The position numbers and the translations under genes are program-made. A stretch of 37,549 nucleotides of DNA. Origin: Solirubrobacterales bacterium (GTDB taxonomy: Bacteria; Actinomycetota; Thermoleophilia; Solirubrobacterales; 70-9). The notes beneath the pieces are model-generated. The model worked only from the letters and a program-made list of their open reading frames with translations, was not told the DNA's origin and searched no databases. The stretch's first letter is position 1; every line of letters begins with the position of its first letter. Below, in pieces: positions 1 through 37,549 of this stretch. The stretch spans positions 1 through 37,549 of the forward strand of contig DATCBF010000178.1 in the NCBI GenBank assembly GCA_036512025.1. Reading direction: 5' to 3'.

Positions 1-61
1 TCCGCTTGACCAACAGCTTGCGGCTGTTCGGACAGGTGCGGGCGTTAGCGTGGATCTTCAT
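1..61 (-). CDS. First 20 codons of an IS481-family-like transposase / HTH protein; the gene runs off the left edge
   Basis: ATG at 61-59 is preceded by an AAGGAGAA SD (reverse complement of 67-74). The translation MKIHANARTCPNSRKLLVKR resembles the conserved HxNARxxPxxRxLLVxR N-terminus of IS481-type transposases. Only 20 aa are visible. Confidence 0.35.
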   Translation of the reverse strand, partial: MKIHANARTCPNSRKLLVKR

Positions 62-142
62 CCGGGTTCTCCTTTGGGGTGGGTGGCTCGCACCCCCAGC
101 CTTCAAGGAGGCCCGGATGAACAACGTTCTGAGGAACTACAC

Positions 143-1003
143 CTAGCCGAGGCTGGGGCGCATCTGGCGCAGCCTTTTGACCCGCTCCTCGATCGGAGGG
201 TGGGTCGAGAACAACCCGGCGATGCCCTTGCCCTTGAAGGGGGCGACGATGTAGAGCGGCTCGGCGGCCTGGTTGACTTTCATCGGCTTCGCCTTGGCGC
301 CTTCCTCAAGGCGCAGCAGGGCGCTGGCCAGGGACTCGGGGTTGCCGCAGATTTCAGCGCCGCCGGCGTCCGCCGCGTACTCGCGCTGGCGCGAGATCGC
401 GAGCTGGATGATCGTGGCCGAGATCGGAGCCAGCAGGAACATCGCCAGCGAGGCGACCAGGCCCAGCGGCGAGTTGTTGTCGTCGCCGAACCAGAGCATC
501 ATGTAGGCGAGGTAGGTGATCGCGGCGCCGATCGCCGAGGCGACCGACTGGATCAGGATGTCGTGGTTGCGGATGTGGGTCAGCTCGTGAGCGAGCACGC
601 CGCGCAGCTCGTCCTCGGAGAGCAGGCTGAGGATCCCGCGGGTAACCGCTACGGCAGAGTGCTTCGGATTGCGTCCAGTCGCGAAGGCGTTGGGCTGGTC
701 CTGGGGGATCACATAGAGGCGCGGCATCGGCAGCCCGGCACGGGTCGTCAGTTCGCGGACCGCCTCGTAGAGCTTCGGCGCTTCGGCTTCGGAGACAGGC
801 TTGGCCCGGCTCATTCCCAGCGCCAATTTGTCGCTGAAGAAGTAGGAGCCCAGGTTGATCAGCAGCGCGAAGCCGAGGAAGAGGGCTGCCGTGCTGGGCC
901 CGCCGATCAACGCCCCGATCACGACCAGCAGGCCCGAAAGCGATGCCAGCAGGATCGTGGTGCGGATCGTCGCCCCGAATGTCGACTGCTTGGTGGTGCT
1001 CAT
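143..1003 (-). CDS. htpX: Zinc metalloprotease HtpX (peptidase M48)
   Basis: 286 aa with N-terminal TM helices, the HELTHIRNHD (HExxH) motif and a C-terminal FSTHPPIEERV motif typical of HtpX. Confidence 0.9.
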   Translation of the reverse strand: MSTTKQSTFGATIRTTILLASLSGLLVVIGALIGGPSTAALFLGFALLINLGSYFFSDKLALGMSRAKPVSEAEAPKLYEAVRELTTRAGLPMPRLYVIPQDQPNAFATGRNPKHSAVAVTRGILSLLSEDELRGVLAHELTHIRNHDILIQSVASAIGAAITYLAYMMLWFGDDNNSPLGLVASLAMFLLAPISATIIQLAISRQREYAADAGGAEICGNPESLASALLRLEEGAKAKPMKVNQAAEPLYIVAPFKGKGIAGLFSTHPPIEERVKRLRQMRPSLG

Positions 1004-1095
1004 GCCGCGATTGCTCCTCCGTCGTTGTCAGCTGATTATGGCGCAGCCGGACCTCGGACCACCATAACCGACCGCTTCAGTAGGATTTAGGTCAG

Positions 1096-1566
1096 ATGCT
1101 GTTCTCGACAAAAGCCGAGTACGGGGTGCGCCTGATGGTCGAGCTGGGCCGGCAGCCGGGGTCGACGCCGATCTCCCTCAGCTCCGTCGCCACGGCGGAG
1201 CGGCTGCCGCTCTCCTATCTCGAGCACCTGGTCGCGAAACTGCGCAAGGCCGGCCTCGTCACCTCGACCCGCGGCGCCCACGGCGGTTATTGCCTGGCGA
1301 AGCCGGCCGAGGAGATCTCGATGGATGCCGTGGTCGAGGCGCTGGAAGGCCAGATCGCCCCGATGGAGTGCTTTCACGAGACGCCGGAGGGCAAAGTGCT
1401 CTGCTCGCACGAGAGCGACGGCGATCGCGCCTGCGCGACAAAGCTTCTCTGGACACGCGTGCAGGGTGGCGTGACCAAGGCCCTCGCGGGCACGACGCTG
1501 GCCGAGCTGGTCGAATTCTCGAGCCCCCAGGGGCGCTCTGAGGCCGCCGTCGTCAGCGCCGCCTGA
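1096..1566 (+). CDS. Rrf2-family (IscR/SufR-like) transcriptional regulator
   Basis: The N-terminal STKAEYGVRLMVELG wHTH is typical of Rrf2. A Cys cluster (CFHE...C...C) follows. The gene sits directly upstream of sufC-sufS. Confidence 0.85.
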   Translation: MLFSTKAEYGVRLMVELGRQPGSTPISLSSVATAERLPLSYLEHLVAKLRKAGLVTSTRGAHGGYCLAKPAEEISMDAVVEALEGQIAPMECFHETPEGKVLCSHESDGDRACATKLLWTRVQGGVTKALAGTTLAELVEFSSPQGRSEAAVVSAA

Positions 1567-1598
1567 TCCGAACTTTTTAAACCAGAAACGGAGTCAAA

Positions 1599-2369
1599 TT
1601 GGCTGAGCTGGAGATTCGTAACCTGCACGTGAGCGCCGAGGACAAGCAGATCCTGCGTGGGCTCGACCTCGACGTCGAGAAGGGCAAGGTCCATGCCCTG
1701 ATGGGCCCGAACGGGTCCGGCAAGTCGACCCTCGCCAACGCGATCATGGGCCACCCCGCGCTCGAGGTGACCGAGGGCTCGATCACCTTCAAGGGCGAGG
1801 ACATCACCGAGGCCGATCCCGACGTGCGCTCGCAGGCGGGCCTCTTCATGGCCTTCCAGTACCCGGTCGCGATCCCCGGCGTCTCGGTCAGCAAGTACCT
1901 GCGGATGATCATCAACGCCCGTCGCGAGGCCAAGGGCGAAGACGCGATCAAGATCAAAGACTTCGCCAAAGTCGCCCAGGAGGCGATGGCGCTAGCCAAC
2001 ATCCCCAAAGACTTCTCCAGCCGCTACCTCAACGACGGCTTCTCAGGTGGCGAGAAGAAGCGGATGGAGCTGCTGCAGCTGGCGCTGCTGCGACCGGAGA
2101 TCGCGGTCCTCGACGAGACCGACTCCGGCCTCGACATCGACGCCCTGCGGGTCGTCGCCGAAGGCGTCAACAAGTTCTCCGGCCCCGACATGGGCGTCCT
2201 GATCATCACCCACTACCAGCGCATCCTGCACATGGTCAAGCCCGATTCCGTCCACGTCATGTTCGAGGGGCGGATCGTCAAAGAGGGCGGCCCGGAGCTA
2301 GTCGGGGTGCTGGAGGAGAAGGGCTACGGCTGGATCCGCGAGGAGGTCGAGGCGGGCGCTTCCGCCTAG
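1599..2369 (+). CDS. sufC: Fe-S cluster assembly ATPase SufC
   Basis: LEIRNLHV start, Walker A GPNGSGKST, ABC signature FSGGEKKR and Walker B AVLDETDSGLD. TTG start with an upstream GGAG. Confidence 0.95.
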   Translation: MAELEIRNLHVSAEDKQILRGLDLDVEKGKVHALMGPNGSGKSTLANAIMGHPALEVTEGSITFKGEDITEADPDVRSQAGLFMAFQYPVAIPGVSVSKYLRMIINARREAKGEDAIKIKDFAKVAQEAMALANIPKDFSSRYLNDGFSGGEKKRMELLQLALLRPEIAVLDETDSGLDIDALRVVAEGVNKFSGPDMGVLIITHYQRILHMVKPDSVHVMFEGRIVKEGGPELVGVLEEKGYGWIREEVEAGASA

Positions 2370-2374
2370 CCTCG

Positions 2375-3646
2375 ATGCGCATGGAGCCGGCGACGACCAA
2401 GAGCGAGGCGCCGGCGCCGGCTTTCCCGATCGAGAAGGTGCGCGAGTCGTTCCCGGCGCTGGCTCGCGAGGTCCACGGGCAGCCGGTCGCCTACCTCGAC
2501 AGCGGCGCCAGCGCCCAGCGGGTGCTGGCCTCGATTCAGGCGGTCGACCGCTACGAGCGCCGCCACCACTCCAACGTCCACCGCGGCTCCCACACCCTCT
2601 CGGCCGAGGCGACGGTCGCCTACGAGGGAGCACGGGCCACGGTCGCCGACCACCTCGGCGCCTCCGACCGGCGCGAGATCGCCTTCGTCCGCAACGCGAC
2701 CGAGGCGATCAACCTGGTCGCGCGCGCCTGGGGCGACGCCAATGTCGGCGCCGGCGATCGCATCGTCCTGACCGAGATGGAGCACCACTCCAACATTGTT
2801 CCCTGGCAGCAGCTGGCCGAGCGGGCCGGGGCCGAGATCGACTGGGCGCCGATCGGCGACGAGGGGCTGCTCGACATGGAGGCGTTGGCGGCGCTACTGG
2901 AACGAGGCCCGAAGCTGGTCGCCGTCACCCACGTCTCCAATGTGCTCGGGACCGAAAACCCGATCGCTGAGATCTCCCGCCTCGCCCACGAGGCCGGCGC
3001 CCTGGTCCTGGTCGATGGCGCCCAGGCGGCGCCGAAGATGCCGGTCGATGTCGCCGAGCTCGGGGTCGACTTCTACGCGCTGACCGGCCACAAGCTCTAC
3101 GGCCCGACCGGGATCGGCGCGCTCTGGGGGCGGCTGGAGCTGCTCAAGGCGATGCCTCCCTTCCTCGGTGGCGGCTCGATGATCCGCAAGGTCACCCGCA
3201 CCGGCACGACCTACGCCGACCCGCCCGCCCGCTTCGAGGCGGGAACGCCGGCGATCGCCCAGGCGATCGGAATGGCGTCGGCGCTGCGCTGGCTCGACGG
3301 CCTCGGCATGGAGAGCGTCCTCGCCCATGAGCGCAAGATCACCGACTACGCCCTCGAGCGCGTCGCCGACGTGCCCGGCCTGCGCGTCTTCGGCCCACCC
3401 CGAGGCCCGCAGCGGGTCGGCCCGGTCTCCTTCGAGCTCGAGGGAGTCCACGCCCACGACGTCTCCGAGATCCTCGACCGCCATGGCGTGGCGGTCCGTG
3501 CCGGCCACCATTGCGCCCAGATCTTGATGGACCGCCTCGGCGTCTCGGCCACAGCCCGCGCCAGCTTCGGCGTCTACACGACGCCAGAGGAAATCGACCG
3601 CCTCGTCGCGGGCCTCCACGACGCCCGCAAGGTCTTCGGGCTCTAG
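2375..3646 (+). CDS. sufS: Cysteine desulfurase SufS (group II, PLP-dependent)
   Basis: 423 aa with HSNVHRG, the PLP-lysine context TGHKLYGPTGIG and the catalytic-Cys motif RAGHHCAQ. Confidence 0.95.
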   Translation: MRMEPATTKSEAPAPAFPIEKVRESFPALAREVHGQPVAYLDSGASAQRVLASIQAVDRYERRHHSNVHRGSHTLSAEATVAYEGARATVADHLGASDRREIAFVRNATEAINLVARAWGDANVGAGDRIVLTEMEHHSNIVPWQQLAERAGAEIDWAPIGDEGLLDMEALAALLERGPKLVAVTHVSNVLGTENPIAEISRLAHEAGALVLVDGAQAAPKMPVDVAELGVDFYALTGHKLYGPTGIGALWGRLELLKAMPPFLGGGSMIRKVTRTGTTYADPPARFEAGTPAIAQAIGMASALRWLDGLGMESVLAHERKITDYALERVADVPGLRVFGPPRGPQRVGPVSFELEGVHAHDVSEILDRHGVAVRAGHHCAQILMDRLGVSATARASFGVYTTPEEIDRLVAGLHDARKVFGL

Positions 3647-3664
3647 AGACGGCCCTTCAGGCCC

Positions 3665-4057
3665 TCAGTCGACAACCGCGACTTTTGAGGTAGCCGGGCC
3701 ACAGGCGATGCCAAGGGCAGCGCTCCCGTAGCGGGGAGCCCTGGAGTAGTAGACGCCGGAGGTCAGTTTGCGGCCGATCGGCACCTGCCAGTAGCCATCG
3801 CCCTCGCTGCGTTCGCTGCCGAGCAGCTTGTCGGGCCCGGGGGTTTCACGGTAGACCTTGACCGGGCGTTCTGCGATGCAGAACTTGTTGCTCGAGTGCA
3901 GCCTGCCGTGAAAGGCGGGGAACTTTTCGCTGATGAAGATGCTGGTCGGGTAGGAGGTCAGGCCGCTCTTCGCCGAAGCGGAGACGGCGAGCCCGGCAAG
4001 GGCCACGCATGCCAGAGCGAGGATCGAGATAAGGGGACGAGAGCGGACGGCGGGCAT
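3665..4057 (-). CDS. Secreted hypothetical protein inserted between sufS and sufU
   Basis: 130 aa with a clear signal peptide (RPLISILALACVALAGLAVSASA). No recognisable family. Confidence 0.55.
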   Translation of the reverse strand: MPAVRSRPLISILALACVALAGLAVSASAKSGLTSYPTSIFISEKFPAFHGRLHSSNKFCIAERPVKVYRETPGPDKLLGSERSEGDGYWQVPIGRKLTSGVYYSRAPRYGSAALGIACGPATSKVAVVD

Positions 4058-4174
4058 GCGACCTCCAGTCGAAGTTGGCTGGCAACCACTTTAGAGCCAG
4101 CGGACCGCACTGTTCCTTTATCCGCACGTGGTGAGGAGAATGAACAGCGGAGCGCTTTCGCTAGCCTCGGAGAG

Positions 4175-4600
4175 GTGGACGAGCTCTATCGCGACCAGAT
4201 CCTCGAGCACTACAAGCGGCCCCACAACTTCGGGCGCCTGGACCAGCCTGACCTGGAGTTCGAGGACACCAACCCGTTCTGCGGCGACGAGCAGCATGTG
4301 ATGCTGCGCCTGGACGAGGATGGGCGGGTGGCCGAGGTCGCCTTCGAGGGCAAAGGCTGCGCGATCTCGACCGCGGCCACCTCGCTGCTGACCGACGAGC
4401 TGATCGGCAAAACGCGTGAGGAGCTGCTGCGGCTGCCGAAGGAGTACGTGCTGGAGCTGCTCGGGATCGAGATCTCGGCGACGCGGATGAAGTGCGCGAT
4501 GCTGGGACTGAAGATCGTCAAGAGCGCCGGCCTCGGCGAGCCCGCCGAATGGGAGGACGAGGGCGAGACCGGCGACCCGGCCGAGGCGACGACGCTCTAA
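4175..4600 (+). CDS. sufU: SufU/IscU-like Fe-S scaffold / sulfur acceptor
   Basis: LYRDQILEHYKRPHNFG, NPFCGD, GKGCAIS and RMKCAML are the conserved Cys-containing motifs of SufU. I chose the in-frame GTG at 4175. The longer ORF from 3896 overlaps the opposite-strand secreted protein and has no homology, so the start is uncertain. Confidence 0.8.
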   Translation: MDELYRDQILEHYKRPHNFGRLDQPDLEFEDTNPFCGDEQHVMLRLDEDGRVAEVAFEGKGCAISTAATSLLTDELIGKTREELLRLPKEYVLELLGIEISATRMKCAMLGLKIVKSAGLGEPAEWEDEGETGDPAEATTL

Positions 4601-4616
4601 CCCGGGAGCCGCCTGG

Positions 4617-5408
4617 TCAGGCGGTTGCCTCGTCTGACATCTGGATCACGGCGAAGCTCGCCCCGTGAGGATCGGTGAGGATCGCGAAGCGCCCGGCGGG
4701 GATATCGATCGGCTCGACCATGACGCTGCCACCCCGCTGCTTAGCCTGATCGACCGTCGCATCGGTGTCCTCAACGGCGAAGTAGAGCTGCCAGTGGGCG
4801 GGAACCTGCTCGGGGACGCCGCGCCCGGCCATGTCCAGCATGCCGCCGACCGGGCCGTCGCCGAGGTTGATCGTGGTGTAGGAGCCCATCTCCCCCATGT
4901 CTTCGTCCTCGAAGGACCAGCCGAAGACGGCTCCGTAGAAGGCCTTCGCCGCCTCCGGGTCGCGGGTGTTGAGCTCGTTCCAGGCGAGGGCGCCAGGCTC
5001 GTTGACGAGGCCGGCGCCGGGAAACGTGCCCGGCTGCCAGATCCCAAAGAAGGCGCCGGTCGGGTCGGTGAAGACCGCCATCCGGCCCAGATCCATCACG
5101 TCCATCGGCTCGGCGATCACGTTGCCGCCGGCCTCCTTGACCGCCGCTGCGGTCGCGTCGGCGTCAGCGACCGAGACATAGGTCGACCAGGCCGGCGGCT
5201 GGCCCTCCTGCATCAGCGGCATCATCCCGGCGACCGGCTTGCCGTTCAGCATCGCCTGGCGGTAGCCACCGGTCTGCTCGGCGTTCTCGCTCTCCGGGAT
5301 GTCCCAGCCGAAAAGGCCGCCGTAGAACTCGACCGCGGCATCGATGTCGGGGGTGCCGAGGTCGACCCAGGACGGGGTCCCTGGCGCGTAGCTGGTCCTC
5401 TCGCTCAT
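4617..5408 (-). CDS. Two-domain VOC (glyoxalase/bleomycin-resistance/dioxygenase fold) protein
   Basis: Two internal repeats of the pattern FYGxxFGW...GGM...P..W..YF.V.D are present. ATG at 5408 has a GGAGAGGA SD; the upstream extension to 5522 has no support. Confidence 0.8.
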   Translation of the reverse strand: MSERTSYAPGTPSWVDLGTPDIDAAVEFYGGLFGWDIPESENAEQTGGYRQAMLNGKPVAGMMPLMQEGQPPAWSTYVSVADADATAAAVKEAGGNVIAEPMDVMDLGRMAVFTDPTGAFFGIWQPGTFPGAGLVNEPGALAWNELNTRDPEAAKAFYGAVFGWSFEDEDMGEMGSYTTINLGDGPVGGMLDMAGRGVPEQVPAHWQLYFAVEDTDATVDQAKQRGGSVMVEPIDIPAGRFAILTDPHGASFAVIQMSDEATA

Positions 5409-5495
5409 CGCAACATCCTCTCCTCGAAGGTCGTCGTCCCTCGATCCTCTCACCTTCGCGGCGGCGCGGGTCAAGCCCCTGTTATCGACTGAATT

Positions 5496-5528
5496 CGCGT
5501 TTTGTTGCGTGTGGCGAGACAAAGCGCG
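5496..5528. promoter_or_regulatory. Imperfect inverted repeat upstream of Rieske-sufB-sufD
   Basis: CGCGTTTTGT (5496-5505) and ACAAAGCGCG (5519-5528) match at 9/10 complementary positions with a 13-nt spacer. They lie in the 212-bp divergent intergenic region. Confidence 0.3.
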
Positions 5529-5620
5529 AACTCACGAGTTGGCCCGCCCGCTAAAATCCGACCCTAGAAGTAGGATTAAGTCTCAACCAGCACTAGCCAC
5601 CAGCTCAGGAGCCTCATCCC

Positions 5621-5950
5621 TTGCCAGAGACCGCCGGAACATCGATCCCCGTCTGCCCCGCCGCCGAGCTTTCGCCCGGCGCTATGCGTCTCGTCGAGCA
5701 CGACGGGCGCAAAATCGGCGTCTTTAACTGCGAGGGCGCTCTTTACGCGATCGAGGATCGCTGCTCCCATGACGACGGGCCGCTGGCCGAGGGCGAGTTC
5801 GATGCCTCCGCCTGCACCGTCGAGTGCCCCCGTCACGGCTCCCTCTTCGACCTGACCACCGGCAGGCCGAAGACCCTCCCCGCCTATGCTCCGGTGCAGA
5901 CGTTCCCGATAGCCATCGAGGACGACACAATCGTTTTGGAGGTCGAGTAG
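5621..5950 (+). CDS. Rieske [2Fe-2S] ferredoxin-like protein
   Basis: Carries the CSHDDGPL ... CPRHGSLF Rieske ligand motifs (CxH...CxxH). TTG start with AGGAG about 10 nt upstream. Ends 2 nt before sufB. Confidence 0.85.
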
Positions 5951-5952
5951 AC

Positions 5953-7386
5953 ATGGCCACACCTGAGGCCGTCGCAGAGCAGAAAAACCTTGCCGGAATC
6001 AACTCCGACTACAAGGAGAAGTTCGGCTTCCACGACTCCGAGTCCGGCTATGCCTACAAGGCCCCGAAGGGCCTCAGCCGCGAGATCGTCAAATCGATCT
6101 CCGACTACAAGGACGAGCCGCAGTGGATGCGCGATTTCCGGCTGAAGGCGCTGGAGCACTTCTACTCTCGCCCGACCCCGGCCTGGGGCGGCAATCTGGC
6201 CCAGATCGACTGGGACGACATCCATTACTTCGTGCGCGCCTCGGAGAAGAACAGCCGCGACTGGAGCGAGGTCCCCGAGGACATCAAAAACACCTTCGAC
6301 CGACTCGGCATCCCCGAGGCTGAGCGCAAATTCCTCTCCGGGGTCGGCGCCCAGTACGAGTCTGAGGTCGTCTACCACCAGGTAAACGAGAAGCTCGAGG
6401 CCCAGGGCGTGATCTTCACCGACATGGACACGGCCCTGCGCGAGCACGAGGATCTGGTCCGCGAGTACTGGGCGACGATCATCCCCGCCAACGACAACAA
6501 ACTGGCGGCGCTCAATTCCGCCGTCTGGTCCGGCGGCTCTTTCGTCTACGTGCCGGCCGGGGTCAAGGTCGAGATGCCGCTGCAGGCCTACTTCCGGATC
6601 AACACCGAGAACATGGGCCAGTTCGAGCGGACGCTGATCATCGCCGAGGAGGGCTCCGACGTCCACTACATCGAGGGCTGCACGGCGCCGGTCTACTCCA
6701 GCGACTCGCTGCACTCCGCGGTGGTCGAGATCGTCGCCAAGAAGAGCTCGCGGGTCCGCTACACGACGGTCCAGAACTGGTCGCAGAATGTCTTCAACCT
6801 CGTCACCAAGCGCGCCGTCGCGCACGAGAAGGCGACGATGGAGTGGGTCGACTGCAACCTCGGATCGAAACTGACGATGAAGTACCCGTCGATCTACCTG
6901 CTCGGCCCCGAAGCCCACGGCGAGATCCTCTCGATCGCCTTCGCCGGCGATGGCCAGCACCAGGATGCCGGTGGCAAGATCATCCACGCGGCGCCGCGGA
7001 CCAGCTCCTCGATCTTCTCCAAGTCGATTTCCAAGGACGGCGGCCGGGCGACCTACCGCGGCCTGCTGGAAATCGCCGACGGGGCGACCGAATCACGCTC
7101 CAAGGTCGTCTGCGACGCGCTCCTGCTCGACGAGGATTCGCGCTCGGACACCTACCCGACGATCCGGATCGACGAGAACGACGCCGACGTCGGCCACGAG
7201 GCGACCGTCTCCAAAATCGGCGACGAGCAGCTCTTCTACCTGCAGAGCCGCGGGCTCAGCGAGGAGGAGGCCTCGAAGATGATCGTCAACGGCTTCATCG
7301 AGCCGGTGACCAAGGAGCTGCCGATGGAGTACGCGGTCGAGCTCAACAGGCTCATAGAGCTGCAGATGGAGGGAAGCATTGGCTGA
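5953..7386 (+). CDS. sufB: Fe-S cluster assembly scaffold SufB
   Basis: 477 aa from the ATG at 5953 ([10 protein letters not shown]...). Long collinear match to SufB hallmarks (Yx[34 protein letters not shown]). The track ORF from 5824 overlaps the Rieske gene. Confidence 0.95.
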
Positions 7387-8539
7387 GGTGGCGACCGAGG
7401 CGGCTTGGCTTTCCGAGAGGCGCCAGAGGGGCGCCTCTCTCGCGCAGGAACTGACTCTCCCCGACCACAAGTCGAAGGGCTGGGAATTCACCGACCTCTC
7501 CGGGCTCGAGATCGACGCTTACGAGGCCGGCGCCGCCAATGCCTCGATCGGGAGCGCCGAGGGAGCGACGGTGCTGCCGCTGAGCAAGGCGATCGAGTCG
7601 CACGGCGAACTGATCCACGAGCGCCTGGGAGCGCTGGTGCCGGCTGAGGACTTTTTCGTCGCCCGCAACGAGGCGGCCTGGCACGACGGCGTCCTCGTCC
7701 ACGTGCCGCGCGGGGTCAAGGTGAGCGAACCGATCCGGGTCGAGATTCCGCTCGATGAGAACGGCGTCGCCGTCAACTGGCGCACCCTGATCGTGCTCGA
7801 GGAGGGCGCCGAGGCCGAGATCTGGGAGCACTGCTCTTCCCCCGGCGACGAGATCGACGGCCTGCTCAACTCCGTCGTCGAGCTGCACGTGGGCCAGGCG
7901 GCGACGCTGCGCTACATCAGCACCCAGGATATCTCCGAGTCGGCCTGGATCTTCGCCAGCCAGCGGGCCGAGGTGCAGCGCGACGGGCGCCTCGACTGGA
8001 CCGCCCTCGGCTTCGGCTCCGCCCGCGGCAAGGTGCGGATGGAGACCAAGCTCGCCGGGCCGGGCTCCGAGGCCCGCGTCACCGGTGGCTACGCCGGCGG
8101 GCCGGGCCAGCACCTCGACTACGACACGACGCAGGAGCACTCGGCGCCGAACACCTTCTCCGACCTCGCCTTCCGCGGCGTCCTCGCCGCCAAATCGACG
8201 GCGGTCTGGCGCGGGATGATCAAGGTCGACCCCGGCGCCCAGCAGACCGACGCCTTCCAGGAGAGCCGCAACCTGCTGCTCTCCACCGAAGCCCACGCCG
8301 ACGCGATCCCGGGCCTGGAGATCCTCGCCGACGACGTCCGCTGCACCCACGCCGCGGCGATCGCCCAGATCGATCGCGAGCAGCTTTTTTACCTGACCTC
8401 GCGCGGGCTCAGCCCGGCCGAGGCGAAAGCGCTGATCATCGAGGGCTTCCTCGAGTCACTGGTCGAGCGGCTCGCCGTGGGGCCGGTGCGAGATGAGATC
8501 TCTGCTGCTCTTGAGACGCGCTTGGCCGAGATTCTTTAG
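7379..8539 (+). CDS. sufD: Fe-S cluster assembly protein SufD
   Basis: SufB/SufD-family beta-helix C-terminal motifs are present ([23 protein letters not shown]). It overlaps the sufB stop by 8 nt; a GTG at 7388 is an alternative start. Confidence 0.9.
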
Positions 8540-8559
8540 GGACGGAGCGTTTCGGCAGC

Positions 8560-8630
8560 GGGCGCGGCGGGGAGGGGGCCTGCGGGCGGGCCAAACCGGG
8601 TCCGTTCTCGGCCCCCTCCCCGCCGCGCCC
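8560..8630. terminator. Perfect 21-bp inverted repeat (bidirectional terminator-like hairpin) between convergent sufD and the membrane-protein operon
   Basis: GGGCGCGGCGGGGAGGGGGCC (8560-8580) is the exact reverse complement of 8610-8630, with a 29-nt loop. No U-tract follows. Confidence 0.55.
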
Positions 8631-8648
8631 TCGGACAAAGCGGCCCGC

Positions 8649-8861
8649 TCAGGGTTCAGGGGCTTGAGGCTCCACCGGAGTGTCGGGACCATCGGGCCCG
8701 GGCCCTTGCTCGCTAGCTGCTTCGGCTCGGACCGCTCGCTTCTCCGAGATTGTGGTCTTGATGATCGAGGCGACGACTATCAGGACCGGGAGGACGTAGA
8801 GGATCCAGAGGTAGTGGCCTATGTGGGCGAGCGGGACCACTATCACCGCCGGGTCAGCCAC
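8649..8861 (-). CDS. Small single-TM protein with an acidic/Pro-rich tail
   Basis: 70 aa with one hydrophobic helix (YLWILYVLPVLIVVASII). The GTG start overlaps the stop of the upstream gene (GTGGCTGA). GC3-rich. Confidence 0.45.
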   Translation of the reverse strand: MADPAVIVVPLAHIGHYLWILYVLPVLIVVASIIKTTISEKRAVRAEAASEQGPGPDGPDTPVEPQAPEP

Positions 8862-10248
8862 CCGTGACCGAGAGCAGGTAGAGGCCGAAGCAGGTGAAGG
8901 CGACCATCACCGCCAGCATCCAGTACTGGGAGCGGGTTGCCTGGCGATAGTTGCCCCAGTAGACGAGGGCGCGGTCGTGGGCGAGAGTGAGGCCGGCGAT
9001 GTGGCCGATCACGAGCGCGGCCACCTGCACGTACCAGATCGTGTTGGCGCTGATGACGTTGAAGTCGACGCCGCTGGAGGCGGTGCCGAAGAGGTTGGTG
9101 GTCGCCGTCCCCAGGGGATCGGAGAGCAGGTAGGTGAACTGCGCCTGCTCCTGGAAGACGAAGAGGCTGAAGTAATGGGCGACGAGGTAGGCGAAGGCGA
9201 TCGGGATCAGCGTGTGGGCGAAGCCGACCCGCAGCGTCTTCAGCGGCGGCGCCCCGCGCACCGTCCGCATCCCCCGCACCCCGAGCAGGTAGACGAGGGC
9301 GACGCCGCCGAAGCAGAGCAACATGAAGATCGTGCTCGAGGTCCGCAGCGCCGTGGCAAGCCCGAAGCCGGCGTCGACGAGGCGGTTGAAGAGGCTTTCG
9401 ATCCCACTCTTGAAAGCGCCCTCCTGGGCGCCGTCGAAGCTGGTCGAGGCGATCGAGGCGATGACGACTGCGACGGAGCCGGGGATCGTCGCCCAATGGG
9501 TGGCGGCAGACATCGGGCGGCGGCGGCCGAGCCGCCCGTCCTTGACACCGAAGGGGCTGAGCTGGGAGAGCATTCCGAAGTAGACCGAGAAGACCTCTCC
9601 GCGCTCGCACCACTCCTCGACCCCGAAGAGGGTCATCATCGCCAGGGTATAGGCGCTGTAGACGAGAGCGGCGACGCCGGTGACGTGGGGTGAGAGGCCG
9701 ACGGCGACGCCACCGCTAGCGCCGTAGACCACCTCGAGCCAGACGAAGGCCAGCAGGCCGATCGCCGCCGGCCAGCGACCCACCGCCTCGGGGTAGGCGA
9801 GGTGGGCCGGGCGCTGCCCGGCAATGCCTTTGAACCCGCCACCAACCGCCCTGCCGATCGCCCGCCAGGGATTGAAGAGCCTGAAGACGTTGCCGAGCAG
9901 GACGCTGAAGAGCGGAAAGCCGAGCCAACAGGTGATGAAGAAGAAGGTGACCGCGAAGTTGCGATCCGGCGCCGAGGTGCCGTGCAGGCCGCAGTAGATG
10001 CCGACACCGAGCAAAAAGACGCCGACCGCTCCGCACAGCGCCTGGGCCGGTGGCCCGATCAGAAGGCCCGAGATGCCGCCGCCGAGCGGGCGCCAGCGTT
10101 CCTTCTCGAAGCGGGGCGTGCGCCAGGCGACCGAGAGGGCGAAGAAGGAGACGATGAGGACGATCGAGGCCGCCCAGGCAAAGAGCCAGGCGGGGATCGG
10201 CAGATCCTGCCGCGTGACCAAGGCATGGGCCAGCGGCAGGAAGCTCAC
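8854..10248 (-). CDS. Polytopic integral membrane protein, unknown function
   Basis: 464 aa with about 12 or more hydrophobic segments and coding-like GC3. GTG start overlaps the upstream stop (GTGA). Confidence 0.75.
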   Translation of the reverse strand: MSFLPLAHALVTRQDLPIPAWLFAWAASIVLIVSFFALSVAWRTPRFEKERWRPLGGGISGLLIGPPAQALCGAVGVFLLGVGIYCGLHGTSAPDRNFAVTFFFITCWLGFPLFSVLLGNVFRLFNPWRAIGRAVGGGFKGIAGQRPAHLAYPEAVGRWPAAIGLLAFVWLEVVYGASGGVAVGLSPHVTGVAALVYSAYTLAMMTLFGVEEWCERGEVFSVYFGMLSQLSPFGVKDGRLGRRRPMSAATHWATIPGSVAVVIASIASTSFDGAQEGAFKSGIESLFNRLVDAGFGLATALRTSSTIFMLLCFGGVALVYLLGVRGMRTVRGAPPLKTLRVGFAHTLIPIAFAYLVAHYFSLFVFQEQAQFTYLLSDPLGTATTNLFGTASSGVDFNVISANTIWYVQVAALVIGHIAGLTLAHDRALVYWGNYRQATRSQYWMLAVMVAFTCFGLYLLSVTGG

Positions 10249-10511
10249 TTGCCGGCCTGGCCCGGCTGAGGCGGCTGGACCTGCGGCGTGGGCGCCTGCT
10301 TGCCGGTCTTCACCCCCGAGATACGGGGAGCATCGACGGTCCCTTCGCTACCGAGGAAGACGAACCCGATGACGACGGCGATACCGAGGACGATGCCGAC
10401 GGTGATGCCGATCGTGCGGTCCACCAGCTTGCGCTGGGACGGCGGTGGCTCCCCTACGGGCCCCGGGGGCCCAAGTACGTACGGTCCCGCCCCGGGCGGC
10501 GGCTCGCTCAA
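10245..10511 (-). CDS. Pro-rich single-TM protein
   Basis: 88 aa with a central TM (IGITVGIVLGIAVVIGFVFL) between Pro-rich termini. TTG start overlaps the upstream stop (TTGA). Confidence 0.5.
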   Translation of the reverse strand: MSEPPPGAGPYVLGPPGPVGEPPPSQRKLVDRTIGITVGIVLGIAVVIGFVFLGSEGTVDAPRISGVKTGKQAPTPQVQPPQPGQAGK

Positions 10512-11122
10512 ACGCCGTCGAGCAGGTGCCAGTTGGCGCGGAAGGCGGACTCGGCAGCGGCGACCAGCTCGTCGGGGTCGGCGTCGGCCAGATGGGCCTC
10601 GATCAGGGAGCGTCCCTCGGCGGCATGCTCGACATCGGCATGCTCGTGGACGCGAAAGTACTCATTGCCGGGGCCATCGCCGATCCCGTAGTGGGCGGCA
10701 AGGCCCTCGCGCTTGGTCGCCGAGATAGCCGGCTGGCTGCTCTCGATCGCGTAGAGGCGGACGAGCTGGGAGAGGCGGCCGTCAGCCGCGGTCCAGACAT
10801 CGACGCACTCCTTGGTCTCGGCGGTGGGAACAGCGGCAACCTCTCCACCGACGGCGTCGACGAAGCCGTCCCAGAGGGCGATGTGATCCTCCTCCTCCTC
10901 GGCGTGGCGGCGCAGCTCGGCGCGCTCGGCGTCGGGGGCGGACTCGGCGACGGCGGAGCTGAGGCGGGCGATGGCGGCGGTCGCGTGGCGGTACTGGCCG
11001 GAGTAACGGGCCAGCTCCTCACGACTCAGCTTGCCTTCGGACCAGCGCACGTAGAAGGGGTGCTCGAGCACGTTCCAGCGGCCTCGTGCATCCTCGATTC
11101 GCTGCCAGACGTCGTTGCTCAC
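10508..11122 (-). CDS. Heme-oxygenase-like fold protein (TenA/PqqC/CADD-type iron-containing redox enzyme family)
   Basis: LEHPFYVRWSEGKLSREELARYSGQYRH ... HAEEEEDHIALWDGF matches the family pattern. GTG at 11122 has a strong AAGGAGGAAG SD. The track ORF extension to 11326 is unsupported. Confidence 0.7.
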   Translation of the reverse strand: MSNDVWQRIEDARGRWNVLEHPFYVRWSEGKLSREELARYSGQYRHATAAIARLSSAVAESAPDAERAELRRHAEEEEDHIALWDGFVDAVGGEVAAVPTAETKECVDVWTAADGRLSQLVRLYAIESSQPAISATKREGLAAHYGIGDGPGNEYFRVHEHADVEHAAEGRSLIEAHLADADPDELVAAAESAFRANWHLLDGV

Positions 11123-11174
11123 TTGACTTCCTCCTTGTTCGCCGGTGCCAGGCGGCCCAGGATAACGTCCCGGC

Positions 11175-11996
11175 ATGTTCCCCGACCGCGACAACATCGC
11201 CGCCCCCGATCTTCCGTCCGGAATTACCTGGATCGGCGAGGCGCCGGAGTCGATGCCGGCGGTGACAGTGCCGGGCCCGGCACTCGTCCATTTCTTCGAC
11301 TTCGCCCAGCTCAACAGCGTCCGCACCCTCCCCTACCTGGCCGAGTGGGAGCGCCGCTACCGCGACCACGGATTGACGGTGCTCGGCGTCCAAGCCCCAC
11401 GATTCCCCTTCGGCGCCGATCCGGACACGGTCGCCACTGGGCTCAAGGACCTCGAAGTCGAGTTCCCGGTCGCGATCGACGCCGAGCGCGAGCTCTGGCA
11501 GTCCTACGGCTGCGAGGGCTGGCCCAGTCTCTTCCTCTGGAGCCTCGGCGGCGCCCTCAGCTGGTTTCACTTCGGCGAGGGCGAATACCTGGGAACGGAG
11601 GAAGCGATCCAGGCCGAGCTGCGCGAGATCGACGCCCTCCGCGACCTCCCTGCCCCGATGGCCCCCCTGCGCCCCACCGACGGCCCGGGCGCCCGAGTGA
11701 TGGCGCCAACCCCGGAGATCTTCCCCAGCGGCTCCTGGGAGCGCCCCTGGATCGCCGGAGAGGACGGCGAGGAGCTTGTCGTCCCCTACGAGGCGGGAGG
11801 CGCTTACGCGACGATCGAGGGAGAGGGCGAGATCGCGATCGAGCTGGATGGCGAGGCCATTGGTTCGATCGCCGCGAACGCTCCGGCTCTCTACTCGCTG
11901 GCCGAGCATCCCCAGCACGAGAAGCGCACGCTGACCGTACGCCCCGCCACGGGTCTACGCATCTGGTCGCTCAGCTTCGCAGCGGGGCCTTCCTAG
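11175..11996 (+). CDS. Thioredoxin-fold (redoxin/DipZ C-terminal-like) protein lacking the CxxC motif, with a C-terminal beta-sandwich domain
   Basis: VHFFDFAQLNSVRTLPYL...GVQAPRFPF...FPVAIDAERELWQSYGCEGWPSLFLW follows the redoxin pattern. QLNS sits where CxxC is expected. Confidence 0.65.
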   Translation: MFPDRDNIAAPDLPSGITWIGEAPESMPAVTVPGPALVHFFDFAQLNSVRTLPYLAEWERRYRDHGLTVLGVQAPRFPFGADPDTVATGLKDLEVEFPVAIDAERELWQSYGCEGWPSLFLWSLGGALSWFHFGEGEYLGTEEAIQAELREIDALRDLPAPMAPLRPTDGPGARVMAPTPEIFPSGSWERPWIAGEDGEELVVPYEAGGAYATIEGEGEIAIELDGEAIGSIAANAPALYSLAEHPQHEKRTLTVRPATGLRIWSLSFAAGPS

Positions 11997-12028
11997 ACGC
12001 CCCTCCCCACGGCCAGAAAACGCCTACG

Positions 12029-12997
12029 TCAACCCCGCGCCGCGAGCTCGTCGCGGATTTCTTTGGGCAGCATGAACCGCACGTCCTCGTGGACGGTGCG
12101 CAGCTCGGAGACGTCGTCGGCGCCGCGCTCGCGGAAGAAGTCGACGAGGCGCTCGACCAGCTCCTCGGGGGCACTGGCGCCGGAGGTGATGCCGACGGTC
12201 TCGACGCCGTCGAGCCAGTCCTCGTGGACTTCGGAGTGGTTGTCGATCAGGTACGAGGCGGCGCCGTGTTCGCGGGCCACCTCGACCAGGCGGTTGGAGT
12301 TGGAGGAGTTGGTCGAGCCGATCACCAGGACCAGGTCGCACTCGCGGGCCAGCTGCTTGACGGCGATCTGGCGGTTGGTGGTCGCGTAACAGATGTCGTC
12401 GGACTTGGAGCTGACTATCGATGGGAACTTGGCCCGTAGGGCGGCGATGATCTCAGCCGTCTCATCGACTGAGAGCGTCGTCTGGGTGATGAAGGCGACC
12501 CGCTCGGGATCGGGGATCCGCAGCGTCTCCACTTCCTCGACCGTCTGCACCAAGACGATGCTCTCGGGAGCCTCGCCCATCGTCCCTTCGACCTCCTCGT
12601 GGCCCTCGTGGCCGATCATCACGATCGCGTAGCCGTCGGCGGCGAAGCGGCGGGCCTCGACGTGGACCTTGGTCACCAACGGGCAGGTGGCGTCGATCGT
12701 GCGCAGGCCGCGCGCGGCCGAGTTGTCGTGCACCGAGGGGGCAACTCCGTGGGCGGAGAAGACGACCATCTCCCCCTCGGGGACCTCCGTCTCCTCCTCG
12801 ACGAAGATCGCGCCGCGCTTGGAGAGTTCCTCGACCACGTGCTTGTTGTGGACGATCTCCTTGCGGACGTAGACGGGCGCGCCGTGCAGGTCGAGCGCGC
12901 GCTCGACTGCCTGGACGGCGCGATCGACGCCGGCGCAGTAGCCGCGCGGAGCGGCCAGCAGGACCTTATTTATGGACGTGGCGGAAGCTGTGCTCAT
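12029..12997 (-). CDS. ispH: 4-hydroxy-3-methylbut-2-enyl diphosphate reductase IspH/LytB
   Basis: 322 aa from the ATG at 12997. Motifs are [38 protein letters not shown] and SSNSNRL. The 780-aa track ORF is an artefactual upstream extension. Confidence 0.95.
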
Positions 12998-13078
12998 ACC
13001 TGGCAGGGTAGCGGTGGCAGCGTTGCGGCCGGGGGTGCGGACTGGCCCGCAAGGCGGCGCGAAGCTAGCCTTGCAGCG

Positions 13079-14491
13079 ATGAGCACCGAAGGACGCCACC
13101 TGGATCGACTGACCGCGGTCGACGCCTCGTTCCTCACCAACGAGACCTCGGTCAGCCATATGCACGTCGGCGCGATCCTGATCTTCGAGGGGCCGCCGCC
13201 CAAATACGTCGACCTGGTCGAGCACGTTCGGGGCCGCCTCGGCCAGGTGCCGCGCTTCCGCCAGCGGCTGGTGGTGCCGCCACTGGAGGCGGGCAGGCCG
13301 CTCTGGGCCGACGACGTCAACTTCAACCTGACCTACCACATCCGCCACAGCGCGCTGCCGGAGCCGGGTGGCGAGGAGCAGCTGCGCCAACTGGCCGGTC
13401 GCGTCTTCTCCCAGCAGCTCGATCGCTCCAAGCCGCTGTGGGAGCTGTGGCTGGTCCAGGGCATGGAGCGCGACCGCTTCGCGATCCTGACCAAGACCCA
13501 CCACGCGATGGTCGACGGAATCTCCGGCGTCGACATCGGGACCGTGCTCTTCGACCTCGAGCCGAACCCGCCGGCGCCGCCGGCCGAAGACGACTGGGTG
13601 CCCCAGGCCGAGCCGAGCACCACCGAGCTGGTCACCCGCGCCATCACCGACGGCGCCACCTGGCCGCTGAAGCTGACGGAGCGCGTGCTCGAGGCCGCCC
13701 GTCATCCCGAGACGGCGGCGCGGAAGCTGACCGAGGCCCTGGAGGGCGTCGCCGAGGTGGCGGGCGCCTTCGCCGACCCGGCGCCGGACGTGCCGCTGAA
13801 CCAGCCGATCGGCCCGCACCGCCGCTTCGTCTGGGCCCGCTCGGAGCTGGCGACCTTCAAGCGGATCAAGGACTCCTTGGGCGGCACCGTCAACGACGTC
13901 GTCCTGGCGGTAGTGACCGGGGCCCTGCGCGAGTGGCTGCACGGGCGGGGCATCCGCACCGAGGGGCTGGAGCTGCGGGCGCTGGTGCCGGTCTCGATCC
14001 GCAGCGAGGACGAGCGCGGCGACCTCGGCAACCGGATCGCGGCGATGCGGGGGCCGCTGCCCGTCTACGTCGAGGACCCGGCGCGACGGCTGCGGGTGGT
14101 GAGCGAGCAGATGGAGGGGCTGAAGCGCTCCAAACAGGCGCTGGGGGCCGAAGTGATCTCGCGCTTCAACGACTTCGCGCCGCCGACCTTGCTGGCCCAG
14201 GCATCCCGGGTCAACTTCTCGACCCGCCTCTTCAACCTGATCGTCACCAACGTGCCGGGGCCCCAGATCCCCCTCTACGTGCTGGGCAGGGAACTGGAGG
14301 AGGTCTTCCCGGTCGCCTTCCTGCCCGAGAGCCACACGATGGCGGTGGCGATCATGAGCTACAACGGCCACCTCGGCTTCGGCCTGCTCGCCGACTACGA
14401 CTCAATGGACGACGTCGACGAGATCGCCACCGGCCTAAACCGCTCGCTGGCGGCGCTCGAGGAAGCGGCTGCCGCTGCCGCCCCGGCCTGA
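13079..14491 (+). CDS. Wax ester synthase / diacylglycerol acyltransferase (WS/DGAT)
   Basis: 470 aa from the ATG at 13079. Active-site [10 protein letters not shown] (HHxxxDG) and the NDVVLA motif are present. Confidence 0.9.
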
Positions 14492-14520
14492 GCGCTGCCC
14501 GGCCGGCGAGGCGCCGGGGC
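14488..14520 (+). terminator. Possible stem-loop plus short T-run after the WS/DGAT gene
   Basis: CCCGGC (14488-14493) pairs with GCCGGG (14503-14508), followed by GGCTTTTG. Confidence 0.25.
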
Positions 14521-14532
14521 TAGGCTTTTGAC

Positions 14533-15018
14533 ATGGCCCTTCTCCTGATCCTCCTCTTCATCGTCGTCCCGATCGCGGAGCTGTACGTGATCATCCAGGT
14601 GGGCCAGGCAATCGGGGTGCTGCCGACCCTGGCGCTGCTGCTGGCCGACGCCCTGCTCGGCTCGCTGCTGCTGCGCCACCAGGGCCGCGGCGCCTGGCGT
14701 CGTTTCAACGCCGCTCTCGCCGAACGTCGCTTCCCCGGCCGCGAGGTGGCCGACGGCCTGATGATCGCGATCGGCGGCACCCTGCTGCTGGCGCCGGGCT
14801 TCATCACAGACATCTTTGGCCTGATCCTGCTGATCCCGCCGACCCGGGCGATCGCGCGCACTTTGATGAAAGGCTTCGTCGGCCGCCGCTTCGTAGTCGG
14901 AACGGTCGGCAACCTCGGCTCTCAAACCCCGCAGCCGGGCCGTCACTACGACTTCGACGCGACGGCGGAAGAGGTGCCGACCAACGGCAACGGCAAAGAC
15001 CGCCAGCTGCCGGGCTGA
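14533..15018 (+). CDS. fxsA: FxsA-family cytoplasmic membrane protein
   Basis: LLFIVVPIAELYVIIQVG...LLAPGFITDIFGLILLIPPTR is the characteristic FxsA pattern. Confidence 0.8.
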   Translation: MALLLILLFIVVPIAELYVIIQVGQAIGVLPTLALLLADALLGSLLLRHQGRGAWRRFNAALAERRFPGREVADGLMIAIGGTLLLAPGFITDIFGLILLIPPTRAIARTLMKGFVGRRFVVGTVGNLGSQTPQPGRHYDFDATAEEVPTNGNGKDRQLPG

Positions 15019-15066
15019 GTCCTATCTCGGCCTATGGGGCGGGGCCTCCTCCCCCTGTCTCGTTCG

Positions 15067-15612
15067 TCAGGGCGATTCAAAGCTCGCGACGATGATCGTT
15101 GCTCGAATGTCTTGACCCTGGGTCCGGCCGAGGCGCTTCGCGCTTTGCACCCGGGCTTTCGCGATCCTCGCCAATGCCCCATCCATGATTGTCGAGACCT
15201 CTTTCCATCCATCGAGGTCGAGGACAACCGGCATGCAGACCAGGTGGCTGTCGTCGCGCGCATCGAGCGTCCCTGCCTTGAGCGCCGTGGTCCCGCTGTC
15301 GAACATCGCCTGCAATATCGGCGCCGATACGTGGCCCCGAACCGATGCCGGGACCAACTTCCGCGCGAACGAGTCGACGGGGGCGATCTGTGTGGCTTTG
15401 TAGATCTTTTCGGTCGCGCCCCGCCTCTTCACCTTGTTGACCAGCCGGATGAGCCCGAGATCATCAAGCCGCCGGAAGTGGTAGGCGACATTGCTGAGAG
15501 GGTGGCCCAACTCTTCGGACAGCAGCCTGGCACTGCCGGGGTGCTCTCCGAGACGTTTGAAGATTTCGACGCGTAAGGGGTGGGCGAACGCTTTGCCTAG
15601 AGCCTCGTCCAC
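15067..15612 (-). CDS. ArsR-like winged-helix regulator with a C-terminal extension (paralog 1)
   Basis: HPLRVEIFKRLGEHPGSARLLSEELGHPLSNVAYHFRRLDDLGLI is an ArsR-type HTH. I prefer the GTG at 15612 (GAGAGG SD 7 nt upstream) because 15613-15732 is AT-rich. The track ORF extends to 15732. Confidence 0.65.
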   Translation of the reverse strand: MDEALGKAFAHPLRVEIFKRLGEHPGSARLLSEELGHPLSNVAYHFRRLDDLGLIRLVNKVKRRGATEKIYKATQIAPVDSFARKLVPASVRGHVSAPILQAMFDSGTTALKAGTLDARDDSHLVCMPVVLDLDGWKEVSTIMDGALARIAKARVQSAKRLGRTQGQDIRATIIVASFESP

Positions 15613-15792
15613 GTGGATGCCTCTCGGTCGAAAGCAGATGCTCGGATTGCCTGGAGGCAACTTGAAACTGTCATCGATGCACCACCAATCTGTAGTTTTA
15701 GACTGGTGAAGATTCTTCAGAGCATTGCTCACTCTGTCGACCCTAGTTCTCGAACCGCCGGACAGGAATAGTCAAGGTCAGCCGTTGCGTTT

Positions 15793-16404
15793 CTAGTCTC
15801 GAGGGCGCTGTTGGGGGGCCGGCATCTCCATACAGAGAATGGATGCCGAAACATGGAACCCATCCTCGCCGCTCTTGGCCATCCGTTCAGCGCTGGCTGC
15901 CTGAACCTGAAACTCGGCGTCCAACGCGGTGGCATGGACCTGAACAAGTTCTCGCCAGCCCTTCTCGTCGACATAGAGCGGAACTCGAGTTGCGTGCCTT
16001 TCCATACGCGCATCAAAGGTGCCGGCGTCCATCGCCTTGGCTATGTCACCCATCACGAGCTGCACGATCCAGGCTGAGAACTGCTTTCGTTCCTCCAGGC
16101 TCAGCTTCTCCCACTCCTCATTTCCGAGAAGCGGTCGCAAGATTGAGCGGTAGAAATGCTCGACTGTCCCCCGTCGAGGCTGTTCGTCTACCAGCTCGAT
16201 CAAACCCGCGTCCAGCAACTCCTTGACGTGATGGCTGACCACGCTCAAGCGGGCGCCAAGTTGCTTTGCGATTTCTTTTGGACTGGCGGTTCGATCGGAG
16301 AGAACCGTAAGTGCCTGCACGCGGAGGCGATGAGACATCACGTGGATGAGCTGTTCGTCGAATCCCCTGTCGACCTTGGGCTTTGGACCAGCTTTGGACT
16401 GCAT
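15793..16404 (-). CDS. ArsR-like winged-helix regulator with a C-terminal extension (paralog 2)
   Basis: HRLRVQALTVLSDRTASPKEIAKQLGARLSVVSHHVKELLDAGLI. It shares the C-terminal GTxDAR...H...LD..GW.E pattern with paralog 1. GGAGGTG SD. Confidence 0.75.
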   Translation of the reverse strand: MQSKAGPKPKVDRGFDEQLIHVMSHRLRVQALTVLSDRTASPKEIAKQLGARLSVVSHHVKELLDAGLIELVDEQPRRGTVEHFYRSILRPLLGNEEWEKLSLEERKQFSAWIVQLVMGDIAKAMDAGTFDARMERHATRVPLYVDEKGWRELVQVHATALDAEFQVQAASAERMAKSGEDGFHVSASILCMEMPAPQQRPRD

Positions 16405-16452
16405 AAGAACACCTCCGTCCTTGGTTGAGCGGCCACCTTAGCTGACTCAACA

Positions 16453-16465
16453 AATCAAATTGATT
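16453..16465. promoter_or_regulatory. 6-1-6 palindrome upstream of wHTH paralog 2 (candidate auto-operator)
   Basis: AATCAA-A-TTGATT lies 49-61 nt upstream of the ATG at 16404 in an AT-rich spacer. Confidence 0.3.
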
Positions 16466-16783
16466 GTTTTGCAGGGATTGTTCACTGACGCGTCACGACT
16501 AATGAAACTAGCTTGATTAGTCAACTGGTCAAAGGCATTAGTCCAGCAAGCGCATCAGCGGGAGGGGGTGAGCAGGGTGCAGATAGCCAAGGTCGAGCCG
16601 ACGGTTCCGGCAATTTCGATTTCGAAGTCCTCCTGAGAGGACGGCGCGAGCGACCGGCCATCGCCCCAAGGATCGGCGGCCGGCCCTCGCGCCACAAATG
16701 CCACGGCGAAACTGACATCCAGCCACAACCAAAGCCCACAATGTGCTTGGGGGGTTAGGCCATTGGGACGGGTGCCGCGCGGT

Positions 16784-17074
16784 CTAGCTCCCCGTCCTGT
16801 TGTGGCGAAGGATCTCGTATTTACGCCAGTTCTGAGGTGTCGGGAGTCCCGCCTCCTGCGCCTTGGGTCGAACCGCAGCGGCCACCTTCTCCATGCCCTC
16901 CTCGTTCTCCCAGACGTTGACGATCAAAACGCCGTCCTCGGTCTTGAGCATGTAGTTGGCGAGCCCACCGTTTTCTTCGGCGAGAGGATTGGCGATCGGT
17001 TCGATCGTCTCGGCGTGGTCGGCAAGAATTTTGTCCGTGTCGCCATGAATCTCGAACATCGTGAGGATGGCCAT
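16784..17074 (-). CDS. Small ABM/dimeric alpha-beta-barrel-like protein
   Basis: 96 aa from the ATG at 17074 (MAILTMFEIHGD...VWENEEGMEKV), the size and pattern of antibiotic-biosynthesis-monooxygenase-like domains. The assignment is weak. Confidence 0.45.
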   Translation of the reverse strand: MAILTMFEIHGDTDKILADHAETIEPIANPLAEENGGLANYMLKTEDGVLIVNVWENEEGMEKVAAAVRPKAQEAGLPTPQNWRKYEILRHNRTGS

Positions 17075-17319
17075 CGGGCGCTTCCTTTCGTTGGACGGCA
17101 GCAAGGTGCCGGTGAAATCAACTTAGACCTGGCCGTGGGCCTTCGCAAGGGTCTAGATGACCCGTCTGCCAGCGGCGGAGCCGTTCAGGATCTACCTGTG
17201 ACGGGCAGACCGTGGCCGACAGAGGCCACCGCATTGATGACGATCTGCGATCTGCCTTCGAAGTCCTCAGCGCGCTGAGCAGGCCGTCCCCGCAAAGACG
17301 GCGCCCCGACGTCACCCGT

Positions 17320-18744
17320 CTAGGGATTCCAACTGACCACCTGTTCGTGAGGACTCGCCTTCGGGCAGGTGGAAAGGGTGATCGGGGCCTGGTTCATCGC
17401 CCCCTTGAAGTTCATCCACACGTCTTCGTGGCTCATCTCGTCGTAGTTGCAGACAACCACCTGCTGGCGAATATTTCGGCCGTGCACGTTCGGGTAGTCG
17501 CGTATCGACGGAAAGAGATAGTTCTGGATGCCCGCGTGAGCGTGGCCATTGATGGGATTTTCGTAGTCGGCGGTCACCTGTCCCGCGAGCACGACGAGCC
17601 GGTTGGTTTTGCTTTCTCCGAGCCAGAATGCCAGGCGCTGATACATCCGCTTGGGGCAGGTCGAAGACGCGTATTCCTCGAGATCGCCCGGGTCGAACAG
17701 CAGGATGTAGTGGACCTGGCTGGCGAACTCCGAAGCTTCCAAGAAGAGCAGTGGCGCGGAGCGCGCGACACTCCAAGCGGCGAGGGTGGTTATGAGCTTG
17801 CCGCCGTACACGTCTCCGTGGAGCTCGGGGGGCACGATCGACGAAAGGTCGGGGCAACTTCCCCCACCGCTTGGATGCCACTCGTGAACGTCTGCCGTGT
17901 AGGTCGCGGGGGAGGTCGCCGGCACCCACTTGGTCAGGACGCCGAACGGACCGTAGTGGACCTTGATGTTTGGACCGTTATAAGGAGAGAAGTAGAGCGA
18001 CCCGCCGGGTGAATAGGAGGAGCCACCCTGGCTTGAGGCGCCGCAAGACGGCTCACCGGGCACGAAGGCATTCGCCGGCGCTCCGTCGTTGATGAAGTGC
18101 TCGTTGACCCAGCCTTCTCCGATGCCGGGGCGGCTGAGGTTGCGGACCTTGCTCCAGGCGCGGTCGTTGTAAGGGCCGACAGAGTCGCCAAGCGCCCCAC
18201 AGATCAATTCCACCTGATCGCCGTTGTAGACGCCGACCCCTGGAGTTTTGGTGGTGTTGCTCCATTCCGCGGAGTTGCGGTAATAGATCCCGCCTTCGGC
18301 ATTGAAGACGGTGAAAACGAGGCCGGCGGCGGGCGCTGGACCCGGGGCCGGCCCTGGAGGAGCAGAACCGCACGGCGGCACGCCGGGCGAGGGCTGGTTG
18401 ATCGGCTGGCCATCGTTGATGAAGTGCTCGTTGATCCAACCGCTGCCATAGCCAGAGCCGCCGACGTCGCTGGCCTGCTCCCACATCGAGTCGGTTGAGC
18501 CCGGAACATTGCCGGCACCGCTCTGGTAGCAGTGGACAGCGATCACGGTGTTGGGATAGAAGCCATTGCCCGAGACCGCCTCGGGCGTATTCCAGTCCGG
18601 TCCCGAGCGCCAGTAGATGCCACCTTCGGCGTTCATCACCCCGTAGGTCGGATCGGCCACCGACGGGGACGCCTGAATCATTGCCAGACAGACAAGCGCT
18701 GCGAAAGAGCCGATGCAACTGCGACGGATTGAGCGAGCCCGCAT
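17320..18744 (-). CDS. Secreted protein: signal peptide, two tandem SH3b-like repeats, Pro-rich linker, uncharacterised ~230-aa C-terminal domain
   Basis: Signal peptide SFAALVCLAMIQASPSVA. The two 93-aa repeats share NAEGGIYxR and GWxNEHFINDGxPxN...PGxPxCG. The C-terminal domain has ordered AAWSVA / LFDPGD / EMSHED motifs. Confidence 0.75.
   Translation of the reverse strand: MRARSIRRSCIGSFAALVCLAMIQASPSVADPTYGVMNAEGGIYWRSGPDWNTPEAVSGNGFYPNTVIAVHCYQSGAGNVPGSTDSMWEQASDVGGSGYGSGWINEHFINDGQPINQPSPGVPPCGSAPPGPAPGPAPAAGLVFTVFNAEGGIYYRNSAEWSNTTKTPGVGVYNGDQVELICGALGDSVGPYNDRAWSKVRNLSRPGIGEGWVNEHFINDGAPANAFVPGEPSCGASSQGGSSYSPGGSLYFSPYNGPNIKVHYGPFGVLTKWVPATSPATYTADVHEWHPSGGGSCPDLSSIVPPELHGDVYGGKLITTLAAWSVARSAPLLFLEASEFASQVHYILLFDPGDLEEYASSTCPKRMYQRLAFWLGESKTNRLVVLAGQVTADYENPINGHAHAGIQNYLFPSIRDYPNVHGRNIRQQVVVCNYDEMSHEDVWMNFKGAMNQAPITLSTCPKASPHEQVVSWNP
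18040..18318 (-). repeat. Intragenic repeat 2 (aa 143-235) of the secreted protein
   Basis: FTVFNAEGGIYYRNS...GEGWVNEHFINDGAPANAFVPGEPSCG aligns with repeat 1 at about 40% identity by eye. Confidence 0.7.
18367..18645 (-). repeat. Intragenic repeat 1 (aa 34-126) of the secreted protein
   Basis: YGVMNAEGGIYWRSG...GSGWINEHFINDGQPINQPSPGVPPCG. Confidence 0.7.
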
Positions 18745-18830
18745 GTGTCCTCCCTGCTACCGATGGACGAGTCAGGATTAATTAAGCGCCTCTGAGTAGA
18801 GGAACTTACATCAAGGAGTCTGCGCTTCGA

Positions 18831-19505
18831 TCAGGGAGTCAGGAAGACGTTGGTGAAGGCGGGAACGATCTTCTTCGCCAATGCCTTGTAGGTGGCGTGG
18901 CTGGGGTCTGCGCTATTGACAGTCAGCACGACGATCGCACTGGCATCCCCGCCGTCGCCCACCTCGTAGAAGCCGACGTTTCGGTCCTTGTTGCCAAGCC
19001 AGTCCGTCCTGTGCAGGAAGGAGGCGAAACTCGGGCTGGTGAAACTGGCGCCACCGAGGACTTTGCGGTCTGTCGCCAGCCCCTTGGCCCAGGTCAACGC
19101 CGCGACGGTCGGGTCCCAGTTTTCACCCTCCCCTCCCACTTCGTCGTCGCGGACTTCGGTCGTGACGACGACGTTCCCAAGCCCCGCGGGCACCGGCTTC
19201 TTGGCGCTCCGCAGCTGCTTCAGCAGGGCATTGCTCGGTTTCTGGTTGTAGCCGAAGAACTGGCATTCGGACTGATCGGCGCCGTTGACCGTGTGGTCTT
19301 CCGGCGACGGCGCCGTCGGGCTGACAGCGGCAGCGTGAGAGGTGACGTGGGTGACGCCGAGGGCCTTCTTCACGACCGACTGAGCCACCAGCTCGCAGGC
19401 GAGGCTGTTGTCGGGAGACGCCATGGCGATGGGCGCCGCCACCGCGGTGGGCAAGAGCAACCCGATAACGAGAGACACAAGCCGAGCTGAGCGCATTCCA
19501 GCCAC
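18831..19505 (-). CDS. Secreted hypothetical protein
   Basis: 224 aa with signal peptide RLVSLVIGLLLPTAVAAPIAMA. Start is GTG at 19505 or ATG at 19496. No recognisable family. Confidence 0.55.
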   Translation of the reverse strand: MAGMRSARLVSLVIGLLLPTAVAAPIAMASPDNSLACELVAQSVVKKALGVTHVTSHAAAVSPTAPSPEDHTVNGADQSECQFFGYNQKPSNALLKQLRSAKKPVPAGLGNVVVTTEVRDDEVGGEGENWDPTVAALTWAKGLATDRKVLGGASFTSPSFASFLHRTDWLGNKDRNVGFYEVGDGGDASAIVVLTVNSADPSHATYKALAKKIVPAFTNVFLTP

Positions 19506-19534
19506 GACCCCAGTCTAAGGGCCCGATCGTACAG

Positions 19535-20179
19535 TCAGCGCCGCTCGGCGTGTGCGATCAGCGCGGCGCAGGCCTCGAGCGCTTCGAGGTGTGGCGTTTC
19601 GTCCTCGGGGACGCCGGCGAGAATCTCGACCTCGGCGCCCTCGAAGAGGCTGCCGATGAGCGTGGCGAGGACGCGTGGGGGCATCGGCAGCTCGACGCCG
19701 CGCTCGGCCTGGAGGCGCTCAAGGCGCGCCTCAATGAGCTCGCGCCAGCTGCGCTGGGTGGCACGCCAGCGCTCGGCGAGCTCAGGGTCGGCGAGCCCGG
19801 CAGCCCATAGCTCCCAGAGGATCCGCACATAGCCGGAGTGGATGTCCTCGCGCAGGTAATCGCAGGCGGTGCGCCACTGGTCGGCAAACGCCCGGCCGTC
19901 GTTGAACATCGCCTGCTGGCGATGGAGCAGACGCTCGGTGAGGTCCTCGAGAACGGCGAGAAGCAAGCCGCGCTTGGAGCCGAAGTGGTAGTGGACCAGC
20001 GAGAGTCGCGCGCCGGCGCGGTCGGCGACGGCGCGCGTCGAGGTCGCGGCATAGCCCTCCTGGCGCAGCAGGTCGCCGGCGGCAGCGAGTAGCAACGCCC
20101 GCGTCGATTGGCCCTGCGCGAGGCGGAGGTCCCCGCTCGGCGCCGGCGTCTCAGGTTCGTCGCGGTCGGGAGCTGACAT
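19535..20179 (-). CDS. TetR-family transcriptional regulator
   Basis: GYAATSTRAVADRAGARLSLVHYHFGSKRGLLLAVLE is a canonical TetR N-terminal HTH. Confidence 0.9.
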   Translation of the reverse strand: MSAPDRDEPETPAPSGDLRLAQGQSTRALLLAAAGDLLRQEGYAATSTRAVADRAGARLSLVHYHFGSKRGLLLAVLEDLTERLLHRQQAMFNDGRAFADQWRTACDYLREDIHSGYVRILWELWAAGLADPELAERWRATQRSWRELIEARLERLQAERGVELPMPPRVLATLIGSLFEGAEVEILAGVPEDETPHLEALEACAALIAHAERR

Positions 20180-20203
20180 CGGGCCGTAGTATATATTTAA
20201 TTG

Positions 20204-20221
20204 ATTGGTCGCCCGACCAAT
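20204..20221. promoter_or_regulatory. Candidate TetR operator: perfect 8-2-8 inverted repeat in the divergent promoter region
   Basis: ATTGGTCG-CC-CGACCAAT sits in an AT-rich patch, 25 nt from the tetR start and 51 nt from the fusion-gene start. Confidence 0.5.
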
Positions 20222-20271
20222 TCATTCTAAGACAACGCAACCCACCGACAGATCGTCGAGCAGAGAGACGG

Positions 20272-22452
20272 ATGAGCATCACCGAGCAGGTCACCGCCGA
20301 GCAGGCCGATACGGGTGAGCAGACCCGAGCGCGCTACCCGGATGAACAGGGCTACATCGAGCGCGACGGCGTGCGCGTCTTCTACGAGGTCTACGGCGCC
20401 GGCGAGCCGACGATCTTGTTCTGCCCGACATGGACGCTCGTGCACTCGCGGGTGTGGAAGATGCAGATCCCCTACCTCGCCCGCCATCACCGTGTGGTCG
20501 TCTTCGATCCGCGCGGCAACGGCAAGAGCGACCGGCCCGGCGCCGTCGAGGCCTACGCCGAGTCGGAGTTCGCTCAGGACGCGCTCGAAGTCCTCGACGC
20601 GACCGGCACCGAGCGGGCGTTCGTCGTCGGCCTCTCACGCGGCACCCAGCGCGCCCTCCTGCTCGCCGCCGAGCACCCCGAGCGGGTGCTCGGCCTGGTG
20701 CTGATCGGCCCATGGTTCCCCGCCAGCCACTCGCTTGGCGGCCTGCGCTACCGGATCATGTCCCATCCGCGGATGAAGCCGGGGTTCAGGCGCAGACCGA
20801 TATCGACACGGGGCTGGGCGAAGTTCAACGCCGTGCACTTTCGTCATGACTTCCGTGATTTCGTCGAGTGGTTCACGGCGATGGCGGCGAACGAGGCCCA
20901 TTCGACCAAGGGCTTCGACGACGTCGTCGGATGGGGCCTGGAAACCGACCCGGTCACGCTGGGCCTGACCGTGCTCGCCGATGCGGCGGCGCCGGTCACC
21001 CGCCGCGACCAGCTCGCGCTCGCCCGCCGCGTGCAGTGCCCCGTGCTCGTCATCAGCGGGACGAAGGACAAGGTGACCAGCCACGCCGACGCCAGACTGC
21101 TGGCGAAGGCGACGGGCGGAAAGCTGATGGCGATCGAGGGCGGCGACCACGTCCCGGAGGGGCGGCGCCCCGTCGCCGTGAACCTCGCGATCCGCGAGTT
21201 TGTCGACCCCTCCTTTCAGCGAGACCCCACGGTCCATCGCGCCGACGGCCGGCCCCGAGCGCTGTACGTCTCCTCCCCCATCGGCCTCGGCCATGCCCGC
21301 CGAGACACCGCGATCGCGCGCGAGCTGCGCACCCTCGTCCCGGACCTGCAGATCGATTGGCTCGCCCAGAACCCGGTGACGCGGGTGCTAGAGACAGAGG
21401 GCGAGCGCATCCATCCCGCGAGCAGGCATCTGGTCAACGAGTCGGCCCACCTCGAATCCGAGTCCGCCGCGCACGACCTGCAGTGCTTCCAGGCCATCCG
21501 GCGCATGGACGAGATCCTGACCGCCAACTACATGGTCTTCGACGACGTCGCGGGCGAGACGAGGTATGACCTGTGGATCGGCGACGAGGCCTGGGAGCTC
21601 GACTACCACCTGCACAAGAACCCCGCCCGCAAGCGCGCGCCCTTCGCCTGGCTGACGGACTTCGTCGGCTGGCTGCCGATGCCCGAGAACGGCGAGCGCG
21701 AGGCGTTCGTGGCGGCGGACTACAACGCCGAGATGGTCGAGCACATCCGCGACCACCCGGAGATCCGCGACCGGGCGATCTTCGTCGGCAACCCCGACGA
21801 CATCGTCGGCGACCGCCTCGGGCCCAACCTTCCGGGGATCCGCGAGTGGACCGAGCGCAATTTCGACTTCTCCGGCTACATCACCGGCTTCGACCGGGCC
21901 GAGCTGCGAGACCGCGAGCGGCTGCGCGCCGAGCTCGGCTACCAGCCGCACGAGCGTGTCTGCCTGGTCACGGTCGGCGGCTCGGGCGTGGGCGCGGACC
22001 TGCTGCGACGGGTCATGGCGGCCTTCCCCGCCGCATCGAAACTCGTTCCCGAGCTGCGGATGATCGTCGTCGCCGGGCCGCGCATCGACCCGGCGACGCT
22101 GCCCGCCGCCGCCGGCCTGGAGGTGCGCGCCTACGTCGACGACCTCTACCGCCACCTCGCCGCCTGCGACCTCGCCGTAGTCCAGGGCGGGCTGACGACC
22201 ACCATGGAGCTGACCGCCGCACAGCGGCCATTCCTCTATTTCCCCCTGCGCCACCACTTCGAGCAGCGCTTTCACGTCGCCCACCGGCTCGACCGCTACC
22301 GAGCCGGCCGCCGGATGGACTTCGACCAGGCCGGCCCTAACGTCATCGCCGAGGCGATCGCCGAGGAGATCGGCCGCGACGTCGACTACCGCCCGGTGGA
22401 AACGGACGGCGCCCGCCTGGCGGCACAACGCATCGCAGAGCTACTCAACTAA
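20272..22452 (+). CDS. Fusion protein: N-terminal alpha/beta hydrolase plus C-terminal GT-B glycosyltransferase (GT1/GT28, MGT/MurG-like)
   Basis: N-terminal half has a GLSRG nucleophile elbow, HRVVVFDPRGNGKSD and GGDHVP. C-terminal half has SSPIGLGHARRDTAIAREL, GGSGVG and QGGLTTTMELTAAQRPFLYFPL..HFEQ. Confidence 0.8.
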   Translation: MSITEQVTAEQADTGEQTRARYPDEQGYIERDGVRVFYEVYGAGEPTILFCPTWTLVHSRVWKMQIPYLARHHRVVVFDPRGNGKSDRPGAVEAYAESEFAQDALEVLDATGTERAFVVGLSRGTQRALLLAAEHPERVLGLVLIGPWFPASHSLGGLRYRIMSHPRMKPGFRRRPISTRGWAKFNAVHFRHDFRDFVEWFTAMAANEAHSTKGFDDVVGWGLETDPVTLGLTVLADAAAPVTRRDQLALARRVQCPVLVISGTKDKVTSHADARLLAKATGGKLMAIEGGDHVPEGRRPVAVNLAIREFVDPSFQRDPTVHRADGRPRALYVSSPIGLGHARRDTAIARELRTLVPDLQIDWLAQNPVTRVLETEGERIHPASRHLVNESAHLESESAAHDLQCFQAIRRMDEILTANYMVFDDVAGETRYDLWIGDEAWELDYHLHKNPARKRAPFAWLTDFVGWLPMPENGEREAFVAADYNAEMVEHIRDHPEIRDRAIFVGNPDDIVGDRLGPNLPGIREWTERNFDFSGYITGFDRAELRDRERLRAELGYQPHERVCLVTVGGSGVGADLLRRVMAAFPAASKLVPELRMIVVAGPRIDPATLPAAAGLEVRAYVDDLYRHLAACDLAVVQGGLTTTMELTAAQRPFLYFPLRHHFEQRFHVAHRLDRYRAGRRMDFDQAGPNVIAEAIAEEIGRDVDYRPVETDGARLAAQRIAELLN

Positions 22453-22589
22453 CAGGAGGAGGACACACCATGCGATCCATCCCACGTGAGGACGTCCCGG
22501 TCGTCATCGACACCTAGAGCAACCAGGATAGTTACCCACGATGCGCTCCTCTCAATTAGGACTGCCATAGCCTATAGATGGGCTCGCCC

Positions 22590-23102
22590 TCAAGGGTGCA
22601 GCCGCCCTCGCTTTCGATGTCGACCGAAACGTAGGAAAGATAAGGTAACGCCTTCCGCCCGCATCGCCAGAAAGCCACCTAAGACGATACCGAGAGAGGC
22701 AACGAGGGCGAAGAAGATGCCGCCCTTAAGTGTCGGTTCGATCAAGAAGCCTTCCGGGAGTTCCCTCGAGCCGGGCGGGGAAACCATCCGAGTCAGGATC
22801 AAGAGCGACGCGAGGCAGCCAAACACGGTCACCGCCGCGTTAGCGGGGACCGCCGGCTTCCAATCAAAGCCGGCGAGGCGCATGAGCACCGACCCAAGCG
22901 CGACAGCGATCGCTAACACCAAAAAGATCGGGATCACTTCGAGCGTCTGCCAGGCATTGCCGCCGCCGAAGGGAACAAACCGCACGAGCAAATTCCCCAA
23001 GTTCCCTTTGACGTCAAACCACTCAAAGAACATGGAGATGAAGAGCAGGATCGCCGAAGCGCCGGCGATCGTCTCGCCATATTTGAGCCTATTTAGGTCC
23101 AT
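22590..23102 (-). CDS. Four-TM membrane protein, unknown function
   Basis: 170 aa from the ATG at 23102 (MDLNRLKYGE...) with an AGGTGA SD and four hydrophobic segments. Lower G+C than the backbone. Confidence 0.55.
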   Translation of the reverse strand: MDLNRLKYGETIAGASAILLFISMFFEWFDVKGNLGNLLVRFVPFGGGNAWQTLEVIPIFLVLAIAVALGSVLMRLAGFDWKPAVPANAAVTVFGCLASLLILTRMVSPPGSRELPEGFLIEPTLKGGIFFALVASLGIVLGGFLAMRAEGVTLSFLRFGRHRKRGRLHP

Positions 23103-23227
23103 ATGCCGCTCACCTTTCTGGCCAAACACGAGCGCAGCGAGAATACGCCCCGTGGTCGCTCCTTGGCCGAAACTTGCACCCGCAACAGGGGCGTGCTTAG
23201 CGTTCCTGCCTGTAGGTTCACCGAACC

Positions 23228-23758
23228 TCACCCATCCTGCTTGAGGCTAAGGGGCCGCATCAACGGATCATCAAGGATCCCCGGGACTACGTTCGGAGGC
23301 ATCCTATATGGATGGAGTAACGGCTCTACCAAGGTTTCGGATCCTCGTTCAGCCACTACGACCTCAGACGCATTTCGCGACTGATATTCGGGCGACCATA
23401 CGGGCGCACCGCTGTCACCGTGGGCGGGCGGCTCGTTGAATTCAACCCAATATCCCCCTCTGGCAATCCCATCGCTTGCCCCGATCCAGCGCGTCGAGCG
23501 AGCAACGACGGGACCGCACTGAGGCACTGTCGTCTTGGCGCCGGAATAGCAGAGATAATTGCCTATTCTCGCTTTTCCCGCCTGCCCGACGGGTATTAGG
23601 TGTCCCTCTAATCCGTATATATCCTGAGGAACGATGCCAGCGTCCTCGACTCGAATCGCCTCCGCATCGGTGCGCTCCGATGACGTACTTTCTACGGATG
23701 CGATGTCGTTTCCGGGTGCTTGCGCTTCTGGATGAAGCAGTAGTGCTTTGGCTTGCAT
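23228..23758 (-). CDS. S1 (chymotrypsin-fold, streptogrisin/alpha-lytic-like) protease C-terminal half only; probable truncated paralog
   Basis: AIRVEDAGIVPQ and HGDSGAPVW (Asp and Ser regions) are present, but no TAGHC His region. The in-frame upstream extension overlaps the neighbouring gene and shows no homology. Confidence 0.5.
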   Translation of the reverse strand: MQAKALLLHPEAQAPGNDIASVESTSSERTDAEAIRVEDAGIVPQDIYGLEGHLIPVGQAGKARIGNYLCYSGAKTTVPQCGPVVARSTRWIGASDGIARGGYWVEFNEPPAHGDSGAPVWSPEYQSRNASEVVVAERGSETLVEPLLHPYRMPPNVVPGILDDPLMRPLSLKQDG

Positions 23759-23847
23759 TGACGCAGCAACATTCTTAGCCCCAACCGGGATGGCGGACGC
23801 CGGGGACACACTCGGTTGTCCTGAACGAAGTCTTGACGTCAGTTGTT

Positions 23848-24336
23848 CTAGTGCACCCGGAACTCGGCCATAAGGTTCATTGACTTGGTTTTCAGCTTCG
23901 GCGCGACTTTCTTCGACACCCGATAGAGGCCGGGTGCGGCCTGGCTTGGAATGTCGATCCCCTGACAGGCGCTTGCCGTCCCGGCACGCACGAAAGATCG
24001 TGATTTGAAAAATGGCCCGGTCCGCTGCTTGACCCAAGATCCACCTTCCCATCGCGCAAGCTCGTATGCGAGTCCATATACAACATCTTCCGTGCCGAGA
24101 TCTTCTACGCGCACGCGCAGCTGACCACCAGGCCTGACGCTTCCCCGGTCAACTCCCAAGCGCACCTTGAAAGGAGGCGGGACGGCTACCACATCGATGC
24201 TCGGCTCACTGCAGAAGCCACCTCCTCCGCTTGCAAGGAGGCCTCGGCTGGCTGCAACCGAAAACGAGACGTTGCATGACGCCACGAAGACAAATGCAAG
24301 AGCCGCAACCCTGACCGATCGAATACGTAGCTTCAT
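23848..24336 (-). CDS. Secreted beta-sandwich-like protein (possible protease-inhibitor-like fold)
   Basis: 162 aa with signal peptide VAALAFVFVASCNVSFSVAA and a GGGAGGAAG SD. The pattern G..LRVRVEDLG...Y.L.RW.GG.W......F...........IP..A.PG.YRV is beta-rich. Confidence 0.6.
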   Translation of the reverse strand: MKLRIRSVRVAALAFVFVASCNVSFSVAASRGLLASGGGGFCSEPSIDVVAVPPPFKVRLGVDRGSVRPGGQLRVRVEDLGTEDVVYGLAYELARWEGGSWVKQRTGPFFKSRSFVRAGTASACQGIDIPSQAAPGLYRVSKKVAPKLKTKSMNLMAEFRVH

Positions 24337-24358
24337 GGCTTCCTCCCTTACTCGTCGT

Positions 24359-25238
24359 CTACTTCCACGTAATTATATGGAGCGGTTCGCCTTCTACGCC
24401 AAGAGCAGGCAGACTGCCCTGAGCTTTAGGATAGCCCGGAATTTCCTCGACTGGAGTAAACCATGAAGAGTTTGCGATTCCCTCAGTCAAAGTCCCAACA
24501 GCATCTCCGGTAGCGCGCTCCCAGTAAGGCCTCCGCTATCCCCGGGTGCAGTCGGAATTTCGGTCCTGATCGTACAGAGAACAGGGTTTCCATTTTCGTG
24601 CTCTTCACCCCAGCGTTCACATTTGGGCGGCCATTCTGCTGGGCCGCATTTCACGTTAGGACTGTACTGCCCTGCCCGACACACCACCATTCCTTCTTTC
24701 ACGGCCGTCGCTCCATTGATCCTGCGAAACTGCGTGTCGGAATAGCGAATGAGACGCGGCACGATGCTCGGGTCTTCTACTCTAATCGCCTCACCCGCTG
24801 CCAGGCAAATTTTCCTTCCGGGGATGTTTCCCACTGCTTGACTTCGGTCCCAGGCGTAAAGCAGTGTCCTGCGGTCGTGATGAAATCCCGGTAAAGGACA
24901 CTCCCGTCGGGCCTTACTCCTCCTTTATCCCACGCACCCCAGCCAACGCTACATTCCTCTTCTGAGCGTTCGGGTTCTCCAAGGAACGTCGCGCCTAGCA
25001 TCTCGCCGGCCTTTACAGGACCGGTCGGGCTAGCCTTAATTCTCTGGAAAGACGGGCGTTCTTTCGCGGCTTCGTAGTAGACGCTAATAGGCACCCCAGC
25101 GCCGAAGTGCGATTTCACAAACCCTTCAACTTCCGTGACATTTGATGCTCCGATGTCCAGCCATGGGGACGACAATGGGGACGCCATACCTGACTCGCCG
25201 AGGAAGGGCGGTAAGACCAGGGGTGTCACCACCCGCAC
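24359..25238 (-). pseudogene. S1-family serine protease gene disrupted by two frameshifts
   Basis: ITTAGHCF is in frame 1 (ORF 24777-25238). AIRVEDPSIVPR...GDSGG is in frame 2 (ORF 24487-24834). The expected continuation PYWERATGDAVGTLTEGIANSSWFTPVEEI...TWK* is in a third frame, entered at about 24530 and ending at 24359. Confidence 0.65.
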
Positions 25239-25664
25239 TCAACCGATGCGGACAAGTAGGAGGACCCCAAGAGCGGCACCGATGACACCAAGCGACCAGA
25301 GCCAGATCCTGGCGTAGGCGCCGATGAGCCCATAGCCCCGCGGCCTTCTTCCCTTCGCGTCATCCAAATACGTGGCGTTGGCGATCTCCGCCCCCGGTCC
25401 CGGCTCCTCCTCGACTAGTGTCTCGTCCAGCAGCCGTCGGGCATCCTCGGCCTGACCTGTACGGACCATGACCCGTTGTGAGCCGGGCGGCAAGAGGCCG
25501 ATGCCTAGCAGTGGGCCATTCAGGCCAGTCGGCAGGAGAAGGCTCGGGATGCCACCGTTCTCGAGGAGGCCCTGAATCATCCCCGCCTCCGTGGGGTCGT
25601 TGGCGAAGGCGATCTTGACCAGATCGGCACCCGACAGGCCATCCGTTGTCTCGATCTTTCCCAT
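25239..25664 (-). CDS. DUF2007-like (putative signal-transducing) domain protein with a C-terminal TM anchor
   Basis: LVKIAFANDPTEAGMIQGLLENGGIPSLL...VMVRTGQAEDARRLLDE fits the DUF2007 pattern. The C-terminal helix is IWLWSLGVIGAALGVLLLV. Its stop abuts the protease pseudogene start. Confidence 0.65.
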   Translation of the reverse strand: MGKIETTDGLSGADLVKIAFANDPTEAGMIQGLLENGGIPSLLLPTGLNGPLLGIGLLPPGSQRVMVRTGQAEDARRLLDETLVEEEPGPGAEIANATYLDDAKGRRPRGYGLIGAYARIWLWSLGVIGAALGVLLLVRIG

Positions 25665-25950
25665 GGCCGCGAAGAGTAGCCGCGTATTGGCGAGAACAGA
25701 GCTTTAAAGAAGATGGACACCGACCTCCACAGTGGGGTGCCTTCACCACGGTCGTCCAGCTTCGCGCCGCCGATACGAGCCGGGCCGTCGCCGCCCTGGA
25801 CCGCAGCACCGAGACCCTGAACAAGCTGACCTGGGTGCTTGTCGTTCTCGGCCGGGGCTCACTCGTCATCGCCCTGGTCGCGCTGGTCGTCGCTCTCTAG
25901 GCCCGACCTTTGCCCACCAGTTCAGCACCGGAAATCCTGGCCATCGGTAG

Positions 25951-26154
25951 CTATCCCGCCTCAGGCCCGAGGTCGGGCTCCGTTCGCAGCGGTACAGCGA
26001 GTGGCCCGGTGGCGCCACCCACTTCGGGATCGGGATGGGCGACGAAGAGAGCTGCCTGTTCGGCGTCGGAGCGAAAGCCGGAGACGACGATCAGCGAGAG
26101 ACCGGCGCCTGTGGCCGCGGGCGCCATGCGGTCGAAGCTGCGGCCACATCGGGC
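25951..26154 (-). pseudogene. Remnant of a VanY/M15-type D-Ala-D-Ala carboxypeptidase-like gene
   Basis: On the minus strand, SFDRMAPAATGAGLSLIVVSGFRSDAEQAALF resembles the SGYRSxxxQxxL core. PKWVAPPGHSLYR is readable only in another frame, and RTEPDLGP back in the first frame. Both ends are truncated. Confidence 0.3.
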
Positions 26155-26317
26155 TCATCCCCTCACCCTGGCGGTATTTGTTTGCGGCTATTCAGATAAC
26201 CAGAATCGAAAACTGAGCCTTCAGCTTTGATCTACAGCAGGTTAGGTGACCACTACGTCGCTCAAGCCCCGAGCGTCCGGGGAAGCGCAGGAGCCATCGA
26301 TAAATGACGTTCGGTGA

Positions 26318-26704
26318 TTAAGAGATCCCTTCAACTTCAAAGTGTCGGGCACCGTAATGACATGTCACCTCACGCGGAAACTTTGAGCGCGGGTAGATCC
26401 GACAGACCCACTGCTGTGTCCGCGAATTTTCTGCAGTTGCTCGAATAGTTACTGTCTGCGTACCCACTGCACCCGATAGCACCGAAACAATCGACCCTAA
26501 TTTCACGCATGTAAGCCTGCTGGTCTCTGGTCTAATCCGGGCCTTTTCTCCGTGAACCCCCACCATACATGGACGGCTTTCCGTCGAAGATGCCACGTTC
26601 TTAGCGCATGCTAAGCCCGCAAACGCGCAACCAATCACTACAAGACCAATCAATATGAATAGATGAAATCGCACTTTTGAAGTATAGCCTCTCGTAAACA
26701 CCAT
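26318..26704 (-). CDS. Small Cys-containing secreted hypothetical protein
   Basis: ATG at 26704 shares one nt with the upstream TAA (TAATG). Signal-like helix FHLFILIGLVVIGCAFAGLACA. Low G+C. Confidence 0.45.
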   Translation of the reverse strand: MVFTRGYTSKVRFHLFILIGLVVIGCAFAGLACAKNVASSTESRPCMVGVHGEKARIRPETSRLTCVKLGSIVSVLSGAVGTQTVTIRATAENSRTQQWVCRIYPRSKFPREVTCHYGARHFEVEGIS

Positions 26705-27060
26705 TAGTAGAAATCTTTCGGCGAAAGACCGACCTCCGACCATCGCGTCTCCTTGGAAACGGTGCCACTGCTCAGCAGTGTGTTTAGATCCTTGAGACTT
26801 CTGGGTCCACGAGCGGCGACGAAATCGAATGCTGCGGCAAGGCCAGTAGACCGGCTCCCGTTCGTAGAGCCGACAACACCGAGTCTATGGCCCTGGTCGA
26901 CGAGCCCGAGGAGCGTCGGCATGACTAAAGCCAGGTTCACCAGTCCCGCAGCGTTGATGACGGCGGTTAACGTTCCCGGGCGCAGCTCAAGCCCGGTTGA
27001 GACCTGGGACTGGATTGGGTAGGCCATTGCCTCGAAGCTAGCGAGAGCATCGGTGGGCAA
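26704..27060 (-). CDS. Hypothetical protein
   Basis: 118-aa ORF, translationally coupled to the downstream gene. No recognisable motif. Confidence 0.35.
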   Translation of the reverse strand: MPTDALASFEAMAYPIQSQVSTGLELRPGTLTAVINAAGLVNLALVMPTLLGLVDQGHRLGVVGSTNGSRSTGLAAAFDFVAARGPRSLKDLNTLLSSGTVSKETRWSEVGLSPKDFY

Positions 27061-27139
27061 ACAGCGCCAAGCGGTCGCAAGGTGCGGGATTCGGCACTGC
27101 CGAAATTGAAGGTTGTGAGAATCGCGTCTAGCCGAGGCC

Positions 27140-27170
27140 GTGGGGACAGCCGTGGGGACGGCATGGGGAC
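27140..27170 (+). repeat. Three closely spaced rTGGGGAC motifs
   Basis: GTGGGGACagccGTGGGGACggcATGGGGAC. The 19-mer at 27142-27160 recurs at 27307-27325 with one mismatch. Confidence 0.7.
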
Positions 27171-27182
27171 CAAACTGGCCCC

Positions 27183-27202
27183 TTATGACCCCCTATGACC
27201 CC
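27183..27202 (+). repeat. Tandem 10-bp direct repeat yTATGACCCC x2 (GGGGTCATA on the minus strand)
   Basis: TTATGACCCC then CTATGACCCC, immediately left of the displaced sufT-like 3' end. Confidence 0.7.
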
Positions 27203-27213
27203 GCAATCCCTGC

Positions 27214-27264
27214 CTAGAAGCCGAGTGCGAACTTGGCGTCGTCGGTCATCATCGCTGCGGACAA
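27214..27264 (-). repeat. Displaced duplicate of the 3' end of the DUF59/SufT gene (att-like core)
   Basis: The minus strand reads (stop)LSAAMMTDDAKFALGF(stop). The last 12 codons encode the same peptide as 33115-33150, and every nucleotide difference in them is synonymous. Confidence 0.75.
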
Positions 27265-27306
27265 CTACGTGAAAGCCCCTGCAAACACCACATTGTTTCC
27301 GTGCGC

Positions 27307-27325
27307 GGGGACAGCCATGGGGACG
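27307..27325 (+). repeat. Second copy of the GGGGACAGCCrTGGGGACG 19-mer
   Basis: 18/19 identical to 27142-27160. It lies on the other side of the sufT-like remnant. Confidence 0.7.
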
Positions 27326-27358
27326 AAGAGTCGCCTAACTCCCGGTTTGCACCGACTC

Positions 27359-28108
27359 CTAGGCTTTTGCTTCGTGAGTCTGCATCAAGAACAGGGCCAT
27401 CGAGCCGGCTAGATTGACCGCAAGGGCTGCATGTCGAGCGGCTGGCCTATATCCGCTTCGCCCGGGACCGTGGGAATCCGAGACACGATTGCGCAGGCTG
27501 CCGATTTCTCTGACGACTGTGGTGCATGCTCCTAGAATCGCTTTGAACTGCTCCTCGGTGTGGTCGCTCGGAGCAAGATTGAGGGTGACTGAAACCACCC
27601 GGTAGAGAGCGGGGAGGTCGTCGCGCTCGCGATACGAGACTTTGCGATCGTCGAGAATCGTCTTGCAGACCGACTCAAGCAGAGTCCGCGCCGACGTGAC
27701 AGCTCCGTCGGGATCGGCCTGTCGGCGCTCGAGGGCCTTATCCCAGGCCTGTTCGATCGAAACCGCATTGATCGCCACCGCCCTCTCGAAAACCAAGGCA
27801 TCCAGCGGGGAATCATCGGCGACCTCAAGCGCCGCTAGCAAGGGCTCGAACTCCTCGCGCAGGAACTTGCGGCGCGACTCGTAACTCGGAAGCTCTGGAT
27901 CGCAGCCCTTGATATAGCTCCAAACGGCATCTGGCTCGCGGCAGATCCGGACGCATTGCGGAGCAATCCGCTTGCCGGTCGAGTCAGCGAGTACAACCCG
28001 TCGGGCTCCAGCGAAGTCATGCTTGCTGACCTCGCCACCGTCGGTGACTCGGGCAATCATGTATTGGAGCAGCTCACTTGCAGCCTCGAAGGTCTCGTGG
28101 TCGGCCAT
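27359..28108 (-). CDS. Abi_C-domain (abortive-infection C-terminal, HEPN-type) protein
   Basis: The C-terminal half ARTLLESVCKTILDD...ILGACTTVVREIGSLRNRVSDSHG...AARHAALAVNLAGSMALFL matches the Abi_C pattern and contains an Rx4-6H motif (RNRVSDSH). I prefer the ATG at 28108; a TTG at 28129 is an alternative. Confidence 0.7.
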   Translation of the reverse strand: MADHETFEAASELLQYMIARVTDGGEVSKHDFAGARRVVLADSTGKRIAPQCVRICREPDAVWSYIKGCDPELPSYESRRKFLREEFEPLLAALEVADDSPLDALVFERAVAINAVSIEQAWDKALERRQADPDGAVTSARTLLESVCKTILDDRKVSYRERDDLPALYRVVSVTLNLAPSDHTEEQFKAILGACTTVVREIGSLRNRVSDSHGPGRSGYRPAARHAALAVNLAGSMALFLMQTHEAKA

Positions 28109-28166
28109 CGTCGGGGCGAATCTTGCCAAAGTGCCGAAGCCTCAAGTGGATTCCGAAGGCGCGAAC

Positions 28167-28185
28167 TGCGCTCAATTGCAGCGCA
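28167..28185. promoter_or_regulatory. Inverted repeat in the Abi_C / CBASS divergent intergenic region
   Basis: TGCGCT-caattgc-AGCGCA. A related CTGCAATT(T)G motif recurs at about 28254 in the opposite orientation. Confidence 0.25.
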
Positions 28186-28416
28186 TACAAGCCTGGAGTC
28201 GCTATCCAGGCCCGCGCTGAATGGGATGACTGTCAATCCGACCGCGAAAACCCTGCAATTTGCGGCGCTAGGGGTGAGCATTACCGTCCGCTCACAATGA
28301 GACCGTCGCTGTCTTCACAAAAATACCGGTGATTGCAACTACCAATACGAGACCATACCCATGAGATATGACAGAAAAGTGAGCCTCTCGACGCGAACCG
28401 GCCCGGCGGTGGGCTG

Positions 28417-29592
28417 ATGGCTTCACCGCTCTTCCTTAGCTACGGCTGGAGTGACGGATCGCCGCCTCCTGTTGTCGAGGAGCTAGATCGCCTGCTGCAA
28501 CTGCGGGGGGTGCCGATGTGGAGGGACCTGCGCGATCTCGGCGCCGGCGGACTGAACGAGGAGGTTGCCGGAGCGGCAATCCGCGAGGAGTGCTGCGGCT
28601 GCATTCTCCACTTCACCGAGCAGATTCTCGACTCTTGGTTCATCGGAAGCGTCGAGCTGGAGGCGGTCCGCCATCGGCTCGACCGTGATGAGGACTTCTT
28701 CCTCGCCGCAGTCTTCGACGGGGTTGGCAAAGAGCAGATCGAGTCGCTTGAAAAGGAGGCCAGCCTCAATCTACGCGCTTTTCAGGGGCTCTTCCTCGAT
28801 TCGACCAAGGACATCGGCGAGCAGCTCGAGGGCTTCTCGAGTCAGCTGCTGCGCCGCTACCTGGAGGGCATAGACATTGAGCAGCCGACGGCCCGGGTCG
28901 ACAGCTGGGGCCGAATCCCTTGGAAGGATGCAGCTCCGATCCAGCTCAACTGGGCCGGTGAGGACGACGGGGATGGCCAGCTCCCGGCCGATTGGGACGC
29001 GCTCAAGCGGGCAGTCACGGATCTTCGTGCGGCCCTTGGGGAGCTGACGACGGAGCGCGTGCTCCGTCTGAATGGCACTATCCACCTGTCTGCGGCATTC
29101 CTGATCGGCTGGGAGTTTCGCGAGACCACCGGTTGGACTATCGAGGCCGATCATCCGCGAGCGGGGGTGACCGTTACGACAATGCGGCCCGACCCTCAGG
29201 GCTGGACGATTACGCCCCTGCCCTCGCAGAACGACTCGGGCTCAGTCATTGTCCGCGTCTGCGCCAGCGCCGACTGCTCACATGCAGTGCGCGCCCATCT
29301 CGCAGAGATGGATCGGGCCCGCGCGGAACTGGCCGTGTTTCCTCCCGGCGGTAAGACCGGCCGCTTCAGCGTCGACGATTTCGACCTCAACGGCCTTGCC
29401 ACCGCGATCATCGCCGCGGTCCGCAGCTGCCGAGAGCGTTATGGAGTCGAGGTGACCAAGCTCTACCTCGCCTCCCCCTGGACCCTGGCGCTGACTCTCG
29501 GCTGGAACTTCGCCAGCAGCGGCACGCTTGTTGTGTACGAGGCAACGGCTGACAAGTCCACCTACCACCCCACTCCACTTCAACTTCCCTGA
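28417..29592 (+). CDS. TIR-SAVED effector (N-terminal TIR-like domain, C-terminal SAVED-like cyclic-oligonucleotide sensor)
   Basis: N-terminus LFLSYGWSD...ILHFTEQILDSWFIGSVELEAV is TIR-like. The C-terminal ~240 aa contains two CARF-like half-repeats (LNGTIHLSAAFLIGWEF... and LYLASPWTLALTLGWNF...VVYE). It lies first in an operon with a CD-NTase. Confidence 0.75.
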   Translation: MASPLFLSYGWSDGSPPPVVEELDRLLQLRGVPMWRDLRDLGAGGLNEEVAGAAIREECCGCILHFTEQILDSWFIGSVELEAVRHRLDRDEDFFLAAVFDGVGKEQIESLEKEASLNLRAFQGLFLDSTKDIGEQLEGFSSQLLRRYLEGIDIEQPTARVDSWGRIPWKDAAPIQLNWAGEDDGDGQLPADWDALKRAVTDLRAALGELTTERVLRLNGTIHLSAAFLIGWEFRETTGWTIEADHPRAGVTVTTMRPDPQGWTITPLPSQNDSGSVIVRVCASADCSHAVRAHLAEMDRARAELAVFPPGGKTGRFSVDDFDLNGLATAIIAAVRSCRERYGVEVTKLYLASPWTLALTLGWNFASSGTLVVYEATADKSTYHPTPLQLP

Positions 29593-29602
29593 GGAGCCCA
29601 AA

Positions 29603-30607
29603 TTGTCACTAGAGGACGCTTTTCACAACCTGCAGGAAGAGGTCAACGCCGATCCCGTCCAAGTTGAAGAGGCTCGCGGCCGGCGCGAAATGTTCCAGGC
29701 CGCCTTCGCAGGAGAGCCGGACGGCGTCAACTCGGTGCCCAGCGGGTCTCTCGCACGCGGCAGCCAGATCGAACCGATCAATGACGTCGACCTGCTCTGG
29801 GTCTACCAGCCGAGTTCCTGTGCCGACTGGACCCCTGAGGATGCGCTGGAGCACACCAGGGAGCGGATCAAGGAGTTGCTCGGGTCGGAGTCGGCACTTG
29901 TCGAACTCTTCGGCGAGCAAGGTCGCAGCATGCGCTGGGTCCGCGAAACGCGCCTGCAGAACCATGCCGTCAAGTGCTTCCTCGATGACCCCGAAGACGA
30001 GGACGCATTCACGGTCGACGTCGTCCCGGCGCTGGCACGCGACCCCCGCGGCTTCTGGATTCCCGAGAAAAGCAGCGCCAGCTGGATCGAGACCGACCCG
30101 GTGCTCCTGATCGAACGGGTGCTGGAGCGCCACGGTGGCTATGGAGAGGGTCAGTTCGTGCAGTTGATCCGCGTGCTGAAGCGCTGGTCCAAGGACAATT
30201 CGCGGGTGATCAAGGGTCTAGCGATCGAGGTACTCGCCCTCGATCACCTGCCAGACGCCGAGCGCCAGGTCGCGCTGGCCCGATTCTTCGAGGGTGCTCT
30301 CAACCACATCCGCGAGCCGATCCTCGACCCGGCGAGACTCTGTGGCGAAGTGCAGCCCGACCTCGACCGCGACCGAGCCGAGGATCTCCTGAGAAAGGCG
30401 GCGGACCTGTCAGCAAGAGCCGTGGTCGCCGACCAGAGGGGCAAAATCGAGGACGCCCAGTGCTTATGGCGCGAACTCTTCGGTGAGATCTTCCCCGAGC
30501 CCCCCGGCGGCTGCGCCAAGGAGAGCGACGGCAACGGGGTCAAGGCTACCGCCACCGCCAGCGCCCTCGGCAGCCGCAGGCGTGTGCAGCGGGTTGAAGA
30601 GGGATGA
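29603..30607 (+). CDS. CD-NTase / SMODS cyclic-oligonucleotide synthase
   Basis: PSGSLARGSQIEPINDVDLL (GS...DxD), FTVDVVPA (third acidic residue), WIETDP and LIRVLKRWSK are present. TTG start at 29603 has a GAGGAG SD. The protein ends in ...RVQRVEEG. Confidence 0.8.
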   Translation: MSLEDAFHNLQEEVNADPVQVEEARGRREMFQAAFAGEPDGVNSVPSGSLARGSQIEPINDVDLLWVYQPSSCADWTPEDALEHTRERIKELLGSESALVELFGEQGRSMRWVRETRLQNHAVKCFLDDPEDEDAFTVDVVPALARDPRGFWIPEKSSASWIETDPVLLIERVLERHGGYGEGQFVQLIRVLKRWSKDNSRVIKGLAIEVLALDHLPDAERQVALARFFEGALNHIREPILDPARLCGEVQPDLDRDRAEDLLRKAADLSARAVVADQRGKIEDAQCLWRELFGEIFPEPPGGCAKESDGNGVKATATASALGSRRRVQRVEEG

Positions 30608-30608
30608 A

Positions 30609-31118
30609 ATGGAGCGCACTCCAATCTCATGGATCGAGGCTGAGCCCGATCGCGTCGAACTCGAGAAACGCGAAATGGCCGATCGCGCTCCCGAGATGGC
30701 ATGGCGTGAAGGCGAGGATCTGCCCAGCGGAGGCTTCGAGGGCCTGGCACCTGAGTGGCCATTTGACCGTGACCCGCCTGAGAAGCTCGACAGGCTGACC
30801 GAGGGCAAGCAGCTCTCGGTGCAGGTCCGCTTCTTCGAGGGCTACCCGGCCCAACCACCCCGGCTCTTCGCGCTCGATCCCGAACCCTCGGTCGAGGAGC
30901 GCCTGCGCGAGGAAGTCCACGTCAATGGCGACGGCTCGATCTGCCTGATCCTCCACCCAAGCGACTGGAGCAGCAGCGAATGCGCAGTCGAGCTCGTGAC
31001 CAAGGCGTCGGGCTGGTTCCTCGAGTACCTCGCGGTAGGACGCGGGCTGATCGAGGCTATGAGCCCGGCCGGGATGTTTGCAAACACCGAGCTTGACGCC
31101 AAGATCGAAGAGCTATGA
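30609..31118 (+). CDS. Stand-alone E2 (UBC-like) protein, Cap2 E2-domain equivalent
   Basis: FFEGYPAQPPRLFAL...HVNGDGSICL is the UBC-fold YPxxPP plus HxN...G.ICL catalytic-Cys motif. It starts 2 nt after the CD-NTase stop. Confidence 0.8.
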   Translation: MERTPISWIEAEPDRVELEKREMADRAPEMAWREGEDLPSGGFEGLAPEWPFDRDPPEKLDRLTEGKQLSVQVRFFEGYPAQPPRLFALDPEPSVEERLREEVHVNGDGSICLILHPSDWSSSECAVELVTKASGWFLEYLAVGRGLIEAMSPAGMFANTELDAKIEEL

Positions 31119-32455
31119 CCCGCGAGCTGCTGCTGATTACGGCCGAGACCGCCCAGAGGATCGCGGCAAGCGGTGCCAAGTGGGGCCATCTCGGCCTCGC
31201 CGTCAACGTCCCCGAAGAGATCTACCATGTGGTCAGCTGGTCGGTGAAGGGACACACCCACTCCCCAGCCACCGAGGGCTGGAGCGAGCACACCGCGGGC
31301 CACTCGTTCAAGGGCGGCGACGGTAACGCACTCTGGTATCGGGGCACATACGAGCTGCACGACCGTGGCCGCCACGACTCGGTAAGAGGGCAGGCGACCC
31401 CCATCTCCATCATGCAAGAACAGGTCGAGGGGGACTGGCTGACCTTCAAGCGGCTCCTCCTCATGATCACCTTCTGCGAGCGCGACGGACGCACCGAATG
31501 GGCCGCCTGGAAGCGTTCCGGCGAGGATTCCTTTTGGCCAATCGATATCGAGATCTTCGACCACGAGGCCGATCTACTAGCACCATTGGGAGGGGCCTGG
31601 CCCCGTGAGGCTCTCTCCGAGAAGCTCGTCACCGTGGTCGGCGTGGGCAGCGTAGGCGGCGCAGCCTGTGAGGCGATGGCGGCCTATGGCATCCGTAGGT
31701 TCGCCCTCGTCGATGAAGACCGCCTGCTCTCTAGGAACTTCGCCCGCCACCGGGCAACCCGACGTGATCACGGCAGGTTCAAGGTCGATTCGGTCGCCGA
31801 TCTCCTGAAAGAGCGCGACCCCTTGATCGAGGTTGAGGCGCTTCGCGCCAACGTCGCTTTCGACGCCAACACGATTCGGCCGCTCCTCGCCAAAAGCGAC
31901 CTCGTGGCCTGTTTCACCGACGGGCCGGAGAGCCGCAGGGTCGTCAACCATCTCGCCTTCCGTGCGCGCCGGCCAGCCGTGTTCGGCTGCGTCTTGGACT
32001 TCGGGAGCTACGGCGAGACGCTCGTGTTGCGGCCAGGTTGGACGGGCTGCCTCGAGTGCAATCGAGTTTCGCTGCGCGAGAGCATGGAGCTCGAGCTCGG
32101 GCTCGAGTACTCAGAGATTCAGGAACGGCTGGCGCCAACCGACGGTCAACATTTCGGCATGACACGGGCCTTCAGCCACTACGGAGTCGACCCCGGGGTG
32201 CTCGGCACAACCGCGGTCGGCGGCGACCTCCATTTGGTCGGCGGGTTCTCGGCAAAGGCGGCAGTGGCAATGCTGCTGCGAAGTGCGGGCTACCGCGAGC
32301 AGCGACTTCCGGGTAGCCATGCCCTGATCGGCCTACGCCCTCCGGTGATCGCCGATCCTGAACCCTTTAACCGCGTCGGACGGGTCGGTGAGGTGGCATG
32401 GCTGCCGACCGCCTCACCCCGGCCGGAGTGCCGTACATGCGGGGACGGAACATGA
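31115..32455 (+). CDS. E1-like (ThiF/MoeB adenylation fold) protein with a ~170-aa N-terminal domain, Cap2 E1 equivalent
   Basis: VVGVGSVGGAACEAMAAYGIRRFALVDEDRL is a Rossmann/ThiF motif. CxxC pairs are CLECN and CRTCG. ATGA overlap with the E2 gene. Confidence 0.8.
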   Translation: MTRELLLITAETAQRIAASGAKWGHLGLAVNVPEEIYHVVSWSVKGHTHSPATEGWSEHTAGHSFKGGDGNALWYRGTYELHDRGRHDSVRGQATPISIMQEQVEGDWLTFKRLLLMITFCERDGRTEWAAWKRSGEDSFWPIDIEIFDHEADLLAPLGGAWPREALSEKLVTVVGVGSVGGAACEAMAAYGIRRFALVDEDRLLSRNFARHRATRRDHGRFKVDSVADLLKERDPLIEVEALRANVAFDANTIRPLLAKSDLVACFTDGPESRRVVNHLAFRARRPAVFGCVLDFGSYGETLVLRPGWTGCLECNRVSLRESMELELGLEYSEIQERLAPTDGQHFGMTRAFSHYGVDPGVLGTTAVGGDLHLVGGFSAKAAVAMLLRSAGYREQRLPGSHALIGLRPPVIADPEPFNRVGRVGEVAWLPTASPRPECRTCGDGT

Positions 32456-32976
32456 GCGGCGCGGTCGTGATCTCGGAGCGAGTGATGGATGAAGTCCGCA
32501 ATATGGCGCGTGATTCAGAAGATGGCAGCGAGACGGGCGGAATCCTGCTCGGCTTCGAGGAGATTGACGGCAGCTTCTGGGTGACCGAGGCGGGCGGGCC
32601 GGGGCCCCTGGCCGAGCGCTCCCCGACCTACTTCTGCCGGGATCTCGACCACGCCGAGGTGATCGCCGAGCGAGCGTTTTCGATCGACGGCTCTCAGTGG
32701 GTAGGCGATTGGCACACCCATCCCGGCGGCCCCAACGCCCTCAGCCACGTTGATCTGCGCAGCTACCGGGAGGTTCTCGTCAACAGCGACCTCGAGGTCT
32801 TTCTGGCAATCCTTCTCCGCCCCGGCCTCAAGGGCTGGCAGCAGCCGCGCGCCACAGCCTTTGCGGTCAGCGCCTCCCGGGTTCAGCCGATCCGGATCAT
32901 CGACCTCCTGGGTGGGCGCCTGTTGAATCGCGGGATCGGCACCTCTCGCGACGATCACATTAGCCCGCGAACCTGA
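32452..32976 (+). CDS. cap3: JAB/JAMM metalloprotease (Cap3-like)
   Basis: SETGGILLG plus an exact JAMM motif HTHPGGPNALSHVD (HxHx7Sx2D). ATGA overlap with the E1 gene. Confidence 0.85.
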   Translation: MSGAVVISERVMDEVRNMARDSEDGSETGGILLGFEEIDGSFWVTEAGGPGPLAERSPTYFCRDLDHAEVIAERAFSIDGSQWVGDWHTHPGGPNALSHVDLRSYREVLVNSDLEVFLAILLRPGLKGWQQPRATAFAVSASRVQPIRIIDLLGGRLLNRGIGTSRDDHISPRT

Positions 32977-33024
32977 TCCCAGGGCAGCAAGGTGAAACGA
33001 GGCCGATCCCGGAGTCGTATCCAG

Positions 33025-33046
33025 ACGAGTTGAAAGCGTTACTCGT
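33025..33046 (+). terminator. Possible stem-loop after the JAB gene
   Basis: ACGAGT-tgaaagcgtt-ACTCGT. An alternative pairing is CGAGTT/AACTCG. No U-tract. Confidence 0.25.
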
Positions 33047-33111
33047 GAGAACTCGGTTGATGACACCGGCACGACCCCACGATGCATCTCTAGGAACCCC
33101 GCCTCTAGCGC

Positions 33112-33429
33112 TTAGAAGCCCAAGGCGAACTTCGCATCATCCGTCATCATCTCCGGCGACCAGGCTGGGTCGAAGACCATCTTCGGATGGACCGCGTCGA
33201 CTCCCTCGAGGTCGCCGACGAACTCTTTCATCTGCTCGGAGACCTGGGGGCCGATCGGGCAGGCGGGGGTCGTGAGGGTGAAGGTGACGTAGACGTCGGC
33301 TCCCTCGATCTCGACGTCGTAGACGAGGCCGAGGGAGACGAAGTCAAGCCCCAGCTCGGGATCGATGACCTCCTCCAGCGCCTCGATCACGTCATCTTCG
33401 GTCAGCACGGCGGTTGTGTTCTCAGTCAT
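33112..33429 (-). CDS. sufT: DUF59 / SufT-like (MIP18 family) Fe-S assembly protein
   Basis: 105 aa with VIEALEEVIDPELGLDFVSLGLVYDV...TLTTPACP, the DUF59 signature. Confidence 0.85.
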   Translation of the reverse strand: MTENTTAVLTEDDVIEALEEVIDPELGLDFVSLGLVYDVEIEGADVYVTFTLTTPACPIGPQVSEQMKEFVGDLEGVDAVHPKMVFDPAWSPEMMTDDAKFALGF

Positions 33430-33432
33430 CGG

Positions 33433-33999
33433 TCAATGGTAGCCGGGCGACGGCGGCAGGTCGGGCGGGAGCGGCTCGGGGGGCGGTCCAGCGACTGCCG
33501 GCGCCAGCTCCAGCTGCCATAGACCGACATCGCGCCAGGCGCCCGCCTTCCAGCCGATACGGCGGCTGACGCCAACGGGGACGAAGCCGAGGCGCTCGTG
33601 CAGCTCGACGCTGGCCTGGTTGGGCAAGGTGATGCCGGCGCAGGCAACCTGGAAGCGGCGGCGGCGGAGATGTGCGAGAAGGGCTTCGTAGAGGCTCCTG
33701 CCGTGACCGTGGCCACGATGCTCGGCTGCGACATAGACCGAGACGTCGACGGCCCAGCGGTAGGCGGGGCGCTCGCGATACCCGCAGGCGTAGGCATAGC
33801 CGAGCGCCTCTCCCCCCTGCTCGGCGACAAGCCATGCGTGGGTCGCCGAGATCCGCTCGATCCGCGCCGCCATCTCCGCGGCGCTCGGGGCTCGCTCCTC
33901 GAAGGAGGTGGCGCCCGACTCGACGTGCGGCGCGTAGATCGCCGCGCAGGTGGCGGCGTCGCGCTCAGGATCGGCGTCGCGAATCCTCGAGGAGCTCAT
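33433..33999 (-). CDS. GNAT N-acetyltransferase, phosphinothricin/methionine-sulfoximine acetyltransferase-like
   Basis: IYAPHVESGATSFEERAPSAAEMAARI...VYVAAEHRGHGHGRSLYEALL...NQASVELHERLGF. ATG at 33999; a GTG at 34002 is also possible. Confidence 0.8.
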   Translation of the reverse strand: MSSSRIRDADPERDAATCAAIYAPHVESGATSFEERAPSAAEMAARIERISATHAWLVAEQGGEALGYAYACGYRERPAYRWAVDVSVYVAAEHRGHGHGRSLYEALLAHLRRRRFQVACAGITLPNQASVELHERLGFVPVGVSRRIGWKAGAWRDVGLWQLELAPAVAGPPPEPLPPDLPPSPGYH

Positions 34000-34058
34000 C
34001 ACCGCAATCTAGAGGCCCGCTCCGCACGACTCCTTTTCGCGTCAATAGGCTCCCGGCG

Positions 34059-34448
34059 ATGAGCGACTCGGCCCAGATCGTGCGGCGCTCGATCGGCATC
34101 GTCTTCGCCGACGGCGGCCTGCTGGCGCTAAGCGCTGTGCGGCCCTCGGGAGCCGGCGGCCACGGTGAGGAGGAGCTGACCGCGGTGCTCTGCGATCCCG
34201 ACGGCGCCCCGGTCGAGGTCGCCGAGGCGCTGCTCTCGACCGAGTACGGCAGCGACGGCGTGCAGCGCCGGGCGACGCTGGAGCTGTGGCCCGACGGCGA
34301 CGGGCCGCCGCTGCGCGGCGCCGGGGCGCTGATCAGCGCCCACCCGGTGCGGCGCCCTGGGCTGAGATCGGAGATCGCCTTCTTCCGCTGGGCGGTCGAG
34401 GGTCGCGAGGGCCTCGGCCACTACGAGATCGTGCGGGACGATGGCTGA
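34059..34448 (+). CDS. Hypothetical protein
   Basis: 129 aa from the ATG at 34059. Coding-like GC3. Overlaps the HAD gene start by 8 nt. The longer track ORF from 33672 is antisense to the GNAT gene. Confidence 0.5.
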   Translation: MSDSAQIVRRSIGIVFADGGLLALSAVRPSGAGGHGEEELTAVLCDPDGAPVEVAEALLSTEYGSDGVQRRATLELWPDGDGPPLRGAGALISAHPVRRPGLRSEIAFFRWAVEGREGLGHYEIVRDDG

Positions 34449-35085
34449 GATCGAGGCGATCGTCTCCGACTTCGGCGGCGTCCTGACCACGCCGCTGCTC
34501 GGATCCTTCATGGCCTTCCAGGACAAGACCGGGATCTCGACCGAAAACCTCGGCAAGGCGATGCAGGCGGCGACTGAGGCCGACGGGGAGAACCCGCTGT
34601 TCGCGATGGAGCGTGGCGAGATCACCGAGGCAGCCTTCCTCGACCGCCTGGCCGACGCCCTCGCGCCGTTGCTCGGCCACCGCCCGGAACTGCACCGCTT
34701 CAAAGAGATCTACTTCGAGGCGCTGCAGCCAAACGAGCCGATGATCGAGCTGATGCGGGAGCTGAAGGCAGGCGGCAAGCGGATGGCGATGCTGACCAAC
34801 AACGTGCGCGAGTGGGAGCCGCTCTGGAAAGCGATGCTGCCCGTGGACGAGATCTTCGAGCTGGTGGTCGACTCGGCCTTCGTCAGCCTGCGCAAGCCCG
34901 AACCGGCGATCTACGAGCTGACCCTGGAGCGCTTCGGCATGCCCGCCGAGTCCTGCCTCTTCGTCGACGACCTCGCCCACAACTGCGAGGGCGCCCGCAA
35001 GGCGGGAATGAGCGCGGTCCACTTCCGCGAAAACGAGCAGGCGATCGCCGAGATCCGTGCCGCGGTCGGCGACGGGCTCCTCTAG
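34441..35085 (+). CDS. HAD-superfamily hydrolase (subfamily IA)
   Basis: Motif I is VSDFGGVL, motif II MLTNN, and motifs III/IV K...FVDDLAHNCEGARKAGM. Confidence 0.85.
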   Translation: MAEIEAIVSDFGGVLTTPLLGSFMAFQDKTGISTENLGKAMQAATEADGENPLFAMERGEITEAAFLDRLADALAPLLGHRPELHRFKEIYFEALQPNEPMIELMRELKAGGKRMAMLTNNVREWEPLWKAMLPVDEIFELVVDSAFVSLRKPEPAIYELTLERFGMPAESCLFVDDLAHNCEGARKAGMSAVHFRENEQAIAEIRAAVGDGLL

Positions 35086-35537
35086 TTGTCGGAGCCGGCG
35101 CGGTCCCAGATATAGAGCTCTACGGCCTCTACGGCGAGCTCCATCTGGCGCGGCGGCGAGAGCAGGCCCAGGACCAGCTCCAGAGCGTCTTCTTCGGTGA
35201 CGCCGGCGTCGACCGCCTCCTCGCCACGGAAGCCGGCGGCGAGTTTCATCGCCTCACGGCGATTCTCGCCGAGGGAGCCGAAGGCGCCCATCAGGAAGTC
35301 GCGGTTGGGGACGGGGTGACCGACCTCGAGCGAGCCGTGCCAGGCGGCGAGCATCGAGAGATCGTGCTCGTCCAGCTCCGAGAGCGCCTTGGCGTAATGG
35401 GTCTCCAGCTCGTGGTCGGGAATCTCGTCGACCCAAGACCGGACTGCCTCGCCCAACAGCTGGCGGCGGGCCTCACGGCCCACGGAGTCGGCGATCGCGC
35501 GGATCGCGTCGGCTGGGTCTACAAAGCAGAGCGCCAT
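35082..35537 (-). CDS. Hypothetical acidic protein
   Basis: 151 aa from the ATG at 35537. Coding-like GC3. No SD and no recognisable family. Confidence 0.45.
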   Translation of the reverse strand: MALCFVDPADAIRAIADSVGREARRQLLGEAVRSWVDEIPDHELETHYAKALSELDEHDLSMLAAWHGSLEVGHPVPNRDFLMGAFGSLGENRREAMKLAAGFRGEEAVDAGVTEEDALELVLGLLSPPRQMELAVEAVELYIWDRAGSDN

Positions 35538-35638
35538 ACGTGGGAGGCAATTTAGAGGGGCCGGTAGACGGCAAAGCGGTGTCGCAATGCCGCATTTTGC
35601 GGCGCGGGCGCGCCGGGGCGGTCCATAGTCTGGGAGGG

Positions 35639-37549
35639 GTGCCACTGAACCTGATCCACGGGCCCCCGAACTCCGGGCGGGCGGGCCTCATCCGCGGCCG
35701 ATTCGAAGCCGCGTCCGATCACGACCCGGTGCTGGTCGTGCCCAACATGGACGACGTCTTCAGCTTCGAGCGGGAGCTGTGCGCGGAGGGCGCCGCGCTT
35801 GGTGGCTCGGTGATGACCTTCGGCGCCTTGTTCGGAGCGGTGGCGACCGGCGGCGGCGCCCCTCCCGGCGCCGAGCTCTCGGCGGTGCAGCGGCTGCGGG
35901 TGGTCGCGATCGCGATCGCGGATCGGCGTGGCAGCCTCGGGCCGCTGCGGCGTTCCGCCGAGCGGCCGGGGTTCGCGCCCGCCTTCGAGCGACTGCTCGA
36001 CGAGCTGCAGGCGGCGGGACTGGAGCCGGGCGACGTCGAGGCCGGCGCCGGCACGCTGGAGGGCTCCGCCTACCTCAGCGACCTGACCGATCTCTTCGCC
36101 GCCTATGCCCGGGCGCGCGAGCGCAGCGGGCGCATCGACTCACACCAGGTCGCCCGTGAGGCGATCGCGCTACTGAGGAGCGACGGGTCCTTCTGGCGGC
36201 GGCCCGTCTTCCTCTACGGGCTCGACGACCTGACCCGGAACCAGTTCGAGCTGATCGCCGCGCTGGCCCGGACCACCGCGGTGACGGTGGCGCTTCCCTT
36301 CGAGCGGGAAAACTCGGCGCTGGTCGCCCGGGCCGGGATGCTCGCGCGGCTGCGCGAGGGAATCGGCGCCGACGAGGAGACGGCGATCGAGGCCAACCCC
36401 GCGAACACGGACAGCCCCCTGCTCTTCCATCTCGAGCGGAGCTTCGGCGCCACCGAGCCGAGCAGGCGAGCGCCCGACGGGAACCTGACGCTGCTGCGCT
36501 CCGCCGGGGCCCGGGGCGAAGCCGAATCGATCGCCGCCGAGGTGGCGAGGCTGATCCACGGCGGCGCCGACCCCGATCAGATCGCGATCGCACAGCGCGA
36601 CCCGGCGCGGCGTGGCCCGCTGCTTGCGGCGGTGATGGAGTCCTACGGCATCGCCGTGGCGCTGGAGGCGGAGCTTCCGGTCGCCACCACCGCCGTCGGC
36701 GGCGGCCTGATCGCCCTGCTCGAAGCCGAGTTCGGCGGTGGCCGGGCAAGCGACGTGTTGCGCTTCCTTCGCGGCCCCTCCGGCGTCTCCCCGCGGCGGG
36801 TCGACTGGCTGGAGCGATCGGCGCGCCGCGGGCGAGCGCAGACCGCGGCCGATGTGCTGGAGCTGCGGCAGGAGGGTGAAGAGCTGCCACGCGATCTGGC
36901 GAGGGTTCGGGAGGCTGCCGGGCGCTCGTCCGCGGCGCTGCTGGAAGAGGTCGGGCGACTGGCAGCGACGATGGCCTCGCGGCCCCTGCGCGGGAAGGGA
37001 GACGGGCCGCGGCCGGAGGAGGGCGAGGGGATCGAGCTGCGCGCCGCGGCGGCGATCTCAGCCGCCCTCGCCGACCTGGTGGCTCTCGGCGGGCCTGCCC
37101 CCGCCCCCGCTGAGCTCGCGGCGACGATCGAAGGCATCTCGTTCCGGGCCTGGAGCGGCCCGGTCGAGGGAAGGGTGCGGATCGCCAGCCCCTACCGGCT
37201 GCGCGCGGGGCGCTTCGACCACGTCTTCGTCGGCTCACTGCAGGACGGCGAGTTCCCGCGCCGCGACCGCGGCGGCGATCCCTTCCTCTCCGAGGCTCAG
37301 CGCACCGTCCTGGGCCTGGATCCCCGCCGCGACAGCGAGGCCGAGGAGCGCTACCTCTTCTACGTCTGCATCGGGCTGTCCCGCAAGCGGCTCTTCCTCT
37401 CCTACCGCGACTGCGACGAGAGCGGTGGCGCCGAAGCGCCCTCGCCGCTGCTCGACGACATCCGCCGCCTGCTCGACCCGGCGCCGGGTGGTGAGGGCCC
37501 GGACTCCGTCGAGGAGGCGATTCTGCGCGGTCGTGACCTGGCAGATGTC
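35639..37549 (+). CDS. AddB/AdnA-like helicase-nuclease subunit (UvrD-like fold, degenerate P-loop); 3' end beyond the window
   Basis: An open frame runs without a stop from GTG 35639 to the window edge, so it is absent from the ORF track. Motifs are LIHGPPNSGRAG, RRPVFLYGLDDLT, SPYRLRAGRFDHVFVGSLQDGEFP and EERYLFYVCIGLSRKRLFLSY. The start is uncertain. Confidence 0.6.
   Translation, partial: MPLNLIHGPPNSGRAGLIRGRFEAASDHDPVLVVPNMDDVFSFERELCAEGAALGGSVMTFGALFGAVATGGGAPPGAELSAVQRLRVVAIAIADRRGSLGPLRRSAERPGFAPAFERLLDELQAAGLEPGDVEAGAGTLEGSAYLSDLTDLFAAYARARERSGRIDSHQVAREAIALLRSDGSFWRRPVFLYGLDDLTRNQFELIAALARTTAVTVALPFERENSALVARAGMLARLREGIGADEETAIEANPANTDSPLLFHLERSFGATEPSRRAPDGNLTLLRSAGARGEAESIAAEVARLIHGGADPDQIAIAQRDPARRGPLLAAVMESYGIAVALEAELPVATTAVGGGLIALLEAEFGGGRASDVLRFLRGPSGVSPRRVDWLERSARRGRAQTAADVLELRQEGEELPRDLARVREAAGRSSAALLEEVGRLAATMASRPLRGKGDGPRPEEGEGIELRAAAAISAALADLVALGGPAPAPAELAATIEGISFRAWSGPVEGRVRIASPYRLRAGRFDHVFVGSLQDGEFPRRDRGGDPFLSEAQRTVLGLDPRRDSEAEERYLFYVCIGLSRKRLFLSYRDCDESGGAEAPSPLLDDIRRLLDPAPGGEGPDSVEEAILRGRDLADV

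Follow-up and report, generated by a model that had tools for sequence, protein, structure and literature searches.

The closest described counterparts of the locus examined here are the ICESt1/ICESt3-related elements at the fda gene of Streptococcus thermophilus (PMC5704250), which likewise involve a tyrosine recombinase and the rebuilding of a gene 3′ end. The same work defines CIMEs and sets out a scenario of integration, decay and accretion, in which an element decays to an att-flanked, integrase-less remnant, a further insertion goes into one of its att sites, and internal attP-like junctions are left within the tandem array, as is likewise proposed below; mobilization of CIMEs together with ICEs has been documented in other bacteria (PMC5704250). 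We have analysed a stretch of 37,549 nt from a Solirubrobacterales bacterium (contig DATCBF010000178.1, hereafter the window), in which a sufT-like gene is followed by a defence islet. It is likely, in our assessment, that this islet is an integrase-less, CIME-like remnant within a tandem array of decayed IMEs that target the end of sufT.

The sufT-like gene (33112–33429, minus strand; 105 aa; DUF59/FeS_assembly_P, Pfam PF01883, E=1.4e-22) is intact, and its neighbours, a GNAT gene, a HAD gene and two further genes, keep their synteny in 36–73 of 80 relatives. Its last 12 codons come from copy B (33112–33150, minus strand; read 33150→33112, ATGATGACGGATGATGCGAAGTTCGCCTTGGGCTTCTAA), an att core of 12 codons plus TAA that is now fused to the gene. 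The initial annotation, made from the letters of this DNA, had claimed that the same peptide is encoded at a second site, and both 39-nt stretches do translate to MMTDDAKFALGF plus a stop, the other being copy A (27214–27252, minus strand; read 27252→27214, ATGATGACCGACGACGCCAAGTTCGCACTCGGCTTCTAG). The eight differences that had been counted within the 36 coding nucleotides come down on recount to seven, all synonymous; with the stop codon, the figure is eight of 39. The two cores are direct repeats 5898 nt apart, and in register they share 39 of 51 nt between 27212–27262 and 33110–33160, against 33 of 51 for the best unrelated 51-mer on either strand of the whole window. The similarity reported beyond the stops is there as well, with ACCCCGC in register 10 nt past both (27197–27203 and 33095–33101). 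In-frame homology of copy A to sufT ceases just upstream of ATGATG, and the frame ahead of it reads ...T*LSAA (the asterisk being a stop), so copy A does not belong to any longer paralog of sufT, the objection that the initial annotation had raised against itself.

Comparison with related sites defines an att architecture of L arm, 39-nt coding core and R arm from about 100 natural sites. Nine of 80 related genomes hold two to three cores in the same orientation, spaced 0.57–9.7 kb apart, and in all nine the homology begins at the codon boundary between E and MM; 12 further multi-core arrays come from a set of 74 metagenome contigs with an L arm and core. Judged by these alignments, a Solirubrobacterales IME family equipped with a tyrosine integrase and MobF relaxase uses the final 12 codons of sufT as its attachment core. 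Relatives, L168, L064, L026 and L009 among them, allow the cognate recombinase family to be identified as a tyrosine integrase of ~377–388 aa adjoining the MobF relaxase. One of these, L168, contains a complete element of 15.6 kb in the order sufT-core-R-int-TrwC-TA-HTH-CBASS-AbiJ-L-core, with a TrwC/MobF relaxase, a cargo region and att repeats, and with no visible T4SS. Positions 27209–32940 of the window are 88.8% identical to it at the nucleotide level, and in both the CBASS-AbiJ module lies beside the L arm.

The L arm of the islet, which corresponds to the P arm of the element's att site (27253–27350, minus strand; nhmmer E=1e-21 to 3.5e-23), consists of two RTCCCCA repeats 12 nt apart, TTTGCAGG, ~25 nt and then the core, an architecture that recurs at five genome loci and at 65 non-redundant metagenome sites. 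On the other side of copy A lies a 79-nt R arm, the P′ arm of an IME (27135–27213, minus strand; nhmmer E=2e-22 to 6e-24; 92.6% identity to the L168 R arm), built of three GGGGTCA motifs followed by three GTCCCCA motifs. Copy A, a displaced core of the typical type, has the islet's L arm on one side and the R arm of another element on the other, an attP (tandem-junction) configuration. Such L-core-R junctions are present in six metagenome contigs, and window positions 27124–27373 match an attP rebuilt from the attR and attL of L168 at 220 of 253 aligned positions. In eight metagenome contigs the L arm and core abut the native tail of FxsA, as an attR. Of a second, decayed element only this R arm is left, and copy A, by the same alignments, is not simply the host's old end but belongs to an attP-like junction that this arm forms with the L arm of the islet. 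For chance similarity, or for a sufT-paralog remnant unrelated to mobile DNA, one could cite the short length of the repeat; set against an identical peptide with its stop, a match of 39 of 51 where chance gives 33 at best, the same 12-codon boundary in more than 20 independent arrays, and conserved L and R arms flanking the core, we hold such an origin to be practically out of the question.

The initial annotation had assumed that the DNA left of 27214 is host flank, and had predicted an empty site in which sufT is followed directly by that sequence. About 22 relatives do have this arrangement, but their sites are occupied, the matching sequence being the attL of an element: a full R arm lies 3′ of sufT in 22 relatives, and in nine of these an integrase gene follows ~0.5–4.4 kb from the sufT stop and then TrwC or a type IV coupling protein. 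Genuine empty-site alleles were sought and found in seven genomes (L002, L005, L016, L032, L056, L011 and L022), where the end of FxsA lies 3–83 nt past the sufT stop and no R arm intervenes. In the window, this conserved native downstream flank (12029–15018; FxsA at 14533–15018, plus strand; an IspH/LytB fusion at 12029–14371, minus strand; identified by Pfam and by tblastx/tblastn synteny) lies 12 kb beyond the R arm. The intervening 12 kb (15019–27134) is non-syntenic, partly low-GC DNA with ArsR-like HTH genes, a TetR gene, a hydrolase-glycosyltransferase, a DUF2007 gene and unknowns; no integrase and no third core were found in it, and nowhere in the window is there a third core that would mark the far end of the second element.

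These observations bear on the simplest account of the locus, namely that a single integrase-less satellite entered a virgin sufT, with copy A as the original terminus and host DNA to its left. It would explain why the typical sufT type is found in copy A and an atypical one in copy B, and it draws on the ~22 relatives in which sufT is followed by sequence matching that left of 27214. That sequence, however, is an R arm, which is missing from all seven empty sites, is followed by an integrase ~0.5–4.4 kb from the sufT stop in nine relatives and lies inside the two cores of the complete L168 element; FxsA and IspH are found 12 kb further on, and the islet end next to copy B is probably a deletion scar rather than an att arm. 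We consider the single insertion a very improbable history. Of the integration reading put forward initially, then, an att-site duplication through site-specific integration at the 3′ end of sufT stands, and the identification of copy A with the original end does not.

Copy B is a foreign copy that now completes sufT, as had been proposed. Among the sufT termini of 80 relatives it is an outlier (Hamming distance minimum 5, median 8), and its ACG GAT GAT GCG is found in only 1–4 of those 80 termini. Copy A, for its part, is identical to the sufT termini of three relatives (L023, L052 and L058) and differs by one nucleotide from that of L083, the nearest relative without the islet; the flank of L083 is only ~90% identical to the window, which leaves no truly isogenic empty site among the relatives. 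Seven of the 16 differences between the window and L083 sufT genes fall within the last 31 nt (Fisher p=4e-4), and the crossover is only bounded, to window positions 33143–33165. The codon-usage argument first offered for a foreign copy B has the right direction and is weak as stated, GC3 being 0.83 in copy B, 0.92 in copy A and 0.88 in the body of sufT.

The array might also have been assembled in another lineage and imported by homologous recombination across the sufT and FxsA/IspH flanks, which are conserved across the order and would permit such a replacement; the mosaic composition of the region, with its several GC levels, would suit an import. Synonymous divergence rises sharply from the core onwards, which a crossover at the att core would explain better than one placed arbitrarily within sufT, and we rate an import as improbable. 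No direct counter-evidence to it was encountered, and it would change where the events took place, not the nature of the repeats.

The islet carries a type II CBASS, with cyclase, SAVED-TIR effector, E1/E2 and JAB together in one operon by PADLOC and Pfam. On the plus strand, these are a TIR-SAVED effector (28417–29592; Pfam SAVED E=4e-16 with a weak TIR_2 match, PADLOC SAVED_TIR E=3e-33), a CD-NTase, the CBASS cyclase (29528–30607; Pfam SMODS, PADLOC cyclase E=1.5e-96), a separate E2-like gene (30609–31118; PADLOC E2 E=2e-51), whose stop overlaps the E1 start in ATGA and at whose position a 169-aa gene is called in L081 and L082, a ThiF-like E1 (31115–32455; Pfam ThiF E=9e-26, PADLOC E1-E2 models E=3e-88) and a Cap3-like JAB deubiquitinase with an altered C-terminus (32398–32976; Pfam Prok-JAB, PADLOC JAB E=4e-40). 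The true start of JAB is probably near 32450–32500, because its homologs are ~157 aa long. The last gene before the L arm encodes an AbiJ-like abortive-infection protein with an Abi_C domain (27359–28129, minus strand; Pfam Abi_C E=4e-17, PADLOC AbiJ E=5.5e-22), which has 93% identity to its counterparts in L088, L097 and L168, all of them adjoining the same L arm. The defence genes look intact as predicted coding sequences. The CBASS-AbiJ-L module occurs in at least four different flanks, those of L088 and L097 included, and other cargo is found at the same position elsewhere, with an MmeI-like RM in L097 and a PIN toxin-antitoxin in L012 and L168.

The sufT-side boundary of the islet is of a different kind. 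Homology of the window to L168, L097 and L089 stops at 32940–32950, and between the shared CBASS module and core B lies a window-specific stretch of 161 nt, segment Y (32951–33111, minus strand), which has no homolog in 168 loci except on the same-strain contigs L081 and L082 and gives no match in a search with the R-arm profile. The JAB protein of relatives finishes ...LDLLxGxC*, and that of the window carries on with a 17-codon read-through tail encoded in segment Y. Segment Y is probably a deletion scar, with a breakpoint inside the 3′ end of JAB that would have removed its stop codon. The Y-bounded form of the islet is found in one strain only, as 100%-identical contigs. The view of the islet as one discrete element is not supported: only 27209–32940 is common to related elements, and the 161 nt beside copy B are without relatives. 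Since core B is followed by segment Y and not by an R arm, the attL side is atypical; core B may go back to a third element or to some divergent subfamily.

No integrase or recombinase was detected between 27214 and 33150 or within 15019–33111, either by Pfam or by tblastn with the integrases of relatives, which agrees with the initial annotation and extends to the window as a whole. TrwC and the other L168 backbone proteins have no homolog in the window, and its larger ORFs give no Pfam match to a relaxase or coupling protein. Its sole ARAGORN call (22339–22431, 93 nt) lies inside a 726-aa ORF and lacks Rfam support. Measured against ICEs and IMEs, the islet possesses att direct repeats and neither an integrase nor a relaxase of its own; measured against CIMEs, it is free of integrase and relaxase and is kin to an IME, through its identity to the cargo end of L168. 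Its attR side, made up of L arm and core A, has the canonical form, and its attL side has core B with orphan DNA beside it and no detectable R-type arm. Phage domains, as would be expected of a prophage or phage satellite, are absent from the scanned genes, the L-core pattern has no matches in IMG/VR, and the att region none in a phage collection. An integron was considered as well and set aside: the conserved upstream neighbours (GNAT, HAD and unknowns) include no integrase, and the sites are of L-core-R form, not attC.

The att sites and their recurrence, the alleles without insert, the complete L168 element, a foreign copy B and the lack of a recombinase are all seen directly; we infer the following order of events and deletion history. 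The attB would be the last 12 codons and stop of sufT, together with ~10 and ~20 nt of adjoining DNA on its two sides, and the elements would be integrative mobilizable or conjugative, with a tyrosine integrase (~377–388 aa), a MobF/TrwC relaxase and an attP composed of L arm, core and R arm. Recombination at the upstream edge of the core would make the element's synonymous 12-codon copy the new end of sufT and push the earlier end to the far side, beside the L arm. The window would then be the wreck of at least two tandem insertions: of a first element of L168 type, the cargo end would survive (the type II CBASS with its TIR-SAVED effector, AbiJ and the L arm), and of a second, the R arm would be the sole survivor. 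Both integrase and relaxase backbones would have been lost through deletion, one endpoint of which would have clipped the JAB stop and left 161 nt of orphan DNA beside core B.

The initial annotation had offered a decayed element or a satellite, which is the right pair of options for an islet without a recombinase. It is conceivable, though we think it unlikely, that the islet (core B, Y, CBASS, AbiJ and L arm) is a functional cassette, mobilizable in cis or in trans, and we think it likewise unlikely that the sufT end is an exchange platform at which integrase-less modules of L arm plus core are routinely captured, stacked and passed on by the integrases of resident or incoming IMEs. Most short two-core arrays have no intact integrase (L012, L018, L023, L038, L043, L060, L066, L106, L117 and others), the L arm is highly conserved at its 65 non-redundant sites, the CBASS-AbiJ-L module is found in at least four flanks, and CIMEs are known to be mobilized with ICEs elsewhere (PMC5704250), all of which would suit an active cassette. 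However, core B has no R-type arm beside it, the two cores differ at eight of 39 positions, the Y-bounded version was found in one strain only, L168 and L097 carry the module within a larger element, as cargo rather than as a free cassette, and the clipped JAB stop speaks for decay. With a probable deletion scar at its sufT-side boundary and neither integrase nor relaxase in the window, the islet is therefore better described as a decayed CIME-like remnant, and any mobility of its 5.9 kb would need a related integrase acting in trans.

The locus provides a well-resolved integration hotspot for a poorly studied and mostly uncultured soil order, at the end of an essential-pathway gene rather than at a tRNA gene, and an example of how CBASS, AbiJ, restriction-modification and toxin-antitoxin genes move as cargo and are then stranded by the decay of their element. 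In Solirubrobacterales MAGs, islands of this type can be delimited by their L-core and core-R signatures, and the integrase with its att pair is a candidate genetic tool for these bacteria. If the sufT end did prove to be an exchange platform, many of whose modules would carry defence or toxin-antitoxin genes, the islet would be an active cassette instead of a dead remnant.

Set beside known systems, the locus shows several partial likenesses. IMEs with an integrase and a MobF relaxase are matched by L168, whereas the window copy has lost both and is not itself an IME. The fit to the CIME definition is partial, since the remnant has lost its attL arm or had it replaced, and neither mobilization nor a circular junction or other excision product was seen. 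As in the defence-island hotspots described before (PMC10201445, PMC10121019), CBASS and Abi genes lie in variable cargo at a recurrent site; here the sufT recombination sites are resolved to the nucleotide and belong to the end of a protein-coding gene, not a tRNA gene. Integron cassette arrays likewise stack integrase-less modules one after another at a single site, with a recombination site bounding each, but the sufT modules are multigenic, have no attC-like folded site and depend on an integrase that is carried by the incoming element, not encoded beside the platform, so that this is a resemblance only. Compared with the fda elements of S. thermophilus, what is new is the target (sufT/DUF59), the host (uncultured soil Solirubrobacterales) and the sequence of the arms. 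The mechanism is not new; the biology is of a familiar kind, with a new host and target gene.

The minus strand encodes the same peptide twice: 27252 to 27214 (copy A) and 33150 to 33112 (copy B, now the end of the sufT gene at 33112-33429) both translate to MMTDDAKFALGF followed by a stop, i.e., the last 12 codons of sufT plus terminator, hereafter the core. The initial annotation had described two copies differing only at synonymous positions, and translation of both agrees, although its count of 8 differences in 36 coding nucleotides must be lowered to 7, to which the differing stop codons (TAG in A, TAA in B) are added. Aligned in register, 27212-27262 and 33110-33160 are identical at 39/51 nt, as compared with 33 for the best unrelated 51-mer in the window, and the motif ACCCCGC stands in register 10 nt past each stop. 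Upstream of ATGATG, the frame of copy A reads T-stop-LSAA, so copy A does not belong to a longer sufT paralog, which by the initial annotation would have refuted its reading; the window, scanned for the peptide in six frames and for 51-mer identity, revealed neither such a paralog nor a third core. A chance match or a paralog remnant is thus ruled out by the identity scan together with the upstream frame. Inverted repeats in the core (GCCAAG-N6-CTTGGC) and around ATGATGA are candidate core-type integrase sites, and integrase crossover is predicted in or beside GAGATGATGAC.

Using the sufT protein as a query, we collected 80 species-representative genomes, nearly all Solirubrobacterales MAGs, whose sufT termini identify copy B as the outlier. 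Copy A is identical to the termini of three relatives (L023, L052, and L058) and has a median distance of 3 to the full set; the median for copy B is 8 and its minimum 5, with its ACG GAT GAT GCG codons present in just 1-4 of the 80 termini. The nearest islet-free relative, L083, has an identical SufT protein, a flank of ~90% nucleotide identity, and an A-type terminus 1 nt away from copy A. Seven of the 16 sufT differences between L083 and the window fall within the last 31 nt (Fisher p = 4e-4), placing the switch between sufT nt 265 and 287, window 33143-33165. From the outlying terminus and the L083 comparison, we conclude that the present sufT terminus is derived from incoming DNA, as the initial annotation had proposed; its codon argument points in the right direction but is weak on its own (GC3 of 0.83 vs. 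0.92). The rare ACG GAT GAT signature of copy B also occurs in cores of L028 (10289-10327), L098 (6382-6420), and L131, each beside R-like or L arms (described below), suggesting that a minor variant of the att core circulates with some of the elements. A search via JAB homologs yielded no second case of a B-type terminus travelling with the islet.

Upstream of sufT, GNAT, HAD, and two small genes are syntenic in most of the 80 genomes. None of the window genes downstream of sufT lies within 10 kb of it in any of them. On that side, the genes that are conserved are FxsA (window 14533-15018) and, at 12029-14371 on the minus strand, an IspH fusion. The IspH/LytB domain of the latter is confined to residues 470-745 of a 780-aa protein, and the long N-terminal part has no Pfam match; the fusion is kept in relatives. 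In seven genomes (L002, L005, L016, L032, L056, L011, and L022), FxsA ends 3-83 nt past the sufT stop, and these junctions are true empty sites. It follows that the whole of 15019-33111 (18 kb), part of which has a GC content below that of the flanks, is extra DNA, well beyond the 5.9-kb defence islet between the two cores.

The end of sufT is a recurrent attachment site in these genomes. Nine of the 80 carry two or three same-orientation 12-codon cores downstream of sufT, spaced by 0.57-9.7 kb, and in all nine the sufT homology begins at the E|MM boundary. Two arms accompany the cores. The R arm (~79 nt; 27135-27213 in the window), TAG-GCAsGGwTTGCGGGGTCA..GGGGGTCA..GGGGTCAGTTyTGTCCCCATsCCGTCCCCACGGctGTCCCCACGG, follows sufT in full in 22 genomes, partially in 8 more, and at none of the empty sites. 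The L arm (27253-27350) consists of two RTCCCCA repeats, then GATTTGCAGG, ~25 nt, and the core, and in L012, L023, L038, L066, and the window it lies ahead of the distal core. Nine R-bearing genomes have a tyrosine integrase gene ~0.5-4.4 kb from the sufT stop on the opposite strand, encoding 377-388 aa where intact; after it comes a TrwC/MobF relaxase in L064 and a type IV coupling protein in L026. When metagenome contigs were scanned for the pattern of L arm plus core, 74 contained it, 65 of them non-redundant; the RTCCCCA repeats keep fixed positions (-72 and -60), and 50/65 have a spacer of 25 nt. In eight of the metagenome contigs, the FxsA tail directly adjoins the L arm and core, i.e., attR on the native flank; six contain L-core-R junctions; and twelve hold complete arrays, some of them minimal R-integrase-L elements with frameshifted integrases. 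Taken together, the arms, integrases, and contigs define the element as all DNA between two cores, R and L included, with an attP of the form L-core-R. The att region has no match in PLSDB, a phage collection, or IMG/VR.

Some sites are irregular. L018 (11227-11340) and L030 (18849-18960) have L arms followed by cores truncated after ~GCCAAGTTC and GACGC-AAG, respectively, the break adjoining the GCCAAG-N6-CTTGGC inverted repeat; these could be deletion products or secondary-site integrations. In L055 (10277-10890), the sufT core has no stop codon, apparently owing to a single inserted nucleotide close to its end, and an ORF of 121 aa is closed by a second core 572 nt downstream; the cause could be misassembly or a genuine exchange of termini.

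Between the two cores of the window lie an AbiJ-like Abi_C gene (27359-28129, minus strand) and a type II CBASS operon (28417-32976, plus strand) of TIR-SAVED, CD-NTase, E2, E1, and JAB. E2 (30609-31118) and E1 (31115-32455), both on the plus strand, are two genes whose stop and start overlap at ATGA rather than a single Cap2 fusion, a split also found in relatives; PADLOC has dedicated models for the split and fused forms. AbiJ proteins at least 90% identical to that of the window led to five loci (L088, L097, and L166-L168), of which L168 (ENA ERZ25039542 contig_4351) holds a whole element of 15.6 kb, ordered as sufT, core, R arm, three unknown genes, integrase (388 aa), TrwC/MobF (1041 aa), DUF433/PIN, three HTH genes, CBASS, AbiJ, L arm, and core. 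Its cargo end is 88.8% identical to window 27209-32940 and its R arm 92.6% identical to that of the window, and an attP rebuilt from L168 (L arm of attR; core and R arm of attL) matches window 27124-27373 at 220/253 positions. In L097, the cargo ahead of the same CBASS-AbiJ-L module differs, comprising unknown genes and one MmeI-type restriction-modification gene, and core-R again comes after the module; in L088 homology to the module stops exactly at the core, with a different flank beyond. These three comparisons indicate that CBASS-AbiJ-L is a terminal cargo module of a family of integrative mobilizable elements (IMEs), and that copy A lies in an attP-type (tandem) junction, with the L arm of the module on one side and an R arm belonging to another element copy on the other. 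The CBASS operon is found in other contexts in L089 and L091. AbiJ homologs are not generally bound to this att site, as P0003, P0004, and P0010 occur in unrelated contexts without arms; only those at least 90% identical are tied to it. More distant homologs (~70% identity) in L084, L085, and L087 lie outside the sufT hotspot, each preceded by a co-oriented 111-116-aa gene with no Pfam match, possibly a partner protein, of which there is no clear counterpart upstream of the window AbiJ.

On its sufT side, the islet probably ends in a deletion scar. L168, L097, and L089 cease to be homologous to the window at 32940-32950; JAB of relatives ends in LDLLxGxC and a stop, and the window JAB lacks that stop and runs 17 codons into the next segment. 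The 161 nt left between breakpoint and core B (32951-33111) match none of the 168 fetched loci except same-strain contigs (L081 and L082), and the reading of this segment as a diverged R arm was rejected because the R-arm profile finds no match in it.

Neither Pfam nor tblastn searches with the integrases of relatives detected an integrase in the window, in keeping with the initial annotation, and no relaxase or other L168 backbone protein is encoded there. The sole ARAGORN call, a 93-nt tRNA-Gly(TCC) at 22339-22431 (minus strand), lies inside a 726-aa ORF (20272-22452) and is probably a false positive, since Rfam finds no RNA family in the whole window.

Beyond the lone R arm, 15019-27134 comprises 12 kb of extra, partly low-GC DNA reaching to the conserved FxsA/IspH flank. 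It contains two paralogous ArsR-like HTH genes (15067-15732 and 15793-16404), with weak homologs in the same hotspot in L001, L007, L017, and L064, together with a 474-aa unknown, TetR, a 726-aa hydrolase-glycosyltransferase fusion, a Big_14 protein, and DUF2007. Just downstream of the DUF2007 gene, whose homolog in L124 (83% identical) is placed after the last core and before FxsA, a third RTCCCCA arm-type repeat pair (25159-25194, minus strand; nhmmer E = 4e-5) is oriented as in the L and R arms and has no adjacent core. These repeats may be a trace of yet another decayed element end.

An integron was rejected, there being no platform integrase and no attC, as was a prophage or satellite, given no phage domains in the genes scanned and an att region unmatched in viral and plasmid collections. 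In the history we propose, elements of the L168-type family would have integrated at sufT at least twice, and their backbone genes would have been deleted later. Core B and an orphan stub, the cargo end (CBASS-AbiJ-L), core A, and a solitary R arm would be what survives; beyond the R arm, the 12 kb would represent further mosaic DNA with no terminal core. Lacking its attL arm, the islet is just a partial fit to a remnant like a cis-mobilizable element (CIME), and we consider it improbable that it can still be mobilized in trans.

A limited literature search found neither sufT/DUF59 reported as an att site nor this element family, the DUF59 matches being to DUF5906. The mechanism and evolutionary pattern are textbook for integrative elements, which makes this a known kind of system. 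Integration, decay, and accretion form a known pathway for ICE/IME/CIME tandems (PMC5704250), and we propose that the window has followed the same course.

Follow-up and report, generated by a model that had tools for sequence, protein, structure and literature searches.

A type II CBASS operon with separate E2 and E1 genes and a leading TIR-SAVED effector in a Solirubrobacterales genome

Canonical type II CBASS operons (capV/cap4-cdn-cap2-cap3), represented in our comparison by those of V. cholerae, E. coli TW11681, E. cloacae and the Klebsiella plasmid NZ_CP063009, encode a CD-NTase ending in Gly or Ala, an E2-E1 fusion protein of ~590-600 aa (Cap2), a JAB/Cap3 protease and a nucleotide-sensing effector that may be the first gene. 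Ending in Gly/Ala is the rule for Cap2 substrates (PMC10097602; Ledvina preprint). In type II (short), or E2-only, CBASS a stand-alone E2 lies directly 3' of the CD-NTase, and E1 and JAB are both missing according to the Ledvina preprint. The type II-C CBASS of Microbacterium ketosireducens (Mke) has a TIR-SAVED effector (PDB 7QQK), a CD-NTase whose product is cA3, a 'ubiquitin-like modification system' and NucC (Hogrel et al. 2022). Separately encoded E2 proteins also serve eukaryotic ATG7, a two-domain E1 (N-terminal plus adenylation) whose E2s are ATG3 and ATG10, and the Bub (6E/DUF6527) pathway, where the E2 uses Ser, JAB and E1 are fused and the substrate is a Ubl.

We analysed a window (the whole stretch of 37,549 nucleotides from a Solirubrobacterales bacterium, contig DATCBF010000178.1) that carries, on the + strand at 28417-32976, five co-directional, tightly coupled genes for a TIR-SAVED effector (28417..29592, 391 aa), a CD-NTase (29603..30607, 334 aa), a stand-alone UBC-like E2 (30609..31118, 169 aa), a stand-alone E1 (31115..32455, 446 aa) and a Cap3-like JAB/JAMM isopeptidase (32452..32976, 174 aa). 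A 10-nt gap containing GGAG precedes the TTG start of the CD-NTase at 29603, a 1-nt gap separates the CD-NTase from the E2, and ATGA overlaps join the E2 to the E1 (4 nt, 31115-31118) and the E1 end (32455) to the JAB start (32452). The sequence-only reading had proposed a type II CBASS with this gene content, spacing and set of motifs, and all of it was recovered: the gaps and overlaps lie where it placed them, every motif it quoted for the CD-NTase, E2, E1 and JAB is present, and the profile search it had called for matched with both Pfam and PADLOC, including SAVED and SMODS. Such a gene set, with its motifs and profile support, is far beyond chance. Divergently oriented on the - strand at 27359..28129 lies an AbiJ-like (HEPN/Abi_C) gene (Pfam Abi_C 4e-17; PADLOC AbiJ 5.5e-22), which is outside the CBASS but co-inherited with it; positions 27209-32940 of the window share 88.8% identity with positions 2104-7826 of locus L001, and the similarity is confined to that block. 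Going by gene layout, the promoters of the AbiJ-like gene and of the operon presumably lie in the divergent intergenic region between them (28130..28416); a scan of 27900-33300, of a kind not built for high-GC Actinomycetota, returned neither a sigma-70 consensus nor a terminator. For comparison we found 53 loci in Actinomycetota, and compared the E2/E1 frames in 51 loci from MAGs and isolate genomes of ~50 species; the order CD-NTase-E2-E1-JAB recurs in ~50 species.

The effector consists of a TIR domain (~residues 3-103; weak Pfam TIR_2 match, 0.0016) and a SAVED domain (~residues 190-386; Pfam SAVED 3.8e-16), and PADLOC SAVED_TIR matches it over its full length (2.9e-33). It is distant from Mke TIR-SAVED (7QQK), with which the TIR part alone aligns well (1.5e-8), and its putative catalytic Glu80 (codon 28654-28656) is aligned to the catalytic E84 of that protein. 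Two Microbacterium loci of the same clade (L021 and L050) carry a close homologue of the Mke effector, full-length in L050 (E 5e-115); there the effector gene is divergent, whereas in the window it is co-directional, and the NucC of the Mke operon has no counterpart in the window operon. That effectors usually lie downstream, as the earlier reading held, does not stand as a contrast, since the canonical Klebsiella plasmid operon is also effector-first (patatin effector, DncV-like cyclase, Cap2, Cap3) and the effector within the split clade may be upstream, upstream-divergent or downstream. The CD-NTase carries G48-S49 and D61-V-D63 (GS...DVD, 29744-29791) and D139-VVPA (D139 at 30017-30019), catalytic residues kept in 49-50 of 50 sequences, and is matched by the PADLOC cyclase profile PDLC00818 over its full length (4.1e-97), by Pfam SMODS (7.5e-10) and by the nucleotidyltransferase structures PDB 6P8U/6P82 (3e-16). 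Its tail (...RRRVQRVEEG) ends in Gly334 (codon 30602-30604), and 48 of 49 loci share a terminal Gly, the conserved tail reading ...DAPQG or ...VEEG, in agreement with the Gly/Ala rule of Cap2 substrates. By analogy with the Mke enzyme its signal is most likely cA3, more exactly 3',3',3'-cA3, an extrapolation because the window cyclase is only ~39-41% identical to those of Microbacterium-type operons.

Each catalytic domain of Cap2 has its homologue here in a polypeptide of its own, the E2 and the E1. In the E2, the motif H104-VNGDGSI-C112-L provides His104 (30918-30920) and the catalytic Cys112 (30942-30944), both invariant in 52/52 sequences; PADLOC E2 PDLC00860 matches at 2.1e-51, and hhalign places its profile on canonical Cap2 N-terminal residues 3-113 with the Cys aligned (probability 95%, E 3.4e-8). 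The protein keeps canonical UBC features that Ledvina et al. report to be missing from the E2 domain of E. cloacae Cap2: an HxN motif lies 8 residues ahead of the Cys, a Trp follows the Cys, and there are a YPxxPP motif and C-terminal helices. The best PDB matches of its AF2 model (pLDDT 95.3) belong to the canonical UBC E2s, among them Rad6 and Ubc9, and it resembles these rather than ATG3/ATG10. The E1 begins with a domain like the ATG7 NTD and the Cap2 linker (~residues 1-160; 31115-31594), followed by a ThiF-type adenylation domain with G176-VGSVGG (Rossmann GVGSVG at 31640-31657), C312xxC315 and C439xxC442, and it has a 4-Cys zinc site that Klebsiella Cap2 is without. It is matched by Pfam ThiF (9e-26), by the PADLOC 'E1-E2' profile PDLC00828 over its full length (3e-88) and, in hhalign, by the canonical Cap2 E1 domain (residues 307-556; probability 99%). 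Foldseek with its AF2 model (pLDDT 81.5) returned Cap2 (7TO3_A, 1.3e-17 over 455 columns) as the top match, then BubCD (E 2.7e-15) and full-length ATG7 (439-492 columns). The JAB protein has an exact JAMM motif (E27, H88-T-H90-x7-S98-xx-D101; HTHx7SxxD at 32713-32754) kept in 41-42 of 42 sequences, and is matched by Pfam Prok-JAB (2.6e-7), PADLOC JAB PDLC00895 (5.3e-40) and NCBIfam Cap3 (4.5e-9), the last under its curated cutoff; no NCBIfam CBASS model reached its own curated cutoff in the five-gene operon.

We interpret the operon as a complete and apparently functional anti-phage type II CBASS of an actinobacterial clade, and consider it highly probable that two translationally coupled proteins do the job of Cap2 in the following way. 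The E1, presumably a homodimer, would adenylate the CD-NTase at its C-terminal glycine, so that the substrate is a cyclase tail instead of the Ubl of the ATG7 and Bub systems, and judging by fold similarity the E1 N-terminal domain would recruit the separate E2. Cys112 of the E2 would then receive the cyclase and conjugate it to a target, priming it, and JAB, by cutting the conjugate after the terminal Gly, would restrain the system. Upon infection the CD-NTase would produce its cyclic oligonucleotide, which by the precedent of characterised homologues may drive head-to-tail assembly of TIR-SAVED into an NADase filament, whose TIR domain (Glu80) would degrade NAD+ and abort the infection.

Although the E2 and E1 are, as first read, separate frames, the suggestions that this layout is unusual or an assembly frameshift both give way to the comparison. 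They are separate ORFs in 51/51 related loci, with a 4-nt start/stop overlap in most, and each E1 has a start codon of its own on or close to the stop of the E2. The 67 E1 homologues span 271-451 aa and the 64 E2 homologues, drawn from 1.84 billion (1.84e9) representative proteins, 58-339 aa, none of either set being of Cap2 length, and PADLOC holds full-length profiles for each half (E2 188 aa; E1 426/431 aa). All five genes are under purifying selection (dN/dS against L001 0.085-0.24; 0.085 for E2, 0.13 for E1). A 4-nt overlap such as that at 31115-31118 could conceivably arise from a fused gene by one indel, but with the same split in independent MAG and isolate loci, and with these lengths and dN/dS values, an assembly frameshift is excluded, and it is scarcely credible that an ordinary fused Cap2 was split recently on its way to a pseudogene. 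The earlier reading also saw in the split a natural experiment on the need for a covalent link between E2 and E1; they are indeed unlinked in ~50 species, and the question is largely answered already because all catalytic residues are conserved in them and E2/E1 dN/dS is 0.09-0.13. Decay of the whole operon into an inactive remnant might be read from its lower-GC3 island (GC3 0.75-0.81 against ~0.9 in flanking housekeeping genes), which adjoins unannotatable ORFs, yet intact ORFs throughout, the full set of catalytic residues and dN/dS far under 1 in all five genes make this quite improbable.

The reaction path is where a different account has some weight. The catalytic Cys of Cap2 and ATG7 sits in the crossover loop. 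In the window E1 this loop (residues 316-365; 32060-32209) has no conserved Cys, one being present in 3/54 sequences at differing positions, so the canonical E1-thioester step may not apply; Tyr356 of its GYGTG motif (32180-32182) is present in 53/54. The same operon could thus work with an E1 that only adenylates, the cyclase C-terminus passing from the adenylate to E2 Cys112 directly or via a Tyr356 oxyester as in the Bub E1, with no E1 thioester, since BubCD, the second-best structural match, likewise relies on an invariant Tyr in a loop devoid of Cys (PMC11601596), and since the E1 Cys of E. cloacae Cap2 is dispensable in vitro with the E2 Cys able to substitute (Ledvina preprint, Extended Data Fig. 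9 legend). Against it, the E1 has an invariant Cys292, not part of the zinc site, that could serve as nucleophile, Cap2 C548 could not be placed residue by residue on the E1 family, and Tyr356 may be structural only; canonical Klebsiella Cap2 also aligns a Tyr there. We regard this chemistry as possible but unlikely. Still less probable than a decayed operon is an independent Bil- or Bub-like Ubl conjugation module beside a type I CBASS of cyclase and TIR-SAVED: bacterial E1/E2/JAB modules are known outside CBASS (PMC1779556, PMC11601596), but here a Ubl gene is absent, the cyclase lies always immediately upstream of the E2 and tightly coupled to it in ~50 loci, and both its conserved Gly and the best structural match of the E1 point to Cap2.

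A split Cap2 is therefore what members of this actinobacterial clade normally and conservedly have, with E1 and JAB, unlike in type II (short) CBASS, both present and conserved; as defence-system databases cover the clade already, the annotation is sound and no surprise. Its residual interest lies in an ATG7-like E1, with N-terminal and adenylation domains, paired with a separate, canonical-looking UBC E2, and in a crossover loop that in place of a conserved Cys has a near-invariant Tyr.

Domain content identifies the operon at 28417-32976 as a regular member of type II CBASS with a TIR-SAVED effector, and the window as one ordinary member of a clade of related actinobacterial loci. The ORF list and junction sequences confirmed five co-directional, tightly packed genes, with TIR-SAVED (28417-29592, +, 391 aa) followed by a 10-nt gap holding GGAG and then the TTG start of CD-NTase (29603-30607, +, 334 aa), a 1-nt gap to E2 (30609-31118, +, 169 aa), an ATGA overlap into E1 (31115-32455, +, 446 aa) and a second ATGA overlap into JAB (32452-32976, +, 174 aa), which is the last of the five. 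All motifs quoted in the sequence-only reading were found in the sequence, and the profile searches it proposed (Pfam, PADLOC) recovered both CD-NTase and SAVED. Pfam matched SAVED (E 3.8e-16), SMODS (7.5e-10), ThiF (9e-26) and Prok-JAB (2.6e-7), with weak matches only to TIR_2 (0.0016; 19.4 bits vs a cutoff of 28) and UQ_con (0.051). In PADLOC, each of the five proteins matched strongly and over its full length: SAVED_TIR for the effector (2.9e-33), cyclase profile PDLC00818 for CD-NTase (4e-97), PDLC00860 for E2 (2e-51, profile of 188 aa), the 'E1-E2' profiles PDLC00828 (3e-88, 431 aa) and PDLC00829 (6e-91, 426 aa) for E1, and PDLC00895 for JAB (5e-40). None of the window proteins scored high enough to reach the cutoff of an NCBIfam CBASS model.

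The features expected of type II CBASS are a CD-NTase of SMODS fold with GS...DxD...D residues, an effector with a cyclic-oligonucleotide sensor in the same operon (here TIR-SAVED), E1 and E2 domains homologous to Cap2, a JAB/JAMM isopeptidase (Cap3; motif E27...H88xH90x7S98xxD101 exact) and an extended CD-NTase tail ending in a conserved Gly/Ala, and all of these are present. A single E2-E1 fusion polypeptide is found neither here nor in any of 51 relatives. The fused Cap2 is a trait of the prototype proteins; type is set by domain content, and the PADLOC CBASS models cover both halves.

Separate reading frames for E2 and E1, as first read from the sequence, stood up to inspection of the ORFs and their ATGA overlap, while the accompanying suggestion that this layout is unusual did not, given separate ORFs in 51/51 relatives and PADLOC clusters for each half. 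One rival explanation, raised in the sequence-only reading itself, is that an assembly frameshift at the junction has broken an ordinary Cap2 fusion; another is that the fission is recent. To place the junction among its relatives, we scanned one genome per species and recovered 53 loci, every one in Actinomycetota, including Solirubrobacterales (one locus, L001, being 90% identical), Conexibacteraceae, Gaiellales, Streptomyces, Amycolatopsis, Micromonospora, Actinoplanes, Mycobacterium, Gordonia, Microbacterium and Leucobacter. The gene order CD-NTase-E2-E1-JAB is kept across these loci, and E2 and E1 occupy different ORFs in all 51 that hold both genes, usually with a 4-nt start/stop overlap. 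Searching 5.8 billion proteins returned 67 E1 homologues, with identity down to 31%, all of 271-451 aa and none of Cap2 length, and an exhaustive phmmer search of 1.84 billion representative proteins returned 64 E2 homologues, all of 58-339 aa. Adding to these surveys, dN/dS measured against L001 was 0.085 for E2 and 0.13 for E1, with 0.16-0.24 for the other three genes. Together, the homologue lengths, the 51-locus junction survey and the dN/dS values exclude both an assembly frameshift and a recent fission.

We then compared the two halves with a canonical reference operon from a Klebsiella plasmid (patatin effector, DncV-like cyclase, 589-aa Cap2, Cap3). Profile-profile alignment (hhalign) matched the E2 family to Cap2 residues 3-113 (probability 95%, E 3.4e-8), with the Cys and YPxxPP in register, and the E1 family to Cap2 residues 307-556 (probability 99%). 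The AlphaFold (AF2) model of E1 (pLDDT 81.5) had E. cloacae Cap2 as its top PDB match in Foldseek (7TO3_A, 1.3e-17, 455 columns), followed by BubCD and full-length ATG7, and its alignments to Cap2 and ATG7 span 439-492 columns. The model thus predicts an N-terminal domain of E2-recruiting type joined to a C-terminal adenylation domain, as in ATG7 and Cap2, and from these structural alignments residues 1-160 correspond to the domain common to the Cap2 linker and the ATG7 N-terminus, which positions the E2 (Ledvina et al.). The junction of the two genes coincides exactly with the border between the E2 domain and this linker domain. For E2, the AF2 model (pLDDT 95.3) returned UBC E2s as its top 50 PDB matches (TM about 0.45-0.53), e.g., Rad6, Ubc9 and UbcH5, consistent with a UBC fold whose catalytic Cys follows an HPN-like motif. 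The H104-x-N106...C112 arrangement is invariant, with H104 and C112 present in 52/52 sequences. In contrast to the E2 domain of E. cloacae Cap2, which is without these UBC features (Ledvina et al.), the window E2 retains H-x-N 8 residues before the Cys, a downstream Trp, YPxxPP and the C-terminal helices.

Conservation across the clade extends to the other catalytic residues, including E27, H88, H90, S98 and D101 of JAB, G48, S49, D61, D63 and D139 of CD-NTase (49-50/50 sequences), and GxGSxG, D200, R211, K223, D269 and two CxxC pairs of E1. The CD-NTase ends in Gly in 48/49 loci (window tail ...RVEEG), and a conserved terminal Gly/Ala is a hallmark of Cap2 substrates (PMC10097602; Ledvina preprint). 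The residues leading up to it are also strikingly conserved (window 30500-30604; L001-L052), most cyclase tails reading ...RP[IV][KR]D[AS]PQG and those of the window subclade ...RRRVQRVEEG, which suggests that E1 and/or Cap3 recognize this sequence specifically and not the terminal Gly alone.

Where the E1 departs from ATG7 and Cap2, both of which carry a catalytic Cys in the crossover loop, is in this very loop. It comprises residues 316-365 (window 32060-32209), between the first CxxC and a conserved TAVGGDL helix, and holds an insertion of ~20 residues in the window subclade (window, L001, L002); in the AF2 model, residues 341-366 form a loop of low confidence. No Cys is conserved between C315 and T366, and the loop Cys that do occur (3/54 sequences) each sit at a different position, while Tyr356, within a GYGTG motif, is present in 53/54 sequences. 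Our attempt to map C548 of E. cloacae Cap2 onto E1 gave no usable alignment in three PDB sequence searches (Klebsiella Cap2, the C-terminal half of the window E1, and the C-terminal half of Cap2). The Bub E1 likewise has no loop Cys, and its invariant loop Tyr forms an oxyester (PMC11601596); in addition, the Ledvina preprint describes the E1 Cys of E. cloacae Cap2 as dispensable in vitro. Taken together with the missing loop Cys, these precedents imply that the clade may skip or replace the E1 thioester. Alternatively, Cys292, which is invariant, lies outside the zinc site and is the only conserved E1 Cys besides the four zinc ligands, may serve as the nucleophile. A bolder proposal is that the split clade regulates CBASS by a distinct mechanism, in which an ATG7-like E1 that lost the loop Cys, or never possessed it, would pass the adenylated cyclase tail to the separate, canonical-looking UBC E2 directly or via a Bub-type oxyester on Tyr356, and that its layout, with a free E2 beside an E1 that carries an N-terminal recruiting domain, would be the closest bacterial counterpart of the eukaryotic ATG7-ATG3/ATG10 arrangement; we hold this to be tentative and somewhat improbable.

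Turning to the effector, TIR-SAVED combines an N-terminal TIR domain bearing the catalytic Glu with a C-terminal SAVED domain, and its E80 aligns with E84 of 7QQK (the structure of the Microbacterium ketosireducens, Mke, TIR-SAVED), which is the catalytic residue of that protein (Hogrel et al.). A Microbacterium member of the clade (L050) encodes a full-length 7QQK homologue (E 5e-115). In the Mke system, the CD-NTase makes 3',3',3'-cA3, which turns TIR-SAVED into an active NADase by assembling it (Hogrel et al.). The window cyclase shares 39-41% identity with Microbacterium-type cyclases, its best PDB match being 6P8U/6P82 (deposited as 'Nucleotidyltransferase'), and cA3 is most likely its signal. 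With the Mke homologue as our one guide, the window TIR-SAVED would be activated by cA3 and possess filament-dependent NADase activity. The Mke system, which has been studied experimentally, is itself very probably part of the split clade; NucC, sought near Microbacterium-type loci as a tie to the published Mke operon, was not found there. Across the clade, SAVED effectors account for 28/56 flanking ORFs and are fusions of several kinds, including TIR-SAVED (~10 loci), nuclease-SAVED (~490 aa, ~17 loci) and CorA-like or TM-SAVED (~6-7 loci). Their genes lie upstream and co-directional, upstream and divergent, or downstream, and in the canonical Klebsiella operon, too, the effector comes first, so the leading position of the effector, which the sequence-only reading had singled out, is no distinguishing feature.

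As to genomic setting, GC3 of the CBASS genes is 0.75-0.81 vs about 0.9 for flanking housekeeping genes. Genes for an Fe-S assembly protein and a GNAT acetyltransferase lie downstream of the operon, and an AbiJ-like HEPN gene (27359-28129, -) lies upstream, followed by low-GC ORFs with few or no domain matches. Together with the five CBASS genes, the AbiJ-like gene forms one block (27209-32940) that is 88.8% identical to positions 2104-7826 of L001, from another Solirubrobacterales MAG, with no similarity between the two outside this block. A common block with unmatched flanks suggests that AbiJ-like plus CBASS constitute a mobile two-system defence module of ~5.7 kb. Promoter and terminator scans each returned zero hits, and repeat searches gave short chance repeats only, with none marking an island boundary.

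Further upstream, window 23000-27100 has a GC of 0.57-0.63 and ORFs mostly without Pfam matches, save for Big_14 (23848-24336, -) and DUF2007 (25239-25664, -) ORFs, and may represent further island cargo between a hydrolase gene and the AbiJ-like gene. An ARAGORN call of tRNA-Gly(tcc) (22339-22431, -, 93 nt) falls wholly within a coding ORF of high GC3 (20272-22452, 726 aa, alpha/beta-hydrolase + GT28, GC3 0.91) and was therefore set aside as probably false.

Elsewhere in the clade, split CBASS also resides on large linear Streptomyces plasmids, adjoining integrase genes, and on the Streptomyces anthocyanicus plasmid NZ_CP109206 (398446-401751) its cyclase and E2 are 'hypothetical protein' in RefSeq/PGAP. 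Streptomyces sp. NBC_01390 carries it twice, near both ends of its 11.3-Mb linear chromosome (24211-37485 and 11264758-11278032), with identical tblastn coordinates and identities, and the copies are probably in terminal inverted repeats. A Gaiellales MAG (locus L004) has a distant CD-NTase-like match (7720-8586, 26% identity) ~4 kb downstream of its split CBASS, which may be part of a second CBASS in the island.

PADLOC already contains the split architecture, its profile lengths indicating separate database clusters for a stand-alone E2 and a ~430-aa E1. Our literature search, which did not extend to the classification paper of Millman et al. 2020, found no explicit account of a CBASS whose E1 and E2 are encoded separately, and row 6b of Iyer et al. 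2006 (PMC1779556) presents only a fused E2+E1 with a pol-beta nucleotidyltransferase. NCBI annotation labels the cyclase and E2 of the clade 'hypothetical protein', and since its models miss both, we interpret the clade as under-described rather than unknown. With the five-gene signature as a guide, complete type II CBASS systems come to light in Solirubrobacterales, Streptomyces, Amycolatopsis, Micromonospora, Mycobacterium, Microbacterium and others. To summarize what this means for the family rather than for this window in particular, the clade shows that Cap2's two activities, E2 and E1, can do without a covalent link and offers them as separable proteins for biochemistry, an E1 without the expected loop cysteine could reveal if the E1-thioester step is indispensable, and the split layout bears on how ATG7-type systems evolved.
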